From: Candidatus Omnitrophota bacterium | Lineage (GTDB): Bacteria > Omnitrophota > Gorgyraeia > 2-01-FULL-45-10 | Length of the DNA stretch: 64,000 nucleotides | Reading direction: 5' to 3' | NCBI GenBank assembly: GCA_028699255.1 | Contig: JAQVUX010000002.1 | Location: forward strand, 11,711 to 75,710 | Shown here: positions 1-64,000 of the stretch, piece after piece | Position numbering within the stretch: position 1 is the stretch's first letter | How the letters are laid out: each line of letters starts with the position of its first letter | Position numbers and translations under genes: made by a program | The notes under the pieces: generated by a model | Databases searched by the model: none | Told to the model about the DNA's origin: nothing | The model's input: the letters and a program-made list of their open reading frames with translations, nothing else

Positions 1-264
1 AAGATAGAACTTTATACTAAGCTGGGCTATGATAAATTTCCTATTTGCATGGCAAAGACACATCTGTCTCTTTCCCATGATCCGGAATTAAAAGGCGCTC
101 CGGCAGGATTCACTATCCCGATCCGCGATATACGGGTGGCGGCAGGGGCCGGTTTTTTATATCCTCTATGCGGACAGATGCGCACAATGCCCGGACTGCC
201 TTCGGACCCGGCAGGCGCGCATATCGATTTAGATGAGAGCGGTAATGTGGTGGGATTATTCTAA
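1..264 (+). CDS. fhs: Formate--tetrahydrofolate ligase, C-terminal fragment (5' end lies outside the window)
   Basis: Frame-1 translation from nt 1 reads ...[67 protein letters not shown]...GLF*. This matches the conserved C-terminus of Fhs. Confidence 0.85.
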
Positions 265-324
265 AAACGAAAAGTTTCTAATGTTAAGTAATAGTTAATA
301 AATATTTATTTTGTTAATTAGTAC

Positions 325-353
325 TTGACACAGAACATTTCTCGTTGTACAAT
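325..353 (+). promoter_or_regulatory. Sigma70-like promoter TTGACA-17-TACAAT upstream of the XRE-cupin regulator
   Basis: TTGACA at 325-330, 17-nt spacer, TACAAT at 348-353. GTTAAT repeats and the perfect 14-bp palindrome AATAAATATTTATT lie immediately upstream. Confidence 0.45.
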
Positions 354-375
354 GTTTAGCAAGAGGCGGGAAGAG

Positions 376-927
376 ATGAAGATCGTTGGTGTGAATATAA
401 AAAGATTGCGGGGCGACCAGGGGCTGACGTTAAGGGCCCTGGCAAATAAACTTGGGATCAGCGCCAGTTTTTTATCACAGGTTGAGAGCGGTAAAGCTTC
501 ACCGTCTTTAGCAACCTTAAAAAGCATTTCGGATGCTCTGTCGACGACTATCGGCAGTCTGATAGGCGAAGGGCAGAAACTGGAAAACGACCCCATAGTA
601 AGATCCGGCGAAAGAAAGCATGTCCAGGAAGTGGGGAAGGGGATAAACCTGTATCTCTTGACATCACGTGATCCGAATAAGCAGATGGAGCCGTTGTTAT
701 TTAAACTCCAGGAAGGCGCGACGTCAGGAGAAAGATCGTATAAGCATTTCGGGCAGGAATTTGTTTTGGTGCTAAAGGGATCGATAGAAGTTACTCTTAA
801 CGATATGGCATATATATTAAGGAAGGGCGATAGTATATATTTTAATTCAAATGTCCCGCATGCGTTTAAAAATATGGGGAAGGAAGAAGCGGAGGCAGTA
901 TGGGTTGTGACACCACCTACTTTCTAA
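376..927 (+). CDS. XRE-family HTH transcriptional regulator with C-terminal cupin domain
   Basis: N-terminal HTH_3 motif (LRALANKLGISASFLSQVESGK). C-terminal cupin-like beta-barrel region (GQEFVLVLKGSIEV...IYFNSNVPHAF). Start moved to ATG 376, which has a GGGAAGAG RBS, because the annotated 325 start overlaps the promoter. Confidence 0.8.
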   Translation: MKIVGVNIKRLRGDQGLTLRALANKLGISASFLSQVESGKASPSLATLKSISDALSTTIGSLIGEGQKLENDPIVRSGERKHVQEVGKGINLYLLTSRDPNKQMEPLLFKLQEGATSGERSYKHFGQEFVLVLKGSIEVTLNDMAYILRKGDSIYFNSNVPHAFKNMGKEEAEAVWVVTPPTF

Positions 928-1001
928 AAAGATTTTTTTGAACAAATTGTTAATCCAGAGTTAATATTGTTAACTATAAGATAACAAAGTGGAGGAGCAC
1001 C

Positions 1002-2219
1002 ATGAAAGAACTGCTAAAAGAAAAAGCAAAAGGCCTTAAAGCAAATCTGAACAAGTTTTACAAAAGCGTTGAAAATTTTAAACTGAATAGCGCAAATATC
1101 GGCGAATTCACCGATATCGTCGCGGCAGAAATGAAGGAATCGTCCTTTAATAAGATTACGAAGGATAAGGCCGGTAATCTGATAGGGGTTATAGAAGGAT
1201 ACGGTAATAAGGATGCTGTCGTCATGGTGTCGCATATTGATATGAGGACGGCGAATCAGCAAAAACTGGAAGGCTTAGACGCAAACGGCATGGAAGGATT
1301 TAAGTCCGGTATTGTTTCAAGCGTTTATGCCGGCGCTTTGATAAAGAGAACTCTTTTGCCGCTGACGGGTGATTTGATTATCTGTTGTGTGCCGAGAGTA
1401 GAATGTTGTGATTTTGGCATTCAATATCTGTTTGACGATTTTTTAAAGTCCAGGATTAAGAAGATTAAAGGTGTGATTCTCTGTGAGCCTACCGGTTTTA
1501 ATATTAATCTGGGACACAAGGGCAGGATGGAATATGAGATAGTAGTTAAAGGCCGCCTGAACAGAAATTTTCTGGAAAATCGCGGTATAAACATGCTCGG
1601 TACGATGTTTCCGTTGATAAATGAGCTGGAAAAAGTTTCGAAAGAATTACCGAGTGATTTTAACTTGGGCCGTTCAGGGCTCAGGATAAAAGATGTGCGT
1701 TACAGCGGATATCAGCCGCAGGATGCGGTCAGTGAATTTCGTATAGTTGTAGATAGGGTATTTATACCGGAAGAGAGCGAAAGTTTTATTTTAAACAAAG
1801 CTAAGACTATAGCTAAGACTGTATATAAGCAGGAGCCGGATATCACGATCAATACTCTTATGGCAAAAGAGAGGGTGAAAACATATACCGGGCTTGAATC
1901 GGTATCCGAGAAAGAGTTTAAGCCGTGGTCTATGGAAAGCCATCAACCATTCGCCATGGAATCACTTAACACATTGACCGAAAACGGGTTTAAGTCCGAT
2001 TTCGGCTACTGGAAGAAGATAGTTACGGAAGGCTCGTATACTTATGGACAGCTTAAAATCCCTACTATAGGGTTTGGGGCGGGGTCGGAAGATGCTGTGT
2101 CTTCGGGGCCGAATTCATTAACTGCCGACAAGACCGAGAAGGCGGGGTGTGGCCAGGCGTTAATTGTTCTAAGAAGCATAGGTATGCCGACATTCGGATG
2201 GAGCTCGGATGAAATCTAA
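1002..2219 (+). CDS. M20/ArgE/DapE-family metallopeptidase-like protein, divergent and possibly non-catalytic
   Basis: M20-like blocks VVMVSHIDMRT (the HxD block) and ILCEPTGF (the GEP block). The canonical EE block is replaced by a Cys-rich segment, CCVPRVECCDFG. The C-terminal His region reads GPNSLTADK. GGAGG RBS. Confidence 0.55.
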   Translation: MKELLKEKAKGLKANLNKFYKSVENFKLNSANIGEFTDIVAAEMKESSFNKITKDKAGNLIGVIEGYGNKDAVVMVSHIDMRTANQQKLEGLDANGMEGFKSGIVSSVYAGALIKRTLLPLTGDLIICCVPRVECCDFGIQYLFDDFLKSRIKKIKGVILCEPTGFNINLGHKGRMEYEIVVKGRLNRNFLENRGINMLGTMFPLINELEKVSKELPSDFNLGRSGLRIKDVRYSGYQPQDAVSEFRIVVDRVFIPEESESFILNKAKTIAKTVYKQEPDITINTLMAKERVKTYTGLESVSEKEFKPWSMESHQPFAMESLNTLTENGFKSDFGYWKKIVTEGSYTYGQLKIPTIGFGAGSEDAVSSGPNSLTADKTEKAGCGQALIVLRSIGMPTFGWSSDEI

Positions 2220-3441
2220 GAAACAGGTTAATATCCTTGTGCTTAATTGCGGGAGCTCGTCCCTGAAGTATAAAATAATAAGAATGCCGGATGGGGCCGA
2301 GATCGTACGCGGGGAAGCCGAAAGAGTAGGCGCTAAAACTCGAGAGTCTTCTATTATTACGCATTTTGTTTTTGGTAAAAAAACAGTGATTGAAACGCCG
2401 CTTGCGGATCATTCCGCGGCTCTTAAAAAAGTGCTTGAGTTGATAGCCGATAACGAAAAAAAGAACAAAGATATAAGGTTTGATATTTTTGCGCACAGGT
2501 ATGTTCACCCGGGTATGTCATTTAGTAAGACCGCGAAGGTTAACAAGGTTGTTTTGAGAAAATTGAAAGAGACATTGCCGCTTGCGGCTATCCATAATCC
2601 GATAATCTACAAATTAATAGAATTTTGTCACCGTTCATACGTCGGTATAGACCAGTTTGTAGTATTCGATACCGTTTTTCATAAGACGATCCCGCCGGAA
2701 TTTTCTACCTACGCGCTTCCTTTAAAAGTTATGAAGAAATATCATATAAAAAAAATAGGTTTTCATGGCATATCCCACAAATACGTTATGGAGGAAGCGT
2801 GTAAATTTTTAGGTAAAGATAAATCTTTTCAGAAAATAATAAGCTGTCATTTAGGCTCGGGCGGCTCGAGTATTTGCGCGATTAGCAATGGAAAATCTGT
2901 TAATAATTCCATGGGATTTACTCCGCTCGAAGGCTTGATGATGAATACCCGTTGCGGGGATATCGATCCCGGGGCGGTTTTTTACATAATGTTCAAAGAA
3001 CGTTTTTCTTCGGAAGAAACCGAAAATATCCTTAATAATAAAAGCGGCATCTTGGGTGTATTCAATAGCTCATCCGATCTTAGGGATGCTATTAAGGATA
3101 TCGACAAAAGTAAACAGGCCAAAATGGCATTCAATATGTATGTACGCCGGGTAAGGACGTATGTGGCATTTTACGCCATGATCCTGAAGAAAGCGGATAT
3201 TTTGATATTCACAGATTCGCTTGGCATAGGATCTCCGGTATTGCGTAAAAGTATTTGTAAGGATATGGGGTTTTTAGGGATTAACCTTGACGAAGAAAAG
3301 AACAAAGAATACGATAAAGGCATAAGTGTTATTTCGCCTGCCGATTCCGGCACAAAAGTTCTTATAATTCCCACAGACGAAGAAAATATGATCGCAAAAG
3401 AAGCATACAAGGAGCTGATAAAAAATGATTCCGGTTATTGA
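2209..3441 (+). CDS. ackA: Acetate/propionate (acyl) kinase family protein
   Basis: ILVLNCGSSSLKYKI phosphate-1 motif, GFHGISHKY, TRCGDIDPGAV and IPTDEENMIA motifs match the ASKHA acetate-kinase catalytic signature. Confidence 0.8.
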   Translation: MKSKKQVNILVLNCGSSSLKYKIIRMPDGAEIVRGEAERVGAKTRESSIITHFVFGKKTVIETPLADHSAALKKVLELIADNEKKNKDIRFDIFAHRYVHPGMSFSKTAKVNKVVLRKLKETLPLAAIHNPIIYKLIEFCHRSYVGIDQFVVFDTVFHKTIPPEFSTYALPLKVMKKYHIKKIGFHGISHKYVMEEACKFLGKDKSFQKIISCHLGSGGSSICAISNGKSVNNSMGFTPLEGLMMNTRCGDIDPGAVFYIMFKERFSSEETENILNNKSGILGVFNSSSDLRDAIKDIDKSKQAKMAFNMYVRRVRTYVAFYAMILKKADILIFTDSLGIGSPVLRKSICKDMGFLGINLDEEKNKEYDKGISVISPADSGTKVLIIPTDEENMIAKEAYKELIKNDSGY

Positions 3442-4489
3442 CTATAACCTGAAAGATTTACGGATCTGGACGCCATCTCTTTTTATCAAAAACATTGAAG
3501 AAATGCAAGACGATGATGCCCTCAGAAAATGCATACTCTCCATTGCCGGTAAAAATAAAGTAAGGGCGATTGCTTTCAGGATACTCTTCGGAGGCGATTA
3601 TTTCAACAAACCCCAGATTATCAATTCGAATTTTTTCCCCCAGTTCGGAAAATTGACAATTTTCTTCCCATTTTATATTCCGTCGACGCTGGACATGTTG
3701 CAGAGATTTCGCGGCGCGTTCAGGGATATCCCATTAATAGTTTTCTTCGAGACTTCATTTTTTCTGAATTTACCGGATGAGGAAAAATATTACGCCCTGC
3801 CATTCGAATACAACAAAAACAGCAAGATAAAGAAATTTGGATTTCACGGGATATTCCACGAAGCGAATGCCGGCATGGTGCCCTCGGGGAGCAGGACGAT
3901 TTCTCTGGTATTTGATAAGCAGACAACCGTATGCGCCATTTATAACAAGCGGCCGCTTTCCATAAGCCTGGGTTATACTCCTCTCGAAGGCATAATGTCA
4001 GGCAGGGCTTGCGGGGATCTGGATCCCGGGATAGTTTTTTATCTTATGAATGTTCATAATTTCTCGATCTACGAGATCGATGAAATGCTAAAGAACAAAA
4101 GCGGTTTTAAAGGCCTTACAGGCTATGATATTGAGTTAAAAGATATGATCAAAATGCGCGGGAAGGATGCCAAAATTGATCTGGCATTCAACGTATATGA
4201 ATCTCAGATAATGAAATATATCGGAGAGGGCGTAGCGGCCATGGGCGGGGTGGATAATATTATTATTGCGGGAAGTAATATAAATATAGTTACCCCTATA
4301 ATCTATACGCTTATAAAAAAGATATCGTTTTTAGGTATCAATATCATACGATTGCCGTGGGATAAGGATAAGGAGATAAGTAATATTACGTCTGAAGAGT
4401 CAAAGATAAAAGTTTATATTAACAGGAAAAGCCTGCCCGCTATAATATTGCGTGAGAGCGAAGTTTTTATGCGAAATAAAAATTATTGA
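3425..4489 (+). CDS. Acetate-kinase-like paralogue lacking the N-terminal ATP motif and the C-terminal catalytic Glu region (putative pseudo-kinase)
   Basis: Retains FGFHGIFHEAN and GRACGDLDPGIVFY blocks. Has no NCGSSS-type N-terminus and no TDE block. AGGAG RBS. Overlaps the upstream kinase stop. Confidence 0.65.
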   Translation: MIPVIDYNLKDLRIWTPSLFIKNIEEMQDDDALRKCILSIAGKNKVRAIAFRILFGGDYFNKPQIINSNFFPQFGKLTIFFPFYIPSTLDMLQRFRGAFRDIPLIVFFETSFFLNLPDEEKYYALPFEYNKNSKIKKFGFHGIFHEANAGMVPSGSRTISLVFDKQTTVCAIYNKRPLSISLGYTPLEGIMSGRACGDLDPGIVFYLMNVHNFSIYEIDEMLKNKSGFKGLTGYDIELKDMIKMRGKDAKIDLAFNVYESQIMKYIGEGVAAMGGVDNIIIAGSNINIVTPIIYTLIKKISFLGINIIRLPWDKDKEISNITSEESKIKVYINRKSLPAIILRESEVFMRNKNY

Positions 4490-4632
4490 CAATCCTTCAA
4501 AGACGTTATAGACTAAACAAAGTAGTTAGATATTTTTTAATATGGGCGATGAGGTCCTCTTTGCAAACATAGTTGTTTGAAGGAGGATTTTTTATTTCAG
4601 CCTATAATAAAAAATGTGACTGAAGGTATCAA

Positions 4633-5862
4633 ATGGCAAATATAAAAGATAAAAGATCTAATATTACTCTTTCTCAGGAAATTAAGATCCTGAGAAGAAT
4701 CGTTGAGATCACGAATTCCGAGCTTGACCTAAAATTAATTCTTGGAGAGATCGTTAATGTTGTTAACGATATAACCAAAGCGGATTCTGTTTTTATCTAT
4801 CTATTTGATGAGAAAAAGCGGCATCTGGTTCTTATCGCTTCAAAAACTCCGCATAAAAAAGAGATAGGTAGCGTGAATCTTAAAATAGGAGAAGGCATTG
4901 CGGGCTGGGTCGCTCGCGAGAATAAGCCTGTCGCCATACAAAAAAATGCTTATCAGGATTCACGGTTTAAAAATTTTGACGCACTGCCGGAGGATAAATA
5001 TGAGGCGCTTCTTTCTGTTCCTATCATTTATAAAGGAAGGCCTACGGGAGTTATTAATGTCCAACATAAAAAGCCGCACGAATATGCCGTAAATACTGTT
5101 AGCTTAATCTCGATCATAGCTAAACAGGTAGGCGGTGTTATTGAAAATGCCAGATTACATGAAGAGGATAAGAGAAAGGCCCTGCAATTCGACAGCTTAA
5201 CCAAGGTAAGCAGGTCTATTACTTCACAAGGGTATTTAGGCGAGATCTTGAACCTTATCGTTGTTGTTACGGCTAAAATGCTTAATTCTAAAATCTGTTC
5301 TATCATGCTTCTTGATCAAAAAGGTGATGAGCTGGCTATTAAAGCTACCCAGAGCTTGAGCGAAGAGTATAAAAAGAAGCCAAATATAAAAGTGAATACC
5401 AGTATAAGTGGAGAGACTATAACAACCAAAAAACCCATTGTAATCTATGATGTCCGGAGTGAGAAAAAATACCATTTTAGGGATTTAGCGGTTAAAGAAA
5501 ATCTTACATCGATGCTGTCGGTACCTATGGTCGTAAGAGATAAAGCGATAGGCATTATTAATGTTTATACAATAGAGCGACACTTATTCACGCAAGAGGA
5601 AATCGATATATTGCAAATGGTGGCGAATCAGGCGGCTGTGGCGGTTGAAAATACAAAACTGATGGAAGATGCGTTAAAAGCCAAAGAAGCGTTGGAAGTG
5701 CGAAAGATGGTGGAGCGGGCAAAAGGTATACTGATGAGACAGTCGAAGATAAGCGAAGATGAGGCATACAGGATAATCCATCGTAAGAGTATGGATACAT
5801 GCAAGCCGATGCGTGAGATTGCCGAGGCGATTATTTTGGCTTGGGATATGAAAAAGCAGTAG
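4633..5862 (+). CDS. GAF-GAF-ANTAR RNA-binding antitermination-type regulator
   Basis: Two GAF-like segments (IGEGIAGWVAREN..., VPMVVRDKAIGIINVY). C-terminal ANTAR signature: EVRKMVERAKGILMRQSKISEDEAYRIIHRKSMDTCKPMREIAEAII. Confidence 0.8.
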   Translation: MANIKDKRSNITLSQEIKILRRIVEITNSELDLKLILGEIVNVVNDITKADSVFIYLFDEKKRHLVLIASKTPHKKEIGSVNLKIGEGIAGWVARENKPVAIQKNAYQDSRFKNFDALPEDKYEALLSVPIIYKGRPTGVINVQHKKPHEYAVNTVSLISIIAKQVGGVIENARLHEEDKRKALQFDSLTKVSRSITSQGYLGEILNLIVVVTAKMLNSKICSIMLLDQKGDELAIKATQSLSEEYKKKPNIKVNTSISGETITTKKPIVIYDVRSEKKYHFRDLAVKENLTSMLSVPMVVRDKAIGIINVYTIERHLFTQEEIDILQMVANQAAVAVENTKLMEDALKAKEALEVRKMVERAKGILMRQSKISEDEAYRIIHRKSMDTCKPMREIAEAIILAWDMKKQ

Positions 5863-5977
5863 AGGTAAAAATAAATTTAAAAGGAGGTTACCAAAAAGGT
5901 CCATTTTTTACTTGTAGCAGTGTAGTTTAAGATATTATGGCGCATTGATGCGTTGGTAGCAATATAGGTGGGGCACA

Positions 5978-6011
5978 GACGTTCCTAAAAAAGGAACGTC
6001 TTTTTTATTTT
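5978..6011 (+). terminator. Rho-independent terminator after the ANTAR regulator gene
   Basis: GACGTTCC-taaaaaa-GGAACGTC 8-bp stem followed by TTTTTTATTTT. Confidence 0.7.
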
Positions 6012-6020
6012 CGTAGTTTT

Positions 6021-6059
6021 GAGCACAAAGAAGTGCTCAGTAGAGGGCATGGTCGCCCT
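6021..6059 (+). promoter_or_regulatory. Candidate ANTAR RNA target: two tandem hairpins with hexaloops (A at position 1, G at position 4)
   Basis: Hairpin 1 is GAGCAC-AAAGAA-GTGCUC (6021-6038). Hairpin 2 is AGGGC-AUGGUC-GCCCU (6044-6059). They are separated by a 5-nt linker. A weak hairpin (ACGGGgcgcCUCGU) with a UUUUA tract follows at ~6089-6109, just before the RBS of the 6126 gene. Confidence 0.4.
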
Positions 6060-6125
6060 GTTTGCCGCCGCGGTGGCAAAAGACGGGGCGCCTCGTTTTA
6101 TCGGATATGACAAAAAGGAGCGTAT

Positions 6126-7439
6126 ATGAATAGATTAAAAAGTTTTGCAATTATCAGCTTGTTGATGGCCGGTATGATTGCCGGCTCTGTCTGTGTGTAT
6201 GCCGACGAGACGGGCAGTATAAAGGAAATAGTATCAGCAGAATCGTCCTCATCTGTGTCTACGCCGGAGGTCGTGTCTGCGCCGGACCAGGGACTCCTGA
6301 TGACTATCCTGGATAAGGTAGGGTTAGGGAAGTACTTAAATCAGACGGGCATTAAAATCTATGGTTACGCCGAAGCCGGATATATGTACGATACGACGGC
6401 TCCGCAACCTTACGCCGGGCCGACATATTTGGCTTTTGACAGTTTAAGAAATACGCCGGTTGTAAATAAGATATCATTAAAAGCGGAAAGAACAGTTGAC
6501 GCCGCTAAAAAACAATTTGACATAGGGTTTTGTTTGCAAGGTATATGGGGCTATGATGCGAAATTTATTCATTCGGCAGGTCTTGGCGATACCCAGACAG
6601 GCCGGTATCAGCTTGACCCGCTTCAGGCTTATGTGGATGTAGCGCTTCCTTATATTCCCGTGAAAATTCGCGTAGGAAAATGGTTAGAGCTCGGAGGATT
6701 TGAACAGTTTGATGCTAATCTCTATGGGGCGTTTGGCGATCCGATGCGGGCCTTCTACTCTTATAGTTATCAGTGTTTTTACGCGGAGCCTGGCACTCAA
6801 ACAGGCCTTCTCGGCACATATGTAGTAAACCCTCATCTGACCTTAGATTTAGGATTTTCAGAAGGCTGGAACCACTCTTCGCGTAATCCTAACGGTTATC
6901 TGGATATAATAGGAAGAATTACCTACGCGCCAACGGATAAGACGACAATAATATTTGCGATGACAGAAGGCCCGGAATATCCTGTCGCAGTAGGGCGAGG
7001 ATTGCCTGATGCGGATACTAAGGACTGGTGGACCTCCATGGATCTCGTGATAACTCACAAGCTTACCGATAAGATTAGCTTAGGTACAGGCGTGGATTTT
7101 GTAAACGCTCCGCGTATACCGGGATTAGAAAACGGTTCCAAGCAATGGGGGGGTATAACCGGATATTTGAGTTATGCAATCAATCAATATGCAACAGCGA
7201 ATGGGCGTTTAGAATGGTTTAATGACTCGTCATACGGATTTGCCACCGGCGCCGGAATAGGCGCAAATTATTATGAGACTACCTTGGGAGCCGCTATAAA
7301 ACCGTTCCCTAAAGATAAGATTCTGTCGAATATGTTATTCAGGCCGGAAGTAAGAATAGACTGGGCCGATGAGGCGGTTTTCGCCAAAGGCGATAGAAGC
7401 CAGGTAACATTAGCAGGAGACGTTCTATTCACTTTCTAG
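6126..7439 (+). CDS. Putative outer-membrane beta-barrel/porin, first gene of the amt-glnK-glnA operon
   Basis: Signal peptide (MNRLKSFAIISLLMAGMIAGSVCVYA). Abundant alternating aromatic/Gly beta-strand pattern. C-terminal ...LFTF aromatic terminus typical of OMPs. Confidence 0.6.
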   Translation: MNRLKSFAIISLLMAGMIAGSVCVYADETGSIKEIVSAESSSSVSTPEVVSAPDQGLLMTILDKVGLGKYLNQTGIKIYGYAEAGYMYDTTAPQPYAGPTYLAFDSLRNTPVVNKISLKAERTVDAAKKQFDIGFCLQGIWGYDAKFIHSAGLGDTQTGRYQLDPLQAYVDVALPYIPVKIRVGKWLELGGFEQFDANLYGAFGDPMRAFYSYSYQCFYAEPGTQTGLLGTYVVNPHLTLDLGFSEGWNHSSRNPNGYLDIIGRITYAPTDKTTIIFAMTEGPEYPVAVGRGLPDADTKDWWTSMDLVITHKLTDKISLGTGVDFVNAPRIPGLENGSKQWGGITGYLSYAINQYATANGRLEWFNDSSYGFATGAGIGANYYETTLGAAIKPFPKDKILSNMLFRPEVRIDWADEAVFAKGDRSQVTLAGDVLFTF

Positions 7440-7475
7440 AATAGAAAATTCTAAGTATGGGAAAGGAGTTTGTGT

Positions 7476-8807
7476 ATGGATACAAAAGTTGTTCTTGATA
7501 CGCTGTGGGTTTTAGTTACGGGAATGCTCGTGTTTTTTATGAATCTTGGATTTGCGATGGTGGAGGCGGGTTTTGCCAGGGTGAAGAATTGCGTGAATAT
7601 CTTATCAAAGAACTTTATAGTCTTCGCCATAGCCTCGATCGGATTCCTTGCCGTAGGGTATGGGCTTATGTTTGGCGATGGTAACCCGTTTATAGGTCTG
7701 AAGGGACTGTTTTTCTTAGGAGGATTGGACAATTCGCCAGCAACAGGCGAGGCTTATAAAGGAGTATATACCGCGTTAGCTTGGACAGGGGTTCCGTTAT
7801 TGGCAAAATTCTTTTTCCAACTTGTTTTTGCCGGAACGGCCGCTACGATAGTATCCGGCGCCGTAGCTGAAAGAATAAAGTACATTTCCTTTATAGTGTT
7901 TTCGTTTATTCTGGTTATGCTTATATACCCGATAGTAGGACATTGGATATGGGGCGGCGGATTTTTGGCAACAATGGGAATGTTCGATTTTGCCGGTTCT
8001 ACAGTAGTTCACTCAGTTGGCGGATGGGCCGCTTTAGCAGGAGTCCTGGTCTTAGGCCCCAGATTTGGAAAATATACGGATAGTGGCAAGATAAATCCGA
8101 TACCAGGGCACAATATACCTATAGCAACTATCGGAACGTTTGTGTTGTGGCTTGGCTGGTTCGGCTTTAATCCCGGCTCCACTATGGCCGCCGACCCTGT
8201 TGCAATAGCCCACATATGCATTACTACTAATACGGCGGCCGCGGCGGCAATATTGAGCGCGACGCTCTTGTCGTGGATATTATCAGGTAAACCGGATCTT
8301 GGTATGACACTTAATGGTTGCCTGGCAGGACTTGTGGCGATAACAGCCTCATGCGCTTTTGTAAGTATCGGAAGTTCCGTGATAATAGGCCTGATAGCCG
8401 GTGTTTTAGTAGTCCTTGCGGTTATGGGTTTTGACAGAATTAAATTAGACGATCCCGTGGGCGCTTTATCGGTCCACCTGGTAAACGGTGTTTTCGGTAC
8501 CATATGCGTAGGATTGTTCGCGCAGGATAAGCTTACAGGTACGGCCACAGGGAACGGGTTGTTCTTTGGCGGCGGAACCAAACTGCTTATGGCGCAATTG
8601 GCAGGCGTCCTGGCATGCGGAGCGTTTGTTTTCATAGCGTCTTTTATCACTTGGAAGCTTATAAAAGTTACGATCGGCCTTAGGGTGAGTTTGCAAGAAG
8701 AGATAGATGGGCTGGATATAGGTGAACATGGTAATTCCGCTTATCCGGAATTTTTGACCCGAAAACCGGCATATTCATTTTCGGGCTTGAATGAAGATAA
8801 GTCCTAA
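7476..8807 (+). CDS. amt: Ammonium transporter (Amt/MEP family)
   Basis: Multi-TM protein with Amt blocks (FFQLVFAGTAATIVSGAVAERIKY, HSVGGWAALAGVLVLGPR, HLVNGVFGT). Start set to ATG 7476, which lies 7 nt after an AAAGGAG RBS. The annotated 7470 is TTG. Confidence 0.9.
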   Translation: MDTKVVLDTLWVLVTGMLVFFMNLGFAMVEAGFARVKNCVNILSKNFIVFAIASIGFLAVGYGLMFGDGNPFIGLKGLFFLGGLDNSPATGEAYKGVYTALAWTGVPLLAKFFFQLVFAGTAATIVSGAVAERIKYISFIVFSFILVMLIYPIVGHWIWGGGFLATMGMFDFAGSTVVHSVGGWAALAGVLVLGPRFGKYTDSGKINPIPGHNIPIATIGTFVLWLGWFGFNPGSTMAADPVAIAHICITTNTAAAAAILSATLLSWILSGKPDLGMTLNGCLAGLVAITASCAFVSIGSSVIIGLIAGVLVVLAVMGFDRIKLDDPVGALSVHLVNGVFGTICVGLFAQDKLTGTATGNGLFFGGGTKLLMAQLAGVLACGAFVFIASFITWKLIKVTIGLRVSLQEEIDGLDIGEHGNSAYPEFLTRKPAYSFSGLNEDKS

Positions 8808-8829
8808 ATAAAATCGGAGGGCACACAAA

Positions 8830-9168
8830 ATGAAAAAAATAGAAGCTGTTATACGACCCGAGAAACTCGATGCAGTCCGACAAGCCCTGGAAAAGGTCGA
8901 TTGTGGCGGACTCATGATCAGTGAGATCGAAGGACATGGCAAACAGAAGGGCGTTGTACAGCAGTGGCGTGGAGAAAAATACAGGATGGAGCTGCTTCCA
9001 AAAATGAAAGTCGACGTAGTAGTGAATGATAAAGATGTAGATTCAATAATTAAAACTATAATAAAAGCCGCGAAAACCGGAGAAGTGGGTGACGGGAAGA
9101 TATTTATTTCGGATATACAGGATGCCGTACGTATCCGAACGGGAGAAAAAGGCGAAACGGCTGTTTAA
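8830..9168 (+). CDS. glnK: Nitrogen regulatory protein P-II
   Basis: 112 aa. MKKIEAVIRPEKLD...RGEKYRMELLPKMK is the T-loop with the conserved Tyr. Located directly downstream of amt, as in canonical amtB-glnK pairs. Confidence 0.9.
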   Translation: MKKIEAVIRPEKLDAVRQALEKVDCGGLMISEIEGHGKQKGVVQQWRGEKYRMELLPKMKVDVVVNDKDVDSIIKTIIKAAKTGEVGDGKIFISDIQDAVRIRTGEKGETAV

Positions 9169-9226
9169 AGGATAAATAAGGGTGTCCGCCGGTGGGGATA
9201 ACATCGGCGGACACAACATAATTTAT

Positions 9227-10621
9227 ATGGTCAATGCAATATTATATTACGTAATCGGCATTATCGCGACTGTGTGGGCATCGTCTTTTTTGGGGCTTAC
9301 CGCAAAGCAGTTGATGGCAATAGGCGGGTTCTCTTCTATATTTTTCGGAGCTATTTTTTTCTGGCGCCATCGTCTTGTGTTCGCATTCTTCGGAGTGGGC
9401 ATGCTTTTAACATTGGGCCTACTGGACGTACCACACGTGATCGAATTTGCCGGCATCGACATTGTCCTGTTCCTGATATCAATGATGATAATCATAGGAT
9501 TTCTCGAAGAGAAGCAATTTTTTGAACACCTTGTTAATAAATTGATAGCGCTTGTAGGGACTAATGGCCATCTCCTTTTTATCCTTTTGATGGTAGCATC
9601 CTTCGCTTCAGCCGCTCTTGTAGATGAGATAACCTCTATATTATTTATGAGTGCCGCAATGCTCAATCTTACTTCGCGGTTTAAACTAAACCCTATTCCA
9701 TTCATCATTATGATAGTTTTCGCGACAAATGTTGGTTCGAGCGCGACCGTAATAGGCAATCCCGTAGGGGTAATAATCGCACTAAGGAGCGGACTCGGTT
9801 TTATGGAATTCCTGCGGTGGGCGGCGCCTATATCACTCGTGGTTCTGGTTGTTACCATCGGGCTTTTCTATATATATTATGCCAGACCCATTCGACAGTT
9901 CAATGAAGCTTTTAAAGCTCACAAGAAAGAAATGGCAGGCAAGGCCGTACTTCTGGAAGGCGCTCATCTTTATAAGAAAGCCTTTATCCCGGGCATCCTT
10001 TTTGCGTGCGTGATACTTGGGCTTGTCTTTCATGCCGGGATAGAGCATTTTTTTGCTCTGGAAAAGAATACGATGCTTCTCGGAAGCGCGATACTGGGCG
10101 CATGCGCCGCACTCGCACTTCATAAAAACGAGGCGCGGGGCCTGGTAGAAAAACGCATCGACTGGTGGACGCTCGCCTTCTTTTTATTTCTGTTCGCATC
10201 TGTAGGTACATTAAAATATCAGGGCATAACCGGTGTATTGGCCCATAGAATAATGGAAGTTGCAGGAAATAATGTCCCCGCTTTGGTAAGTATATTTATA
10301 TGGGCATCGGGTGCGCTTACTTCCGTTATAGATAATGTGCTGGCCGTGTCGACCTTCGTTCCTATAGTTAAGGATATAGGGACTGCCGGAGTGCATTCGC
10401 CTTCGCTGTGGTGGGCGATACTGTTTGGCTCTACAATACTCGGTAATTTAACCATAATAGGCAGTACCGCCAATATGGTGGCTGTAGGCGTTATGGAACG
10501 GCGTAAGCTTGGCCAGATAAGTTTTTTAGAATGGTTAAAGGCGGGGGTCGTTGTGGCGATCCCATCTCTTATCGTTGCGCACCTACTGATCCTTGCGCAA
10601 TTGAAGTGGATGGTTAAATAA
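9227..10621 (+). CDS. ArsB/NhaD (CitMHS) superfamily anion permease
   Basis: About 12 TM segments with an internal repeat. Central soluble loop. Blocks such as NVGSSATVIGNPVGVII and TIIGSTANMV. Start placed at ATG 9227 because 9182-9212 forms a 9-bp hairpin (TGTCCGCCG...CGGCGGACA). Confidence 0.6.
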   Translation: MVNAILYYVIGIIATVWASSFLGLTAKQLMAIGGFSSIFFGAIFFWRHRLVFAFFGVGMLLTLGLLDVPHVIEFAGIDIVLFLISMMIIIGFLEEKQFFEHLVNKLIALVGTNGHLLFILLMVASFASAALVDEITSILFMSAAMLNLTSRFKLNPIPFIIMIVFATNVGSSATVIGNPVGVIIALRSGLGFMEFLRWAAPISLVVLVVTIGLFYIYYARPIRQFNEAFKAHKKEMAGKAVLLEGAHLYKKAFIPGILFACVILGLVFHAGIEHFFALEKNTMLLGSAILGACAALALHKNEARGLVEKRIDWWTLAFFLFLFASVGTLKYQGITGVLAHRIMEVAGNNVPALVSIFIWASGALTSVIDNVLAVSTFVPIVKDIGTAGVHSPSLWWAILFGSTILGNLTIIGSTANMVAVGVMERRKLGQISFLEWLKAGVVVAIPSLIVAHLLILAQLKWMVK

Positions 10622-10636
10622 AAGGAGGAAGTGGTT

Positions 10637-12142
10637 ATGAATAAGAAAAAAACATTAAAAAAAGAGGTCAAGTTGGCAAACCCGCTTATAAACGGCTCAT
10701 TTAATGAAAAGGCCGCAAGGGGTGTGTTGAAATTAATCAAAGAGAAGAACATCCAGATAATCGATCTGAAATTTAACGACCTGCCTGGCCTGTGGCAGCA
10801 TTTTTCCATACCCGCGAGGGAAATGCTGAATATGGAGGATATTACGAGATCTATCTGGGTCGACGGCATCGGTTTCGACGGTTCTTCGATACGAGGTTTT
10901 CAGAAGATACAGGAATCGGACATGATACTGATACCGGATCCGGATACTGCTGTGGTCGATCCGGTATGTGAAGTGCCGACTTTAAGTATCATATGCGATA
11001 TTTATGATCCGTTAACGAGAAAAGCTTATACGCGCGATCCCCGGTATATAGCTAAGAAAGCGGAAAAATATCTAAACACAACAGGCATAGCCGATACGAT
11101 TTATTTTGGCCCCGAAGCCGAGTTCTTCATCTTTAATGATATCCGTTTCGACCAGACGGAGAATTCCGGATACTACTTTATAGATTCTCAAGAAGCCGAT
11201 TGGAACACCGGAAGGATAGAAAATCCGAATCTTGGATATAAGATTCGTTTTAAGGAAGGTTATTTTCCTGTACCGCCGAATGATTCTATCCAGGATTTAA
11301 GAAGCAGAATGATCCTCAAGATGATAGAGTCGGGTATAAATGTGGAAGTGCACCATCATGAAGTTGCGACAGCCGGGCAGTGCGAAATAGATATGAGATT
11401 TGATAAACTGACAAAAATGGGCGACAGCCTCCTGCTGTATAAGTATATAGTAAAGAATATGGCGAAAAAAGCCGGGATGGTGGCAACCTTTATGCCGAAG
11501 CCGCTTTTTGCGGATAACGGATCCGGCATGCACTGCCATCAAAGCTTGTGGAAAGACGGAGTAAATCTGTTTTACGATAAAAAAGGTTATGCGTTATTAA
11601 GCCAGACGGCAAAGTATTATATAGGAGGGTTGCTTAAGCACGCAAACTCACTTATGGCTTTTTGCGCGCCGACGACCAATTCATACAAGCGCTTAGTCCC
11701 GGGCTATGAAGCTCCGGTAAATCTGGTCTATTCAGCAAGAAACCGGTCGGCCGCGGTTAGAATACCTATGTATTCCGATAGTCCTAAATCAAAGAGAATA
11801 GAATTCCGCCCACCCGATCCTGCCTGTAACGGATATCTGGCATTCAGCGCGATGTTGATGGCAGGTCTCGACGGTATCCAAAATAAGATAGATCCGGGGA
11901 ACCCGACAGATACGGACCTGTTTGACTTAAATGAAGAAGAGCTTTCGAGAATCCCAACGGTGCCGTCATCCCTGAGGCGCGCGGTCGATGCGCTTGAGGC
12001 GGATCATGAATATCTGTTAAAAGGCGGCGTGTTTACAAAAGACGTTATCGACGTGTGGCTTGAATACAAGAGAAAGAAAGAGATAGATCCGGTCAGGATG
12101 AGACCGCATCCGTATGAGTTCTATTTATATTTCGATATATAG
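10637..12142 (+). CDS. glnA: Glutamine synthetase type I
   Basis: [20 protein letters not shown] and [14 protein letters not shown] are GSI signature blocks. ATG 10637 lies 7 nt after an AAAGGAGGA RBS. Confidence 0.9.
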
Positions 12143-12156
12143 GAGTATGAGTAATT

Positions 12157-12870
12157 ATGTCAGGACGGATATTGATCATAAAGCATGTTGAAATCGAAGG
12201 TGCGGGCACCATTGAGCGTTTTTTTCAAAATACTGATTGGTCGCTTGCGACACTCGATTTTACCGCCGGAGGCTTTCCTCCGGACGATCTTAATGATATC
12301 AAAGCGATAATATCTATGGGCGGCCCTATGAATGTTTATGAAGAAGCCGATTATCCTTTTTTGAGGGACGAGGATCTGTTCTTGAAAAAAGCCATCAAGA
12401 AAGAGATCCCGATTCTGGGGATATGCTTAGGTGCTCAATTACTGGCGAAGGCCTGCGGCGCGGAAGTAAGGAAGGCTCCGGAGAAAGAAATGGGTTGGCA
12501 TAGGATAGAATTAACGGCTGATGGAGAAAAGGATCCGTTTTTTGCCGGATTATCCAAGGAACTCGAAGTATTTCAATGGCATGAAGATGCATTTGATATT
12601 CCGAAAAGCGCGGTGTGCCTGGCTAATTCTAAATCCTGTCATAATCAGGCGTTTAGATTTGGTAAAAATGCTTATGGCTTACAATTTCACATAGAAGTTA
12701 CGCCGGCCATAATAGGATCATGGGTAAAAGAATATATAAAAGATGAAAAAGAACGTCTTGTCGCCAAGGATATGCTGATAGACGCATATGAAAAAAGAGA
12801 GGCGTTTGAAAAACAGGCTAACATGGTATATTTAAATTTCGCAAAGATCATGGCGGGTTTTACTAAATAG
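12157..12870 (+). CDS. Class-I glutamine amidotransferase-like protein
   Basis: GATase1 nucleophile elbow ILGICLGAQLL, plus HED/HIE region (QFHIEV). Confidence 0.7.
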   Translation: MSGRILIIKHVEIEGAGTIERFFQNTDWSLATLDFTAGGFPPDDLNDIKAIISMGGPMNVYEEADYPFLRDEDLFLKKAIKKEIPILGICLGAQLLAKACGAEVRKAPEKEMGWHRIELTADGEKDPFFAGLSKELEVFQWHEDAFDIPKSAVCLANSKSCHNQAFRFGKNAYGLQFHIEVTPAIIGSWVKEYIKDEKERLVAKDMLIDAYEKREAFEKQANMVYLNFAKIMAGFTK

Positions 12871-12897
12871 TTTTCCGCGCAATTCCAGGTCGTACCA

Positions 12898-12932
12898 GAA
12901 ATGTCCGCCCTCCCCTACGAGGCGGACATTTC
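12898..12932 (+). terminator. 12-bp perfect stem-loop after the GATase gene (no U-tract)
   Basis: GAAATGTCCGCC-tcccctacga-GGCGGACATTTC. Confidence 0.35.
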
Positions 12933-13008
12933 GTATCAATTTAGCTAATCGCCACAGAGCTCCCCGCCACCGTTAGAGTGAGGAATGGGTTCAATAGTTA
13001 TAATTTGC

Positions 13009-13036
13009 TTGTTTATCGCCGCAAAGCCATTATAAT
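13009..13036 (+). promoter_or_regulatory. Possible sigma70 promoter TTGTTT-16-TATAAT ahead of the malic-enzyme gene
   Basis: Hexamers read by eye in the 13000-13040 intergenic region. Weak -35. Confidence 0.3.
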
Positions 13037-13061
13037 ATATTTTATACCAAGGAGAGAAGAA

Positions 13062-14435
13062 ATGGCGGAAATAGAAAAGCATTCACATAAGATCGCAAAA
13101 AAGATAAGGTTCAGGATACCGGATGTCCCCGGAGCGCTTGGCGCCCTCGCGCTTGGACTTGGCACGGAAGAGGTTACTTTAGGCGACATAGCCCGGGTGC
13201 ATCTTACCTCTAATTATGTAGTGAGGGATATTACCGCGTTTTTTGATGACGAGGAACATTTTCTTAAAGCAATGACTGCCGTCAAAAAACTCAAAGGTTA
13301 TAAGATGCTGGGTGTGCAGAATGAGGTTTTAAATTTACACAAAGGCGGAAAGATAGAGATAAAGCCCCGCGTGAAGTTCGAGACCCTAAATGATCTGCGC
13401 ATGATATATACTCCCGGCGTTGCGCAGGTATGTAATTATATAGTTGCGCATCCTGACGAGGCGAAAAAATATACATCCATAGGCAATACCGTATGTATCG
13501 CGACGAATGGCTCGGCAGTACTGGGGCTTGGGGATATCGGTGTTCTGGCCGCGATGCCTGTAATGGAAGGCAAGTCGATCATACTTAATAAGATGGGTGG
13601 CGTGAGCTGTATCCCGCTGTTATTGGAAAGCGCCGATGCAGATGTAATAGTTAATACGCTCTCCTGTGTCGCGGAAACATTCGGCGCTATCATGATAGAG
13701 GATGTTAAGGCGCCTCTTTGTTTTGAGATAGAGCAAAGGTTGCAGAAGAAAGTCAGGATACCGGTATTCCATGACGATCAGCATGGCACCGCCACCGTTA
13801 TATTGGCCTCATTGATCAAGGCGCTTAGAATCACCAAGAAGAGGAAAGAGAAAGTAAATATCGTGATAAACGGCGCTGGCGCGGCCGGCATTGCCACGGC
13901 GAAGCTTCTTTTGGAATATGGTTTTAAGAACATAGTGCTGTGCGACAGGGCCGGAGCTATATATAAAGGCAGAACGAACGACATGAACGGATTTAAAAAA
14001 GAGATTGCCCTCATCACTAACAAGCGCAGGGAAAAAGGCGCTCTGAAGGATGTATTTAAAGGTAAAGATGTTTTTATAGGCCTATCGGCACCCGGGCTCG
14101 TTACAAAAGAAATGGTAAAAACCATGAATAAACGGCCGGTCATTTTCGCAATGGCTAATCCTGTGCCGGAAATATGGCCGAAAGACGCCGAAGAAGCGGG
14201 GGCCGCTATCGCGATGGATGGCCGGACGGTAAACAATGCGCTTGTGTTCCCTGGAATCATGCGCGGTACGCTCGACTCGCGTGCTCGCGAAGTAACCAGT
14301 TGCATGAAATTTGCCGCCGCCGAAACGGTCGCGTCATTAGCCGGCAAAAATGAAGTTGTTCCGAATTTCATGAATACCGCCGTGCATAAAAGCGTGGCAA
14401 AAGCCGTATTCTTCGCCGCGTCGCGGGGAAAATAA
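13062..14435 (+). CDS. NAD(P)-dependent malic enzyme with N-terminal ACT-like domain
   Basis: IYTPGVAQVC, PVFHDDQHGTA and NGAGAAGIA Rossmann blocks match malic enzyme. Start placed at ATG 13062, after an AAGGAGAG RBS. Confidence 0.85.
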   Translation: MAEIEKHSHKIAKKIRFRIPDVPGALGALALGLGTEEVTLGDIARVHLTSNYVVRDITAFFDDEEHFLKAMTAVKKLKGYKMLGVQNEVLNLHKGGKIEIKPRVKFETLNDLRMIYTPGVAQVCNYIVAHPDEAKKYTSIGNTVCIATNGSAVLGLGDIGVLAAMPVMEGKSIILNKMGGVSCIPLLLESADADVIVNTLSCVAETFGAIMIEDVKAPLCFEIEQRLQKKVRIPVFHDDQHGTATVILASLIKALRITKKRKEKVNIVINGAGAAGIATAKLLLEYGFKNIVLCDRAGAIYKGRTNDMNGFKKEIALITNKRREKGALKDVFKGKDVFIGLSAPGLVTKEMVKTMNKRPVIFAMANPVPEIWPKDAEEAGAAIAMDGRTVNNALVFPGIMRGTLDSRAREVTSCMKFAAAETVASLAGKNEVVPNFMNTAVHKSVAKAVFFAASRGK

Positions 14436-14491
14436 ATATTGACAAGCGGGCGTAAAAGGTTTAAATTATACGAAAAGATAAGTATGAGACA

Positions 14492-14531
14492 AAGACGTCC
14501 ATATAGTATTTGTGGACGTCTTTTTTATTTT
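14492..14531 (+). terminator. Rho-independent terminator
   Basis: AAGACGTCCA-tatagtatttg-TGGACGTCTT followed by TTTTTTATTTTT. Confidence 0.7.
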
Positions 14532-14567
14532 TGAATGCCTAAAAAATGTGCAATCGGGAAATATCAT

Positions 14568-15398
14568 ATGAAGATACTCGAGAAGGAAGTTTTGGTAGAT
14601 AGCCAGGGGGTGAGAATAGTGAAGATCACTATTCGGTCTCCGGATATCGCGGCGAAAGCAAAGGCAGGACAATTTGTCGTTCTGATGGTGAAGGAAGAGG
14701 GCGAGAGAATACCTCTGACTGTCGTGAAAGCAGATGCGGCAAAGGGTACCATCGTGCTTATCGCTCAGGAGGCAGGGCTTACTACGAAGCTATTAGGTAA
14801 GGCTGTCCCGGGAGATTCGCTCTATTCCCTTGTAGGCCCATTAGGCCATCCGACAGAAATAAAGAAATACGGTAAAGTTATTCTTGTAGGCGGCGGCGTT
14901 GGGATAGCGGAGATACTGCCTGTTGCCAGAGCTATGAAGAACGCAGGTAATCACGTGACCGTTATTATCGGTTCGCGCGCCAAAGAGCTTTTGATACTCG
15001 AGCGCGACCTGAAAGAATCTTCGGACGAGTTTATTGTCATGACCGACGATGGTTCATATGGCCGTAAGGGATTTGTTACCGAAGCGCTCAAAGAACTTCT
15101 CGAAAAATCAAAATACGATCTCGTTTACGCGGTAGGCCCGATACCCATGATGAGAGCGGTTTCCATGGTGACGAAAGCTTCGGGCGTTCTTACTCTGGTA
15201 TCGCTCAATGCGGTAATGGTCGACGGTACCGGGATGTGCGGTTGTTGCAGGGTCACTGTCGGCAAAGAGGTGAAGTTCAGCTGTGTCGACGGCCCGGAGT
15301 TTGACGCAAGCCAGGTCGATTGGCAGGAACTTTTAAGCCGTAATAATATTTATTCCGAAAAAGAAAAACATATCTGTCGTCTTCATGGGGCGGGTTAA
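14568..15398 (+). CDS. FAD/NAD(P)-binding oxidoreductase with C-terminal Cys cluster (NfnA/SudB/PyrK-like small partner of the GltD-type subunit)
   Basis: Ferredoxin-reductase-type FAD and NAD domains (GQFVVLMV, LVGGGVGIAEIL) and a CGCCRV...C cluster. Start uncertain: 14535 and 14568 are both possible, and the RBS is weak for both. Confidence 0.75.
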   Translation: MKILEKEVLVDSQGVRIVKITIRSPDIAAKAKAGQFVVLMVKEEGERIPLTVVKADAAKGTIVLIAQEAGLTTKLLGKAVPGDSLYSLVGPLGHPTEIKKYGKVILVGGGVGIAEILPVARAMKNAGNHVTVIIGSRAKELLILERDLKESSDEFIVMTDDGSYGRKGFVTEALKELLEKSKYDLVYAVGPIPMMRAVSMVTKASGVLTLVSLNAVMVDGTGMCGCCRVTVGKEVKFSCVDGPEFDASQVDWQELLSRNNIYSEKEKHICRLHGAG

Positions 15399-15403
15399 TT
15401 CAT

Positions 15404-18182
<2,779 letters not shown>

Positions 18183-18210
18183 AACATAAGCCTCTTTTGC
18201 CGGTAGTAAA

Positions 18211-18252
18211 CAAAAATCCTATGACTTCGTTCATTAAGCCATAGGATTTTTG
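18211..18252 (+). terminator. Long stem-loop (13 bp) after gdhA
   Basis: CAAAAATCCTATG...CATAGGATTTTTG followed by TTTCTAAT. The U-tract is weak. Confidence 0.5.
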
Positions 18253-18386
18253 TTTCTAATGCGCAGGCGTGTTTCTTTCCAATAAAGCCGCCCGTTAATA
18301 TATTTGCAAAATTCAATAATGAATGGTATATTTATAATATGAATAAATGTTCAATTATTGAAAAATACAACCGGAAGGATACGGCA

Positions 18387-19007
18387 ATGGCTACTATCGA
18401 TAGGAAGGAAAGAGATAAGCAACTACGGAAGACGGATATCTTAAAGGCGGCGGAATCTGTATTCGCGTCCAAAGGGTATCACGACGCGACTATACAGGAT
18501 ATCGCCAAAGTGGCCCAGTACGGGACCGGAACAGTTTATCTGTATTTCAAGGATAAGAACGCGCTATATTTTTCTCTCCTGGAGGAAAAAATAAAGAGTT
18601 TGGCGAAAACGGTGCAGGAAAAGATAAAGGATATTAAGGATGCCAGAAAGAAGCTGGAGGTTTTTATACAGGAGAGCCTCATCTTTTTCGAACAGAACCA
18701 GAGTTTCTTCCGTATATATATGCTTGAAAAAAGTTCCCTCCAGCTGATAGTGGGGAAGGAGGCTTCCGAATCCTTCGCGTCGATAGAATATCTTACGGAT
18801 TACGTTGAGGATATCATCAGGTTGGCGCAAAAGCAGGAAGTCATAAGAAAAGATTGCAACGCCTCGGAAGTCGCGGATGTATTGACGTCGATCATGGGTT
18901 CTATGATTATAAATTGGACGAAAACGAAATCGGGTAACGCGGGCAATCTAATCGACAAGGCCGGTTTTATTTTTAACATGTTCTTAAACGGTGTCGGCAA
19001 AAAATAA
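18387..19007 (+). CDS. TetR/AcrR-family transcriptional regulator
   Basis: TetR HTH: ILKAAESVFASKGYHDATIQDIAKVAQYGTGTVYLYFKDK. Start at ATG 18387, after a GGAAGGA RBS. Confidence 0.8.
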   Translation: MATIDRKERDKQLRKTDILKAAESVFASKGYHDATIQDIAKVAQYGTGTVYLYFKDKNALYFSLLEEKIKSLAKTVQEKIKDIKDARKKLEVFIQESLIFFEQNQSFFRIYMLEKSSLQLIVGKEASESFASIEYLTDYVEDIIRLAQKQEVIRKDCNASEVADVLTSIMGSMIINWTKTKSGNAGNLIDKAGFIFNMFLNGVGKK

Positions 19008-19009
19008 TG

Positions 19010-19040
19010 TTGACAGGTAGTAAAAATGAATGGTACCATT
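19010..19040 (+). promoter_or_regulatory. Promoter TTGACA-18-TACCAT overlapped by the perfect palindrome AATGGTACCATT, a candidate TetR operator
   Basis: Palindrome at 19029-19040. A half-site AATGAATGGTA recurs at 18318-18328 in the tetR upstream region, next to TTGCAA-17-TATATT. Confidence 0.4.
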
Positions 19041-19095
19041 TATATATGAATTATAATTCAAAAAACGATTTAACATTCAAGAAAAAGGCATATTT

Positions 19096-20445
19096 ATGAT
19101 TTCCAGGAAAATGATCCTATCGGTTCTGATTGTGCTGATTAGCTACTCTCCGTTTTGCGCTTACGGCGCGGAATCTTTTGGAAGTCTCAAAGAAAAGAGC
19201 GATAGGCTACTTACGATACCGGAGGGCATCTCCATAGTACTTAAAGACAGCCGGCTCGTAAAGATCGAAATAGCCGGCAAAGATATGTCTTTTGATGATA
19301 CTCTTATAGCGCTATCTCCGCTACTACCCCATTTGAGCGCCAGTATTTCCAAGACGTATAATAAGTATACACCGGAAATGATGTTCGGAGCGGTAGCGGT
19401 GCCTATGGGCGATCGGAATCCGTTCTCCGGCGGCATCGATGTATATCAGACTCTATTCGATTTCGGCAAAAGCATTTCGAACTATAAAGCATCTACGGAA
19501 ATGCTAAACGCTCGCAAGGCGAGCGTGGAAAGCGTGAAGAGGACAATAACGCTCGAGTTCATAGTTTCTTACTTCGATTTATTAGAGACGGAAAAAATGA
19601 TCGCGGTGGCCGGCAAAGAAGTCGATAGCCTTACCTCTTACCTTAATGATATGGAGCACCTCTACACGCAGGGCGTTATTGTAGAGAATGACCTTTTGCC
19701 GGCGAAGGTGAAGCTTGCCGATGCCAAACAAAAACTCATAGCTTCCGGCAACAGGCGGGAGGTGGTCGCCTCCGCTATCAATACGATGCTCACCATGCCG
19801 CTTACAGAAGGCATAATCACTCAGGATGTTACGGGGGAGGTGCCGGCACTTCCCGAATTAAGTGATGCCTGGGTCTGCGCGGAAGCTAAAAGGCCGGAGA
19901 TATTATTCTTTAATAAACAGATCAAGTCTTCCGCTTTAAGGGAACAGGCCAAGACGGTTCAGAACCTTCCTACCGTTTTTGTCGACGGCGGTTACGCTTA
20001 TACGCAGAATCAATACATGGTTCACGAAGATAACGCGTACGTCAAGTTAGGCGCGAAGATGGATCTGTATGATGGCGGCCTGACCGGCGCGGAGATCATG
20101 AAAGAGCGCAACATGAACAAGCAACTTCACGAGCAGAAGAGTAAAATAGTCGAAGATATTCGATATGAGGTCAAACGTAGTTTTCTCGGATTAAAAGATG
20201 CTATTGAGAAAATGGAGGTTGCCAAGGGCGCTTTACAGCAGGCCGAAGAGAACCTGCGTTTTTACCGTGTCAAATACAATAACGGCGCCGCGACTTCGAC
20301 GGATGTTCTCGAGGCTATCAATCTTCAGACCAAAGCCGAGACCAACTATTACAGCGCGGATTATGAGTTAAAACGCTGTTACGCGAAACTGGTATATTCT
20401 ACAGGGAACGATTTGATGTCGATTTACAATAAAACGGAGAAATAG
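19096..20445 (+). CDS. TolC-family outer-membrane efflux protein
   Basis: Signal peptide. Two OEP repeats with a coiled-coil-rich alpha/beta pattern. Positioned first in the efflux operon. Confidence 0.75.
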   Translation: MISRKMILSVLIVLISYSPFCAYGAESFGSLKEKSDRLLTIPEGISIVLKDSRLVKIEIAGKDMSFDDTLIALSPLLPHLSASISKTYNKYTPEMMFGAVAVPMGDRNPFSGGIDVYQTLFDFGKSISNYKASTEMLNARKASVESVKRTITLEFIVSYFDLLETEKMIAVAGKEVDSLTSYLNDMEHLYTQGVIVENDLLPAKVKLADAKQKLIASGNRREVVASAINTMLTMPLTEGIITQDVTGEVPALPELSDAWVCAEAKRPEILFFNKQIKSSALREQAKTVQNLPTVFVDGGYAYTQNQYMVHEDNAYVKLGAKMDLYDGGLTGAEIMKERNMNKQLHEQKSKIVEDIRYEVKRSFLGLKDAIEKMEVAKGALQQAEENLRFYRVKYNNGAATSTDVLEAINLQTKAETNYYSADYELKRCYAKLVYSTGNDLMSIYNKTEK

Positions 20446-20447
20446 CC

Positions 20448-21302
20448 ATGGCACATAAAAAGAGCAGGAAGATATTTTTTATTATAGCAGTAACGCTGAT
20501 CGGCGGCATATTTCTCGCGCGCTATGTCATGGGTAATTTCGGTTATGTCAGTACAGATGACGCTTATGTCGAAGGCAGGATCCACAGCATAGCATCGAAG
20601 ATCCCCGGTACAGTCAAGTTAGTTAATGTTACAGATAATCAGATCGTCAGCGAAGGCGATGTTCTTATCGAGATCGACCCGGTAGATTACGAGCTCAAAG
20701 TTGCCGAGGCGTCGGCTAACCTTGATATGCGAAAGGCCGCTCTCGAAGACGCTCAGTGCGACAAAGTACGCGCGGAGGCGCTTTATAACGAAAAGGTATT
20801 CCCGAAAGAGCGCTATGAGAACGCGCTTACCGCGTTTAGCCTGGCGAAAGCCCAGACAGATTCCGCCGAGGCACAGATGAAGATCGCTCAGAAAAATATG
20901 GATTATACCAAGATATGCGCTCCGTCGGGCGGCTATATAACCAAAAAATCGGTAGAGGTGGGTAACCAGATACAGTCCGCGCAACCTCTGCTGGCGGTTG
21001 TTCCCAGAGATATGTGGGTAGTGGCGAATTTCAAAGAGACGGAATTGGCTCACATGCGCCCTGGACAGGACGTCGAGATACGGGTAGACGCTTATCCGGG
21101 TCATGTGCTGAAGGGGCATGTAGATAGTGTCCAGCGCGGCACCGGGGCCAAATTCAGCATGTTCCCTCCCGAGAACGCCGCGGGCAATTTTGTTAAAGTC
21201 GTCCAACGCATCCCGGTGAAGATAGTCTTCGATAAAGAACAGGATGAAAAACATCCTTTAAGCATAGGCATGTCCGTCGTTCCAAAAGTCAAGGTGCGTT
21301 GA
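20448..21302 (+). CDS. HlyD/EmrA-family membrane-fusion (periplasmic adaptor) protein
   Basis: N-terminal TM helix, biotinyl-lipoyl-like and coiled-coil segments, and a C-terminal beta-barrel (VVQRIPVKIVFD). Confidence 0.8.
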   Translation: MAHKKSRKIFFIIAVTLIGGIFLARYVMGNFGYVSTDDAYVEGRIHSIASKIPGTVKLVNVTDNQIVSEGDVLIEIDPVDYELKVAEASANLDMRKAALEDAQCDKVRAEALYNEKVFPKERYENALTAFSLAKAQTDSAEAQMKIAQKNMDYTKICAPSGGYITKKSVEVGNQIQSAQPLLAVVPRDMWVVANFKETELAHMRPGQDVEIRVDAYPGHVLKGHVDSVQRGTGAKFSMFPPENAAGNFVKVVQRIPVKIVFDKEQDEKHPLSIGMSVVPKVKVR

Positions 21303-31313: not shown

Positions 31314-31335
31314 AATACAGCTATAATAGGCGCTG

Positions 31336-32724
31336 ATGAAACCAACCCCGCAGGAACGCCTTATACTTTCGTTTGCGGCCGTTTCAAATTTGTCGGCCAT
31401 CCTGACTTTTATAGCGGGATGCATCGGCATATTTATAAATACTCCCGTCGTAAGGAACGCGATCCCGGGACTCGTTACGATGAAGGTCAATACCGCATTA
31501 TGCTTTATACTCGCCGGTCTTTCATTATGGCTGATTCAGATAAGCCGCAATACCAGGACGAACAGACTGATAGCGCTATGTTGTATTTCGTTGATTGCCG
31601 TGATAGCCGGCCTTACGTTTTTTGAATATATCTCCGGTATAGATATAGGCATTGATCAATTACTGATCCATGTAAATATCCCCTCGGATTTCACCGTCAA
31701 CCCCGTTCGTATGGCATTGAGTACGGTGATAACTTTTTTTCTCGTATGTTATGCCATGTTTTTAATAATATCAAAAGAGGGCCGCGGTCATTATCTGTAC
31801 CAGGTTCCGGCAATTTTTGGTATGTTGATTGCCTCGGCCGTGTTATTGGGGTACCTTTATAACGTGCCGCTTCTTTATCATTTCCCGCGCGGGAATCCGG
31901 TGATGGCATTCCATACTTCCATAGCATTTTTTATAATGTTTCCCGGAGTTATTTTTGCCCGGCCGGATACGGGGCTGATTAGTATAGTTACACGGTATAG
32001 CGCAGGAGGTCTTGTGGCCCGGAGCCTGACGCCTATCGCTATTATCGTGCCGCCGATTTTCGGTATGGCTAAGCTATTGGCCGAAAAAAGAGGTGTCATA
32101 AACAACGAGATCGGCATATCGCTGGTGGCTACAGCCAATGCGGCAGTAATAAGCGCATTTATAATATGGTTTGCGGCTTTTATAGATAAGACGGAATTAA
32201 AGCACAAAATTTTAAGAGATAAGCAAGAGAGAGAGTCGCTTTTTTTTACGACTATATTTGATAATACGCCCAATGCCGTATATATTTACGACATGACCGG
32301 AAAATTTATCGAGGCCAATCCCGCCGCCTGCAATTTATTGGGATATGAGCACGAAGTATTGCTCAAAATGTCGGCATCGAACGTAGAATCCTCCATAAAC
32401 ACTGCCCTGATATCCGATCGAATCGCGCAAGTAAAAAAGGATGGACGCATCACTTCGGATGTTATTTATAACAAAGGCGACGGGACGATTGTCAGTCTGG
32501 AAGTGAACAGTCAAATGGTGGATTTGCGCGGTGAGCAGGTTATCATGAATATAGTGCACGATATTACGCTACGCCGGCGCATTGAAGAGGCGCTAAAAAT
32601 TAAGATCAGGGAGATGGAAATAATTAATAAGACTACCGTGGATCGTGAATTGAAGATGGTTGAATTAAAGAAAAAGATAAAAGATCTCGAAGGAGAACTA
32701 GAAAAGGAGCGGCGTCATGAATAA
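31336..32724 (+). CDS. Integral-membrane sensor with C-terminal PAS domain and coiled-coil tail (no output domain)
   Basis: About 8 TM helices. PAS block (TIFDNTPNAVYIYDMTGKFIEANPAACNLLGYEHEV...SLEVNSQMVDLRGEQV). Ends in a charged coiled coil. Starts 23 nt after the NuoB-like gene. Confidence 0.65.
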   Translation: MKPTPQERLILSFAAVSNLSAILTFIAGCIGIFINTPVVRNAIPGLVTMKVNTALCFILAGLSLWLIQISRNTRTNRLIALCCISLIAVIAGLTFFEYISGIDIGIDQLLIHVNIPSDFTVNPVRMALSTVITFFLVCYAMFLIISKEGRGHYLYQVPAIFGMLIASAVLLGYLYNVPLLYHFPRGNPVMAFHTSIAFFIMFPGVIFARPDTGLISIVTRYSAGGLVARSLTPIAIIVPPIFGMAKLLAEKRGVINNEIGISLVATANAAVISAFIIWFAAFIDKTELKHKILRDKQERESLFFTTIFDNTPNAVYIYDMTGKFIEANPAACNLLGYEHEVLLKMSASNVESSINTALISDRIAQVKKDGRITSDVIYNKGDGTIVSLEVNSQMVDLRGEQVIMNIVHDITLRRRIEEALKIKIREMEIINKTTVDRELKMVELKKKIKDLEGELEKERRHE

Positions 32725-33925
32725 GAAACCTTTAGTGGTGGTTTTAATCCTGCTTTTTGTAGTTCTTGCCGGCGTTGCTGTATTCCTATTTGCGGGAAAA
32801 TTATTCGCGCCCAGGGAAGAGGTTATATTAGATCAGACCAGTAATACATTTCTCGTAAAAGGCGATGTAAAGATAAATAAGATAAGCGCGGGAGGCGGTT
32901 GGCATAAACTTGAAGCCTCTACGGTTATCGAAAAAGGAGACGTAATAGAGACCGCCGGCGAATCGACGGCCGATATAGTTATAGGCGCCAATACAGATAA
33001 GGCGATCAAGATAGGCGAGAAGAGTATCGTGGAATTCGAAGGGATCAACCCGACGTCGCTCAATTTTTCTAAAGGCAAATTACTGGTAAACGTGAAGAGG
33101 CTGGAGCCGAAGTCCTCCTTTGTGGTGAAGACACCCACCGCTATATGCGGCGCCAGAGGCACCGGATGGATGGAGGAAGCGTCTCCGGGGATGACGAAAG
33201 TATGTGTATTCGACAACTCCGTATTCGTTCGAGAACTTAATGACGCAGGGAAACCGAAGATGGGTAAACGCATTGCCAACCAGGGCACAGAGTTGATCAT
33301 ACAAAAGGGCGTTATCATAAAAGAGGTACCGCTGGGCGAACTCGACGCGCAGGTATGGCAATCCTGGGCGAAGAATGTGGAATACTTAAGAGAAGGCAAA
33401 GTCCTGGTGAACGATTTTGACAGGAAAGAAAATTTCAACAACTTAAGCGGGCCGTTCGGATCGTGGAATGTGTTCTTCTCCGACCCCAGTCAGTATTGCA
33501 GGGATGAGTTTACGGTATTGGAGAGGGTGGGCGAAAAAGGCTACGCTTTAAAACTTACTTATGATGTCGAGACATCATTCTCAGCCTATAACGGTTTCTT
33601 TACAAACCTGATGGGCATAGACATCTCCGGCTACAAGTATCTTGTATTCTCTATAAAAGGGGATAAGATAGCCGGATTTACGACCAGCGTGAATGTTGAG
33701 CTTAAGAATATGCGCCAGACGGGCCGCGCGAAGGTTGATGGTATAACGTCGGAATGGAAACGCATAGTGTTGCCGCTAAAGGATTTTGTCGGCATAAATA
33801 CGTTTAAGGATATGAAGGAAATAGTTGTTGTATTCAGCGATATAGCCGTTACCAAAAAGGTTGGAGTTGTTTATATAGACGACATCTATTTCGCAAAATA
33901 CGATCCTGACGTTAAAGGTGAGTAA
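32717..33925 (+). CDS. Single-pass membrane protein with FecR-like domain and C-terminal beta-sandwich domain
   Basis: N-terminal TM helix. FecR-family block (KGKLLVNVKRLEPKSSFVVKTPTAICGARGTGW). ATGA overlap with the PAS gene. Confidence 0.6.
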   Translation: MNKKPLVVVLILLFVVLAGVAVFLFAGKLFAPREEVILDQTSNTFLVKGDVKINKISAGGGWHKLEASTVIEKGDVIETAGESTADIVIGANTDKAIKIGEKSIVEFEGINPTSLNFSKGKLLVNVKRLEPKSSFVVKTPTAICGARGTGWMEEASPGMTKVCVFDNSVFVRELNDAGKPKMGKRIANQGTELIIQKGVIIKEVPLGELDAQVWQSWAKNVEYLREGKVLVNDFDRKENFNNLSGPFGSWNVFFSDPSQYCRDEFTVLERVGEKGYALKLTYDVETSFSAYNGFFTNLMGIDISGYKYLVFSIKGDKIAGFTTSVNVELKNMRQTGRAKVDGITSEWKRIVLPLKDFVGINTFKDMKEIVVVFSDIAVTKKVGVVYIDDIYFAKYDPDVKGE

Positions 33926-34332
33926 TGGATAGTTGCGCGGGAACCATAAAGGTTCCGAGCCGGACAAGTTCGATAAAGAAAGTTTCATCCGGGATACTTG
34001 AACAACTTTTGCCGTACAAAGTGAGCGAAGAGCGGCTCTTTGATATAACATTATGTATCGAGGAGGCGGTCAGAAACGCCATTATTCACGGCAATCGTTC
34101 CGACCTAAAATTGCAAGTGAAGGTTGATTACAGCATAGACGGTGATAATATCGCTGTGGAAGTAGAGGACGAGGGCGCCGGTTTTCAGCCGGCACGCGTT
34201 CCGGATCCTACCGAAGAATGCAATATAACTAAAGAGTCCGGCCGTGGACTGCATCTCATCGTGCGGCTTATGGACCGGGTGGAGTTTAATAAAAGAGGTA
34301 ACAGGATCAGGATGGAAAAGTCGTTGAGGTAA
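33925..34332 (+). CDS. RsbW/SpoIIAB-type anti-sigma-factor serine kinase (GHKL ATPase)
   Basis: N-box EEAVRNAIIHGN, G1 box VEDEGAGF, G2 box SGRGLHLI. 135 aa. Start overlaps the FecR-like gene stop. Confidence 0.75.
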   Translation: MDSCAGTIKVPSRTSSIKKVSSGILEQLLPYKVSEERLFDITLCIEEAVRNAIIHGNRSDLKLQVKVDYSIDGDNIAVEVEDEGAGFQPARVPDPTEECNITKESGRGLHLIVRLMDRVEFNKRGNRIRMEKSLR

Positions 34333-34342
34333 TCGCGTAGTG

Positions 34343-34505
34343 TAGGAGATAACCGTAGGAGATAACCGCGTAGGTTATTTGAGTTAAATGACTGGCCAAC
34401 CTACGCGGTTGGCGTGTAGCAGATAACCGCGTAGGTTATCTGAGTTAAATGACTGGCCAACCTACGCGGTTGACAGAGTAATTGGCCAACCTGTGCGGTT
34501 GGCGG
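34343..34505 (+). repeat. Tandem 60-nt repeat (about 2.5 copies) carrying a 13-bp inverted repeat AACCGCGTAGGTT...AACCTACGCGGTT around a TGGCCA core
   Basis: Units are 34362-34411 and 34422-34472, with a partial third unit to ~34505. A single copy recurs at 58634-58692. Confidence 0.8.
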
Positions 34506-34517
34506 AGGAGAGGTAAG

Positions 34518-34850
34518 ATGGCGGTAAAAACGGAGACAAGAGGCGAGTTGACGATCTGTTACATAGACGGCGAGATAGATATAGTGCGCAGTCCGGAGAT
34601 GAAGAAGATTTTTGATAAACTCACCGGGAAGAAGACGCCGAAGATAGTGATAGAGTTGTCGAAGGTTACGTATGTCGATTCATCGGGGCTTGCTACGCTC
34701 GTCGGTATATTGAAGAATATGCGTTCTTACGGCGGGAAGATGCGGCTTGCCGCGATGTCGCCGAAAATAAAGAGCCTCTTCGAGATAACTAAATTGGATA
34801 AGCTATTCGAGATAATGGCCAGCGAAGAAGAAGCCGTTGCGGGGTTATAG
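34518..34850 (+). CDS. STAS-domain protein (anti-sigma-factor antagonist / MlaB-like) with conserved phosphorylatable Ser motif
   Basis: SpoIIAA-like fold with the motif VTYVDSSGLATLVGIL. GGAGGAGAGG RBS. Stop overlaps the mlaE start. Confidence 0.8.
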   Translation: MAVKTETRGELTICYIDGEIDIVRSPEMKKIFDKLTGKKTPKIVIELSKVTYVDSSGLATLVGILKNMRSYGGKMRLAAMSPKIKSLFEITKLDKLFEIMASEEEAVAGL

Positions 34851-34851
34851 G

Positions 34852-35598
34852 ATGGGTTATAATACTCTGGCGCTTTTTTTCGACACCATATACTGGCTGA
34901 TCGTCGGTCCGCTGAAGAATAAATTTGTAAAAGCGGACAGTATCTTCAGCCAGATGGTATTCGCCGGTGTCGGCTCGCTTATGATAACGTCTTTCGTCGC
35001 ATTCTTCACAGGCATAGTCATAGCGATGCAGTCGGCTTATCAGCTCGCGAGGTTTGGCGCTAATATCTATGTCGCTCCGATGGTCGCGGTGGCTCTGGCA
35101 AGGGAACTTGCGCCGGTACTGACGGCACTTGTGGTTACAGGGCGCGTTGGCGCGGCAATAGCGGCGGAACTCGGCACGATGAAGGTTACCGAGCAGATAG
35201 AGGCGCTCGAGACGATGGCCTTGAATCCTGTCCGGTTTCTCGTCGTTCCGCGGTTTCTTGCGCTTCTGATTATGCTCCCATGCCTTACCGTTCTGGCGGA
35301 TATCATCGGCATATTCGGCGGCTTTCTGGTGGGTGTATTTAATCTTCATCTCGATCCTTACAGGTACATAACATTCTCATTCAAATATATGCAATGGAAA
35401 GACGTTTGGACAGGGCTTGTCAAAAGCGTTGTATTTGCGATAACGATAGCGATGGTTGGATGTCATACGGGATTAAAAACTAAGGGCGGCGCCGAAGGTG
35501 TCGGCAAAGCGACGACCATGAGCGTAGTGACAAGTTTTATACTTATAATACTTTTTGACTGCATATTGACAGGGCTATTCTATTTTACGCAAAAATAA
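34852..35598 (+). CDS. mlaE: MlaE-family ABC transporter permease
   Basis: Five TM segments. MlaE/YrbE conserved block (ELGTMKVTEQIEALETMALNPVRFLVVPRFLA). Confidence 0.8.
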   Translation: MGYNTLALFFDTIYWLIVGPLKNKFVKADSIFSQMVFAGVGSLMITSFVAFFTGIVIAMQSAYQLARFGANIYVAPMVAVALARELAPVLTALVVTGRVGAAIAAELGTMKVTEQIEALETMALNPVRFLVVPRFLALLIMLPCLTVLADIIGIFGGFLVGVFNLHLDPYRYITFSFKYMQWKDVWTGLVKSVVFAITIAMVGCHTGLKTKGGAEGVGKATTMSVVTSFILIILFDCILTGLFYFTQK

Positions 35599-35601
35599 TA
35601 T

Positions 35602-36399
35602 ATGGAAAAAGAGATAGTAATAAAAGCAGAAAATGTGGTAAAGAAATTCGGCGACAGAACCGTTCTAAGCGGCGTAAGTCTCGAAGTATATAAAGGCGAG
35701 ACCTTTGTTATAATGGGCGGCTCCGGTTGCGGCAAGAGCACGTTCCTGCGCCACCTGATAGGAGCGCTAAAACCCGATTCCGGCAAGGTCTATCTCTTGG
35801 GTAAAGATTTGAGTATTTTAAAAGAAGACGATCTGGACGGCGTAAAGAAGAAGATAGGGATGTCGTTCCAGTCATCGGCCCTTTTCGATTCGATGACGGT
35901 TGGAGAAAATGTCGCGTTGCCGCTTAAAGAACACGCGAAGATAGAGCAGAGCGTTATAGATATAGTGGTAAAGATGAAACTCGAGCTTGTCGGGCTCAGA
36001 GGCTTCGAAGATCTTATGCCGAGCCAGATATCAGGCGGCATGCGAAAACGGGTGGGCCTTGCCCGGGCGATAGTGATGGATCCGGAGATAGTATTTTACG
36101 ACGAGCCGACGGCGGGACTGGATCCGATAGTGGCAGGCGTGATAGATAAGCTTATACTGGATCTATCGCAGAAGCTTTCCATTACGAGCGTTGTCGTTAC
36201 CCATGACATGAAGAGCGTATTTTCCATAGCGAGCAGAGTTGCCATGTTGTACGAAGGTAGGGTTCTCGAAGTGGGTACGCCGGATGAGATACGCGGGAGT
36301 AAAAATCAGATGGTCCAACAGTTCGTCGCGGGCAGTCCGGACGGCCCGATAAAATTTTTCCAGCAGAAAGACGATTATTTAGAGCAGTTGATGAAATAA
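35602..36399 (+). CDS. mlaF: MlaF-family ABC transporter ATP-binding protein
   Basis: Walker A GGSGCGKST, signature LSGGMRKRV, Walker B IVFYDEP. Confidence 0.85.
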   Translation: MEKEIVIKAENVVKKFGDRTVLSGVSLEVYKGETFVIMGGSGCGKSTFLRHLIGALKPDSGKVYLLGKDLSILKEDDLDGVKKKIGMSFQSSALFDSMTVGENVALPLKEHAKIEQSVIDIVVKMKLELVGLRGFEDLMPSQISGGMRKRVGLARAIVMDPEIVFYDEPTAGLDPIVAGVIDKLILDLSQKLSITSVVVTHDMKSVFSIASRVAMLYEGRVLEVGTPDEIRGSKNQMVQQFVAGSPDGPIKFFQQKDDYLEQLMK

Positions 36400-36417
36400 G
36401 GCCAAAGGAGATGAAAC

Positions 36418-37035
36418 GTGAAGATAACCAATGAGATAAAAACAGCCGTTGTTGTGATATCCGCGATAGCTGTAGGTGTGATATTTTGGGCCAAGACGAC
36501 GGATTTTAAAACCAAACCGTATCGCATCAAAACATATTTTAACTATGCCGAGGGAGTTAAGTCCGATTCGATAGTAAAACTCTCCGGTATAGATGTGGGC
36601 AGGGTGGAGAAGATAACTTTTCAGTATCTGCCTGAGACCAAGATAGAGCTGGTGCTCACAATAAACGATATCGCTAAATTCCATGAGGACTCGGTTGCCT
36701 TCATATCGACGTCCGGCATGATAGGCGACGCCTATGTAGGCATAACGCCGGGCTCGCCCGACAAGCCTTTCGCAAAAGACGGTTCTACGCTCGCGAGCGA
36801 AGACCCTGTCGAGATGAGAAAACTGATGAAGAAGGCGGATGCGATATCCGAGAACCTCGACAAGACGCTCGCGGAAGTGAAGACGCTTGCCTCAAACGTC
36901 AATAACGTTGTTTCCGATAATAAAGCCAGGATTGATGGCATAGCGTCAAACCTGGAGGCGACGAGTGTCAATTTTAAGGAATTCAGCGAGGATATTAAGC
37001 ATCATCCATGGAAACTGCTGATGAAGGGAAAATGA
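36418..37035 (+). CDS. mlaD: MlaD-family MCE-domain protein
   Basis: N-terminal TM helix plus MCE domain (KLSGIDVGRVEKITF). Probable GTG start after an AAGGAGATG RBS. Confidence 0.8.
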   Translation: MKITNEIKTAVVVISAIAVGVIFWAKTTDFKTKPYRIKTYFNYAEGVKSDSIVKLSGIDVGRVEKITFQYLPETKIELVLTINDIAKFHEDSVAFISTSGMIGDAYVGITPGSPDKPFAKDGSTLASEDPVEMRKLMKKADAISENLDKTLAEVKTLASNVNNVVSDNKARIDGIASNLEATSVNFKEFSEDIKHHPWKLLMKGK

Positions 37036-38900
37036 CCTACAGTCCTATCAAAAATCCTTTACTCTATTTTGTTCCCATCCTGATCCTGGCTGTATCCGCG
37101 GGTTCATATTTTCGTGCCTTCGACGCCCAGGAGCTGCAAGCCCTCGATCTAAGGTTTGCTTTTCGTCCACCGTCGGGGGTTTCGGATAATATCGCGGTTA
37201 TCGAGATGGGGGACGATACTCTAAAGAAATTGGGCGATTGGCCGATCGGGCGGAATTATCACGCGCTTCTCATAAGGGCCCTTTCAGCGGCCGGCGCGCG
37301 CGCGATAGTATTCGATATATTTTTCAGCGAACCTCGTGAATATGACGAAGACCTGGAAAACGCCATGAAGGACGCGGGAAACGTATACCTGCCGTTTGTC
37401 TTCGACATTCAATCAAAAAAAACGAAAGATTGTCTCACGGCTTCAGGTATTATAGCCGGAAACCTGAACGAATTAAGTTTATCGGCAAAAGGGGAAGGGT
37501 ATATAAATGTTCCGCCCGATAATGACGGAAAATTCAGAATGGCGCCGCTTCTTATAGAATATGACGGGGCGAGACGCCCCTCCATGGCCCTGCGCGTCGC
37601 ATCCGATTATCCCGGTTTTCCCGGGATAGAGGCAGTGCCGCTCGACGAATATTCCAATATCGTGATAAACTTTTCCGGGAAATGGAAGCGGGCATTTCAT
37701 CATTACTCTTACGTTGATGTGTTGCAGTCGTATATGGCATCCGATCGGGGCGACGCTCCGATCCTTGATATGAAAGCTTTTAAGGATAAGATATGCATAA
37801 TAGGCTTGACTGCCACAGGTACGGTAGATCTGCACCCCACCCCTCTCGAGCCGCTCTATCCAACGATGGGTGTCCATGCCGAAGTGATCGATTCCATAAT
37901 TAACAAAAGATTCATAACGCGGATCGGAAGATGGCCGAACTTAGCGGTACTGATGTTCCTGGCGGCGTTTCAATCTCTGATAGCGTTAAAAATGAAACCT
38001 GTTGCCGGATTTTTAATGCTTGCGGTCGAATCGTTGTTTTTCTCCGGCGTCGCTATTTTGCTTTTCAATCTCTACGGGCTATGGATCGATCTGTTTTACC
38101 CATTGGCCGTTTTAGTAGCCGCATACCTTTTTTTTACTTTGTGTAAATACGCCGCGGAATGGAAGAGGCGTCTTATTCTTGAGAGCGAACTCGATATCGC
38201 TAAAAAGATACAGGAGAGTTTTTTGCCGAAGAGCGTACCGAGCATGGATGGGGTAGAAATAGCCGCAGGTATGGTTACGGCAAAGCAGGTTGGCGGAGAC
38301 CTGTATGATTTTGTCGATATGGGCGCCGGCAGGATAGGCATAATGATAGGGGATGTCTCCGGCAAAGGCGTGCCTGCGAGTCTTTTCATGGCGCTGTCCG
38401 CAGGCGCGTTCAGATCGTCGGCAGAGTCAGCCCCGTCGCCGGATAAAGTTTTGTCCTCACTCAATATGAAGCTTCTCAAAGAGTCCTCGTCGGGACTATT
38501 CCTGACGTCTTTCTACGCCATACTGGACGTATCCGGCAAAGAACTTGTTTACGCGAACGGTGGGCATTTACCGGCGATCCTTTTACATGAAGGTGAGAAA
38601 GCGAAATTCTTAGATACCGACGGCGGTACGCCTCTCGGCTTATTTGAAGGAAATTATCCCGCCGCGCGCGCGTCCATAGCGAAAGGTGATATAATAATAT
38701 TCTATACGGATGGCGTTACCGAGGCGATGAATGTCCGCCGCGAAATGTATGGTACCGAGCGATTGCTGAGTGTTTCCGGAAAGAACCGGATGTCCTCATC
38801 GGAAAAATTGATAGAGGCGATAAAAAAAGATGTAAAAAAATTCGAAGGCAGAGCCGGTCAGCATGACGACCTTACGATCATAGTTGTAAAAATAATATAA
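37032..38900 (+). CDS. CHASE2-sensor, multi-TM, PP2C/SpoIIE-family serine phosphatase (RsbU-like)
   Basis: N-terminal CHASE2 domain (DNIAVIEMGDDTLKKLGDWPIGRNYHA), then 3 TM helices, then a PP2C domain (GGDLYDFVD..., IGDVSGKGVPASLFMA, FYTDGVTEA). ATGA overlap with mlaD. Confidence 0.8.
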   Translation: MTYSPIKNPLLYFVPILILAVSAGSYFRAFDAQELQALDLRFAFRPPSGVSDNIAVIEMGDDTLKKLGDWPIGRNYHALLIRALSAAGARAIVFDIFFSEPREYDEDLENAMKDAGNVYLPFVFDIQSKKTKDCLTASGIIAGNLNELSLSAKGEGYINVPPDNDGKFRMAPLLIEYDGARRPSMALRVASDYPGFPGIEAVPLDEYSNIVINFSGKWKRAFHHYSYVDVLQSYMASDRGDAPILDMKAFKDKICIIGLTATGTVDLHPTPLEPLYPTMGVHAEVIDSIINKRFITRIGRWPNLAVLMFLAAFQSLIALKMKPVAGFLMLAVESLFFSGVAILLFNLYGLWIDLFYPLAVLVAAYLFFTLCKYAAEWKRRLILESELDIAKKIQESFLPKSVPSMDGVEIAAGMVTAKQVGGDLYDFVDMGAGRIGIMIGDVSGKGVPASLFMALSAGAFRSSAESAPSPDKVLSSLNMKLLKESSSGLFLTSFYAILDVSGKELVYANGGHLPAILLHEGEKAKFLDTDGGTPLGLFEGNYPAARASIAKGDIIIFYTDGVTEAMNVRREMYGTERLLSVSGKNRMSSSEKLIEAIKKDVKKFEGRAGQHDDLTIIVVKII

Positions 38901-38916
38901 AAACGGGAGGATTAAA

Positions 38917-39612
38917 ATGAAAAGATGCGTGTTTTTTTTGATTATAGCTATGGCCGTAAGCATTGTGTTTATGCCTGCGCATGTGTTTGCCGAAAATAAA
39001 TGGACGGCGCTCGTTGAGGAATCGGGTAAGGTGCTATCCGAGGTCCAGGAGATGCCGGATGATTCGATACCATCGGAACTTTTATCAAAATGTTCGGCTA
39101 TAGCGATATTTCCATCTACGATCTCGGCGGGTTTTGGTATCGGCGGGCAGTATGGGCAGGGTATTATAATGGTCAGGGATACGGCGAGCGGCAAGTGGTC
39201 GTCGCCGGCTATATTTACAATAGCGGGTGGATCTATAGGATTGCAGATAGGCGGGCAGGCGACGGATTACGTGCTTCTTATCATGAACAGGCGAAGCGTG
39301 GATGGCATCCTGCAGGGCAAATTCAAACTTGGCGTGGACGCGGACGTAGCCGCGGGGCCGGTGGGCAGGGCCGCGGAAGCCTCGACCGACATTCAGCTTA
39401 AGGGCGGCATTCTTTCATATTCACGTAGCAGGGGATTGTTTGCCGGCGCAAAACTGGGCGGATCCGTTATCGTACAGCACTGGGAGGGCGATGACGAGCT
39501 TTATGGGAAAAAGCTATCCGCCCGAGAAATATTACTCGAGAATAAGACCAAAATGCCGAAATCCGCGGACAAGATTCTTAATGTCCTGAATAAATATCCG
39601 TACGTTAAGTAA
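38917..39612 (+). CDS. Secreted SYLF (Ysc84/DUF500) lipid-binding domain protein
   Basis: Signal peptide. SYLF-type Gly-rich beta blocks (AIFPSTISAGFGIGGQYGQGI, GGSIGLQIGGQATDYVLL). Confidence 0.65.
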   Translation: MKRCVFFLIIAMAVSIVFMPAHVFAENKWTALVEESGKVLSEVQEMPDDSIPSELLSKCSAIAIFPSTISAGFGIGGQYGQGIIMVRDTASGKWSSPAIFTIAGGSIGLQIGGQATDYVLLIMNRRSVDGILQGKFKLGVDADVAAGPVGRAAEASTDIQLKGGILSYSRSRGLFAGAKLGGSVIVQHWEGDDELYGKKLSAREILLENKTKMPKSADKILNVLNKYPYVK

Positions 39613-39681
39613 GAGTCGTTTGAAAAATACGATTTTAGTGTATACTATTATTTCTGTCGAGGGATTAAAACAGGCGGTAAA

Positions 39682-42444
39682 ATGGTAACGGTCTATTTCT
39701 TTTACGGATTGGCGTTTTTGACCATGGGTGCGGTTATATTTTTGATGCCCAGGAAACAGGATTATTTTGGGCTGGATAGAGATATAAAATTCATCGGATT
39801 ATTTGGCCTATTGCATGGCCTGTATGAGTGGACCGAGCTTCTGACGTTAAGCGGAGGCTCGATGTCGATGCACGTTATACGCGTGATCCGTGGCGCGCTC
39901 CTACCGCTGTCTTTTATTGTACTTTTTGTTTTTGGCGTCAGGATACTTGTGCGGTATCGGCCTAAATTAAAAATTATATTTTTCCTGCCAATAGTTTGTT
40001 TGATAACTGTTTTAGGCGTATATATTTTCTCCAAAGATTTTACGGTTACCATGATATTTTCACGCTACCTGATTGGGGCTCCGGGGATATTCCTAACAGC
40101 CGCTGTCCTGTTAAGCGCTTTCAAAAAATTTAAAAATACCGGCTTGCCCCTAACCGTTTCGATAGGTATATACGTTTCGGGCATATTTTTTATTATTTAC
40201 GGCGTGTTCTCAGGTTTAGTTACTCCGGAATACGGATTTTTCCCGGCCTCTGTTTTTAATAATTCTAACTTTATGAAACTATTCGGCTTTCCCGTACAGT
40301 TGGTTCGTATGATATGTGCCGCTATGCTGGCGTTAGGCTTTTTTATGATGACGGGTGTTTTTAATAAAGGCGTTTCTTTTATGGCCAGGAAGACCACGAT
40401 AAAGGCCCGGCTTACACTTATAATATCCTTCTCCATATTTGTTACCATGACTCTTGGCGCGATACTTGTATATTTTTCACAGGCCAATCTATTACAGGCG
40501 TCCATAGGAAAAGAATATTTACAGATATCGCGATTGCTCAGCAATTATATAAATGAAACCATTGACGGCGAAGTAGAAGACGCAAAATCTTACGCCACAA
40601 GATCGATATGGCTAAATTTTTTGAAGGAACAGAATAATAAATATCAAGGGATGAATAGTGAAGCGATAAAAACATATTTGTTGGATACGGATAAGAAGTG
40701 GATGGGTGCAAAACCGGATAGTCCGATAATAAAAGAGTGCCTTGAAAACAGGGTAAGCGTAGGAATGGCGGAGATAGTGGCGGTAAGAAAAAGCATAGCG
40801 GAGTTATTGGCAACCGATAAATTCGGCGGTCTCGTCGCGGCATCCGGAAGATCGAGCGATTTTTATCAGGCCGATGAGGAATGGTGGCAAAAATCGTACA
40901 ATGACGGTAAAGGTAATATATTTGTCGGGGAAGCGGAACATGATGAGTCGAGCGGCATTTGGGTTATTCCTATCGCGATCCCGTTCAAAGATAAGGCGGG
41001 CGCTGTAATAGGTATCTGTAAGTACAATATTTCGTTAAATCGTCTTCTTGCCGGGATCAAAACTCTCAGTATTGGTAAGACCGGACGCGTCGCTTTGATT
41101 GACGGCGAAGGCCGCATTATATTTTATCAAAATCTTCCGCCCATGAGCAGACAGCTCTTCAGCGATGAAGAGCTTATCGGTATACGCGCGAACAAAAAGG
41201 GGTATGCTTTTTTTAATAATCCTGATCCTAACGGCGGAAAAATATTTGCGGCGTTCTCCGCTGTTAACCCGCATTACATTGTTGGAAGAGGCGTAGGATG
41301 GACGATGGTCATCCTGCAGGATGCGGATGAAACGATGGCGTCGCTTTATAAATTTATAGTTCAGCTTGTTGGTGTAGCGATCGTGCTATTGATAGTTATA
41401 ATACCCGTAGGTTCTTTTTTTGGCAACTTCCTGTCCGTTCCTATACATGAGCTTAATGTGGCCGCTGAGCATATAATGGCTGGAGATTGGAGTTATAAAT
41501 TAAATGTTAAGACCGGCGACGATCTGGAAGGATTTACGGAAGCATTTAAGTCGATGGTAAATACAGTAAAAAATAAACAGGAGGAGCTTGAAGACTTTTC
41601 GAAAAACCTTGAACGCATGGTAGAGGATCGGACTAAAGAGCTTTCCCACACCCAGGCGGCAACTCTTAATATGCTGGAGGATCTGGCCGAATCGAAAAAG
41701 GAATTGGATAAATATTCGAAGAAGCTCGAGGAGAGCCTGAGGATAAAGACAGATTTTACTTCGATGGTATCGCATGAACTAAGAACGCCGTTAGCCGCCA
41801 TCAAGGAGGGGATATCGATAGTTGCCGACGGCACTGCCGGATCCATAAACAAAGACCAGGAAGGTTTTCTCGATATAGCCAAGCGCAATGTCGACCGGCT
41901 TTCACGGCTTATAAACGACATATTGAATTTCCAGAAACTGGAAGCCGGAAAAATGGAATTTCGCTTTGCGGAGCACGATATTAACGAGGTGGTTGAGGAA
42001 GCGGGCCGCATGATGACCTCTGCGGCGAGCGGTAAAGGCCTGGAGATAAAAGCGGAGCTTGATGAGGTGCTTCCCCGCGTGAAATTCGACAAGGACAGGA
42101 TAATGGAGGTATTGATCAACCTTATTGACAATGCGATCAAATATACGGATAAGGGCGAGATAATTATTAGAACAAGCCGAGGCGGCGAAAACTTTATCAA
42201 AGTTTCTGTGAGTGACACCGGCGCGGGAATAAAAGATACAGATATCCCCAGGCTGTTTAAACAGTTTGAACAATTAGACCAGGGCTCAACCAGAAAAACC
42301 GGCAGTACAGGCCTGGGATTGGCAATATCAAAAGATATAATAAAGACCCACGGCGGAAGAATATGGGCGGAATCCACAGCGGCGGGCGCCGGGGCTACTT
42401 TTAGTTTCGTACTTCCTATTGCGGAAAGGCGAAGAAGCAGTTAA
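39682..42444 (+). CDS. Hybrid-architecture sensor histidine kinase (multi-TM N-domain, periplasmic Cache-like domain, HAMP, HisKA, HATPase_c)
   Basis: H-box SMVSHELRTPLAAI, N-box LINLIDNAIKYT, G-boxes SDTGAGI and GSTGLGLAISK. Confidence 0.85.
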   Translation: MVTVYFFYGLAFLTMGAVIFLMPRKQDYFGLDRDIKFIGLFGLLHGLYEWTELLTLSGGSMSMHVIRVIRGALLPLSFIVLFVFGVRILVRYRPKLKIIFFLPIVCLITVLGVYIFSKDFTVTMIFSRYLIGAPGIFLTAAVLLSAFKKFKNTGLPLTVSIGIYVSGIFFIIYGVFSGLVTPEYGFFPASVFNNSNFMKLFGFPVQLVRMICAAMLALGFFMMTGVFNKGVSFMARKTTIKARLTLIISFSIFVTMTLGAILVYFSQANLLQASIGKEYLQISRLLSNYINETIDGEVEDAKSYATRSIWLNFLKEQNNKYQGMNSEAIKTYLLDTDKKWMGAKPDSPIIKECLENRVSVGMAEIVAVRKSIAELLATDKFGGLVAASGRSSDFYQADEEWWQKSYNDGKGNIFVGEAEHDESSGIWVIPIAIPFKDKAGAVIGICKYNISLNRLLAGIKTLSIGKTGRVALIDGEGRIIFYQNLPPMSRQLFSDEELIGIRANKKGYAFFNNPDPNGGKIFAAFSAVNPHYIVGRGVGWTMVILQDADETMASLYKFIVQLVGVAIVLLIVIIPVGSFFGNFLSVPIHELNVAAEHIMAGDWSYKLNVKTGDDLEGFTEAFKSMVNTVKNKQEELEDFSKNLERMVEDRTKELSHTQAATLNMLEDLAESKKELDKYSKKLEESLRIKTDFTSMVSHELRTPLAAIKEGISIVADGTAGSINKDQEGFLDIAKRNVDRLSRLINDILNFQKLEAGKMEFRFAEHDINEVVEEAGRMMTSAASGKGLEIKAELDEVLPRVKFDKDRIMEVLINLIDNAIKYTDKGEIIIRTSRGGENFIKVSVSDTGAGIKDTDIPRLFKQFEQLDQGSTRKTGSTGLGLAISKDIIKTHGGRIWAESTAAGAGATFSFVLPIAERRRSS

Positions 42445-42460
42445 ATCTAAAGGAGATGAT

Positions 42461-42850
42461 ATGGCAGGAGAATACAAGATATTGGTTGTTGATGATGAAA
42501 AAGACCTGTTGGAGACTGTAAAGTTCCGATTGTCGCACTCAGGGTATAGTGTGGTAACGGCGGAGGATGGAGCTGAAGCGCTCGAAAAAGCGCGGACAGA
42601 AAAACCGGATCTGATAATGCTCGATCTCATGTTGCCTAAGCTCGATGGATACAAAGTATGCAGTATCCTGAAAAAGGATTCTCAGTATTCCGGTATACCT
42701 GTTATAATATTCTCGGCCAGGGCCCAGGAAGAAGACATAAGGCTTGCTAAAGAGACGGGCGCGGATGAATATGTTACGAAGCCGTTCGAACCGCAGGAAT
42801 TGCTGGGCAAGATCAGGGAACTTTTGAGTAAAAGAGCAAAGGGGGAGTGA
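42461..42850 (+). CDS. Single-domain response regulator (CheY-like receiver)
   Basis: KILVVDDE...DLIMLDLMLPKLDG...VTKPF carries the receiver Asp and Lys positions. AAAGGAG RBS. Confidence 0.85.
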   Translation: MAGEYKILVVDDEKDLLETVKFRLSHSGYSVVTAEDGAEALEKARTEKPDLIMLDLMLPKLDGYKVCSILKKDSQYSGIPVIIFSARAQEEDIRLAKETGADEYVTKPFEPQELLGKIRELLSKRAKGE

Positions 42851-43296
42851 TGAAGTATATTTTAACTGTGCTATTGGCGTCCATCTTTCTAAGCGGCTGT
42901 GCGTCGTCGCTGAAAGAGGTTTCGAAAAAGCAGTTCTCGCCGGTAGAGATATTGCGTGCCGCCATAGGTAATTCGACATTGAGCGTAGAGGAGGCCCGCA
43001 AGACCGCGCTTGTAAAAGTATTCAAATATGATTATCAGGCATGCTACGCGAAGGTAGAGGGTATCCTGAAAACCATGCCGAACATTTCGATATATTATCA
43101 GGACGAGGGAATGATAGCGGTATTTTATTTAAATCCTAATACTACACCGGTAGGTATGTTCTTTACAAAAATCGACGATGGTAATACAAAAGTCGAGATA
43201 TCGTCGCCAGCTTCACCGGCCAAGGAGTGGGTTGCAAAAAACGTGTTTTCCGAGACGGCACTGCCAGCGGAAATTATCAAAAAACCCAGATATTGA
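42847..43296 (+). CDS. Lipoprotein of unknown function
   Basis: Lipobox LSGC after an N-terminal hydrophobic segment. No recognisable domain. Confidence 0.5.
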   Translation: MMKYILTVLLASIFLSGCASSLKEVSKKQFSPVEILRAAIGNSTLSVEEARKTALVKVFKYDYQACYAKVEGILKTMPNISIYYQDEGMIAVFYLNPNTTPVGMFFTKIDDGNTKVEISSPASPAKEWVAKNVFSETALPAEIIKKPRY

Positions 43297-43330
43297 TCCC
43301 TGTTGATGTAAATGAAGCTATATATAAATT

Positions 43331-43407
43331 GCGCCCGTAGCTCAACTGGATAGAGTGAGTGGCTTCGAACCACTAGGTCGCAGGTTCGACTCCTGCCGGG
43401 CGCGCCA
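43331..43407 (+). tRNA. tRNA-Arg (anticodon TCG), CCA encoded
   Basis: Cloverleaf folded by hand. Acceptor GCGCCCG/CGGGCGC, D-stem GCTC/GAGT, anticodon stem AGTGG/CCACT with loop CTTCGAA, T-arm GCAGG-TTCGACT-CCTGC. Confidence 0.85.
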
Positions 43408-43528
43408 GTTTTCGCCACTGTAAGACTATGGCGAAAACGCCCCGAAGCATATATGAAAATTATCAAAGATAATTTTCATATGTTTACGCAAGGGGCGGAA
43501 TATAAAATTTTACAAAAGAATTTTTCTA

Positions 43529-43613
43529 GCGGACGTGGTGGAACTGGCAGACACGTACGGCTTAGGACCGTATGCCGCAAGGCTTGAGAGTTCAACTCTC
43601 TCCGTCCGCACCA
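43529..43613 (+). tRNA. tRNA-Leu (anticodon TAG), class II with long variable arm, CCA encoded
   Basis: Acceptor GCGGACG/CGTCCGC, anticodon stem TACGG/CCGTA with loop CTTAGGA, variable arm GCCGCAAGGC, T-arm GAGAG-TTCAACT-CTCTC. Confidence 0.85.
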
Positions 43614-43889
43614 CAAGCCCCGATTTTCCTAAGGAGTCTTTCAAAAAATCCTCGGGAAATTGGATGGCAAAATTTTCAGGTACTTTAGTGTAAATTCATC
43701 TTTACACGTTTAACAAAATTAAGTATAATGAGCCTTTATTCGTAGAAATTTTAAAGAAGATTTTCTGAGCGTATTTTTCGTATTTTGATATATTTGTCCT
43801 ATAGCTCTCCTTCAAATTTTAAATTTTCGGAGAAAATTTAAAATTTATTGATTCGCTATAGGACTGGAAATTTCAAGAGAAATTTCCAA

Positions 43890-43964
43890 GCGGCGGTAAT
43901 TCAGTGGTAGAATGCGACCTTGCCAAGGTCGATGTCGTGGGTTCGAACCCCATCCGCCGCTCCA
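43890..43964 (+). tRNA. tRNA-Gly (anticodon GCC), CCA encoded
   Basis: Acceptor GCGGCGG/CCGCCGC, D-arm ATTC-AGTGGTA-GAAT, anticodon stem CGACC/GGTCG with loop TTGCCAA, T-arm GTGGG-TTCGAAC-CCCAT. Confidence 0.85.
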
Positions 43965-43970
43965 TATTCT

Positions 43971-44106
43971 GAAAACTTTTCGAAGAAAGTTTTCAGGTCC
44001 TGGAGTTTCAGATACTTCGATTTTGCTCCGCAAAATCGAAGGAGTGAGCAAAACTTTTCGAAGAAAGTTTTCAGGTCCTGGAGTTTCAGATACTTCGATT
44101 TTGCTC
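43971..44106 (+). repeat. Two tandem copies of a 78-nt structured repeat, upstream of tRNA-Lys
   Basis: Unit: GAAAACTTTTCGAAGAAAGTTTTCAGGTCCTGGAGTTTCAGATACTTCGATTTTGCTCCGCAAAATCGAAGGAGTGAGC. It contains hairpin A (GAAAACTTT/AAAGTTTTC) and hairpin B (CGATTTTG/CAAAATCG). Confidence 0.8.
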
Positions 44107-44211
44107 TGAAAAATCCTGGCCCGCATAGCTCATCCTCCTGCGCTACGACAGTAAGATTGGATGAAGCTTCGGCGAGATTTCGCCGACAGGGCTAAAGAGT
44201 AAGATTATAGC

Positions 44212-44287
44212 GCCCGCATAGCTCAATTGGCAGAGCAGGACACTCTTAATGTCAAGGTTCCAAGTTCGATTCTTGGTGCGGGCACCA
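44212..44287 (+). tRNA. tRNA-Lys (anticodon CTT), CCA encoded
   Basis: Acceptor GCCCGCA/TGCGGGC, D-arm GCTC-AATTGGCA-GAGC, anticodon loop CTCTTAA, T-arm CCAAG-TTCGATT-CTTGG. The 27-43 pair is a G-A mismatch. Confidence 0.8.
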
Positions 44288-44381
44288 CGCTCCTAAAATT
44301 TCCAATAGGAAATTTTAGGGTCCTGGGGTTTGACAAGTCCAGATTTTGTTTGGAAATTTCCGAACAAAATCTGGGTACTCC

Positions 44382-44517
44382 GAAAACTTTTCGAAGAAAG
44401 TTTTCGGGTCCTGGAGTTTCAGATACTTCGATTTTCCTCCGGAAAATCGAAGGAGTGAGCAAAACTTTTCGAAGAAAGTTTTCGGGTCCTGGAGTTTCAG
44501 ATACTTCGATTTTCCCT
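44382..44517 (+). repeat. Two further tandem copies of the same 78-nt repeat, downstream of tRNA-Lys
   Basis: Same unit as 43971-44106. Hairpin B changes from GC...GC to CC...GG, a compensatory double change, and AGGTCC changes to GGGTCC. Confidence 0.8.
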
Positions 44518-44627
44518 GAAATTTTCAGAGAAAAATTTTAAGGAGATGAGGGAATAAGCAGGGTTTTGATTTTGGAATTTTCAAGAGGAAATTTCTAAGA
44601 CGCTAGTACTAAAAGGAGACGTGCTTT

Positions 44628-45092
44628 ATGAAGATCATGGATTTCTTAAGCAAAAAAGCGATAACCGCCAATCTCAAGTCCTCCGATAAAGAGGGTGTGA
44701 TACGGGAGTTGGTCGATCTTCTCGCCGCGGCCGAAGATATAAAGAATAAAGAAGAACTTATTAAAGCGCTCCTGACGAGGGAATCATTGGGCTCAACGGG
44801 GATAGGTCAAGGAATAGGCATACCTCACGCGAAATCGGTTAACGCTAAAGGTCTCGTGGCCGCATTCGGGTTGTCGCAGAAAGGCGTGAATTTCGATTCG
44901 CTGGACGGAGACCCGGTGTATATATTCTTCCTTCTAATAGCGCCCGAAGAATCGGCGGGGCCCCACCTTAAAGCACTTGCGCGCATTTCCCGCATGTTGA
45001 AAGATAAATTTTTTAGAGAGCTGCTTAAAAAAGCCGGCGACGAAAAAGAGATTCTTCGTATAATTCAGGAAGAAGATTCGAAGAAATACTAA
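44628..45092 (+). CDS. ptsN: PTS EIIA-Ntr (nitrogen regulatory IIA, fructose-type)
   Basis: PTS_EIIA_2 block with the active-site His (GIGIPHAKS) and a conserved LLTRE region. Confidence 0.8.
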   Translation: MKIMDFLSKKAITANLKSSDKEGVIRELVDLLAAAEDIKNKEELIKALLTRESLGSTGIGQGIGIPHAKSVNAKGLVAAFGLSQKGVNFDSLDGDPVYIFFLLIAPEESAGPHLKALARISRMLKDKFFRELLKKAGDEKEILRIIQEEDSKKY

Positions 45093-46333
45093 TGAAAATA
45101 CTGAAAGCCTTCAAATGGCTTTATCCCGGCATGTGGGTGAAGCGCTGGATACTTCTAACCGTATTCGGCGTTATAATGGTTTCTATGGGTTTTGTCATGG
45201 TTCTACTGGAACAGCAGACCAGGAACAAAACCTTCGCGGGAATAATAATAATCCTTGGCATACTTGCGGTGGTGACCGGGATAAAACGTATAATCCGATC
45301 CCTGGTGCTGGTGTTTCTTCCGCAAAACCAGGATGAGCTCGTAGATAAAGTTTATAAGAAGAGAGTTCTCGAAAAAGGGGCCAGAGTAGTGGTTATAGGC
45401 GGAGGCACAGGGCTCTCCACGCTTCTCCGCGGATTAAAAGAATATACGAGCAATATTACGGCTATCGTTACTGTTGCCGATGATGGCGGGTCTTCGGGCC
45501 GTTTGCGTAAAGAGTTCGATGTGTTGCCCCCCGGGGATATACGCAATTGTCTGGTTGCGCTGGCCGACGCCGAGTTATTGGTGGGTAAGCTGTTTCAATT
45601 CAGGTTCGCCGAAGGCACGGAACTTGCCGGACATAATTTCGGCAATCTGTTCATAACGGCGCTTTCTCAGGTAACGGGAGATTTCGACGCCGCTATAAAA
45701 GAATCGAGCAAGGTCCTGGCGATCAGGGGGCGCGTGCTACCTTCGACCCTGGATAAGGTTACGCTGGTGGCAGAGCACTCCGACGGTACCGAAACGGCCG
45801 GAGAGAGCCAAATCCCTAAATCGGGCAAAGCCATAAAACGCATCCGTCTGAAGCCGGTAAATTGCAGGCCTGCCGATGAAGCGATAGATGCCATAAGAAA
45901 AGCTGATGTAATAGTGATGGGGCCCGGTAGTCTTTATACCAGCATAATGCCGAACTTATTAGTCGGTAAAATATACCAGGAGATGATCGATTCCAAGGCG
46001 ATAAAGATATACGTCTGTAATATAATGACGCAGAAGGGCGAGACGGAGGATTATAAAGCCAGCGATCATTTGAAAGCGATAATAGAGCATACGGCACCCG
46101 GGATAGTAGATTACTGTGTTATCAATACCGCGAAGATAAAACCGGAGATACTTGAAAAATATAAGACGGAAGAGGCGTACCCCGTCATTCCGGATTCGGA
46201 AAATTTAAAGAAGATGAAATCAAAAGTAATTGAGGCGCATATAGTGAAAGCGGAAGGTTATGTCAGGCATGACTCCGAAAAAGTATCAAAGATAATAGTA
46301 GACCTCGTTACAAGCCTGAAGAAGACGAGATAG
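45092..46333 (+). CDS. yvcK: YvcK/CofD-family (gluconeogenesis factor) protein with extra N-terminal 2-TM anchor
   Basis: UPF0052 blocks (VVIGGGTGLSTLLRGL, VADDGGSSGRLR, PGDIRNCLVALAD). The first ~70 aa form two hydrophobic helices not present in typical YvcK. Confidence 0.8.
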   Translation: MKILKAFKWLYPGMWVKRWILLTVFGVIMVSMGFVMVLLEQQTRNKTFAGIIIILGILAVVTGIKRIIRSLVLVFLPQNQDELVDKVYKKRVLEKGARVVVIGGGTGLSTLLRGLKEYTSNITAIVTVADDGGSSGRLRKEFDVLPPGDIRNCLVALADAELLVGKLFQFRFAEGTELAGHNFGNLFITALSQVTGDFDAAIKESSKVLAIRGRVLPSTLDKVTLVAEHSDGTETAGESQIPKSGKAIKRIRLKPVNCRPADEAIDAIRKADVIVMGPGSLYTSIMPNLLVGKIYQEMIDSKAIKIYVCNIMTQKGETEDYKASDHLKAIIEHTAPGIVDYCVINTAKIKPEILEKYKTEEAYPVIPDSENLKKMKSKVIEAHIVKAEGYVRHDSEKVSKIIVDLVTSLKKTR

Positions 46334-46336
46334 GAT

Positions 46337-46615
46337 ATGACTTTCGAAAGAGTTATCACAATAAAAAATAAACAGGGTTTGCATGCCAGGCCCGCGGCGT
46401 TATTTGTCCAGATAGCCAATAAATTTAACAGCGAGGTTACCGTATCGAAGGGAAGGCAGAAGGTAAACGGTAAGTCGATAATGGGGATAATGATGCTGGC
46501 CGCCGCGGCCGGCTCAAAAATAACCGTTATAGCGAATGGTGAAGATGCCGAAGCCGCAGTCGTGGAATTGGAGCGGCTATTACTGACCGACGACATAGAC
46601 GATTTTGTCATATGA
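46337..46615 (+). CDS. ptsH: Phosphocarrier protein HPr
   Basis: 88-92 aa. GLHARPAALFV contains the active His15. The regulatory Ser46 region reads GKSIMGIMMLAA. Confidence 0.85.
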   Translation: MTFERVITIKNKQGLHARPAALFVQIANKFNSEVTVSKGRQKVNGKSIMGIMMLAAAAGSKITVIANGEDAEAAVVELERLLLTDDIDDFVI

Positions 46616-46731
46616 AGCTTCCCGGCTTGAAAGCCGGGGTTTCCATTCGTCTGAAGCAAATCCCGCCTCATTTATTCCCTGGCTAAAGCTCGAAAGGCCG
46701 GGCGGCGGGATAACCGAAGGGTTTCTACAAT

Positions 46732-48498
46732 ATGACTAAGAAGAAAGAGCTGATGCTGAAGGGTATACCGGCATCGCCGGGTATAACCGTTGGGAAAGCC
46801 TTCCTGTACGGCAGGGAGCAGTATACTATTCCGCGCCGCACCGTCAACGACCTCCAGATACCCAACGAGATCAAACGTTTCAAAGACGCTCTTGTCCAGA
46901 CCAAGAACGAGATACAGGATATAAAAAAGCATATCTCTGAAGAGATGGGCTTGGAACACGGACAGATATTCAGCGCTCACCTGCTTGTCATAGACGACAG
47001 CATGCTTATAGAAGAAGTAGTATCCCGCCTTAAGCGAGAACGCTTATCGATAGAGTATATATTTCAGGATGTCCTAAGGAGATACATAAAAGTATTTTCC
47101 GAGATGGACGATGAATATCTCAAAGAGCGCATAAGCGATGTTAATGATGTAGGCCGAAGAATACTCAAAAACCTCATAGGCGCTAAAGAAGACGTACTGG
47201 CTAATCTTAAAGAGAAAGTCATAGTAATAGCATATGACCTGTCTCCTTCTGATACCGCCACGATGCACAAACGCAACGTAGTCGCGTTTGCCACAGACAT
47301 CGGCGGCAGAACCTCACATACGGCCATCATGGCAAAGTCGCTGGAGATCCCGGCGGTCGTTGGGCTGGAAACGGCCACCCGCAAGGTCGAGTCCGGTGAT
47401 GCCGTTATCATAGATGGCACTCACGGTATCATAATAATAAATCCCACACTTGCGACAATTAAAAAATATGAAAAAGACAAGGTAAGATTTGCCGAGGTAG
47501 GCAAGCACCTTTTGGAATTAAAAAATATGCCGTGCGTTACGCTGGACGGCAAAGCGATAGAATTGTCCGCCAATATCGAAGTTCCTGAAGATGTTCCCTC
47601 GGTAATAGGTCATGGCGCGACCGGCATAGGTTTATACCGGACCGAATATTTTTATATGAACAGAAAGGATCTTCCTGCGGAAGAAGAGCAGTATAAGGCA
47701 TATTCTGCCGTGGTCAAGAGGCTGAAGCCGGATCCTGTTATTGTAAGGACTCTCGACATAGGCGGGGACAAGTTCCTTTCACAACTCGAAGTGCCACAGC
47801 AGATGAACCCATTCCTGGGTTGGCGCGCCATAAGGTTTTGTTTAGCGAGGCCGGACATATTCAAAATGCAATTGAGAGCCATCTTACGAGCGTCTTCCCA
47901 TGGAAAGCTCAAGATAATGTACCCGATGATATCCGGTTTAGAGGAGCTTCGTCAGGCCAATGCTTTGCTGGAAGAGGCCGAGCGCGAACTGAAGAAGGAA
48001 GGTATCCCGTTCGATGAGAATATGGAAGTCGGCGCGATGATAGAAGTTCCTTCGGCCGCGATCACCAGCGATATACTTGCCAAAGAGGTGGATTTCTTTT
48101 CCATAGGAACCAACGATCTTATCCAGTATTCCCTTGCCGTGGACAGGGTCAATGAAAAGATAGCGTATTTGTATGAGCCGGCGCATCCGGCGGTATTGCG
48201 GCTTATCAAGATGGTGATAGAGAATGGGCACAATGCCGGGATATGGGTAGGGATGTGCGGTGAAATGGCCGGTGATATTGCTATGACGATAATATTGCTG
48301 GGTCTTGGCCTGGATGAATTCAGTACGTCGCCGATAGCAATACCGGAGATAAAGCGTATAATACGATCGGTTACGTTGCGTCAGGCAAAGGAGATAGCGC
48401 AGGGGGCTATAAGCCTTTCGACCGGCAAAGAGGTAGAGAAGTTTGCCAAAAAGAAACTTAAGGAAATAGTACCGGATCTCGCGATAGAAGTGGAATGA
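46732..48498 (+). CDS. ptsI: Phosphoenolpyruvate-protein phosphotransferase (PTS enzyme I)
   Basis: GGRTSHTAIMAKSLEIPAVVG is the phospho-His region. PEP-utilising C-terminal TIM barrel (SIGTNDLIQY, the CGEMAG region). Confidence 0.9.
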   Translation: MTKKKELMLKGIPASPGITVGKAFLYGREQYTIPRRTVNDLQIPNEIKRFKDALVQTKNEIQDIKKHISEEMGLEHGQIFSAHLLVIDDSMLIEEVVSRLKRERLSIEYIFQDVLRRYIKVFSEMDDEYLKERISDVNDVGRRILKNLIGAKEDVLANLKEKVIVIAYDLSPSDTATMHKRNVVAFATDIGGRTSHTAIMAKSLEIPAVVGLETATRKVESGDAVIIDGTHGIIIINPTLATIKKYEKDKVRFAEVGKHLLELKNMPCVTLDGKAIELSANIEVPEDVPSVIGHGATGIGLYRTEYFYMNRKDLPAEEEQYKAYSAVVKRLKPDPVIVRTLDIGGDKFLSQLEVPQQMNPFLGWRAIRFCLARPDIFKMQLRAILRASSHGKLKIMYPMISGLEELRQANALLEEAERELKKEGIPFDENMEVGAMIEVPSAAITSDILAKEVDFFSIGTNDLIQYSLAVDRVNEKIAYLYEPAHPAVLRLIKMVIENGHNAGIWVGMCGEMAGDIAMTIILLGLGLDEFSTSPIAIPEIKRIIRSVTLRQAKEIAQGAISLSTGKEVEKFAKKKLKEIVPDLAIEVE

Positions 48499-48501
48499 TA
48501 G

Positions 48502-49566
48502 ATGCCTTCACTCGATGACCAGAAGCTTATCAGGAAGCATGACAGGTCCGACATGCTCGGAATGATCGAATCATTCCCCAGGCAATGTGAAGAGGCGAAG
48601 AAAATAGCTTTGACGCTTAATATTCCCGACGCCTATCGCATATCTTACAACAATATAGTTTTTGCCGGTATGGGCGGTTCGGCAATAGCGGCCGATGTGT
48701 TAAAGTCTTATCTTTTTAATGACGCGTCGATCCCGATCTTTGTAAATAGAGGGTATTCATTGCCGGCTTTCACGGGCGAGCGAACGTTAGTTATAGTGTC
48801 AAGTTACTCCGGCAATACAGAAGAGACAATAAGCGCTTACCGGGATGCCATAAAAAGGAAGGCGAAGATTTTTGTTATTACTTCAGGTGGTATTTTGCAA
48901 TGCCGTGCGCGTAAGGATGGAGTGCCTGCCGTAACGATACCCAGAGGATTGCCGCCGAGATGCGCCATTGGATACGGGTTTTTCCCGGCGCTAACCATTC
49001 TTTCCGGAATAGGGATCATAAAGGACAAAACGCGCGAAACAAATGAAACTATCAGGATGCTGGATGTTTTAAGGCGCGAATATATAGGTTGCAAAGTGCC
49101 GGAAAAGAAGAATCTCGCGAAAAAGATAGCGAAGGAATTATACGGCAAGTTTCCGGTAATATATGCGACACAGGACGAGACGGATTGCGCTGTGACGAGG
49201 TGGAGGAGCGCTCTTTCTGAGAATGCGAAGACTCTCTCTTCCGGGCATCTCTTTCCGGAGATGGCTCATAACGATATAGTGGGTTGGAAATACCCTAAGG
49301 GCAGCTTAAAAAATTTTGTCGCTGTAATTTTACGCGATGCGTCCGGACATCCGCGCGTATCCCGGAAGATGGATATAGCGCGAGATATAATAAAAAAAGA
49401 AGGTTGTCGCGTTATAGAGGTAGCGTCTTCAGGGCGTTCACGGCTTGCAAGAATATTTTCTCTGATGTATACCGGCGATTACGTGAGTTATTATTTGGCG
49501 ATGCTGAACGGGATCGATCCGACACCGGTCGATCGAATAACGTATTTGAAAAAGGCTTTAACATAA
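48502..49566 (+). CDS. Bifunctional phosphoglucose/phosphomannose isomerase (SIS-domain PGI/PMI family)
   Basis: SIS block VFAGMGGSAIAADV, plus VIVSSYSGNTEETI. C-terminal PMI-type domain. Confidence 0.7.
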   Translation: MPSLDDQKLIRKHDRSDMLGMIESFPRQCEEAKKIALTLNIPDAYRISYNNIVFAGMGGSAIAADVLKSYLFNDASIPIFVNRGYSLPAFTGERTLVIVSSYSGNTEETISAYRDAIKRKAKIFVITSGGILQCRARKDGVPAVTIPRGLPPRCAIGYGFFPALTILSGIGIIKDKTRETNETIRMLDVLRREYIGCKVPEKKNLAKKIAKELYGKFPVIYATQDETDCAVTRWRSALSENAKTLSSGHLFPEMAHNDIVGWKYPKGSLKNFVAVILRDASGHPRVSRKMDIARDIIKKEGCRVIEVASSGRSRLARIFSLMYTGDYVSYYLAMLNGIDPTPVDRITYLKKALT

Positions 49567-49582
49567 AGCCGGGAGAGGTATT

Positions 49583-50329
49583 ATGACATTAATAATCTTA
49601 GCGGCGGGTTATTCCATAAGGCTCCATCCATTGACGCTCAATACATCGAAGTCCTTATTGCAGATCGGCAACAAGAAGATGATCGACAGGATACTTGAAA
49701 AAGTACTAAAGATAAGAGAAGTGTCCTCCGTGTATCTGATAACCAATTCCAAATTTTTCAAAAATTTCGGCGATTGGCTGAAGGAGTCCAGGCATAAAAA
49801 CAAGATAGCCCTGATATGCGACGGCACAACTTCCAACGAAAACCGGCTCGGAGCGATAAAAGACCTGGAGTTTGTCATAAGGGAAGAAGCGATCAAGGAC
49901 GACGTGTTGGTTGTCGCGGGGGATAACCTGTTTGAATTCGATCTCGGCAAGTTTCTTAAATTCGCGGCAGGCAAAGACGGCGTTTCTATCGCTGTGCATG
50001 ACATAGGGGATAAAGAATTGGCGAAGAATTTCGGCGTCGTTAAAGTGGACGCGGACGGCAGGGTCATCGATTTTGAGGAGAAACCGGCAGAGCCAAAGTC
50101 GACCCTTATATCGACAGGAATATATTATTTTCCGAAAGATAAAGTTGATTTTATAGACGAATATGTTAAAATGCAGACCAAACTTGATGCCCCCGGTTAT
50201 TATATAGGGTGGCTGTCGAAGCGCGATAAGGTGTATGCCTTCGCTTTTCAGGAAGATTGGTATGATATAGGTAATATGGAGTCGTACAAGAAGGCCGATA
50301 GTGAATATCTAAACAAGGAGAAGAAATAA
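49583..50329 (+). CDS. Sugar-phosphate nucleotidyltransferase (NTP_transferase family)
   Basis: [30 protein letters not shown] is the G-x-G-x-R-L pyrophosphorylase motif. VVAGDNLF is also present. Confidence 0.7.
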
Positions 50330-51501
50330 TGGCAAAGCATAAGTATCTTTTTACATCGGAGAGCGTGACCGAAGGCCACCCCGACAAAGTCTGCGATCAG
50401 GTTTCAGATAGCGTTCTGGATGAGGTTTTGAGGCAGGACCCATCCGGCCGCGTGGCTTGCGAAACATACGTTACGATGGGGCTTATAATAATCGGCGGCG
50501 AAATAACAACAACCGCATATGTGGATATACATAAACTTTGCCGAAATCTTCTTAAGGACATAGGTTATACGCATCCGAAATACGGGTTTGACTACCACAC
50601 CTGTGCCATACTGAATGCCATACATACACAATCGCCGGATATAGCGATGGGTGTCGATGCGGGTGGCGCCGGCGACCAGGGAATGATGATGGGCTATGCG
50701 TGTAATGAAACGCCGGAACTTATGCCGCTTCCTATAATGCTTGCCCACAAACTCTGTAAGAGATTTGCCGAGGTCAGGAAAGAGAATGTGCTGAAGTATC
50801 TCGGGCCTGATGGAAAATCACAGGTTACCGTAGAATATCACGACGGCAAGCCTGCGCGCGTCACATCCGTGGTTTTGGCTTCCCAGCATACGGAAGAAGC
50901 CATCGATAAAAAGACGAAACTTTTTTCGGCGGATGCGAGAAAAGAGATAATAGAAAAAGTTGCGAAGCCGATATTGAAAAATTATATCGATAAGGATACG
51001 CAGTTTTATGTAAATCAGACGGGGCTCTTTTTGATAGGCGGGCCGCAATCCGATACGGGCATGACGGGGCGTAAGATCATCGTTGATACCTACGGCGGCA
51101 CAGTGCCGCACGGCGGCGGAGCGTTTTCGGGAAAAGATCCCACAAAGGTCGACCGCTCGGCGGCATATATGGGCCGCTATATAGCTAAAAACCTCGTAGC
51201 CGCCAAGATCGCCGACAAACTAATGATACAGCTGGCGTATGTAATCGGCCGCGCGGATCCGGTTTCGATAATGGTCAATACTTACGGCACCGGAAGATTG
51301 AGTGATGATAAGATAATAAAGATAATACAGGATCATTTTGAGCTGACGCCACACGGCATCATCGCTGAACTGAAGCTACGCGAGTCTAACGGTAGCCGAT
51401 TTAAAAAGACGGCGGCGTATGGACATTTCGGCAGGACAGAGGAAGGCTTTACCTGGGAAAAGACAGACGTAGCCAAAGATCTTAAAAAATACGTTAAATA
51501 A
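50329..51501 (+). CDS. metK: S-adenosylmethionine synthetase
   Basis: [32 protein letters not shown] and [19 protein letters not shown] signatures. Confidence 0.9.
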
Positions 51502-51525
51502 AAAAACGAAACCGAAAAAGGAAAA

Positions 51526-52785
51526 ATGATGAAATATGATGTTAAGGATTTAGCTCTCGCGAAGAAGGGCAAACTGCGCATAGAGTGGGCCAATGAATAC
51601 ATGAATGTGCTTTCTCTTATCCGCAAGCATTTCAGGCAGGAGAAACCGCTTAAAGGATTGAAAGTTGCCTGTTGTCTCCACGTTACCACGGAGACGGCAA
51701 ACCTGGCATATACGCTTAAAGAAGGCGGAGCTGATGTCGCTATCTGCGCCTCGAATCCGCTTAGCACCCAGGATGATGTCGCCGCTTCCCTTGTAAAAGA
51801 TTATGGAATACCGACGTTCGCGATCAAAGGCGAAACGAATAAACAGTATTACAGCCATATAAACAGCGTCCTTGCTATGGAGCCGAATATCACCATGGAT
51901 GACGGCGCCGATCTCGTATCGACGGTACAGAAGTCTAAGGGCCGCCTTGTCGGGAATATCCTGGGCGGAACGGAAGAGACGACTACCGGTGTCATAAGGC
52001 TGAAGAGCTTAGAGAAACAGGGGCTACTCCTCTATCCTATAATAGCTGTGAACGAGGCTCTCACCAAACACCTTTTCGATAACCGTTATGGCACGGGGCA
52101 ATCCACAGTCGATGGTATCGTGCGCGCTACCAATGTGTTGCTTGCTGGGTCGAATTTCGTGGTCTGTGGTTATGGTTGGTGCGGTAAAGGGCTCGCGATG
52201 CGGGCCAGGGGTATGGGCGCGAATGTTACTGTAATAGAGATAGATCCGCTTAAAGCCCTCGAGGCGGTAATGGACGGCTATAGCGTAATGCCTATTAAGG
52301 AAGCTTGTAAAAAAGCCGATGTTATCGTAACCTTGACCGGCGATATACATGTGATCAGGCAGGAACATTTTGAAGTCATGAAAGACGGCGCAATAGTCGC
52401 GAATTCCGGGCATTTTAATGTCGAAATAGATATTCCGGCGCTTGAAAAGATATCGGTAAAAAAACGTATAGTGAGGGATTATGTGGAAGAGTATACGCTG
52501 AAAAGCGGTAAGCGTGTAAATCTTCTGGGCGAAGGCAGGCTCATAAACCTCGCTTCGGCCGAAGGCCATCCGGCGAGCGTAATGGATATGAGTTTCGCGA
52601 ACCAGGCCCTTGCCAGCGAATATATAGCCAAAAATCACAAGAAGTTGTCGCGCAAAGTATACGATGTGCCGGAATTCATCGACAAGAACATAGCTAAGTT
52701 AAAACTGGAATCTCTGGGCGTAAAGATAGACACTCTGACGAAAGAGCAGAAGAAGTATCTTGAGAGCTGGGAGATGGGAACATAG
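51526..52785 (+). CDS. ahcY: Adenosylhomocysteinase (short form)
   Basis: [11 protein letters not shown] and [20 protein letters not shown] (the NAD fold) signatures. Confidence 0.9.
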
Positions 52786-52804
52786 AAAGGAGCACGGGGT
52801 AACA

Positions 52805-54130
52805 ATGGGAAGAAGGCCGATTGATATGGATAGTGTTGTAATGGATCTCGTCTTGACGGATTCCATTGATGAAAAGAAAAAGCTGGCTAAAAAGATAGCA
52901 GATATCGCTTACAAGAACGGGATATTTCTTGCGAGCATAAACGGGTTCTACATGGCACGGGGTAAGGGGCTGGTGCCGAATAATTTCACAGTGCCGGCAA
53001 TGAACTTGCGAGTATTGACTTACGATCTCGCGAAGGCGATATTCAGGGTCGCAAAAAAGAATAATGCCGGGGCGTTTATTTTCGAAATAGCCAAGTCCGA
53101 AATGGGCTATACGAATCAGCCGGCTGTGGAATATACTGCTGTTTGTCTTGCCGCGGCGGTAAAGGAAGGATGGAGCGGCCCGGTATTCGTGCAGGGCGAT
53201 CACTTCCAGGTAAACGCAAAAAATTATAAAGATAACCCGGAGAAAGAGCTTGATGCCCTAAAGGCGCTTATTACGCATGCGATCGAAGCGGGTTTCTACA
53301 ATATAGATATAGATTCATCCACCGTCGTGGATCTTTCCAAGCCGAAGGTAAAAAAACAGCAGGAGGCTAACTACGACATTTGCGCGAAGCTGACGAATTT
53401 TATCAGGCAAAACCAGCCGCGCGGTATAGAGGTTTCTGTTGGCGGGGAGATAGGCGAAGTCGGTCATCAGAACTCAACTCCGGAAGATCTGCGCGCGTTC
53501 ATGGAAGGATACAATGAGCGCCTGCGTAAGGGGCGCGTGGGGATTTCCAAAATAAGCGTCCAGACCGGCACTTCCCACGGTGGCGTAGTCCTGCCGGACG
53601 GCACGATCGCCAAAGTAAAACTAGACTTCGATACATTAAAGACGTTGTCGAAGATCGCGCGGGAAGAGTACGGTTTGTCAGGAGCGGTTCAGCATGGCGC
53701 TTCGACACTGTCGGATGAGGCATTTGGAAAGTTTCCGGAAGAAGGAACTGCTGAAGTTCACCTGGCTACCGGCTTCCAGAACATGGTCTACGATAGCCCT
53801 CATTTTCCGAAGGAACTGAAAGACAAGATATACGATTGGGTGAGGAAGAATCTCGCCTCAGAGAAGAAAGGCGACCAGACCGAAGAGCAGTTCCTTTATA
53901 GCGCGCGTAAGAAAGCGCTGGGGCCTTTCAAGAAAGAGATAATGTCGCTGAGCACGGAAGTGCGCGGTGCCATATCGAAAGAGATAGAGGCGAAGTTCGA
54001 ATTCTTATTCGAAAAATTGAACGTGCGTAACACACGTGAGATGATTTCGAAGCATACAGTGCTTAAGAGGGTTATTACCAGAAAAAGCGCCGGAACCCAT
54101 GTAGAGATGGATGGGGAAGGGGCGGATTAA
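52805..54130 (+). CDS. Class-II fructose-bisphosphate aldolase family protein (long form)
   Basis: VQGDHFQ metal-binding region, VQTGTSHGG, GASTLSDEAF. Start at ATG 52805, after an AAAGGAG RBS. The annotated 52760 start lies inside ahcY. Confidence 0.7.
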   Translation: MGRRPIDMDSVVMDLVLTDSIDEKKKLAKKIADIAYKNGIFLASINGFYMARGKGLVPNNFTVPAMNLRVLTYDLAKAIFRVAKKNNAGAFIFEIAKSEMGYTNQPAVEYTAVCLAAAVKEGWSGPVFVQGDHFQVNAKNYKDNPEKELDALKALITHAIEAGFYNIDIDSSTVVDLSKPKVKKQQEANYDICAKLTNFIRQNQPRGIEVSVGGEIGEVGHQNSTPEDLRAFMEGYNERLRKGRVGISKISVQTGTSHGGVVLPDGTIAKVKLDFDTLKTLSKIAREEYGLSGAVQHGASTLSDEAFGKFPEEGTAEVHLATGFQNMVYDSPHFPKELKDKIYDWVRKNLASEKKGDQTEEQFLYSARKKALGPFKKEIMSLSTEVRGAISKEIEAKFEFLFEKLNVRNTREMISKHTVLKRVITRKSAGTHVEMDGEGAD

Positions 54131-54162
54131 AAACTCTTAAGAAGCAAAAATAAACGTAAAAA

Positions 54163-54206
54163 CAAAGCCTAAAATTCGCAATTTGGATTTTAGGCTTTGT
54201 TTTTTA
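54163..54206. terminator. Bidirectional Rho-independent terminator between convergent fba and lptF/G
   Basis: CAAAGCCTAAAAT-tcgcaatttgg-ATTTTAGGCTTTG with flanking T and A tracts. Confidence 0.6.
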
Positions 54207-54209
54207 GTA

Positions 54210-55322
54210 TTATGTGCGCTTGTTGATGAGGTATATACCTATTATTCCGAATACGATGTTGCCGATCCAGGCAGATGCTATTGGAGGCAGGATGCCTGCT
54301 TTTCCGAAAGCGATCGCTATCGCTATGCAGGCGTAATATAACAAACCTATCGCTATAGACATTCCAACGCCTATCATTACCCCGCCGCGTGTATTTATGA
54401 TGGCAAAAGGCGCGCCTATCAGTATTATGATTAAACTTATCACTGAAAATGATACCTTTTGATATAAGTCAACCATTAGTCCCCGCACGAGTTTGGTGCT
54501 GGTGCCCCTGAAGTTTTTTATGTAGTTTTTAAGTTCCGCGTAGCTCATGTATTCGGAATGCCACTCGTTGTATGCGAAATCGCGGGGTTTTTCTTTTATC
54601 GGTATCGTTTTTTCCGCGTAAAAAGTCGGCTCGCTTAATATCTTTCCGGAATTATCTATTTTCCACATTATGACTTTGTAAAATTTCCACCCCGATCCGG
54701 TCCATACTCCGGACTGGGCGGTAATTTTTGACACAAGGTTTTCGGATAGATCATGTTCGTGTATTATGATATCGGACAATAGCTTTTTTTCGGTGTTATA
54801 AGTCCTGGCGAAGACGATCCTATTGCCGGTGCCGTATACCGCGACGTTGTCTATGATCTTCTGGCGGCTCGATTTTTGCATATCCTTCTCGAGCTCTTCG
54901 CGTCTTATAAGGTTTGCAACCTTTGAGCTTATAGGAACTACCCTATCGCTTATTATAAAAGAACATATGCTTATAATGAGCCCCAGGAGTATGACGGGGG
55001 AAACTATGCGCCACAGGCTTATACCGCTCGACTTCATGGCCGTTATCTCGTTATTTTTATTAAGGTTACTTAAGACGAATATGGTTGAGAGCAACACCGC
55101 CATGGGCGCTACCTGCAATATTATGGTAGGGCAATAGTATACGTAGAAAGCCGCCAGCGAGGCGCCAGGTATCTTGTATTTTACTATATTCTCGATAAAA
55201 GAAAAGATGTCGATTATAACAGCCATGATGGTAAATATAAAAAGGCACCATATGAATGGCGACAAAAAACCTTTTACCATATAGCGGTCGATTATCTTCA
55301 CTCTATTGTAATCCTCTCGCAA
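54210..55322 (-). CDS. LptF/LptG-family LPS export permease
   Basis: YjgP/YjgQ architecture: N-terminal TM bundle, periplasmic beta-jellyroll, C-terminal TM helices. IIDRYMVKGF motif. The real start may be the GTG 21 nt downstream, giving 54210-55301. Confidence 0.75.
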   Translation of the reverse strand: MREDYNRVKIIDRYMVKGFLSPFIWCLFIFTIMAVIIDIFSFIENIVKYKIPGASLAAFYVYYCPTIILQVAPMAVLLSTIFVLSNLNKNNEITAMKSSGISLWRIVSPVILLGLIISICSFIISDRVVPISSKVANLIRREELEKDMQKSSRQKIIDNVAVYGTGNRIVFARTYNTEKKLLSDIIIHEHDLSENLVSKITAQSGVWTGSGWKFYKVIMWKIDNSGKILSEPTFYAEKTIPIKEKPRDFAYNEWHSEYMSYAELKNYIKNFRGTSTKLVRGLMVDLYQKVSFSVISLIIILIGAPFAIINTRGGVMIGVGMSIAIGLLYYACIAIAIAFGKAGILPPIASAWIGNIVFGIIGIYLINKRT

Positions 55323-56031
55323 GGGTAAGGCAGTGCACTTCTTTCGCCCCGCCTGCCTTTAGCGCCTTCGCGCATTCGTTTAATGTAGCGCCGGTAGTCA
55401 TTACGTCGTCGACGAGGAGCACGTTCAATCCCGCGACGGGCGACTTATCCAGCGGCCTGAACGAGCCGGTAAGATTGGTCAGGCGCTCTTCCCGGGACAG
55501 CTCATTCTGTCGTCTTGTTCCAATCGTTTTTTCCAGAGTATTTGCCGCGGGTATCATGAATTTCGCCGATAAGGCCGCGGCCAGTATGCCGGAATGATTA
55601 TAATCTCTTTTATGCAACCACCCCTCGTGTAGCGGTACGAAAGTTATAAGGCTTATGCCGTCTAATATCTCGCTGTTGTCTTTGACGAAACTTATAAGTT
55701 TTTCACTTAAGATACCGGATAGCGACATTCTGCTTTTGTATTTAAATTGATGTATAAGTTCTTTAAGAGCGCCTTCGTACATGCATGCCGACCATGCCCT
55801 ATCGAAAGAGAGCGTGCCTCTTGAGCACTCCGCGCACCTCTTACCGTTTTTTTGTATGGAGCGTCCGCATATGACGCAGTATGGTTTCGGGTTTGTTTTT
55901 ATGAGGCTTTCGCAAAACTCGCAGACCCCTGTTTTATTCAAAGGGTCGAGGACTGCTTTGCATGATGCGCAATGCAGGGGGTAGAGAAGATTGACCAGGT
56001 TCTTTGTGATGACCGTGAACGGGCGCGTCAT
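55303..56031 (-). CDS. comF: ComF/GntX-family phosphoribosyltransferase-domain protein
   Basis: N-terminal 4-Cys zinc finger (CASC...CEFC...CVICG...CAEC). C-terminal PRTase motif VLLVDDVMTTGATL. Confidence 0.7.
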   Translation of the reverse strand: MTRPFTVITKNLVNLLYPLHCASCKAVLDPLNKTGVCEFCESLIKTNPKPYCVICGRSIQKNGKRCAECSRGTLSFDRAWSACMYEGALKELIHQFKYKSRMSLSGILSEKLISFVKDNSEILDGISLITFVPLHEGWLHKRDYNHSGILAAALSAKFMIPAANTLEKTIGTRRQNELSREERLTNLTGSFRPLDKSPVAGLNVLLVDDVMTTGATLNECAKALKAGGAKEVHCLTLARGLQ

Positions 56032-56137
56032 ATGCCGAATATGATATCATGCCGAAACGGCCATTGTCAATCGTCCTTCCGAAGGCGTTAAAAGCGCTTG
56101 CTTTATTCGCTCCGGGGTATTAAAATATCACACTAAT

Positions 56138-57928
56138 ATGAAGAATAACTGGAAGCATATAGGCAAGGCCAGGCGGGCCGGGGTTCTCGCGCCGCTATTC
56201 TCCGTGTACTCGAGGAAGAGCGCAGGCATCGGGGATTTTAACGACCTGAAGATGCTCTGCGACTGGTGCAAAGAAGCTTCATTTTCCATCCTTCAGCTTT
56301 TACCCATGAACGAAGTCGGTTCCGCTTTCTGCCCATACGACGCGGTCAGTTCTTTCGCGCTGGAACCGATGTATATAGCGCTCTCCGATTTTCAGGGCTC
56401 AGCCGACAAAGGCGCAAAATTCAGAATAGATACTTTCAGGAAAAAGTTCCCCACAGGAGCTAAGAATGTCGACTATGCGGTAAAGAGCGCGAAGATAGCG
56501 CTTCTTAAAGAAATATTCTCCTCCGACGGTAAAAATTACGCCTCAAAAAATTTCAATAAATTCATTTCCGATAATGAATACTGGCTCGACGATTTCGCGC
56601 TCTTCAAGGTACTGAAGGCATACCACGAGGGCAGGCCGTGGTACGAGTGGGCCGAAGGTTACAAAAACCGAGATTTCGCGAAGCTGGACTCTTTCCGGAA
56701 AGAACATGCCGGCGATATAGATTTCGAGAAATGGATACAGTGGATCGCGTATGAGCAGTTTAAGACGGCCAAGGAATATGCCGCCTCCAAAGGTATAGCG
56801 ATATGCGGGGATCTGCCGATACTTACTTCCAGAGACAGCGCGGATGTCTGGGCGCATCCGGATTTTTTCAAACTGGACTTTTCGGCGGGCGCGCCTCCGG
56901 ACATGTATTGCGCCAAAGGACAGCGTTGGGGGATGCCGACGTATAATTGGGGCGCCATATCCGGCGACGGGTACAGATACATAAAAGAAAAACTCGCCTT
57001 CGCGGAAAACTTTTATGACATGATAAGGATAGATCACGTCGTAGGCTTATTTCGTATATGGAGTATTCCTTATAATGACCCGGCCATCAATGAAGGATTG
57101 AACGGCGTATTCGATCCGGCCGATGAGAATGTCTGGACGAGCCACGGCCGCGACATTCTCGCGGCGATGCTTGACGGTACTTCGATGTTGTTTTGCGCGG
57201 AAGACCTTGGCATGATACCTCGCGATTGTCCGGAGACATTGAAAGATATGGAGATACCCGGCAATGACGTCCAGAGATGGGTTAAAGACTGGGCGGTGTC
57301 GCATGATTTTCTTACCCCGAAAGAATATCGGCAGTATTCCGTCGCAATGCTTTCGACGCATGATACTACAAATTGGGCGGCGTGGTGGGAGAATGAAGCC
57401 GGGACGGTCGACGAGGCGCTCTTTATACGGCGCGCCGCTTCCCGCGGAATAGATTACGAAAAAGCGAAGGCTCTGCTATTCGACCCCGCGCGCTCGAAAC
57501 ACGGGCGCTTGAGATGGCTTGACAGAATAACGTCGGTCGATATTCTTGCCGATATTCTCGGAAAACGCCGCGAGGAGATCGCGGATTTCGCCGATATGTA
57601 CGAGAACACGTACCGGGAGAAGGAGAAGCTGTGGGCCCGACTGGGCTTTACGGGGCCGATGGAAGAAAAATCGAAGCCCGAGATCGTCGAGAAGGCGCTC
57701 AACATAACGCTCAGGTCGAGATCGGTATTTTGCATAGAACTATTGAACGATTATTTATATTTAGCGGGAATATTCAAAGGGGATCCTTACCAGGTCAGGA
57801 TAAACAGGCCGGGTACGGTAAATGGATCGAACTGGTCGCTTGTTATTCCTATGTCGCTCGAGGAACTCTTGAAAGACAAGATGAATGCTAAGATAAAAGC
57901 TATGGTGGCTATATCCGGCAGGGCGTAA
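56138..57928 (+). CDS. malQ: 4-alpha-glucanotransferase (GH77 amylomaltase)
   Basis: GVLAPLFSVYS...GIGDF N-terminus. Catalytic regions RIDHVVGLFRIW and CAEDLGMIP. Confidence 0.85.
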   Translation: MKNNWKHIGKARRAGVLAPLFSVYSRKSAGIGDFNDLKMLCDWCKEASFSILQLLPMNEVGSAFCPYDAVSSFALEPMYIALSDFQGSADKGAKFRIDTFRKKFPTGAKNVDYAVKSAKIALLKEIFSSDGKNYASKNFNKFISDNEYWLDDFALFKVLKAYHEGRPWYEWAEGYKNRDFAKLDSFRKEHAGDIDFEKWIQWIAYEQFKTAKEYAASKGIAICGDLPILTSRDSADVWAHPDFFKLDFSAGAPPDMYCAKGQRWGMPTYNWGAISGDGYRYIKEKLAFAENFYDMIRIDHVVGLFRIWSIPYNDPAINEGLNGVFDPADENVWTSHGRDILAAMLDGTSMLFCAEDLGMIPRDCPETLKDMEIPGNDVQRWVKDWAVSHDFLTPKEYRQYSVAMLSTHDTTNWAAWWENEAGTVDEALFIRRAASRGIDYEKAKALLFDPARSKHGRLRWLDRITSVDILADILGKRREEIADFADMYENTYREKEKLWARLGFTGPMEEKSKPEIVEKALNITLRSRSVFCIELLNDYLYLAGIFKGDPYQVRINRPGTVNGSNWSLVIPMSLEELLKDKMNAKIKAMVAISGRA

Positions 57929-57981
57929 AAGCAGGCTTTAAATCTTGCATGGCCTTATAATTTATTGTAGAATGTTATGTT

Positions 57982-58647
57982 ATGAAAAAGGATGCGGTAG
58001 ATAATTTTATTGTCTTCTTCGACTTCGATAATACTATCACTACCATCGACGTTATAGATGACATACTCGAGCGGTTTTCAGATAACGACGGCTGGAAGGC
58101 CCTCGAACGGAAATGGCAGAACGAAGAGATAGGCTCCCGTGAATGCCTTAAGGGGCAGATCGAAGGCGTGAGGGTATCCAGGGATAAGCTGGATGATTAT
58201 TTGTCCACCGTAAAGATAGACCCGTATTTTAAAAAACTGCTTAATCTACTCGAATCCCGCAAGATACCGTTCCTGATAGTGAGTGATAATTTCGATTATA
58301 TGCTTAACGGTATACTTAAGAAGAACGGTATATCCGGAGTGGAGACTTATTGTAATAAAGTCGATTTTCGGGACGAGTGGTTTGTGCCGAGTTTCCCGCA
58401 TTCGAACGCGAAGTGCGGCGATTGCGCCAATTGCAAAAAGACGCACATATTAGCGAAGAGACGCCAGGGCACAAAAGCCATCTATGTAGGTGATGGGCGA
58501 TCCGATGTATGCGCGTCAAAGATTTCCGATGTGGTGTTCGCAAAGGGTTATCTGAGGAAGCTTTTTAAGGAAGAAGGGTTGCCTCACGTAGCGATCGATA
58601 GTTTGAAAGATGTCTATGAATATTTTGCAGGAGAAATAACCGCGTAG
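57982..58647 (+). CDS. HAD-IB family phosphatase (MtnX-like 2-hydroxy-3-keto-5-methylthiopentenyl-1-phosphate phosphatase fold)
   Basis: FFDFDNTIT (motif I), VSDNF (motif II), VGDGRSD (motif IV). Its stop codon lies inside the 58634-58692 palindromic repeat. Confidence 0.65.
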   Translation: MKKDAVDNFIVFFDFDNTITTIDVIDDILERFSDNDGWKALERKWQNEEIGSRECLKGQIEGVRVSRDKLDDYLSTVKIDPYFKKLLNLLESRKIPFLIVSDNFDYMLNGILKKNGISGVETYCNKVDFRDEWFVPSFPHSNAKCGDCANCKKTHILAKRRQGTKAIYVGDGRSDVCASKISDVVFAKGYLRKLFKEEGLPHVAIDSLKDVYEYFAGEITA

Positions 58648-58692
58648 GTTATTTGGGTAAAATAATTGGCCAGCCCACGCGGTTGGTATAGG
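58634..58692 (+). repeat. Single copy of the AACCGCGTAGGTT-palindrome repeat unit (same family as 34343-34505)
   Basis: AAATAACCGCGTAGGTTATTTGGGTAAAATAATTGGCCAGCCCACGCGGTTGG. The arm has one G-U wobble and one mismatch. Sits between the HAD gene stop and the RBS of the aminotransferase gene. Confidence 0.7.
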
Positions 58693-58711
58693 ATTATACG
58701 AGGAGAAAGGC

Positions 58712-64000: not shown

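Follow-up and report, generated by a model that had tools for sequence, protein, structure and literature searches.

Candidate ANTAR antitermination modules around a GAF-GAF-ANTAR regulator gene and a nitrogen-assimilation operon in an Omnitrophota bacterium

Introduction

Antitermination by ANTAR proteins is well understood for those coupled to REC, pseudo-REC, and NIT domains. The literature searched held no characterised GAF-coupled member of the group. The target RNAs have been described by a consensus and by a minimal motif with a single hexaloop (Ramesh et al., 2012, PMC3369931; Walshe, 2022, PMC8934654). Such RNAs were predicted 5' of P-II, ammonium transporter, and glutamine synthase genes (Ramesh et al., 2012, PMC3369931), and the antitermination leaders proposed for GnfR in Geobacter include those of glnK and amtB (PMC2995071), so that the first-pass annotation of the present DNA was mistaken in calling ANTAR control of amtB-glnK-glnA undescribed.

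The locus considered here lies in a 64,000-nucleotide stretch of DNA from a Candidatus Omnitrophota bacterium, referred to as the window. The region probably holds a nitrogen-assimilation regulon controlled through transcription attenuation, by ANTAR antitermination. Judged from sequence, the mechanism appears to be of a known kind; what is new appears to be that the sensor is a one-component GAF-ANTAR protein, that the RNA modules are arranged in tandem and in an autoregulatory way, and that they are conserved phylum-wide. With this locus a GAF-ANTAR protein can be linked to candidate RNA targets and to a coherent regulon, and glutamine and/or 2-oxoglutarate can be put forward as its ligand; the locus also offers a first view of how a whole uncultivated phylum may regulate nitrogen assimilation.

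The EutV/EutW system of Enterococcus faecalis, which acts on the eutP, eutG, eutS, and eutA leaders, shares with this locus the ANTAR output, hexaloop hairpins with A at position 1 (A1) and G at position 4 (G4), mutual exclusion between the second hairpin and an intrinsic terminator, the presence of several regulated terminators per locus, and conservation of the residues that contact G4. Its input is a phosphorylated REC domain responding to ethanolamine, whereas in the Omnitrophota system the regulator has a pair of GAF domains, no kinase is involved, and nitrogen assimilation is the process served. The RNAs differ as well: in many Omnitrophota modules the second hexaloop sits on the tip of the terminator instead of upstream, and the GGGC/GUCC sequence of the stem is fixed, a G.U pair in it being conserved. 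NasR and the nasF leader of Klebsiella oxytoca are alike in being a one-component sensor-ANTAR system with the regulator gene directly 5' of the antiterminated nitrogen-assimilation operon and with the same hexaloop A1/G4 requirement. However, NasR senses nitrate or nitrite through a NIT domain and acts on a single leader behind a sigma-54/NtrC-driven promoter, and its own gene has no autoregulatory leader.

GnfK/GnfR of Geobacter sulfurreducens likewise places an ANTAR regulator under nitrogen limitation, with terminator leaders that include glnK and amtB. It differs in being a two-component REC-ANTAR system under a sigma-54 master system, its experiments concern nifH only, and its RNA motif was not described in the form GGGC-hexaloop-GUCC. 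The nitrogen regulons predicted by Ramesh et al. (2012) are similar in having ANTAR RNAs 5' of P-II, ammonium transporter, and glutamine/glutamate synthase genes and in comprising multiple units, as in Desulfotomaculum acetoxidans, with 13 RNA matches in six units (PMC3369931); they belong to other phyla, Omnitrophota being outside the coverage of that study, in which GAF-ANTAR proteins are explicitly called uncharacterised. On the sensory side, the nearest counterparts are the GAF domains of PtsP (EI-Ntr) and NifA, which GAF1 and GAF2, in that order, resemble most closely in sequence and which sense glutamine and 2-oxoglutarate, respectively. PtsP has a phosphotransferase as its output and NifA a sigma-54 AAA+ activator, where the Omnitrophota regulator has an RNA-binding domain.

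The regulator and the adjacent operon

The genes that concern us, all assigned by Pfam, are as follows.

4633-5862, + strand: GAF-GAF-ANTAR one-component regulator, 409 aa
6126-12870, + strand: operon downstream of module M2, intergenic gaps of 9-30 nt
6126-7439, + strand: BBP2 porin
7470-8807, + strand: Amt
8830-9168, + strand: P-II
9182-10621, + strand: CitMHS-type permease
10631-12142, + strand: glutamine synthetase (GS) type I
12157-12870, + strand: class-I GATase

The regulator ends in a canonical ANTAR domain, as first described: PF03861 matches residues 350-401 with 72.9 bits, above the curated cutoff (27.3) by which Pfam assigns this three-helix domain, and the two GAF domains were likewise confirmed. 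The best PDB matches of its C-terminus are EutV (6wsh), Rv1626 (1s8n), and NasR (4akk). In alignment, EutV residues R142, K143, E146, K149, E160, Y164, and M172 correspond to R357, K358, E361, K364, E375, Y379, and M387 of the regulator, so that all of the residues that contact G4 or plug the hexaloop in EutV (R142, K149, E160, Y164, M172) are kept, while the backbone-contacting R168, N173, R175, and R177 of EutV differ. Among 20 members of the regulator family, R357, K358, K364, E375, and M387 are invariant and E361 is nearly so. No second ANTAR open reading frame was found in the 64-kb window.

The closest sequence relatives of GAF1 are in the PtsP GAF subfamily (PDB 3ci6, E 3.8e-23; NCBIfam PRK11061, 7.6e-37, residues 19-177) and those of GAF2 in the NifA GAF subfamily (TIGR01817, 2.3e-26, residues 184-371); the PRK11061 and TIGR01817 scores fall far short of the equivalog cutoffs for full-length proteins, as is to be expected when the similarity is confined to domains. 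The PtsP GAF domain binds glutamine (PMC4848567) and that of NifA binds 2-oxoglutarate (PMC12998190). From these resemblances we infer that the signal is sensed by the GAF domains. A second GAF paralog adjoins the regulator in some relatives.

The porin, ammonium transporter, PII, permease, and GS genes expected downstream were all recovered, together with a class-I GATase gene. The operon may extend through a malic-enzyme-like gene (12978-14435), the first strong terminator 3' of the operon lying at 14491.

RNA modules of the regulator and operon leaders

Three modules, M0 ahead of the regulator gene and M1 and M2 between it and the operon, comprise the following elements. R1 is a covariance model built from relatives alone, with the window left out.

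4486-4514, + strand: promoter-like site TTGACA-17-TAGACT (consensus scan, 10/12 matches)
4544-4557, + strand: M0 antiterminator hairpin GGGC-GAUGAG-GUCC (R1)
4555-4597, + strand: M0 terminator T0, stem UCCUCUUU.../...AAGGAGGA, then U-run 4588-4597
5938-5955, + strand: M1 hairpin P1', UGGCGC-AUUGAU-GCGUUG (hexaloop scan, folding)
5970-5985, + strand: M1 hairpin P2', GGGGC-ACAGAC-GUUCC (second-best R1 match in the window, 14.9 bits)
5977-6011, + strand: M1 terminator T1, 10-bp stem (5977-6001) plus TTTTTTATTTT, T-run to 6011
6021-6038, + strand: M2 hairpin P1, GAGCAC-AAAGAA-GUGCUC (third-best R1 match in the window, 13.9 bits)
6044-6059, + strand: M2 hairpin P2, AGGGC-AUGGUC-GCCCU (sequence, hexaloop scan, folding)
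6051-6101, + strand: M2 terminator-like hairpin T2 (6051-6092) plus UCG-UUUUAU (MFE and centroid folds)

The promoter-like site is also present in L126, a 97% relative, and by its sequence would mark the start of the transcription unit, 5' of the regulator leader. The M0 hairpin is the top R1 match of the whole window (25.5 bits, E 0.001) and is kept 5' of the regulator in L126, L081, L082, L083, L001-L003, L046, and L056. The 5' arm of T0 reuses the 3' arm of this hairpin, and its tip is itself a hexaloop, CAAAC-AUAGUU-GUUUG (4564-4579). T0 folds at -15.7 to -19.6 kcal/mol, and enforcing the antiterminator costs 11.6 kcal/mol in stability. The position of M0 before the regulator gene implies, on sequence grounds, autoregulation.

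The strong terminator initially noted 3' of the regulator exists, but it is not merely the regulator's terminator; it is itself part of an ANTAR-type module, M1. The 5' arm of T1 (-14.9 kcal/mol) begins within the loop of P2', with which it overlaps, and the terminator fold is favoured by 7.8 kcal/mol. Counterparts of P1' occur in L082 (CUGACGC-GUUGAC-GUGUCAG) and in L081, L001, and L003 (UUACCGC-AUAGAA-GUGGUAA types), the stems varying across relatives while hexaloop positions R1/G4/A5 stay; this covariation was read by eye, a MAFFT alignment having misplaced the 3' arm of the hairpin. A candidate sigma-54 promoter at 5938-5952 (TGGCGC-N-TGC) was rejected because its GG-GC spacing is N9 where N10 is needed and because L082 has no such GG. 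Between the regulator stop and P1' lies a block of 70 nt (5863-5935), unstructured and with ~85% identity between the window and L082, in which no conserved fold was found.

M2 contains the pair of adjacent hexaloop hairpins with A1 and G4 on which attention had first fallen. It begins 10 nt after the T-run of T1 and 20 nt after its stem, rather than 35 nt past the terminator as originally measured. The 9-nt gap between T1 and M2 P1 makes a sigma-70 promoter there impossible. P1 folds at -10.9 kcal/mol and its loop is identical in L082. The loop of P2 reads ACGGUC in L126 but AUAGGC in L082, which leaves A1 and G4 fixed and positions 2, 3, and 5 variable; P2 is absent from the R1 matches in the window at E<=10. 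What had been taken for a weak stem followed by a UUUUA tract is in fact a strong hairpin, T2, at -28.4 kcal/mol, whose 5' arm is formed by the loop and 3' arm of P2 and whose structure is retained in L082 despite substitutions. The U-tract is indeed modest, with UUUUAU following a 3-nt spacer, and is weaker in L126 (UUUAAU). Given this short tract and its degradation in L126, T2 may terminate poorly. The ribosome-binding site at ~6113-6119 lies outside all leader structures.

The window loops GAUGAG, AUAGUU, AUUGAU, ACAGAC, AAAGAA, and AUGGUC have G4 in 6/6 cases and A1 in 5/6, the M0 hairpin having G at the first position. The second hexaloop hairpin is upstream in M1 and M2 and at the terminator tip in M0, and the linkers between paired hairpins measure 6 nt (M0), 14 nt (M1), and 5 nt (M2). 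In all of these modules, and in a candidate fourth one (M3, below), a hexaloop hairpin overlaps the terminator, the terminator state being favoured in folding by 4.7-11.6 kcal/mol. Because the 3' arm of the antiterminator hairpin is the start of the terminator 5' arm, the two folds are mutually exclusive. By sequence and folding, the default fold of the M0, M1, and M2 leaders is an intrinsic terminator, and that of M3 probably likewise.

Conservation of the modules across Omnitrophota

Dual A..G.. hexaloop pairs are not rare by chance, with 7 in the window versus 2.8 +/- 1.7 in shuffled sequences; significance was therefore drawn from comparative data rather than from the single sequence. Eighty Omnitrophota loci carrying a GAF-GAF-ANTAR regulator were fetched, and their modules conform to the consensus GGGC-ANNGAN-GUCC, or more broadly GGGC-RNNGAN-GUCC. 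On the sense strand of these loci there are 227 core matches, of which 134 are coupled to a terminator and 128 of these have an RNNGNN loop; the corresponding antisense counts are 18 and 1. Within the terminator-coupled modules, the loop opens with A or G in 130/134, carries G at position 4 in 131/134, and has A at position 5 in 107/134. A partner hexaloop hairpin lies upstream in 27% (p 2e-11) and at the terminator tip in 45% (p 3e-25), as compared with 8-10% at random positions. By strict criteria 81/128 modules have a partner and 47/128 have none, a result compatible with the revised single-hexaloop minimal motif.

A module occurs <=700 nt 3' of the regulator stop in 45/80 loci (median 130 nt), and at least one is found anywhere in 59/80. 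Tandem arrays of two or three modules are present in 20/71 leaders of relatives. The first open reading frame after the modules encodes Amt in 34 of 64 cases and GS in 12; others include three that match pyridine nucleotide-disulphide oxidoreductase families, one of them also matching nitrite/sulphite reductase domains, two porins, one P-II, and one PtsP-like protein. The hairpin conservation that had been proposed as a comparative check was thus found in relatives, among them L126 and L082 (84% regulator identity), in which M0, M1, and M2 persist, the stem substitutions maintaining the base pairs and A1/G4 staying invariant.

The core stem shows little covariation, being conserved in sequence with double changes in only 2/5 pairs, and covariation statistics are weak also because the motif set was picked by a pairing regex. 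The case therefore relies on strand asymmetry, loop conservation, terminator coupling, and an independent set of loci. In the 128 kb searched, the top three R1 matches were M0, M1-P2', and M2-P1, the individual E-values for M1 and M2 being weak (0.3 and 0.5). In 47 loci outside the training set, R1 gave 40 matches at E<=1; none was antisense, and almost every one flanked the regulator. The covariance-model search suggested at the outset, made with R1, matched M1-P2' and M2-P1; an Rfam search of 5800-6200 at E<=10 returned nothing relevant, which says little because Rfam may lack an ANTAR-target model, and at the gathering threshold the whole window yielded tRNAs only, with no match to a cis-regulatory family. 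The GGGC-RNNGAN-GUCC plus terminator module is so regular that members of the regulon could be located with it in any Omnitrophota genome, and it is compact enough for reuse in synthetic biology.

Proposed mechanism and alternative explanations

Taken from sequence, the most likely reading is that the hexaloop hairpins are sites of antitermination through which the GAF-GAF-ANTAR regulator governs the adjacent operon, porin-amt-glnK-permease-glnA. The protein, encoded between M0 and M1, would bind the module hexaloops, its conserved Tyr/Arg/Lys/Glu/Met set touching the flipped-out G4. Binding would keep the small hairpin closed and so block the terminator, allowing RNA polymerase to read on. 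A transcript from ~4486-4514 would meet three serial checkpoints, M0 ahead of the regulator gene, which would confer positive autoregulation, and then M1 and M2, which would gate porin-amt-glnK-permease-glnA-GATase. Such regulation would act on transcripts already begun, by means of terminators in series and positive autoregulation. The protein would respond to the nitrogen state of the cell, its two GAF domains, one PtsP-like and one NifA-like, detecting low glutamine and/or high 2-oxoglutarate directly, and PII, itself co-regulated, possibly modulating the signal; the operon would be induced under nitrogen limitation. The direction of the signal is deduced from regulon content only. A broader proposal, which we regard as possible but tentative, is that GAF-GAF-ANTAR proteins are the master nitrogen regulators of Omnitrophota, acting as one-component, RNA-binding sensors that perceive glutamine and 2-oxoglutarate directly with their PtsP-like and NifA-like GAF domains, in place of DNA-binding systems such as NtrBC/sigma-54, GlnR, or NtcA. 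They would gate their own genes as well as amt, glnK, GS, GOGAT/GDH-type genes, and an ECF sigma factor via chains of one to three or more conditional terminators.

Among the alternatives, the one with most in its favour, though still rather unlikely, would give the amt operon its own promoter in 5863-5935, M1 and M2 remaining ANTAR switches and the regulator and operon being separate transcription units. The strong conservation of this non-coding block suggests a protein-binding site. Against this, a + strand scan of the block found no sigma-70-like site, a TATTAT-type -10 at 5932-5937 would put the start inside P1', and in L081, L127, L001, and L002 the first hairpin follows the regulator stop by 3-10 nt, leaving no room for a promoter. 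It is less likely again that only M0 and M1 are working switches and that M2 (6021-6101) is a duplicate in decay, or no more than a leader with structure. The off-consensus P2 that escapes R1, with U at loop position 5 in place of the prevalent A, would fit such decay, as would the improper U-tract of T2 in the window and L126; yet P1, P2, and T2 are all kept in L082 with pairing and A1/G4 preserved, the P1 loop is unchanged there and matched by R1, the T2 hairpin is very stable, and tandem modules are common in relatives.

The modules could instead be real conditional terminators bound by a factor encoded elsewhere, either another ANTAR protein, such as a REC-ANTAR, or an unrelated RNA-binding protein, the adjacent regulator having other targets. 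The 64 kb seen leave room for another ANTAR protein elsewhere in the genome, and some relatives have the GAF paralog beside the regulator. This explanation is nevertheless improbable, as the regulator gene stands directly between modules, is closely followed by one in over half of the regulator loci and accompanied by one somewhere in most, keeps the G4-contact residues that suit a hairpin obeying the ANTAR A1/G4 rule, and is the window's sole ANTAR gene. Least probable is that the hairpins act on translation, or are ordinary terminators or chance hairpins with no regulatory role. Actinobacterial ANTAR RNAs, including mycobacterial ones, are reported to repress translation (bioRxiv 10.1101/660928), and about three dual hexaloops per window arise by chance. 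But the ribosome-binding site is free of all structures, each module ends in a U-run terminator, and the 128:1 strand asymmetry, loop conservation, and nitrogen-gene association exclude chance.

A candidate fourth module

Antitermination of the operon by the GAF-ANTAR protein, as originally put forward, is supported by the hairpin conservation in relatives; the scheme was incomplete in missing M0 and a further candidate, M3, which precedes SudB-like, GltD-like, and GDH genes (14535-18182).

14439-14533, + strand: candidate module M3 (promoter, hexaloop hairpin, terminator, U-run)
14439-14467, + strand: M3 promoter TTGACA-17-TAAATT, conserved
14488-14499, + strand: M3 3-bp hexaloop hairpin GAC-AAAGAC-GUC
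14491-14523, + strand: M3 terminator overlapping the hairpin, U-run 14524-14533

M3 was not matched by R1 in the window search, and tblastn found no SudB/GltD/GDH genes in the regulator loci; relatives were obtained through a protein search. A permissive terminator scan of the whole window, which gave many false positives in coding regions and served only as confirmation, returned M0, M1, and M3 as compact terminators with an overlapping hexaloop. The M3 leader is conserved in the relatives L130 and L131 and occurs in variant form in L132.

Domain architecture of the regulator

The only ANTAR ORF found in the 64-kb window, on the + strand at 4633-5862, encodes a 409-residue protein in which Pfam bears out the two GAF domains and C-terminal ANTAR domain (PF03861, 72.9 bits) of the first-pass annotation. 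Its relatives come nearly all from Candidatus Omnitrophota MAGs. In L012, L013, L020, L024 and L043 the gene directly 3' of the regulator encodes another GAF-containing protein, a paralog at 24-35% identity. The ANTAR domain can be aligned to those of EutV (6wsh), Rv1626 and NasR. In EutV, R142, K149, E160 and Y164 hydrogen-bond to or stack on the flipped loop base G4, and Met172 is an essential plug (PMC8934654). The corresponding residues here are R357, K364, E375, Y379 and M387, four of which are invariant in the family alignment (n = 20); the backbone-contact residues of the EutV alpha7-alpha8 loop differ.

GAF1 (residues ~10-177) is closest to the PtsP/EI-Ntr GAF (PDB 3ci6, E 3.8e-23; PRK11061, 7.6e-37) and GAF2 (~184-371) to the NifA GAF (TIGR01817, 2.3e-26). 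Glutamine is the ligand of the PtsP GAF (PMC4848567) and 2-oxoglutarate that of the NifA GAF, which contacts PII in some species (PMC12998190; PMC3854208). From this pairing we infer that the regulator would read nitrogen status directly.

Terminator-coupled hexaloop hairpins in the leaders

Predicted modules of hexaloop hairpin and terminator precede (M0) and follow (M1, M2) the regulator gene:

4486-4514, + strand, M0 promoter-like site
4544-4557, + strand, M0 hairpin GGGC-GAUGAG-GUCC
4555-4587, + strand, M0 terminator T0, followed by a U-run; its lower stem shares the 3' arm of the M0 hairpin
5938-5955, + strand, M1 hexaloop hairpin P1', UGGCGC-AUUGAU-GCGUUG, 14 nt upstream of P2'
5970-5985, + strand, M1 hairpin P2', GGGGC-ACAGAC-GUUCC, overlapping T1
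5977-6001, M1 terminator T1, stem with T-run
6021-6038, M2 hairpin P1, loop AAAGAA
6044-6059, M2 hairpin P2, loop AUGGUC
6051-6092, M2 terminator T2, followed by UCG-UUUUAU

Both M2 hairpins reported earlier were confirmed in sequence. What had been taken for a weak stem after the second is a long hairpin (-28.4 kcal/mol) that both MFE and centroid predictions give for 6012-6125 and for 6040-6112; its 5' arm takes up the P2 loop together with the P2 3' arm. The terminator state is energetically preferred, enforced formation of P2 carrying a penalty of 4.7 kcal/mol. As modeled, M2 has the textbook ANTAR arrangement, in which P2 and the terminator would be mutually exclusive. The T1 stem likewise exists as described, but its role had been misread as that of a terminator for the regulator gene; overlapped by P2', it belongs to an ANTAR-type module of its own, predicted to share the design of T2. 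The tip of T0 is itself a hexaloop hairpin, CAAAC-AUAGUU-GUUUG. With M0 and M1 beside M2, the locus therefore carries three predicted switches in series, not one.

Comparative evidence for the motif

Dual A..G.. hexaloop pairs are not rare in a single sequence (7 in the window vs 2.8 +/- 1.7 in shuffles); what decides the matter is comparison across genomes. A search with 20 aligned regulator family members brought up 80 Omnitrophota genome loci, in about half of which amt-glnK lies directly 3' of the regulator. The core pattern G[GA][GA]C-N6-G[UC][UC]C is reverse-complement symmetric, and strand bias emerges with terminator coupling.

Core matches in the 80 loci
All matches: sense 227, antisense 227
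Coupled to a terminator that uses the hairpin's 3' arm within its own 5' arm: sense 134, antisense 18
Terminator-coupled with RNNGNN loop: sense 128, antisense 1

Among the 134 terminator-coupled hairpins, loop position 1 is A in 103 and G in 27, position 4 is G in 131 and position 5 is A in 107, a bias not seen in core hairpins of these loci that lack terminator coupling. Upstream, 27% of modules have a partner hexaloop hairpin (p = 2e-11), and 45% have one in the tip of the terminator (p = 3e-25), compared with 8-10% at random positions; 47 modules have no obvious partner, and 20 of 71 leaders carry tandem arrays of two or three modules. The third stem pair is a G.U wobble (GGGC/GUCC) in 74 of the 122 sequences of the core-hairpin alignment A4 (columns 10 and 19) and an A.C mismatch (GGAC/GCCC) in seven terminator-coupled modules; the antiterminator stem seems to be deliberately held weaker than the terminator.

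A covariance model, R1, was trained on 123 hairpins of relatives, with both the window and L126 (its 97% twin) excluded, and run on both strands of the window with filters off. Its best three matches were M0 (4537-4566, 25.5 bits, E 0.001), M1-P2' (5964-5993, 14.9 bits) and M2-P1 (6016-6045, 13.9 bits), the fourth-ranked scoring 10.1 bits. M2-P2, with its off-consensus GCCC arm and U5, is absent from the R1 matches. On 47 non-training loci, some of whose contigs may share populations with training MAGs, R1 gave 40 matches at E<=1. Every one is in sense orientation, and nearly all lie 50-450 nt past the regulator stop or ~100 nt ahead of its start.

M0, M1 and M2 are kept in order in L126 and in L082 (97% and 84% regulator identity). 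M1-P1' is identical in L126; in L082 (CUGACGC-GUUGAC-GUGUCAG) the stem has changed, yet the hexaloop keeps a purine at position 1, G4 and A5. The M2-P1 loop is AAAGAA in all three, and that of M2-P2 (AUGGUC in the window, ACGGUC in L126, AUAGGC in L082) holds A1 and G4 constant while other positions vary. T2 pairing survives substitutions; its U-tract in L126, UUUAAU, is weaker than the window's.

Downstream genes and a proposed nitrogen-assimilation regulon

The operon 3' of the regulator, on the + strand throughout and with 9-30 nt between genes, encodes a BBP2 outer-membrane porin, ammonium transporter, P-II, CitMHS-type permease, type I glutamine synthetase and class-I glutamine amidotransferase. 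Because a hairpin 3' of the amidotransferase gene (GUCCGCC...GGCGGAC, 12901-12930) lacks a proper U-tract, the operon may stop there or run on through a malic-enzyme-like gene.

Pfam scans of the first ORF 3' of single or clustered modules in relatives (n = 64) identified an ammonium transporter in 34, glutamine synthetase in 12 (11 of type III), pyridine nucleotide-disulphide oxidoreductase families in 3 (one also with nitrite/sulphite reductase domains), BBP2 porin in 2, and P-II and a PtsP-like protein in 1 each. This association with nitrogen genes points to a coherent nitrogen-assimilation regulon. In the closest clade, an ECF-type sigma factor gene (170 aa, TIGR02937; L001:5328-5837, L127:3643-4155, L128:3328-3840, also L081 and L083) comes first after an M1-type module, followed by P-II, porin and Amt, which suggests an antiterminator-to-sigma-factor cascade there; the window has none.

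In L081, L127, L001 and L002 the first hairpin begins 3-10 nt 3' of the regulator stop codon, leaving no intergenic room for a promoter, which argues that transcription enters the downstream genes from the regulator gene by read-through; a promoter within the coding sequence may serve them instead. The window lineage has an extra 70-nt block before M1 (5863-5935), non-coding, unstructured and conserved (~85% identical in L082), with tandem TGTAG repeats and AAAGGAGGTTACC. No conserved fold was found in this block, which may be an internal promoter or protein-binding site.

A fourth candidate, M3, follows the malic-enzyme-like gene:

14439-14467, promoter TTGACA-17-TAAATT
14488-14499, hexaloop hairpin GAC-AAAGAC-GUC, 3-bp stem
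14491-14523, strong terminator overlapping the hairpin, followed by a U-run (module 14439-14533)
14535-18182, SudB-like, GltD-like and glutamate dehydrogenase genes, immediately 3'

Among Omnitrophota relatives of this operon, L130 and L131 conserve the promoter and the GCGACAAAGACGUCCAUAU...GGGAUGUCUUUUUUU leader, and L132 carries a variant. R1 did not detect M3 in the window; since its short stem puts it below the model's reach, M3 is graded a probable fourth ANTAR-type switch.

Mechanism and relation to known systems

The adjacent regulator would bind the hairpins and thereby block termination, probably at low glutamine and/or high 2-oxoglutarate, on a single transcript that would start at ~4521 and pass M0, the regulator gene, M1 and M2 before entering the operon; M0 would provide positive autoregulation. 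As read from sequence, the system, which shows every ANTAR membership feature that could be checked, would work like EutV, NasR, AmiR, NasT and GnfR antitermination. The mechanism first proposed appears largely right, T1 apart. In the revision by Walshe et al. (PMC8934654), one hexaloop makes up the minimal ANTAR site, and one hairpin serves recruitment, the other antitermination; this model fits both layouts, partner upstream or at the terminator tip, and accommodates the 47 modules lacking an obvious partner.

ANTAR control of amtB-glnK-glnA, earlier called undescribed, has precedents: across several phyla, ANTAR RNAs ahead of P-II, ammonium transporter and glutamine/glutamate synthase genes were predicted by Ramesh et al. 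(2012; PMC3369931), and Ueki and Lovley placed terminator leaders of glnK and amtB among genes proposed under the ANTAR response regulator GnfR (PMC2995071). The regulon type is therefore not new. The GAF-ANTAR class was stated to be uncharacterized (PMC3369931), and PMC7496416 and PMC12591593 still list it as no more than an architecture. The literature searched yielded no description of a characterized GAF-ANTAR protein, the PtsP-like and NifA-like GAF combination, an autoregulatory leader of this kind, the fixed GGGC/GUCC stem with conserved G.U pair, the terminator-tip partner layout or Omnitrophota nitrogen regulation. The analysis confirms and extends the original observation.

Gene neighborhood

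The window has a G+C content of ~46%. Upstream of the regulator, overlapping tandem acetate-kinase-family genes (2209-3441, 3425-4489), also paired in L126, include a second member matching only profile positions 79-381. A four-tRNA cluster lies on the + strand at 43331-44284.

Follow-up and report, generated by a model that had tools for sequence, protein, structure and literature searches.

Gene content and junctions of the locus

The window analysed here is a 64,000-nt stretch of contig JAQVUX010000002.1 from a Candidatus Omnitrophota bacterium (positions 11,711 to 75,710), and it carries six tightly packed forward-strand genes, as seen in the ORF map, that encode a kinase, a STAS protein, MlaE, MlaF, MlaD and a CHASE2-PP2C phosphatase (Table 1). 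The ORF map and Pfam matches agree with a first-pass annotation of the sequence, which had placed a GHKL kinase, a STAS protein and a CHASE2-PP2C phosphatase around mlaEFD. The ATGA overlap that it had described between the mlaD stop and the phosphatase start is present in the junction sequence (37032-37035), and its other reported overlap, of the STAS stop (TAG, 34848-34850) with mlaE, holds if mlaE begins at TTG 34837 and becomes a 1-nt gap if it begins at ATG 34852; with either start, the STAS gene and mlaE are tightly coupled. The start/stop overlaps at these two junctions indicate translational coupling.

Table 1. Coordinates and domain assignments of features in and around the mla operon of the window.
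Feature	Coordinates	Strand	Assignment
Polytopic membrane protein (by eye), one cytoplasmic PAS domain, without output domain	31336..32724	+	Pfam PAS_9, PAS_8, PAS_4, residues 303-415
FecR-domain protein	32717..33925	+	Pfam FecR 34.3 bits, residues 75-169
RsbW/SpoIIAB-like GHKL serine kinase, 135 aa	33925..34332	+	Pfam HATPase_c_2 96.1 bits (cut-off 27.4)
Duplicated 57-61-nt hairpin (REP/MITE-like) element, window-specific	34340..34507	+	
STAS protein, RsbV/SpoIIAA type, 110 aa	34518..34850	+	Pfam STAS 77.4 bits (cut-off 22.6)
MlaE permease	34837..35598 (start TTG 34837 or ATG 34852)	+	Pfam MlaE 273 bits
MlaF-type ABC ATPase with Mla-specific C-terminal extension	35602..36399	+	Pfam ABC_tran 112 bits
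Short MlaD (MCE) protein, 205 aa	36418..37035	+	Pfam MlaD 59.6 bits
Membrane sensor phosphatase, CHASE2 + PP2C (SpoIIE-type)	37032..38900	+	Pfam CHASE2 174.5 bits, SpoIIE 166.1 bits
Ysc84/SYLF-domain protein, N-terminal signal-like sequence (by eye)	38917..39612	+	Pfam Ysc84 123.6 bits

The 185 nt between the kinase and STAS genes are occupied by a duplicated hairpin element that consists of two tandem units, 96% identical and each with perfect 13-nt inverted arms, followed by a third half-copy. Its 13-mer occurs five times in the window, as compared to 0.04 occurrences expected, and its RNA has a predicted folding energy of -72 kcal/mol (z = -5); the element matched no Rfam family. The median kinase-STAS gap at other loci is 13 nt, and the hairpin element may uncouple expression of the two genes.

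Both outer neighbours are specific to the window, as neither has a homologue in the 82 related loci described below (by phmmer for the PAS protein). The PAS protein gene, whose stop overlaps the start of the next gene by 8 nt in the ORF map, could possibly supply an extra input. The Ysc84/SYLF gene starts 16 nt after the phosphatase gene, and its product scores 61.6 bits against the NCBIfam model for BPSL1445-family SYLF-domain lipoproteins, under the cut-off of 200.

The STAS protein and its proposed contact with MlaF

Judged by its sequence and predicted structure, the STAS protein is a canonical member of the RsbV/SpoIIAA type. It scores 86 bits against the TIGR00377 anti-sigma-factor antagonist model (cut-off 53.45), and Foldseek aligns its predicted structure (AF2, pLDDT 86.9) to RsbV and SpoIIAA with TM values of 0.86-0.93, as compared to ~0.6 for MlaB. 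The first-pass annotation had considered it to be probably MlaB, a view that holds for its position and by analogy and fails on sequence, as the score against the NCBIfam MlaB model NF033618 is 32.6 bits (cut-off 90), and on predicted fold; it is no orthologue of proteobacterial MlaB. The DSSGL motif spans residues 54-58 (D54-S55-S56-G57-L58), in which the first serine, S55, is the equivalent of the phospho-acceptor: it aligns with the serine of Geobacillus stearothermophilus SpoIIAA that is replaced by alanine in one crystal form, which we take to be S58 in B. subtilis numbering, and with position 52 (T52) of E. coli MlaB. The stretch D54-S55-S56-G57-L58-A59-T60 is invariant (83/83). Columns that are at least 90% conserved make up 36% of the STAS protein, as compared to 21% of the kinase, 20% of the phosphatase and 17% of MlaD, and helices α2 and α3 are its most conserved elements.

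T52 of E. coli MlaB sits close to the middle of the MlaF-MlaB interface; a T52E substitution weakens MlaF binding (PMC7367683), and a T52A substitution abolishes ATPase activity (PMC5016091). Other organisms have STAS and MlaE domains joined in a single protein (PMC5016091), and STAS genes adjoining mlaE in two Omnitrophica genomes have already been listed as 'MlaB' in a survey (PMC10665443 supplement). We propose that the STAS protein is at once an MlaB-like subunit and a switch. In E. coli, MlaF docks on the same helical face of a STAS protein that the kinase uses in Bacillus, so the two partners, kinase and MlaF, should exclude one another.

MlaE scores 254.6 bits against TIGR00056 (cut-off 212.2), and MlaD scores 77.5 bits against TIGR04430, under the cut-off of 135. 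The best solved relatives of MlaF are the MlaF proteins of A. baumannii, P. aeruginosa and E. coli, to which it aligns end to end, and its Walker A and B motifs are invariant or nearly so in orthologues. Of the three C-terminal MlaF residues in touch with MlaB in E. coli, two are kept: Y259 and L263 (in 71/72 and 69/72 orthologues, respectively) correspond in the alignment to E. coli Tyr261 and Leu265, which insert at the MlaF-MlaB interface, whereas the third contact, Leu266, is not conserved in Omnitrophota, where position 264 is T, I, M or V. The extension alone is no proof of a STAS partner, since Veillonella, which has no MlaB, carries an MlaF with a short C-terminal extension (PMC10665443). 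In the mirror-tree analysis, the highest partial correlation of STAS is with MlaF, a small value (0.22) that is given here without a significance level.

Conservation of the block in Omnitrophota

The first-pass annotation had called for a synteny survey, which we carried out on 82 non-redundant Omnitrophota loci (contigs rather than whole genomes) whose STAS proteins are 48-81% identical to that of the window. The kinase-STAS-mlaEFD block recurs across these loci, with the kinase gene immediately preceding the STAS gene in 81/81, mlaE following in 78/80 and mlaEFD in 66/68; in three of the four loci behind these exceptions the 'missing' genes are present, and the exceptions look like gene-caller artefacts. 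In 58/63 loci a CHASE2-PP2C gene is found 0-4 genes downstream of mlaD, the other five being without a linked phosphatase, and intergenic gaps have medians of 13-25 nt. The same gene order in 82 independent genomes is far beyond chance.

Most loci share a syntenic housekeeping block, purH-folC-mnmE-folE-DUF212-LysM/YkuD-accA upstream and, in some, leuS-comEA-comEC downstream; since this synteny is phylum-wide and includes unrelated genes, adjacency is weaker evidence here than elsewhere. These flanks fit a reading that we regard as the most improbable of those considered, namely that kinase-STAS and mlaEFD are neighbours without coupling because the entire region is frozen in Omnitrophota, and that the module's target is, for instance, a GAF-HD protein encoded nearby or a diguanylate cyclase: accA adjoins the kinase gene in 64 loci with no obvious functional link, and a GAF-HD gene stands behind the phosphatase gene in 15 loci. 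However, the breakpoints of rearrangements fall at the 5' boundary of the kinase gene and after mlaD, never within kinase-STAS-E-F-D, and the upstream neighbour varies in several genomes (locus L003 has response regulators there, L005 an AraC-type regulator, and the window the FecR gene and a hydrogenase cluster), so that the block travels as a whole. The translational coupling at its junctions also argues against mere proximity, as does the established role of a STAS protein beside the Mla transporter in E. coli.

The kinase, the phosphatase and the search for a sigma factor

The kinase is predicted from its sequence to be active, as its N-box (E46/E47/N51/G56) and G2 box (G106-R107-G108) are kept in 81/81 orthologues and its G1 box (D82-x-G84-x-G86) in 80/81. 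In the phosphatase, the metal-binding aspartates of the PP2C domain are retained almost throughout (D423, D441 and D560 in 53/53, D612 in 52/53 and D613 in 51/53), and its solved relatives are the RsbU-like domain of Rv1364c, RssB and SpoIIE. CHASE2 domains are extracytoplasmic in the described family, and a hydrophobic stretch, read by eye as transmembrane segments, separates CHASE2 from the cytoplasmic PP2C domain.

The first-pass annotation had found no sigma factor at the locus, and wider searches returned the same result for the window. A jackhmmer search of all ORFs of at least 50 aa with RpoD region 2-4 and ECF seeds detected no sigma-70-family gene, with the data offering no positive control for the RpoD seed. 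A Pfam scan of 30 window ORFs, which took in all those of 140-330 aa but one (149 aa, 42847-43296, without a Pfam match), also detected none. Within 10 kb on either side of the STAS gene in the 82 loci, as far as each contig reaches, the only sigma factor gene detected is an ECF gene in L003, which lies ~7 kb upstream with a zf-HC2 anti-sigma gene of its own next to it.

The main rival to transporter control is that the kinase acts as an anti-sigma factor on the housekeeping or another unlinked sigma factor, with STAS as antagonist and the CHASE2-PP2C protein as an RsbU-like sensor; Mla would then be co-expressed and ungated, the genes sharing the mla operon only as a common envelope-homeostasis transcription unit. 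We consider this unlikely, though a serious contender. It fits the RsbV/SpoIIAA-like sequence and fold of the STAS protein, the solved relatives of the kinase, which include RsbW (6m36) and SpoIIAB (1th8), and a sigma factor search that spanned 10 kb to either side in each genome. However, the kinase scores far under the equivalog cut-offs for RsbW (44 vs 145) and SpoIIAB (51 vs 135). In SpoIIAB and RsbW, moreover, the N-terminal region forms the dimer and sigma interface, and the N-terminal 38 residues of the kinase are variable (mean top-residue frequency 0.43 vs 0.63 in the remainder), which is unexpected if they grip a highly conserved sigma factor. A precedent for such a module exists in the Chlamydiota, which belong with the Omnitrophota to the PVC group (NCBI taxonomy): they have a conserved RsbU (periplasmic sensor plus PP2C), RsbW and RsbV set and no dedicated alternative sigma factor, RsbW complexes with sigma-66, and the module is reported to regulate housekeeping sigma availability (PMC11619594). 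The C. trachomatis rsb genes, however, are not described as lying within an mla operon (rsbV2 is 5' of miaA), whereas in Omnitrophota the genes bracket mlaEFD with start/stop overlaps in 82 genomes and the block survives changes of its upstream neighbour.

A candidate phosphorylation switch in the Mla transporter

The presence of a kinase and a phosphorylatable STAS protein in an mla operon suggests that phosphorylation turns the transporter on or off, and we put at about even the chance that a phosphorylation switch is built into this Mla-type lipid ABC transporter operon and kept in every Omnitrophota locus recovered. In this scheme, unphosphorylated STAS would bind MlaF at its helical subdomain in the manner of E. 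coli MlaB, stabilising the MlaF dimer on MlaE and allowing ATPase activity. The RsbW-like kinase would phosphorylate Ser55 at the MlaF interface, releasing STAS and turning the transporter down, and the CHASE2-PP2C protein, probably together with the FecR protein, would sense an envelope or periplasmic cue and remove the phosphate to turn the transporter on again. Partner switching as a gate for the transporter, put forward in the first-pass annotation, accords with the anatomy of the operon, its conservation in 82 loci, the motifs and the lack of a linked sigma factor; we infer that STAS binds MlaF, in which direction this acts and what kind of signal is sensed, and gating by STAS would follow from that binding.

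Control of the transporter could also run through the kinase, in that free kinase would inhibit MlaF or MlaE and unphosphorylated STAS, generated by CHASE2-PP2C, would titrate it away, MlaFED needing no STAS subunit. This arrangement keeps the canonical logic of partner switching with MlaF in place of sigma, fits the operon conservation equally well and agrees with the finding that MlaEFD without MlaB is common and probably ancestral (PMC10665443). Still, we think it improbable, as a GHKL anti-sigma kinase that binds an ABC ATPase has no known precedent, the kinase is under less constraint than any of the other proteins once its catalytic boxes are set aside, and the contact documented in E. 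coli is between STAS and MlaF, with the equivalent of the phospho-site as its central residue.

With STAS as the switch, the operon bears on an older idea. That MlaB might be regulated by phosphorylation was suggested in 2016 and again in 2020, when no kinase was known, and the Omnitrophota mla operon supplies candidates. The wiring had been flagged in the first-pass annotation as uncharacterised, and we found no description of it in the literature.

The FecR protein is the probable periplasmic co-sensor of the CHASE2 phosphatase. By eye, a hydrophobic anchor or signal can be recognised at its N-terminus; its C-terminal region of ~200 aa is uncharacterised, and in the window the stop of its gene and the kinase start have one nucleotide in common. 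Roughly half of the related loci have a FecR gene placed between mlaD and the CHASE2-PP2C gene, and a FecR-CHASE2 gene pairing has also been described in the Burkholderia BiofilmReg operon (PMC5192318).

Gene content of the mlaEFD operon

The region from 31.3 to 39.6 kb is a co-directional, tightly packed run of genes, as judged from the ORF map and from Pfam and NCBIfam searches. Within it, the six-gene module that the first-pass annotation had described is recovered in full by Pfam and NCBIfam: a kinase, a STAS protein, MlaE, MlaF, MlaD and a CHASE2-PP2C phosphatase. The junction sequence also confirms that mlaD and the phosphatase gene share an ATGA, and the reported overlap of the STAS stop codon with the start of mlaE depends on the start codon that is chosen, as it holds for a TTG at position 34837 but not for the ATG at 34852, with which the two genes are 1 nt apart. 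In the phosphatase, a hydrophobic stretch between the CHASE2 domain and the putatively cytoplasmic PP2C output domain, read by eye, may form transmembrane segments.

Genes of the module and their immediate neighbours (the six genes from kinase to phosphatase are on the + strand)
Feature	Coordinates	Profile or structural match	Position
PAS-domain protein, hydrophobic N-terminal half	31336-32724		Upstream of kinase gene, translationally coupled
FecR-domain protein	32717-33925		Upstream of kinase gene, translationally coupled
HATPase_c_2 kinase	33925-34332	Pfam 96.1 bits; SpoIIAB and RsbW matches weak, sub-threshold
STAS protein	34518-34850	Pfam 77.4 bits; anti-sigma-antagonist TIGR00377 86 bits (cut-off 53.45); MlaB model NF033618 32.6 bits (cut-off 90)
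MlaE permease	34837-35598	Pfam MlaE 273 bits; TIGR00056 254.6 bits (cut-off 212.2)
MlaF-type ABC ATPase	35602-36399	Closest solved relatives MlaF of A. baumannii, P. aeruginosa and E. coli, end-to-end alignment
MlaD (MCE domain)	36418-37035	Pfam MlaD 59.6 bits (cut-off 25.1); TIGR04430 77.5 bits (under cut-off 135)
CHASE2 + SpoIIE/PP2C phosphatase	37032-38900	Pfam 174.5 bits (CHASE2, residues 19-310) and 166.1 bits (SpoIIE; PP2C at 432-621)
Ysc84/SYLF-domain protein	38917-39612		Downstream of phosphatase gene

The transporter proteins resemble those of Mla systems to different degrees. MlaF scores 242.9 bits against the E. coli-type equivalog model of NCBIfam (cut-off 441) and is therefore MlaF-like rather than a proteobacterial equivalog; its Walker A and Walker B motifs are invariant or nearly so among the related loci, and an exact-sequence look-up of the window protein returned no record. 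MlaD is short both in the window and in related loci, at about 197-235 aa, and lacks any long extension of the helical or beta-barrel type; according to a published survey, short MlaD is essentially restricted to Proteobacteria (PMC10665443). Among the operon genes as annotated, neither mlaC nor mlaA was seen.

Conservation of the operon in Omnitrophota

The protein collection contains 908 relatives of the STAS protein, the best matches bearing a source name all being from Candidatus Omnitrophota/Omnitrophica, and four distinct contexts with unrelated flanks share the order kinase-STAS-MlaE-ABC-MlaD. A genome collection containing one genome per species was also scanned; its best 80 of 214 matches have STAS identities of 48-81%, and all placeable named genera among these 80 belong to Omnitrophota, a member of the PVC group (NCBI taxonomy). 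The 'Uncultured Planctomycetia' titles and the single 'Eisenbacteria' title among the same 80 look like naming artefacts. One near-complete Omnitrophota genome, GCA_023818895.1, has the operon on a 442-kb contig (JAMWCX010000002.1).

Loci were annotated by phmmer using the window proteins as queries, and counts were made on 82 non-redundant loci. This neighbourhood survey, of the kind that the first-pass annotation had proposed, revealed that kinase-STAS-mlaEFD recurs across the Omnitrophota. In 81/81 loci the STAS gene has the kinase gene as its immediate 5' neighbour, mlaE follows the STAS gene in 78 of 80, and the order mlaE-F-D is present in 66 of 68; the exceptions look like gene-caller artefacts, with phmmer finding the missing genes in three of the four loci concerned. 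Median gaps inside this five-gene block are 13-25 nt (82 loci). A CHASE2(-PP2C) gene follows mlaD in 58 of 63 loci, separated from it by 0-4 genes that encode FecR-domain proteins and a family of ~351 aa. The five loci that lack a linked phosphatase are L003, which retains a remnant, and L055, L060, L066 and L067.

Several features of the loci downstream of mlaD were noted separately. The remnant in L003 (12784-13014; same contig as L033) encodes 67-76 aa of PP2C after mlaD, next to an intact kinase and STAS gene, and in the other four loci the phosphatase gene is absent within 7.5 kb after mlaD. In 27 loci (L001, L012, L018, L027, L028 and others; e.g. L027:14022-15077), the ~351-aa family is flanked by the FecR gene on one side and the CHASE2-PP2C gene on the other. 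It has no homologue in the window, gives a weak, sub-threshold match to 'putative beta-barrel porin 2' and is a possible outer-membrane partner for either the sensor or the short MlaD. A second STAS paralogue of 121 aa is encoded near the CHASE2-PP2C gene in five loci (L046:18418-18801, L048:12297-12662, L052:18261-18626, L053:9572-9937 and L083:17472-17837), which raises the possibility of more than one phosphatase substrate in that sub-clade. STAS-MlaE and STAS-MlaF fusions were sought among the 82 loci and none was found, the longer 'STAS' ORFs being artefacts of N-terminal ORF extension.

Upstream of the kinase, most loci share the series purH-folC-mnmE-folE (GTP cyclohydrolase I)-DUF212-LysM/YkuD L,D-transpeptidase-accA (e.g. 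L001:1620-9570). Because this housekeeping synteny is long, adjacency is weaker as an argument, and the kinase-STAS-mla order might be a frozen accident, a reading that we regard as less likely. The shared synteny stops at the kinase, and in the window and in loci L003, L005, L008, L009, L014 and L034 the upstream neighbours differ while the block from kinase to mlaD is intact, which indicates that the block behaves as a unit. The immediate 5' neighbour of the kinase gene is accA in 64 loci, though not in the window; a role of the kinase and STAS protein in serving accA was considered and rejected as the main reading, since the window and several other loci keep the block intact with no adjacent accA.

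The proteins of the module are conserved to different extents. Relative to the window proteins, the median identities are 75% (MlaF), 69% (MlaE), 56% (MlaD), 55% (STAS protein), 45% (kinase) and 44% (phosphatase). Alignment columns that are at least 90% conserved make up a fraction of 0.36 in the STAS protein, as compared to 0.21 in the kinase, 0.20 in the phosphatase and 0.17 in MlaD. In a mirror-tree comparison of 50 loci, the largest partial correlation of the STAS protein is with MlaF (0.22), followed by CP (0.19) and MlaE (0.17); these values are small and carry no significance test. It is conceivable that the kinase, and not the STAS protein, acts on the transporter, but we consider this less likely than action through the STAS protein.

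Family and position of the STAS protein

The first-pass annotation had taken the STAS protein to be probably MlaB. By family it is not, as both the sequence scores and an AlphaFold2 model (pLDDT 86.9) are RsbV/SpoIIAA-like: in the PDB, the model matches RsbV, SpoIIAA and TM1442 at TM 0.86-0.93, rmsd 1.0-1.6 Å and ~30% identity, and the MlaB chains 7ch7_E and 6xgy_B, which have the same STAS fold, follow at ranks 42 (E. coli MlaB) and 49 with TMq 0.59-0.62. By operon position beside mlaE, the assignment is plausible. The protein consists of a STAS domain only, and its gene shares an operon with mlaE, mlaF and mlaD, lying directly 5' of mlaE wherever the locus is long enough. The survey of Grasekamp et al., in which MlaB was defined by synteny, lists the proteins KJJ84113.1 and KPK42235.1 from two Omnitrophica genomes as MlaB, each of which precedes consecutive accessions listed as MlaE, MlaF and MlaD, and it makes no mention of a kinase or phosphatase (PMC10665443).

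In the STAS protein, Tyr52 and the stretch D54-S55-S56-G57-L58-A59-T60, which contains the putative phospho-acceptor Ser55, are invariant in 83/83 sequences, and helices alpha-2 and alpha-3 are the most conserved elements. Ser55 aligns with the serine of G. stearothermophilus SpoIIAA that was swapped for alanine in one crystal form, and also with position 52 of E. coli MlaB, the latter through a weak, ungapped match in the PDB search (E = 0.068). On the side of the ATPase, window MlaF aligns with E. coli MlaF through the Mla-specific C-terminal extension with no gaps, placing Tyr259 and Leu263 at the positions of Tyr261 and Leu265, two of the three MlaF residues that insert in the MlaF-MlaB groove of the E. 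coli complex (PMC7367683). Tyr259 is kept in 71 of 72 orthologues and Leu263 in 69 of 72, and the third contact position is variable. By analogy with the E. coli complex, the STAS protein is thus plausibly MlaB by position and likely role.

Kinase, phosphatase and the search for a sigma factor

The kinase keeps the N-box residues Glu46, Glu47, Asn51 and Gly56 and the G2 motif GRG in 81/81 sequences, and the G1 motif DxGxG in 80 of 81. In the phosphatase, the metal-binding aspartates Asp423, Asp441 and Asp560 are kept in 53/53 sequences and Asp612 in 52 of 53. Judged from these intact catalytic motifs, the window module has all three protein types of a partner-switching system, namely a GHKL serine kinase, a phosphorylatable STAS protein and a PPM/PP2C phosphatase. 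As a prediction from motif conservation and gene linkage, the kinase would phosphorylate the STAS protein and the phosphatase would reverse the reaction. The top PDB sequence match of the kinase is a protein named 'SenB' (9qih_A, 304 aa), at 40.7 bits over kinase residues 64-134; a literature search found no description of SenB (9qih).

The absence of a sigma factor, another claim of the first-pass annotation, was borne out over the 64-kb window, where neither jackhmmer nor Pfam detected a sigma-70-family protein. The jackhmmer scan covered all window ORFs with an RpoD seed that had no positive control; Pfam identified no sigma factor among 30 window ORFs, which comprise all sigma-sized ones but one, a 149-aa ORF (42847-43296) that has no Pfam match. 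In the flanks of the 82 loci (up to 10 kb of contig on either side), one sigma-70-family gene was detected, which in L003 encodes an ECF sigma factor ~7 kb upstream and is paired with an adjacent zf-HC2 anti-sigma gene, and a Pfam census of 83 sigma-sized, non-housekeeping neighbour ORFs recovered this gene and none besides. Thus, within the window and the 10-kb flanks, no sigma target that the kinase would bind alternately with the STAS protein is linked to the module, the L003 ECF gene aside.

The strongest rival explanation is that the module works on an unlinked sigma factor, as in Chlamydiota, which belong to the same PVC group as Omnitrophota (NCBI taxonomy). There, RsbU (a transmembrane phosphatase that joins a periplasmic sensor to PP2C), RsbW and RsbV (V1/V2) are conserved phylum-wide although an alternative sigma factor dedicated to them is lacking; RsbW forms a complex with the housekeeping sigma-66, the reported output of the system (PMC11619594). 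Three features of the Omnitrophota genes argue, though not decisively, against this explanation. They form part of an mla operon, with start and stop codons overlapping, whereas the chlamydial genes are not described in such an operon and their sensor is not reported as CHASE2 (PMC11619594). In addition, the N-terminal 38 residues of the kinase are poorly conserved (mean top-residue frequency 0.43 vs 0.63 in the remainder), and the kinase falls far below the cut-offs of the anti-sigma equivalogs, with 51.4 bits against 135 for SpoIIAB (TIGR01925) and 44.4 against 145 for RsbW (NF003144). Were an unlinked sigma factor nevertheless the target, the genes would still form a phylum-wide, envelope-linked signalling module.

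A proposed phosphorylation switch on MlaF

The alternative to a sigma output is that the STAS protein switches the transporter. SpoIIAA binds its kinase SpoIIAB through the same region as the helical face of MlaB. In E. coli, this helical face is where MlaB binds MlaF (PMC7367683), and a STAS face shared between MlaF and the kinase should make the two partners mutually exclusive. Thr52 of E. coli MlaB is located near the center of the MlaF interface, where T52E weakens MlaF binding (PMC7367683) and T52A abolishes ATPase activity (PMC5016091); both studies raised phosphoregulation of MlaB at Thr52 as a possibility, with no kinase at hand (PMC5016091, PMC7367683). The kinase and phosphatase of the operon are of the type that acts on the equivalent residue in Bacillus, which leads to the proposed STAS-MlaF switch.

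From the observed gene content, its conservation and the motifs, we infer the following steps. The unphosphorylated STAS protein would bind MlaF and permit assembly and activity of the transporter; the kinase would phosphorylate Ser55, thereby freeing the STAS protein from MlaF; and the CHASE2-PP2C phosphatase would remove the phosphate upon a signal from the envelope or periplasm. In sensing, CHASE2-PP2C is probably helped by FecR-domain partners, as the pairing of FecR with CHASE2 recurs elsewhere (PMC5192318). That reversible serine phosphorylation of the STAS subunit directly gates Mla assembly or ATPase activity throughout the phylum, by way of an RsbW-like kinase and a periplasm-sensing CHASE2(+FecR) PP2C phosphatase, is a proposal that we judge to be evenly poised between right and wrong.

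Comparison with known systems

The Omnitrophota operon shares with E. coli MlaFEDB a STAS-only protein encoded together with MlaE, MlaF and MlaD, the Tyr and Leu contacts in MlaF's C-terminal extension, and the alignment of the phospho-site with Thr52. It differs in that its STAS protein is RsbV/SpoIIAA-like and not of the MlaB family, that the STAS gene is 5' of mlaE whereas mlaB is at the 3' end of the E. coli operon (PMC10665443), and that a kinase of its own accompanies it, joined in most genomes by a sensor phosphatase, whereas no kinase is reported in the E. coli papers. With the Bacillus RsbU/RsbV/RsbW-sigmaB and SpoIIE/SpoIIAA/SpoIIAB-sigmaF systems it has in common a GHKL serine kinase, a STAS protein with the D-S-(S/T)-G motif and a PPM/PP2C phosphatase. 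Unlike those systems, it brackets an ABC transporter, has no linked sigma gene in the 82 loci save the ECF gene of L003, and combines a kinase below the RsbW and SpoIIAB equivalog cut-offs with a phosphatase that carries a CHASE2 membrane sensor.

Outputs other than sigma factors have precedents. In Bordetella, the BtrU/V/W partner switch has type III secretion as its output. In Anabaena, with HenR and a STAS-domain glycosyltransferase (PMC13555669), and in Vibrio, with SypE/SypA (PMC10120452), STAS phosphorylation likewise governs machinery of the envelope or of secretion and not a sigma factor. An ABC transporter subunit is not a reported target of the Anabaena, Vibrio or Bordetella systems, nor are they reported to lie in an mla operon. 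A FecR-domain envelope protein gene stands beside a CHASE2 sensor gene in the Burkholderia BiofilmReg operon (PMC5192318), as it does in the window and about half of the related loci, although the Burkholderia output is a histidine kinase and response regulator in place of the PP2C phosphatase found in the window.

Because partner switching with non-sigma outputs and MlaB are both known, the arrangement does not constitute a new category. Full-text searches on MlaB, MlaE or MlaF together with Omnitrophota or with partner switching and its components (RsbW, RsbV, serine kinase) returned no description of the wiring, in agreement with the earlier view that it is uncharacterised. In every Omnitrophota locus examined, the operon joins a kinase, a canonical phosphorylatable STAS protein and, mostly, a sensor phosphatase to MlaEFD, and this wiring appears to be a core trait of the whole uncultivated phylum. 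Its five to six defined proteins make the idea of MlaB phosphoregulation, first raised in 2016, directly testable in vitro. If the proposed switch on MlaF is true, this would be the first partner-switching-type module with a transporter output instead of transcription, and would widen the reach of partner switching beyond sigma factors to an ABC transporter that is controlled directly. It would likewise be a natural example of MlaB phosphoregulation, which was hypothesised but never demonstrated in E. coli. It would also tie the orphan sensor domain CHASE2 to envelope lipid homeostasis, and would stand as a conserved core feature of a phylum of very small, uncultivated bacteria.

Kinase-STAS spacer and neighbouring genes in the window

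The kinase and STAS genes of the window are separated by 185 nt, of which positions 34340-34507 consist of two tandem units of 57-61 nt that are 96% identical, followed by a third half-copy. Each unit is a hairpin with perfect 13-nt arms (AACCGCGTAGGTT / AACCTACGCGGTT), and the predicted RNA fold of the stretch has an energy of -72 kcal/mol (z = -5); a search of Rfam gave no family match for it. As the median spacer elsewhere in Omnitrophota loci is 13 nt, the window spacer looks like a REP/MITE-like insertion within the operon. The 13-mer AACCGCGTAGGTT occurs five times in the window, as compared to 0.04 copies expected by chance, with the fifth copy at 58638-58650, where it coincides with the 3' end of an ORF for a HAD phosphatase (57982-58647).

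Positions 24398-31313, directly upstream of the module, encode a membrane-bound, complex-I-like [NiFe]-hydrogenase cluster that includes two Proton_antipo_M subunits, an NADHdh subunit, a large subunit (fused 30-kDa/49-kDa/NiFeSe) and a small one (20-kDa); by our reading it belongs to group 4 (Mbh/Ech/Hyf-like). Downstream, the SYLF-domain gene is followed at 39682-42850 by genes for a 920-aa histidine kinase of the dCache-HAMP type and a free-standing receiver protein. With these two genes and the upstream PAS membrane protein, the neighbourhood of the module is signalling-rich, a feature that is specific to the window. Beyond the response-regulator gene and a small ORF (42847-43296) comes a stretch with no long ORF (43331-44284), which is filled by four tRNA genes (43331-43404, 43529-43610, 43890-43961 and 44212-44284).

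Follow-up and report, generated by a model that had tools for sequence, protein, structure and literature searches.

REPs are palindromes with stems of 6 to 9 bp that carry a GTAG sequence, lie after co-directional ORFs, and occur as singles, as inverted heterodimers, or in tandem groups that include flanking DNA. Twenty-four families of GTAG-REPs have been described, and the TAG of these repeats often terminates the adjoining ORF (Di Nocera et al. 2013, PMC3733652). A passage of the same paper credits REPs with stabilizing upstream mRNA. In the REPIN-RAYT system, two inverted modules and a short spacer form one long hairpin, and the core is conserved across related lineages (Bertels and Rainey 2011, PMC3116915). 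MITEs such as Correia/NEMIS of Neisseria, RUP, ERIC, and the enterobacterial RU are short, non-coding, hairpin-forming elements of gene junctions, with terminal inverted repeats, possible target-site duplications, and a tendency to overlap or extend ORF ends. The DNA uptake sequence (DUS) of Neisseria is a 12- to 13-nt motif with lineage dialects that often occurs as inverted pairs downstream of genes.

We analyzed a 64,000-nt stretch of DNA from a Candidatus Omnitrophota bacterium (referred to here as the window), which carries a palindromic repeat at two gene junctions, locus A and locus B. Our data indicate that this feature is a member of a dispersed REP-like palindromic repeat family of Candidatus Omnitrophota, a reading to which we assign a probability of roughly 60%. 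The element is a REP/MITE-like family new in Omnitrophota, and two loci were seen in approximately 74 kb of the source genome (the window and 9.6 kb downstream of it). A literature search found no description of repeats of this kind in Omnitrophota.

Similar to GTAG-REPs and to the BIMEs of E. coli, the element consists of small extragenic palindromes with short loops and 6-9-bp stems, which occur as singles, as inverted heterodimers approximately 20 nt apart, and in tandem groups that include flanking DNA. Heterodimers of a GATAACC-type and a GGCCAACC-type palindrome are present in the window and in a metagenome contig (L003), and this organization is REP-like. The same is true of the tandem groups, with 2.5 units in the window, 4+1 in a CAYPYT01 contig (L021), and 2+2 in a JADHWG01 contig (L028). 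All copies lie between genes, downstream of co-directional ORFs, and in four cases the TAG of the element is the stop codon of the upstream ORF. The original prediction, which had likened the repeat to REP/BIME elements rather than to a simple terminator, agrees with this picture of dispersed extragenic palindromes in inverted pairs and tandem groups. Unlike in classical GTAG-REPs, where an unpaired GTAG tail adjoins the base of the stem, the invariant GTAG of the Omnitrophota element sits at the junction of the loop and the 3' stem (AACC-KC-GTAG-GTT). The tail-type arrangement of GTAG, dinucleotide, and stem is found only in the first two units of locus A (A1 and A2), while in copy B a GCAG lies at a distance of five nt and L003 is without any such sequence. 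Furthermore, the element is surrounded by direct repeats of 6-7 nt, which are not a REP feature, and Omnitrophota lies outside the phyla surveyed for GTAG-REPs, with the element seen at two loci in approximately 74 kb of the source genome.

As in REPINs, two inverted modules with a short spacer can form one long hairpin, related lineages retain the core, and Y1 transposases annotated as RayT are common in Omnitrophota. The element differs from the REPIN-RAYT system, which has a single-copy RAYT gene (a Y1 HUH transposase) bracketed by the cognate REP or REPIN, in that no RAYT gene flanked by the Omnitrophota motif was found among the Y1 loci read, in its length of approximately 50-60 nt, and in a distribution among close relatives that looks patchy rather than vertically stable. 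The element shares with MITEs its short, non-coding, hairpin-forming character, its place at gene junctions, its terminal inverted repeats, a possible target-site duplication, and the overlap or extension of ORF ends. In contrast to MITEs, no parent insertion sequence with the ends of the element was found in 1.4 Mb of Omnitrophota loci, the right end is without conservation past GGTTGG, and the element also takes the form of a single palindrome of 20-45 nt or of 15-nt tandem arrays, both atypical for MITEs.

Structure of the repeat in the window

The array at locus A spans positions 34342-34503 on the + strand and comprises two 61-nt units and a half unit. Upstream lies a gene for an RsbW-like anti-sigma serine kinase (HATPase_c_2 by Pfam; + strand, 33925-34332, stop codon TAA at 34330-34332). 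The downstream genes occupy 34518-37035 on the same strand and encode a STAS protein (34518-34850, STAS domain by Pfam), MlaE (34837-35598), an MlaF-like ABC ATPase (35602-36399), and MlaD (36418-37035). The spacer between rsbW and the STAS gene is 185 nt long, and a predicted fold of it, computed on 186 nt, has -72.2 kcal/mol (z = -5.0). Tandem Repeats Finder gave a period of 61 nt, 1.9 copies, and 96% matches for A1/A2 at 34355-34472; together with the half unit at 34480-34503, this bears out the 2.5 tandem units that had been predicted.

At its left edge the array begins with a 13-nt direct duplication, GTAGGAGATAACC present twice (34342-34367, the Tandem Repeats Finder row ending at 34368), which holds two of the three AGGAGA copies (34344-34349 and 34357-34362) and two GTAG motifs. 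Unit A1 (34355-34415, 61 nt) consists of GTAG-GA, palindrome 1 (ATAACC-GCGTA-GGTTAT, 34362-34378), a spacer, and palindrome 2 (GCCAACC-TACGC-GGTTGGC, 34395-34413). Unit A2 (34416-34476, 61 nt) is 96% identical to A1 and opens with GTAG-CA, followed by palindrome 1 with a 9-bp stem (CAGATAACC-GCGTA-GGTTATCTG, 34420-34442) and palindrome 2 (CCAACC-TACGC-GGTTG, 34457-34472). The half unit A3 (34480-34503, with its 3' arm at 34483-34503) has palindrome 2 only (TGGCCAACC-TGTGC-GGTTGGC) and differs from the consensus at two positions, both in the central pentamer. The third AGGAGA copy is the Shine-Dalgarno sequence AGGAGAGG that precedes the ATG of the STAS gene at 34518 (34506-34520 with the start codon), and it may be the right-hand member of a target duplication. 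All of these features are on the + strand.

Copy B (+ strand, 58634-58686) lies between genes for a HAD-IB phosphatase and a class-III aminotransferase and consists of palindrome 1 (AAATAACC-GCGTA-GGTTATTT, 58634-58654) and palindrome 2 (CCAGCC-CACGC-GGTTGG, 58670-58686), with a small extra hairpin, TATAGGATTATA, on its 3' side (region 58687-58714). The HAD stop codon TAG (58645-58647) sits within the 5' arm, and the 3' arm, CCAGCCCACGCGGTTGG, pairs with the 5' arm through one G-U pair and one A-C mismatch, just as the original prediction described for this distant copy. One AGGAGAA direct repeat (58629-58635) lies within the last HAD codons, and the other (58701-58707) is the Shine-Dalgarno sequence of the aminotransferase gene (ATG at 58712), again all on the + strand. 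In a second strain from another metagenome (L096, 99.4% identical overall) copy B is identical, and copy B is fixed in the population.

We found five exact occurrences of the 13-mer AACCGCGTAGGTT in the window, and all copies are built on this 13-mer and its complement. When up to two mismatches were allowed, nine matches were obtained, of which seven belong to loci A and B and two (2529 and 2706) are unrelated; the shuffled window gave 1.22 +/- 1.04 matches, and none of 100 shuffles reached nine. No further copy of the repeat was found elsewhere in the window or in the 9.6 kb beyond its downstream end.

The 13-mer is an interrupted palindrome, AACC-GCGTA-GGTT, with complementarity that extends outward. 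The tip of each module, which contains GTAG, is formed by an AACC/GGTT stem and a loop of 5 nt that reads GCGTA in this genome and TCGTA in other lineages, and the lower stem is variable in sequence with its complementarity kept. The resulting local palindromes, with a loop of 5 nt and stems of 6-9 bp, span 17-23 nt and reach 45 nt in L028, in keeping with the imperfect palindromes of 20-40 bp with 6-13-bp stems that characterize the REP superfamily. Each unit joins two different palindromes in inverted orientation, one GATAACC-type and one TGGCCAACC-type, approximately 15-17 nt apart. The inverted 13-mer arms are 21 nt apart, which matches the 13-bp inverted repeat with a loop of approximately 21 nt in the original prediction. 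The TGGCCA that had been read as an independent palindrome of this loop is instead the lower stem of the local palindrome of the second arm, TGGCCAACC-TACGC-GGTTGGC(CA).

The 13-bp-stem hairpin that had been proposed can form, but it is only one of two folds of similar energy: for A1, the long hairpin has a predicted energy of -24.7 kcal/mol versus -21.5 kcal/mol for two local hairpins. For L003 the minimum-energy fold consists of two local hairpins and two extra outer pairs (-29.2 kcal/mol), a two-hairpin fold with pairs limited to 25 nt has -27.1 kcal/mol, and the long hairpin is not the minimum. The long hairpin and the two local hairpins are predicted to be alternative, nearly isoenergetic folds. 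The differences among copies fit the local-hairpin fold, since both A3 changes and one of the two in B map to the central pentamer, where the local hairpin has its loop, and since one pair of the lower stem varies compatibly (G-C in A2 and L003, G-T in A1, and A-T in B).

Covariation was assessed across 26 modules, drawn from the window and from copies in other Omnitrophota. AACC/GGTT and KCGTA are nearly invariant, and the lower stem varies yet stays paired. Paired cells make up 79.9% versus 65.0% in shuffles, cells changed on both sides number 42 versus 16 +/- 3.4 (none of 500 shuffles reaching 42), and the covariation score is 0.347 versus 0.114 or less for slid controls, in a set where some module flanks are themselves neighboring copies. 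Perfect palindromes could be mechanistic in origin, through fold-back synthesis or gene conversion, instead of selected.

Related copies and gene junctions in other Omnitrophota

The original prediction would have failed had the repeat been confined to these copies and without conservation in relatives; we found related copies in other Omnitrophota. A metagenome scan returned one true relative, L003, and two chance matches (L001 and L002), while scans of species-representative public genomes, which do not include the source genome, for the arm with TGGCCA and of viral contigs for the repeat gave no match. L003 carries a near-identical inverted pair directly after valS. The variant AACCTCGTAGGTT, which represents the TCGTA dialect, is present in three Omnitrophota loci, with three loci in 10 kb of L021, at least three in 20 kb of L028, and one in L058. 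The L021 copies lie at 1661-1753 (four 15-nt tandem copies and one inverted), at 3094-3230 (two pairs), and at 10041-10102, adjoining the contig end. L028 has a 2+2 array at 2137-2211, a perfect 20-21-bp palindrome beside a tRNA-Ala gene at 17467-17511, a copy at 19173-19249, and degenerate copies at 5170-5700 and 6261-6460, and the L058 copy is at 761-789. In other Omnitrophota the core is thus found as single copies, tandem arrays, and inverted pairs.

L021 and L028, which are more closely related to each other than to any other locus (86% MlaE identity), have an array at one shared position upstream of folC, but its copy number differs between them. Overall, the motif carriers span lineages with MlaE only 67-70% identical. 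The four cases in which the upstream gene stops at the TAG of the motif all use the same frame (ACC-KCG-TAG): the HAD gene at copy B, valS of L003 (protein ending ...KGITA), and, as ACC-TCG-TAG, the folC-like gene of L021 (1791-3107) and an ORF of L028 (18322-19191). TAG is the stop codon of only 9 of the 51 genes in the window. The junctions that carry the element are unrelated to one another: rsbW/STAS and HAD/aminotransferase in the window, valS in L003, and folC and a tRNA locus in L021/L028. Gene junctions in Omnitrophota genomes are repeatedly colonized by lineage-specific hairpin arrays.

A search with MlaE gave 531 confirmed matches, and the best 80 are almost all Candidatus Omnitrophota MAGs, the top one 88% identical. 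Runs of 100 N in the related loci are ordinary scaffold gaps. The order rsbW-STAS-mlaE is kept in 68 related Omnitrophota loci, all of them without the element. In these relatives the STAS gene starts a median of 11 nt after the rsbW stop and never more than 78 nt from it, with overlap in many cases, versus 185 nt here; their junctions consist of the stop codon, 10-20 nt with a Shine-Dalgarno sequence, and the ATG. Deleting the stretch from the first to the last AGGAGA at locus A leaves TAA-tcgcgtagtgtAGGAGAggtaag-ATG, a 23-nt spacer like those of two relatives (L005 and L007).

The HAD gene and the aminotransferase gene share 4 nt (ATGA) in L084 and 26 nt in L085, versus a 64-nt gap here. The C-terminus of the HAD protein reads ...YFAGEITA in the window, and homologues end in ...YFERSLS, ...YFERILA, and similar sequences. 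Because homology of the HAD region to L085 ends at ...gcagga, the last HAD codons and the stop (ata acc gcg TAG) are part of the element. Since both junctions span a few nucleotides or overlap in relatives, the copies at loci A and B are lineage-specific insertions rather than conserved regulators. Insertion at both junctions is recent, and the element was tandemly amplified at locus A after insertion. No copies of the motif were found in the closest relatives sampled (L004-L013, L084, and L085). The best ValS homologue of L003 is only 69% identical, and no empty site was obtained from this comparison.

Alternative explanations

We next weighed the REP-like reading against explanations that do not require a mobile element. 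An ordinary factor-independent terminator or mRNA 3'-end stabilizer that is only apparently repeated is unlikely. Its appeal is that a G+C-rich hairpin follows directly on stop codons between co-directional genes, and that REPs are known to stabilize upstream mRNA, as summarized in PMC3733652. Both loci do lie between + strand genes and, as had been noted from the start, neither is followed by a T-tract, whereas other hairpins of the window (18208-18255 and 54158-54204) do carry A/T tracts. The presence of identical 13-17-mers both at unrelated loci and in further genomes calls for copying rather than convergence, and full termination would be at odds with the place of the array within a conserved operon. 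A canonical intrinsic terminator was excluded, there being no T-run after any copy, and a terminator scan gave no terminator-like site in 34333-34517.

It is quite unlikely that the array is an operon-specific cis-regulatory RNA, such as an attenuator, a processing site, or a protein-binding hairpin, that sets the ratio of rsbW to STAS/Mla. The array lies between two genes of one probable operon and has a strong predicted fold (-72 kcal/mol, z = -5.0). Most of the substitutions seen in the 3' arms of A3 and B would be accommodated by G-U pairing in the sense strand, copy B has a sense-strand fold more stable than the antisense fold (-21.2 versus -18.3 kcal/mol), and G-type copies at three loci all have the same orientation to transcription; however, the G-U and orientation evidence amounts to only three to four events. 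Against such a role, the element is missing from the 68 rsbW-STAS-mlaE loci, where the genes abut or overlap, it is present at unrelated junctions, and it has no Rfam family match. At gathering score, Rfam gave four tRNAs only for the window, and at a permissive threshold the best scores over the element were 20 bits or less versus gathering scores of 45-88.

We consider it improbable, and markedly so, that the array serves as a set of sites at which a protein dimer, for instance a global regulator or a nucleoid-associated protein, binds DNA, with AACC/GGTT half-sites 5 bp apart that are kept by selection at many loci. Conservation of the interrupted-palindrome 13-mer across lineages with MlaE 67-70% identical would suit a duplex operator, as would the regular multimer spacing (15-nt arrays in L021 and 27-34 nt from center to center here). 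However, the sites are located at the 3' ends of genes and within operons rather than at promoters, comparison with related genomes shows them to be insertions, the copies of a given genome are 100% identical even in the asymmetric center, beyond what is usual for operators, and covarying complementarity extends well past the 13-mer, where it would be superfluous for duplex binding. An uptake sequence of the Neisseria DUS or Haemophilus USS type, which would share with the element a short conserved 13-nt motif, lineage dialects (GCGTA versus TCGTA), and inverted pairs after genes, is highly improbable given that approximately 74 kb hold no single copies within coding sequence, that the flanks are palindromic and covary as stems, and that 15-nt tandem arrays and a density as low as two loci in 74 kb are atypical of it.

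Spread of the element and flanking direct repeats

At the two junctions, which are short or overlapping in relatives, insertion came first and was followed at locus A by tandem amplification. We propose that the element has spread in a non-autonomous manner, with a putative trans-acting enzyme that recognizes the conserved hairpin tip. Insertions that survive would be those that leave a Shine-Dalgarno sequence for the downstream gene and stop the upstream gene early, in many cases through the TAG of the element itself. Once co-transcribed, the inserted element would form a strong mRNA hairpin, which would swap the translational coupling of its neighbors for independent initiation and may shield the upstream message from 3' exonucleases, like the REPs of E. 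coli.

The original prediction had also considered a regulatory role worth testing from the position between the kinase and its STAS/Mla partner; a dedicated role of this kind is not supported. Because 68 loci are without the element and because it is found at unrelated junctions, it is an insertion, with at most a secondary influence on the operon. Changes in rsbW/STAS expression, if any, would be a by-product of insertion and not the reason for the existence of the element. An RNA-level role, in which the upstream message is stabilized or rsbW/STAS translation is uncoupled, is plausible as a tentative consequence of insertion and compatible with the REP-like reading. For annotation, the long spacer in rsbW-STAS-mlaEFD and the odd C-terminus of the HAD phosphatase are insertion scars rather than regulatory inventions. 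Furthermore, REP-like palindromic repeats are documented here in Omnitrophota, whose genomes are very compact and come from uncultured organisms, and such repeats plausibly cause assembly breaks in MAGs. If a mobilizing enzyme were found, the REP/RAYT or MITE picture would extend to a deep-branching phylum, and the element would offer a handle on the tolerance of insertions between translationally coupled genes.

No Y1 transposase was found in the window by tblastn with E. coli RayT and IS200 queries. The same queries identified one Y1 gene, in L057, which was confirmed by Pfam. A Y1_Tnp family of approximately 163 aa, often annotated as RayT, is widespread in Omnitrophota. The Y1_Tnp genes read (L057 and L088-L094) are bracketed by the inverted repeat GGACCGTTTCC...GGAAACGGTCC and not by the motif of the element, and no link of the element to this family was seen among them.

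A more specific reading is possible, though doubtful: the AACC-KCGTA-GGTT modules would be an undescribed mobile palindrome, with an enzyme that recognizes the tip, a preference for Shine-Dalgarno sequences or stop codons at tightly packed gene junctions, and a target duplication of 6-7 bp, followed by lineage-specific tandem-plus-inverted arrays. Such a palindrome would be one instance of a phylum-wide filling of 10-20-nt junctions by differing arrays, as in the region upstream of folC.

The flanking direct repeats of 6-7 nt are no more than suggestive of a target duplication, and they may alternatively be coincidental Shine-Dalgarno-like sequence. Real target duplications would not fit a Y1/RAYT mechanism. 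At the four loci, shuffling gave P values of 0.15 for AGGAGA, 0.06 for AGGAGAA, 0.04 for TAAAGGG, and 0.03 for GGAAGTT, and a Fisher combination of the four, calculated by hand, gave approximately 0.004. The left-hand repeat may belong to the element, since AGGRGATAACC is common to A1, B, and L003. In L003, simple excision leaves valS without a restored stop codon. At every locus the right-hand repeat is the Shine-Dalgarno sequence of the next gene.

Palindromic arrays at the folC and rsbW-STAS junctions

We compared the orthologous junction upstream of folC across related loci (L008, L011, L041, L058, L021, L028, L025, L026, and L055) and found that the spacer is 9-24 nt long in most Omnitrophota. 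Several lineages instead contain an array of their own at this position, in which a short unit is repeated in tandem and then followed by inverted copies. The array unit is, for example, GGTTTCT in L011, GATTACAGTGAT in L041, and GGATACTCGA in L058. Since these lineage-specific arrays differ at a single orthologous junction, our data suggest that the filling of junctions with palindromic arrays is a tendency across the phylum.

The L011 repeat, with units GAAACCAG/CTGGTTTC, is present both upstream of folC and in the rsbW-STAS spacer (about 8431-8510), which at 78 nt is unusually long. Its situation parallels that of the REP-like hairpin repeat in the rsbW-STAS spacer of the window, but the two sequences are unrelated and the parallel is independent. 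Around this spacer (window 31336-37035), mlaE-mlaF-mlaD come immediately after genes for four proteins: a membrane protein with a PAS domain, a protein with a FecR domain, the RsbW-like kinase, and the STAS protein. The rsbW-STAS-mlaE linkage is kept across Omnitrophota (68 related loci and the window), which suggests that the Mla lipid-transport system is either under the control of a partner-switching module or expressed together with it.

Hairpin repeat families in L028 and L021

A perfect 20-21-bp palindrome containing the motif AACC-KCGTA-GGTT is located exactly between tRNA-Ala(GGC) and tRNA-Leu(CAA) in L028 (17467-17511). Compared with L058 16778-16960, this region (L028 17372-17690) has tRNA-Ala(GGC) in the reverse orientation with respect to tRNA-Leu(CAA). 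Given the position of the palindrome, the inversion is possibly a palindrome-associated rearrangement. Further long perfect inverted repeats, unrelated in sequence to the motif, were found at L028 3592-3670 and L021 4637-4747; among these, TGTCATCCTCGCGAACGCGGGGATCTATAA has 30-nt arms and overlaps the folC stop codon TAA, while TTTGCCTTTGCGGATTCGCAAAGGCAAA adjoins a 100-N scaffold gap. The L028 and L021 genomes contain several families of hairpin repeats side by side.

Y1_Tnp genes of Omnitrophota

A Y1_Tnp family (approximately 163 aa, IS200-like, often annotated RayT) is well conserved and widespread in Omnitrophota (57-78% identity, 120 matches), with genes at L057 2101-2604, L088 9868-10359, L091 1655-2146, and related loci. 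These genes have an inverted repeat, GGACCGTTTCC...GGAAACGGTCC, on either side, and the L091 gene additionally lies between copies of an 18-nt direct repeat, cggtatgaaacttgaatt.

Other hairpins and repeats in the window

Hairpins with A- and T-tracts on their flanks (window 18208-18255 and 54158-54204) resemble bidirectional intrinsic terminators, indicating that T-tract terminators are in use in this genome. Another intergenic hairpin (window 12898-12932) has a perfect 12-bp stem, GAAATGTCCGCC/GGCGGACATTTC. Its loop includes TCGTAGG on the minus strand, a heptamer of the repeat core in other lineages, and this match may be a coincidence. The tRNA cluster of the window contains a structured repeat distinct from the REP-like element, with two tandem 78-nt units at each of two places between tRNA genes (43960-44120 and about 44380-44525). 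Each unit begins AAAACTTTTCGAAGAAAGTTTTCAGGTCCTGGAGTTTCAGATACTTCGATTTTGC and includes two small hairpins, GAAAACTTTTCGAAGAAAGTTTTC and CTTCGATTTTGC..GCAAAATCGAAG.

Follow-up and report, generated by a model that had tools for sequence, protein, structure and literature searches.

What kind of repeat crowds the spacers of a tRNA operon with hairpins, and does the preserved pairing of its stems mean that an RNA structure is being kept? The question is raised by a 1.3-kb stretch in a 64-kb window (the whole stretch of DNA that was analysed) from a Candidatus Omnitrophota MAG. ARAGORN and Rfam agree on a cluster of four tRNAs, all on the plus strand and 4/4 ending in an encoded CCA, as a preliminary description of the sequence had proposed: tRNA-Arg (TCG) at 43331-43407 (Rfam RF00005, 68 bits), tRNA-Leu (TAG) at 43529-43613, tRNA-Gly (GCC) at 43890-43964 and tRNA-Lys (CTT) at 44212-44287. 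Other tRNA loci of the same genome were sought and gave no new tRNAs. A histidine kinase, a response regulator and PTS genes flank the cluster, and the order after it is a ptsN-like PTS EIIA gene (44628-45092, plus strand, by Pfam), a CofD-like gene, HPr (ptsH) and EI (ptsI). The stretch is best read as a polycistronic tRNA operon (Arg-Leu-Gly-Lys) directly 5' of ptsN/CofD-like/ptsH/ptsI.

The stretch from the tRNAs to ptsN showed nothing terminator-like, so the spacers are likely transcribed, and ptsN is probably co-transcribed with the tRNAs. A terminator scan of 43100-44800 returned a single terminator-like site, on the minus strand inside ptsN. The terminators at 5977, 14491 and 54158 have T-runs, and no spacer hairpin has one; the terminator-signal role suggested at first was abandoned for this reason. 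The spacer units resemble intrinsic terminators and trailer hairpins in placing a stem-loop right after an encoded CCA, but they are AT-rich and lack a U-tract. A sigma-70-like promoter match (TTTACA-17-TATAAT, 11/12 positions, a consensus match only) occurs at 43701-43729 on the plus strand, 5' of the Gly-Lys half. Leaderless tRNA transcription from AGAAAT-like -10 boxes located 6-7 nt 5' of the tRNAs was considered and dropped, since the promoters of relatives are ordinary TTGACA/TATAAT sites with 15-25-nt leaders; the good promoter match within the window disfavours it as well.

Double-hairpin units and palindromes in the spacers

The two blocks of tandem 78-nt, two-hairpin units that the preliminary description had recognised are real. 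They are 138 nt each (43965-44102 and 44376-44513) and 96% identical to one another. TRF reported a period of 78 with 1.8 copies over 43972-44115; the second block, with about 1.7 copies, was detected only as the repeat-search families D2, D4 and D6. Block 1 in full (43965-44121, plus strand; TRF, repeat search and covariance model R2) comprises U1 (43968-44047, R2 score 103 bits) and the truncated U2 (44048-44121, 61 bits), and block 2 (44376-44532, plus strand; repeat search and R2) comprises U4 (44379-44458) and the truncated U5 (44459-44532). The unit opens with an AT-rich hairpin A, the outer end of which lies against a tRNA end; a conserved G(G/A)TCCTG... linker, hairpin B and ...GAAGGAG follow. 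In block 1 these are represented by hairpin A GAAAACTTT/AAAGTTTTC, linker GGTCCTGGAGTTT and hairpin B CTTCGATTTTGC/GCAAAATCGAAG, followed by GAGTGAGC.

Further copies are present in the other spacers. An older, diverged unit, U3 (44291-44377, plus strand; R2 64 bits, alignments A1 and A6), consists of hairpin A CCTAAAATTTCC/GGAAATTTTAGG, linker GGTCCTGGGGTTT and hairpin B CCAGATTTTGTT/AACAAAATCTGG, and its nearest counterpart is the tRNA-Lys trailer of the relative L058. Inspection of the sequence places the starts of U1 and U3 3-5 nt past CCA and GAAGGAG after hairpin B. An inverted copy constitutes the tRNA-Gly leader (43796-43889, minus strand; R2 match at 43815-43889, 38 bits, E 6e-7; repeat I1), which brings the tally of the window to five direct copies and one inverted copy. 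It includes a long imperfect palindrome (43796-43864), in which ATTGATTCGCT is conserved, followed by a 10-bp hairpin (43865-43888) ending 1 nt 5' of tRNA-Gly; the same leader module is found in L023, L024, L045 and L068. By eye only, the reverse complement of ATTGATTCGCT, AATCAAT, was noted as a partial match to the IHF-site consensus. The Leu trailer holds a decayed copy (43618-43700, plus strand; families D4 and D12), in which 43621-43635 resembles a hairpin-B arm and 43669-43689 is 81% similar to the 3' arm of hairpin A with the linker.

Besides these copies, the Arg trailer contains two hairpins (43408-43496, plus strand; sequence and repeat search, I25), namely a 10-bp hairpin at 43408-43438 starting at the first base past the CCA of tRNA-Arg, and, at 43451-43481, a perfect 14-bp inner palindrome enclosed by an outer GCCCC/GGGGC stem. 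A 79-nt insert in the tRNA-Lys leader (44133-44211, plus strand; alignment by eye), carrying CTTCGGCGAGATTTCGC and ending in ATAGC, recurs 45 nt 5' of tRNA-Lys in L044 and L045 and 164 nt 5' of it in L065. Two leader-type AT-rich hairpins with AGAG loops (44515-44543 and 44573-44599, spanning 44515-44599, plus strand; D3 and D5) separate block 2 from the ptsN ribosome-binding site. Altogether, the spacers total 1017 nt and contain 13 perfect hairpins of at least 8 bp, compared with 0.45 +/- 0.68 in dinucleotide shuffles (maximum 3) and 0.42 per kb in the rest of the window. The palindromes listed earlier (43408-43438, 43451-43481, 43865-43888, 44292-44319 and 44339-44374) are all perfect stems, although the one at 43451-43481 is of 14 bp, not 13.

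The GGAAATTTCC palindrome had been described as abundant. At up to one mismatch, it occurs four times in the window and 4/4 sites fall in the tRNA region, but the whole-window expectation is 4.5 and the count is thus not above chance. It could be supposed that the GGAAATTTCC and GAAAAYTTTTC dyads are operator sites bound by a DNA-binding regulator of the tRNA operon and/or ptsN. The concentration of AT-rich dyads here, similar hairpins just 5' of both tRNA-Gly and the ptsN ribosome-binding site (D3), and a pure Watson-Crick symmetry that fits DNA-level recognition would agree with this. Nevertheless, the arm sequences vary freely while pairing stays, which is the opposite of a sequence-conserved operator, and most of the sites lie past the best-matching promoter, within transcribed sequence; with a motif count no higher than chance, operators seem quite improbable.

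Several other identities were rejected from the anatomy of the unit. It was correctly judged not to be CRISPR-like, because the units stand head-to-tail without spacers, with a period of 78 and just 1.8 copies per block. MITEs do not fit either, as the unit ends (...TATTCTG and GAGTGAGC) are not mutual inverted repeats and flanking direct repeats are absent. The 78-nt period equals 26 codons, but the block ORFs overlap tRNA genes and have no Pfam match, which speaks against a protein-coding repeat; the 56-aa translation of the unit had no homologue among 5.8 billion proteins.

Maintained pairing in the window and in its relatives

One pairing-preserving double substitution between the blocks had been pointed out, in hairpin B (44025/44031 G-C to 44436/44442 C-G). 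It is genuine, but a second one, in hairpin A (43970/43995 T-A to 44381/44406 C-G), had been missed. The blocks differ at 6-7 positions, and the probability of at least two compensatory pairs is 6.5e-5 if 6 random substitutions in the block are assumed. Among nine copies of window-type units, 97% of cells are paired and both sides have changed in 15/23 pairs. Stem maintenance is thereby upheld for the window-type units, and strong covariation is seen in a kindred module of relatives as well.

Many relatives possess a 64-nt double-hairpin module, T1, which starts at the last A of CCA. Its covariance model R1, made up of hairpin A, GATCCTGA, a 6-bp stem with a GACGAATAGGAG loop and GAAGGACCT, has 30 matches with E < 2e-4 in relatives. 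In these 30 copies 96% of cells are paired and 16/19 pairs have changed on both sides, a level that 0/500 shuffles reach. T1 is found 21 times on the plus strand and 9 times on the minus strand, and the element strand retains the loop and linker motifs in both orientations. Plus and minus copies form doublets in L069 (twice), L064, L059, L047, L022 and L065, but the variable stems of the two halves lack complementarity. L059 has a tandem T1 array, and L038 and L071 have tandem arrays of other modules. The unpaired motifs of T1 have a mean identity of 72% (85-95% in canonical members) versus 42% at saturated fourfold-degenerate sites of ptsN, so that the sequence is either constrained or recently spread.

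The window units have no significant match to R1, the best being 14.9 bits (E 0.67) on the minus strand. They share with T1 the position and the architecture: the AT-rich hairpin stands at the tRNA CCA, G(G/A)TCCTG forms the linker, and GAAGGA comes after the second hairpin. From architecture, position and these short motifs the window unit appears akin to T1.

The compensatory change had been taken to argue for selection on RNA or DNA secondary structure, and the step to RNA structure is insecure. About 95% of the pairs are Watson-Crick. Non-Watson-Crick cells, read in the transcript sense, include 11 G-U versus 9 A-C, small counts that give no RNA-strand-specific signature, and the elements occur in both orientations. 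Furthermore, in a strain whose coding DNA is 97.5% identical, the repeat is only 84% identical and hairpin B has acquired a 22-nt palindromic insertion. The repeat region thus evolves fast and via indels, and the insertion is of the kind that template switching would produce. REPIN hairpins often show compensatory changes (PMC3116915), and hairpins can be created and maintained by template switching (PMC8794818); compensated hairpins therefore have documented sources other than RNA selection. The case warns that a functional RNA does not necessarily follow from double substitutions that preserve pairing, nor even from strong covariation.

A role in pre-tRNA processing or stability is nonetheless a serious rival, which we consider possible but on the whole somewhat unlikely. 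The hairpins would be cis-acting structures in the pre-tRNA with one or several functions: they may guide or time cleavage (RNase P, an RNase Z/E-type 3' cut or RNase III), insulate the folding of adjacent tRNAs, or leave the ptsN mRNA with a protective 5' stem-loop after removal of the tRNAs. Their placement suits such a role, since A76 of an intact tRNA (Gly, Lys, Arg or Leu) is the precise first base of 14/21 plus-strand T1 copies, and leader hairpins stop 1-3 nt short of tRNA 5' ends. The stems covary strongly, the unpaired motifs are conserved and, with no terminator before ptsN, the units are likely transcribed. The folds are far more stable than those of shuffles (z-scores -5.1 and -6.2), and in the predicted minimum-free-energy fold the block 1 linker CTGGAG can pair with CTCCA at the 3' end of tRNA-Gly. 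On the other hand, 9/30 T1 copies, and one unit of the window, run against the direction of transcription without losing their element-strand motifs, a G-U excess is missing, and in many relatives the same tRNAs are not followed by any module. By what is established for the 3' maturation of tRNAs in E. coli, a stable hairpin adjoining CCA would impede exonucleolytic trimming and not assist it.

A long duplex serving as an RNase III stalk, formed by leader and trailer or by plus and minus copies, was rejected as a more specific version. In relatives with the inverted leader module the trailers are unrelated, and plus and minus copies in one spacer differ in their variable stems, so that no conserved RNase III duplex results. 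The resemblance to rRNA intervening sequences and RNase III stalks lies in the extra hairpins within a stable-RNA operon and in a 23S-IVS protein gene in the equivalent spacer of L057, whereas the conserved long duplex, whether leader-trailer or plus-minus, is missing here. In rRNA the extra hairpins are removed after transcription, and the spacer units would be disposed of likewise.

The spacers might also release stable small RNAs with a sponge or regulatory function. Functional tRNA spacer fragments, such as the leuZ 3'ETS of E. coli, reportedly exist and would be a precedent, and the units are likely transcribed and fold stably. However, Rfam 15, run on the window and 20 related loci, placed only tRNA above the gathering score (E <= 5 adds spurious miRNA and snoRNA hairpins), the unit is limited to one species-level lineage and L058, its sequence changes rapidly between strains, and no conserved single-stranded seed region is apparent. 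Released small RNAs are accordingly held to be very improbable.

Distribution of the units and rearrangement of the cluster

The tRNA cluster is common to 80 homologous loci, in which the length and content of the spacers are hypervariable. The exact window unit was found in only one relative (L058) and one strain. At least 12 loci have no module after tRNA-Gly, which lies there no more than 56 nt from ptsN, indicating that the modules are dispensable. Outside the cluster, no unit was detected within the 64-kb window or 10 kb beyond, and neither the window unit nor T1 was found in those 64 kb or in 362 kb of relatives' flanks, except for a tatA-adjacent copy beside the cluster in L058. A genome-wide check for the unit had been proposed; a pattern scan of species-representative genomes gave 16 single matches in unrelated taxa, near the roughly 9 estimated by chance, so that the unit is absent from the genomes scanned. 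In phages and plasmids only the tRNA-Gly gene matched, and T1 was absent from viral contigs; an origin from a phage or plasmid mobile element was rejected accordingly.

Remnants of an integration hotspot, another early suggestion, have gained support. The first 14 nt of tRNA-Lys (GCCCGCATAGCTCA) recur as an orphan at 44119-44132 (plus strand, repeat D9), and such 5' orphans occur in 9 loci (8 of them relatives), tracking changes in the cognate tRNA. Orphan 3' tRNA ends are present in relatives as well (13 Gly, 4 Lys, 1 Arg and 2 Leu), and the spacers of relatives hold LAGLIDADG, GIY-YIG and 23S-IVS-protein genes together with assorted cargo ORFs. In addition, tRNA order is permuted among relatives. 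The units and orphan fragments could accordingly be scars left by small mobile cassettes, borne by homing endonucleases or integrases, that target tRNA ends. Nevertheless, the 78-nt units have neither flanking tRNA fragments nor target duplications, and the cluster of the window contains no integrase or endonuclease gene. Tandem duplications ending inside a tRNA gene also yield orphans (L038 and L071), and the conserved linker and loop motifs would be left unexplained. Insertion scars are hence considered improbable as the source of the units.

The internal order and copy number of the cluster come from the MAG contig alone: the contigs that short reads yielded for this population end at the borders of the cluster, and a search for a second assembly covering its interior found none. 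These contig ends, together with the 138-nt length of the blocks, which is near assembler k-mer sizes, would be compatible with an artefact in which the duplicated block and the Gly/Lys order arose by a repeat mis-join. Against this, the 6-7 differences between the blocks are structured and preserve pairing, the U5-to-ptsN junction is reproduced exactly in L001 and L002, tandem units are present too in L099, from another sample, and the Gly-Lys order is seen independently in L052. Mis-assembly is therefore the explanation to which we give least credence.

A proposed palindromic DNA repeat at tRNA gene ends

The reading that we prefer, tentatively and with rather less than full conviction, is a REP/BIME-like palindromic DNA repeat residing in spacers that are transcribed and then discarded. 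It builds on the unit anatomy, on pairing kept via two-sided changes, on local amplification and on the kindred T1 at the same tRNA ends, with its covarying stems and non-neutral unpaired motifs. One unit subfamily was amplified locally within the lineage of the window, leaving an old copy after tRNA-Lys, an inverted one before tRNA-Gly and a decayed one after tRNA-Leu. The young 138-nt block (1.8 tandem units) has come to be present twice, after tRNA-Gly and before ptsN, and the usual Lys-Gly order was swapped by the same rearrangements. As DNA, such repeats may be maintained and gain copies through slippage, unequal recombination, inversion and hairpin-templated copying, and their conserved linker and loop may be recognised by a putative protein. 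The extra sequence would be harmless here because the tRNA transcript that includes it would lose it on maturation. As RNA it would form local hairpins only, which may slow exonucleases.

Points against the DNA-repeat reading should be weighed. True REP and REPIN families are dispersed, whereas the present copies, apart from the tatA-adjacent one in L058, are seen only within one tRNA operon in the 64-kb window, the 10 kb beyond it and 362 kb of relatives' flanks; they also differ in having a double hairpin with a conserved linker and in abutting tRNA ends to the nucleotide. REP and REPIN families also have a cognate RAYT gene, an IS200/IS605-like Y1 transposase, and none has come to light among the genes scanned, which are those around the cluster. 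The likeness to REP, BIME and REPIN elements consists in short imperfect palindromes in transcribed extragenic DNA, in both orientations, plus/minus doublets and clusters, in the dispensability of any given site and in compensatory changes that keep the hairpin (PMC3116915). REP palindromes have a conserved GTAG or CGTC tetranucleotide at their 5' end (PMC3733652); this tag is absent from the units, which begin (CTG/CCG)AAAAC, and from T1, which begins CCAAATTT, and terminal inverted repeats and a target-site duplication were not seen. Moreover, the A76 starts of plus-strand T1 have a precision expected of a processing signal, the window units do not match the T1 model, and the G-U and A-C counts are small.

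Two other known systems invite comparison. Integron attC sites likewise keep structure while stems vary around short conserved boxes, with one element per cassette (here a tRNA), and the permuted order and the unrelated small ORFs inserted in relatives are also reminiscent of integron cassettes. In contrast to integrons, the flanking genes here are conserved housekeeping genes. The R''/R' boxes (RYYYAAC ... GTTRRRY) are absent from the unit and T1, which excludes attC itself, and no intI, attI or Pc was found within about 5 kb in loci whose contigs reach that far. E. coli tyrT has 178-bp tandem repeats 3' of the tRNA gene that carry the tRNA 3' end. They are similar in being tandem, directly 3' of a tRNA and, here probably, co-transcribed, and the 3' end of tRNA-Gly is likewise part of what is repeated in L038 and L071. 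The 78-nt units of the window, however, are without a tRNA segment and are defined by two hairpins, and kindred modules stand at four tRNAs in many species.

A further proposal, which we regard as unlikely, is that T1 and the window-type modules are recognition sites of a putative sequence- and structure-specific factor acting at tRNA gene ends, in a DNA-level or an RNA-level form. In the former, an attC- or REPIN-like recombination system for the tRNA operon may duplicate, invert and shuffle 'tRNA cassettes' and admit foreign small genes. In the latter, the modules may be a dedicated pre-tRNA end-processing motif particular to this Omnitrophota clade. Such a factor fits the retention of unpaired motifs at saturated divergence, the nucleotide-exact A76 junctions and both orientations; it also fits the orphan tRNA ends that co-vary with the cognate tRNA and the permuted tRNA order. 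Neutral drift does not explain these features.

If the preferred reading is true, this operon would clearly exemplify how palindromic repeat DNA can settle in a stable-RNA operon and remodel its spacers, here in an uncultured phylum with small genomes. The covariance models R1 and R2 provide a means to scan complete Omnitrophota genomes and metatranscriptomes. Should a dedicated factor exist, the modules would represent a new class of element, either a pre-tRNA processing signal or a site-specific system for tRNA-gene rearrangement, and in either form they would bear on the evolution of tRNA gene order and copy number.

Double-hairpin elements in the tRNA spacers

The non-coding region at 43298-44627 of the window holds four tRNA genes, placed on the plus strand by both ARAGORN and Rfam: tRNA-Arg (TCG, 43331-43407), tRNA-Leu (TAG, 43529-43613), tRNA-Gly (GCC, 43890-43964) and tRNA-Lys (CTT, 44212-44287), each with an encoded CCA at its 3' end. 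The genes that follow encode a PtsN-like EIIA (ptsN, 44628-45092), a CofD-like protein, HPr and EI, and a Candidatus Omnitrophica MAG protein is 100% identical to the PtsN of the window. Between tRNA-Leu and tRNA-Gly, TTTACA-17-TATAAT at 43701-43729 matches a sigma-70-like promoter at 11 of 12 consensus positions. This strong match suggests a separate promoter for the Gly-Lys half and perhaps also for ptsN. No terminator-like site was seen between the tRNAs and ptsN.

Double-hairpin elements of one family make up the spacers; these 1017 nt contain 13 perfect hairpins of at least 8 bp, against 0.45 ± 0.68 in dinucleotide shuffles and 0.42 per kb in the remaining window. The 78-nt unit comprises hairpin A (GAAAACTTT-tcgaag-AAAGTTTTC), a linker (GGTCCTGGAGTTT), hairpin B (CTTCGATTTTGC-tcc-GCAAAATCGAAG) and a terminal GAGTGAGC. 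It is arrayed in one block after tRNA-Gly and another before ptsN, recovered by a repeat search of the window as a 138-nt direct repeat (43965-44102 and 44376-44513, 96% identity), and TRF assigned a period of 78 and 1.8 copies to 43972-44115. The preliminary description of tandem two-hairpin blocks among tRNAs was right, and every palindrome it listed was found in the window.

The two blocks differ at six positions within the 138 nt and at one more just outside. Four of the six constitute two compensatory pairs: G-C (44025/44031) versus C-G (44436/44442) in hairpin B, which had been noticed before, and T-A (43970/43995) versus C-G (44381/44406) in hairpin A, which had not. At least two such pairs are expected from six random substitutions with P = 6.5e-5. 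Block-specific bases are common to the first and second unit of each block even at unpaired positions, indicating that the tandem copies evolve in concert. The feature is real, statistically strong and richer than first described.

Further copies occur in the same cluster, where all five instances of the linker GGTCCTGGRGTTT in the window are found. A fifth, diverged unit lies directly after tRNA-Lys (44291-44377), the repeat-search families include a decayed copy after tRNA-Leu, and the tRNA-Arg trailer is a hairpin pair starting at the first base after CCA. A search with R2, a covariance model built on the unit, gave a 38-bit hit on the minus strand (43815-43889). The tRNA-Gly leader, comprising a long palindrome with a conserved ATTGATTCGCT and a hairpin that stops 1 nt short of the tRNA, is therefore an inverted copy of the unit architecture.

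Terminators, proposed earlier as one role, were rejected because no spacer hairpin carries a T-run, unlike the real terminators of the window. CRISPR (as the preliminary description had held), MITE and attC are ruled out by anatomy, and the units are neither coding sequence nor phage or plasmid DNA. Elsewhere, a 61-nt tandem repeat (1.9 copies, 34342-34500) is based on the palindrome GATAACCGCGTAGGTTATC, which AAATAACC-gcgta-GGTTATTT at 58634-58654, 24 kb off, resembles; both may be operator sites. That the units themselves are operator sites is very improbable.

Conserved pairing and kindred modules in relatives

When single genomes representing each species were scanned for the unit pattern, matches stayed at chance level. 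The metagenome scan, anchored on the PtsN protein, yielded 80 homologous loci (PtsN identity 65-91%), nearly all of which keep the tRNA cluster before ptsN, usually as Arg-Leu-Lys-Gly. Gly and Lys are swapped in the window and L052, and Lys and Leu in other clades. Among L019-L098 the order varies by clade (Arg-Leu-Lys-Gly, Arg-Lys-Leu-Gly, Lys-Leu-Gly or Arg-Leu-Gly-Lys), and Lys-TTT replaces Lys-CTT in some clades. The spacers are hypervariable, with 26 to 798 nt between tRNA-Gly and ptsN, and at least 12 loci lack a module of any kind after tRNA-Gly. Beyond the window, the exact unit was recovered only from the relative L058, as a single copy following tRNA-Lys, and from the strain L099 (PtsN 99% identical). 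The window and L099 share 97.5% identity over 3.4 kb of coding DNA versus 84% in the repeat region, where hairpin B carries a palindromic insertion of 22 nt. One unit subfamily has been amplified locally in the window lineage.

Many relatives carry a kindred module, T1, of 58-84 nt directly 3' of a tRNA. It consists of an AT-rich hairpin A, GATCCTGA, a variable 6-bp stem, a GACGAATAGGAG loop and GAAGGACCT. The covariance model of T1, R1, recovered 30 copies in about 20 loci (E < 2e-4). Pairing is actively kept in the stems: in model-fitted alignments that ignore kinship, 97% of cells are paired in nine unit copies, a small set, with 15 of 23 pairs changed on both sides, and 96% in T1, with 16 of 19. 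For T1, none of 500 shuffles attained the observed values and slid controls paired only 28-52%. Covariation of T1 in relatives bears out the kept pairing first noticed between the blocks.

The unpaired motifs of T1 show a mean identity of 72% (85-95% in canonical members), far above the 42% at which fourfold-degenerate ptsN sites are saturated, so T1 is not drifting neutrally. Across the clade, kindred modules with constrained unpaired motifs occupy the same tRNA ends. R1 gives no significant match to the window units (E 0.67), whose resemblance to T1 is limited to position, architecture and two short motifs, G(G/A)TCCTG and GAAGGA; they are treated here as a putative sister variant rather than T1 members.

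Other modules were observed in these loci. A conserved module of ~120 nt with several nested stems (CTAAACGATTTGGCCTTCGGCCCAAAAAG ... GGCGGGCTAGCGCCCAAATCGTTT) directly follows tRNA-Lys in eight relatives. The window lacks this candidate structured RNA, for which Rfam gave nothing at its gathering score in the seven loci scanned (all except L093). The leader ...CTGCG...TGGTCGCAGYGAG... lies 23-24 nt before a tRNA in nine loci and, in L063, once at 112 nt from tRNA-Arg. It keeps its fixed distance before Gly, Lys, Leu or Arg, so that one leader is common to different tRNAs. GCTTGGCATAAT is conserved ~25 nt upstream of ptsN, just before the RBS, in five loci; it is absent from the window, which shares ACGCTAG(T/C)AC(T/C)AAAAGGAGAC with L021 instead. 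Across the window and 20 related loci, Rfam returned no family but tRNA; stable sRNAs are a still less probable identity for the units than operator sites.

Rearrangement and insertion at the cluster

The cluster looks like a rearrangement and insertion hotspot; the preliminary description had named remnants of an integration hotspot in its list of possible roles, which was partly right. The first 14 nt of tRNA-Lys recur at 44119-44132, 93 nt before the gene itself begins. Such orphans of 12-14 nt are found in nine loci including the window, at distances of 69-147 nt ahead of the gene, with a second L045 copy at 241 nt. They follow lineage-specific changes of tRNA-Lys (in L045, G7 in orphan and gene alike with C66 in the tRNA; GCCCCC in L071), and gene conversion, recurrent insertion or function could each have caused them. 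Orphan tRNA ends are also frequent in relatives (13 Gly 3' ends, 4 Lys, 2 Leu, 1 Arg).

In eight loci and others, inserts of 60-170 nt after a tRNA end in a second copy of its last 14-21 nt, from T-loop to CCA, many with a T1-like GACGAATAGGAGGAAAAGGCC. Genes for LAGLIDADG and GIY-YIG endonucleases and a 23S-rRNA-IVS protein, along with other small ORFs, lie in relatives' spacers, for instance between Arg and Leu in L064 and L081, between Gly and ptsN in L057, and in L062, L052 and L028. A DUF3800 fragment, a nitroreductase and a MazE/AbrB-like hit too weak for Pfam's cut-off were also seen. That the units are insertion scars is improbable.

Independent short-read assemblies of this population or a sister one (L001, L002, L099, L102) all stop within the tRNA-repeat region or at its edges, a practical indication that repeats broke the assemblies. 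The internal order consequently rests on one contig; assembly error is the least probable explanation of the units.

DNA-level repeats or pre-tRNA structure

In 14 of 21 plus-strand T1 copies the first base is A76 itself of a complete tRNA-Gly, -Lys, -Arg or -Leu; the other copies follow orphan tRNA 3' ends or lie at contig starts. Such nucleotide precision at the junction, seen with four tRNA species, speaks for a cis-acting structure of the pre-tRNA, as does the conservation of linker and loop; it would serve end processing, insulate folds or protect the 5' end of the ptsN mRNA. Against such a plain RNA signal, inverted copies are conserved, and we regard it as rather unlikely, though the main rival. 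Nine T1 copies are inverted. Five of them precede ptsN, four ending 13-25 nt from its start codon and one (L059) lying 102 nt upstream of it; of the others, three adjoin a tRNA 5' end and one precedes tatA.

Our tentative preference, held at slightly under even chances, is that the units are DNA-level palindromic repeats with REP/BIME-like behaviour. These would persist in DNA that is transcribed and later discarded, and would multiply through slippage, unequal exchange, inversion and hairpin-templated copying. Precedents for such DNA-level behaviour are documented (PMC3116915; PMC8794818). This reading fits both orientations with motifs kept on the element strand, the lack of a G-U excess (non-Watson-Crick cells of T1 are rare, 11 G-U and 9 A-C in transcript sense, both small counts), the dispensability of the modules, the palindromic indels between strains and the tandem arrays. 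T1 forms arrays in L059 and plus/minus doublets in six loci, and other modules are arrayed in L038 and L071. Counting against REP-like elements, no dispersed copies were seen in the 74 kb of source genome examined.

Neither the REP-like nor the pre-tRNA reading explains all observations. The units are best filed with palindromic repeat or spacer-hairpin elements, among which their tie to tRNA ends is unusual.
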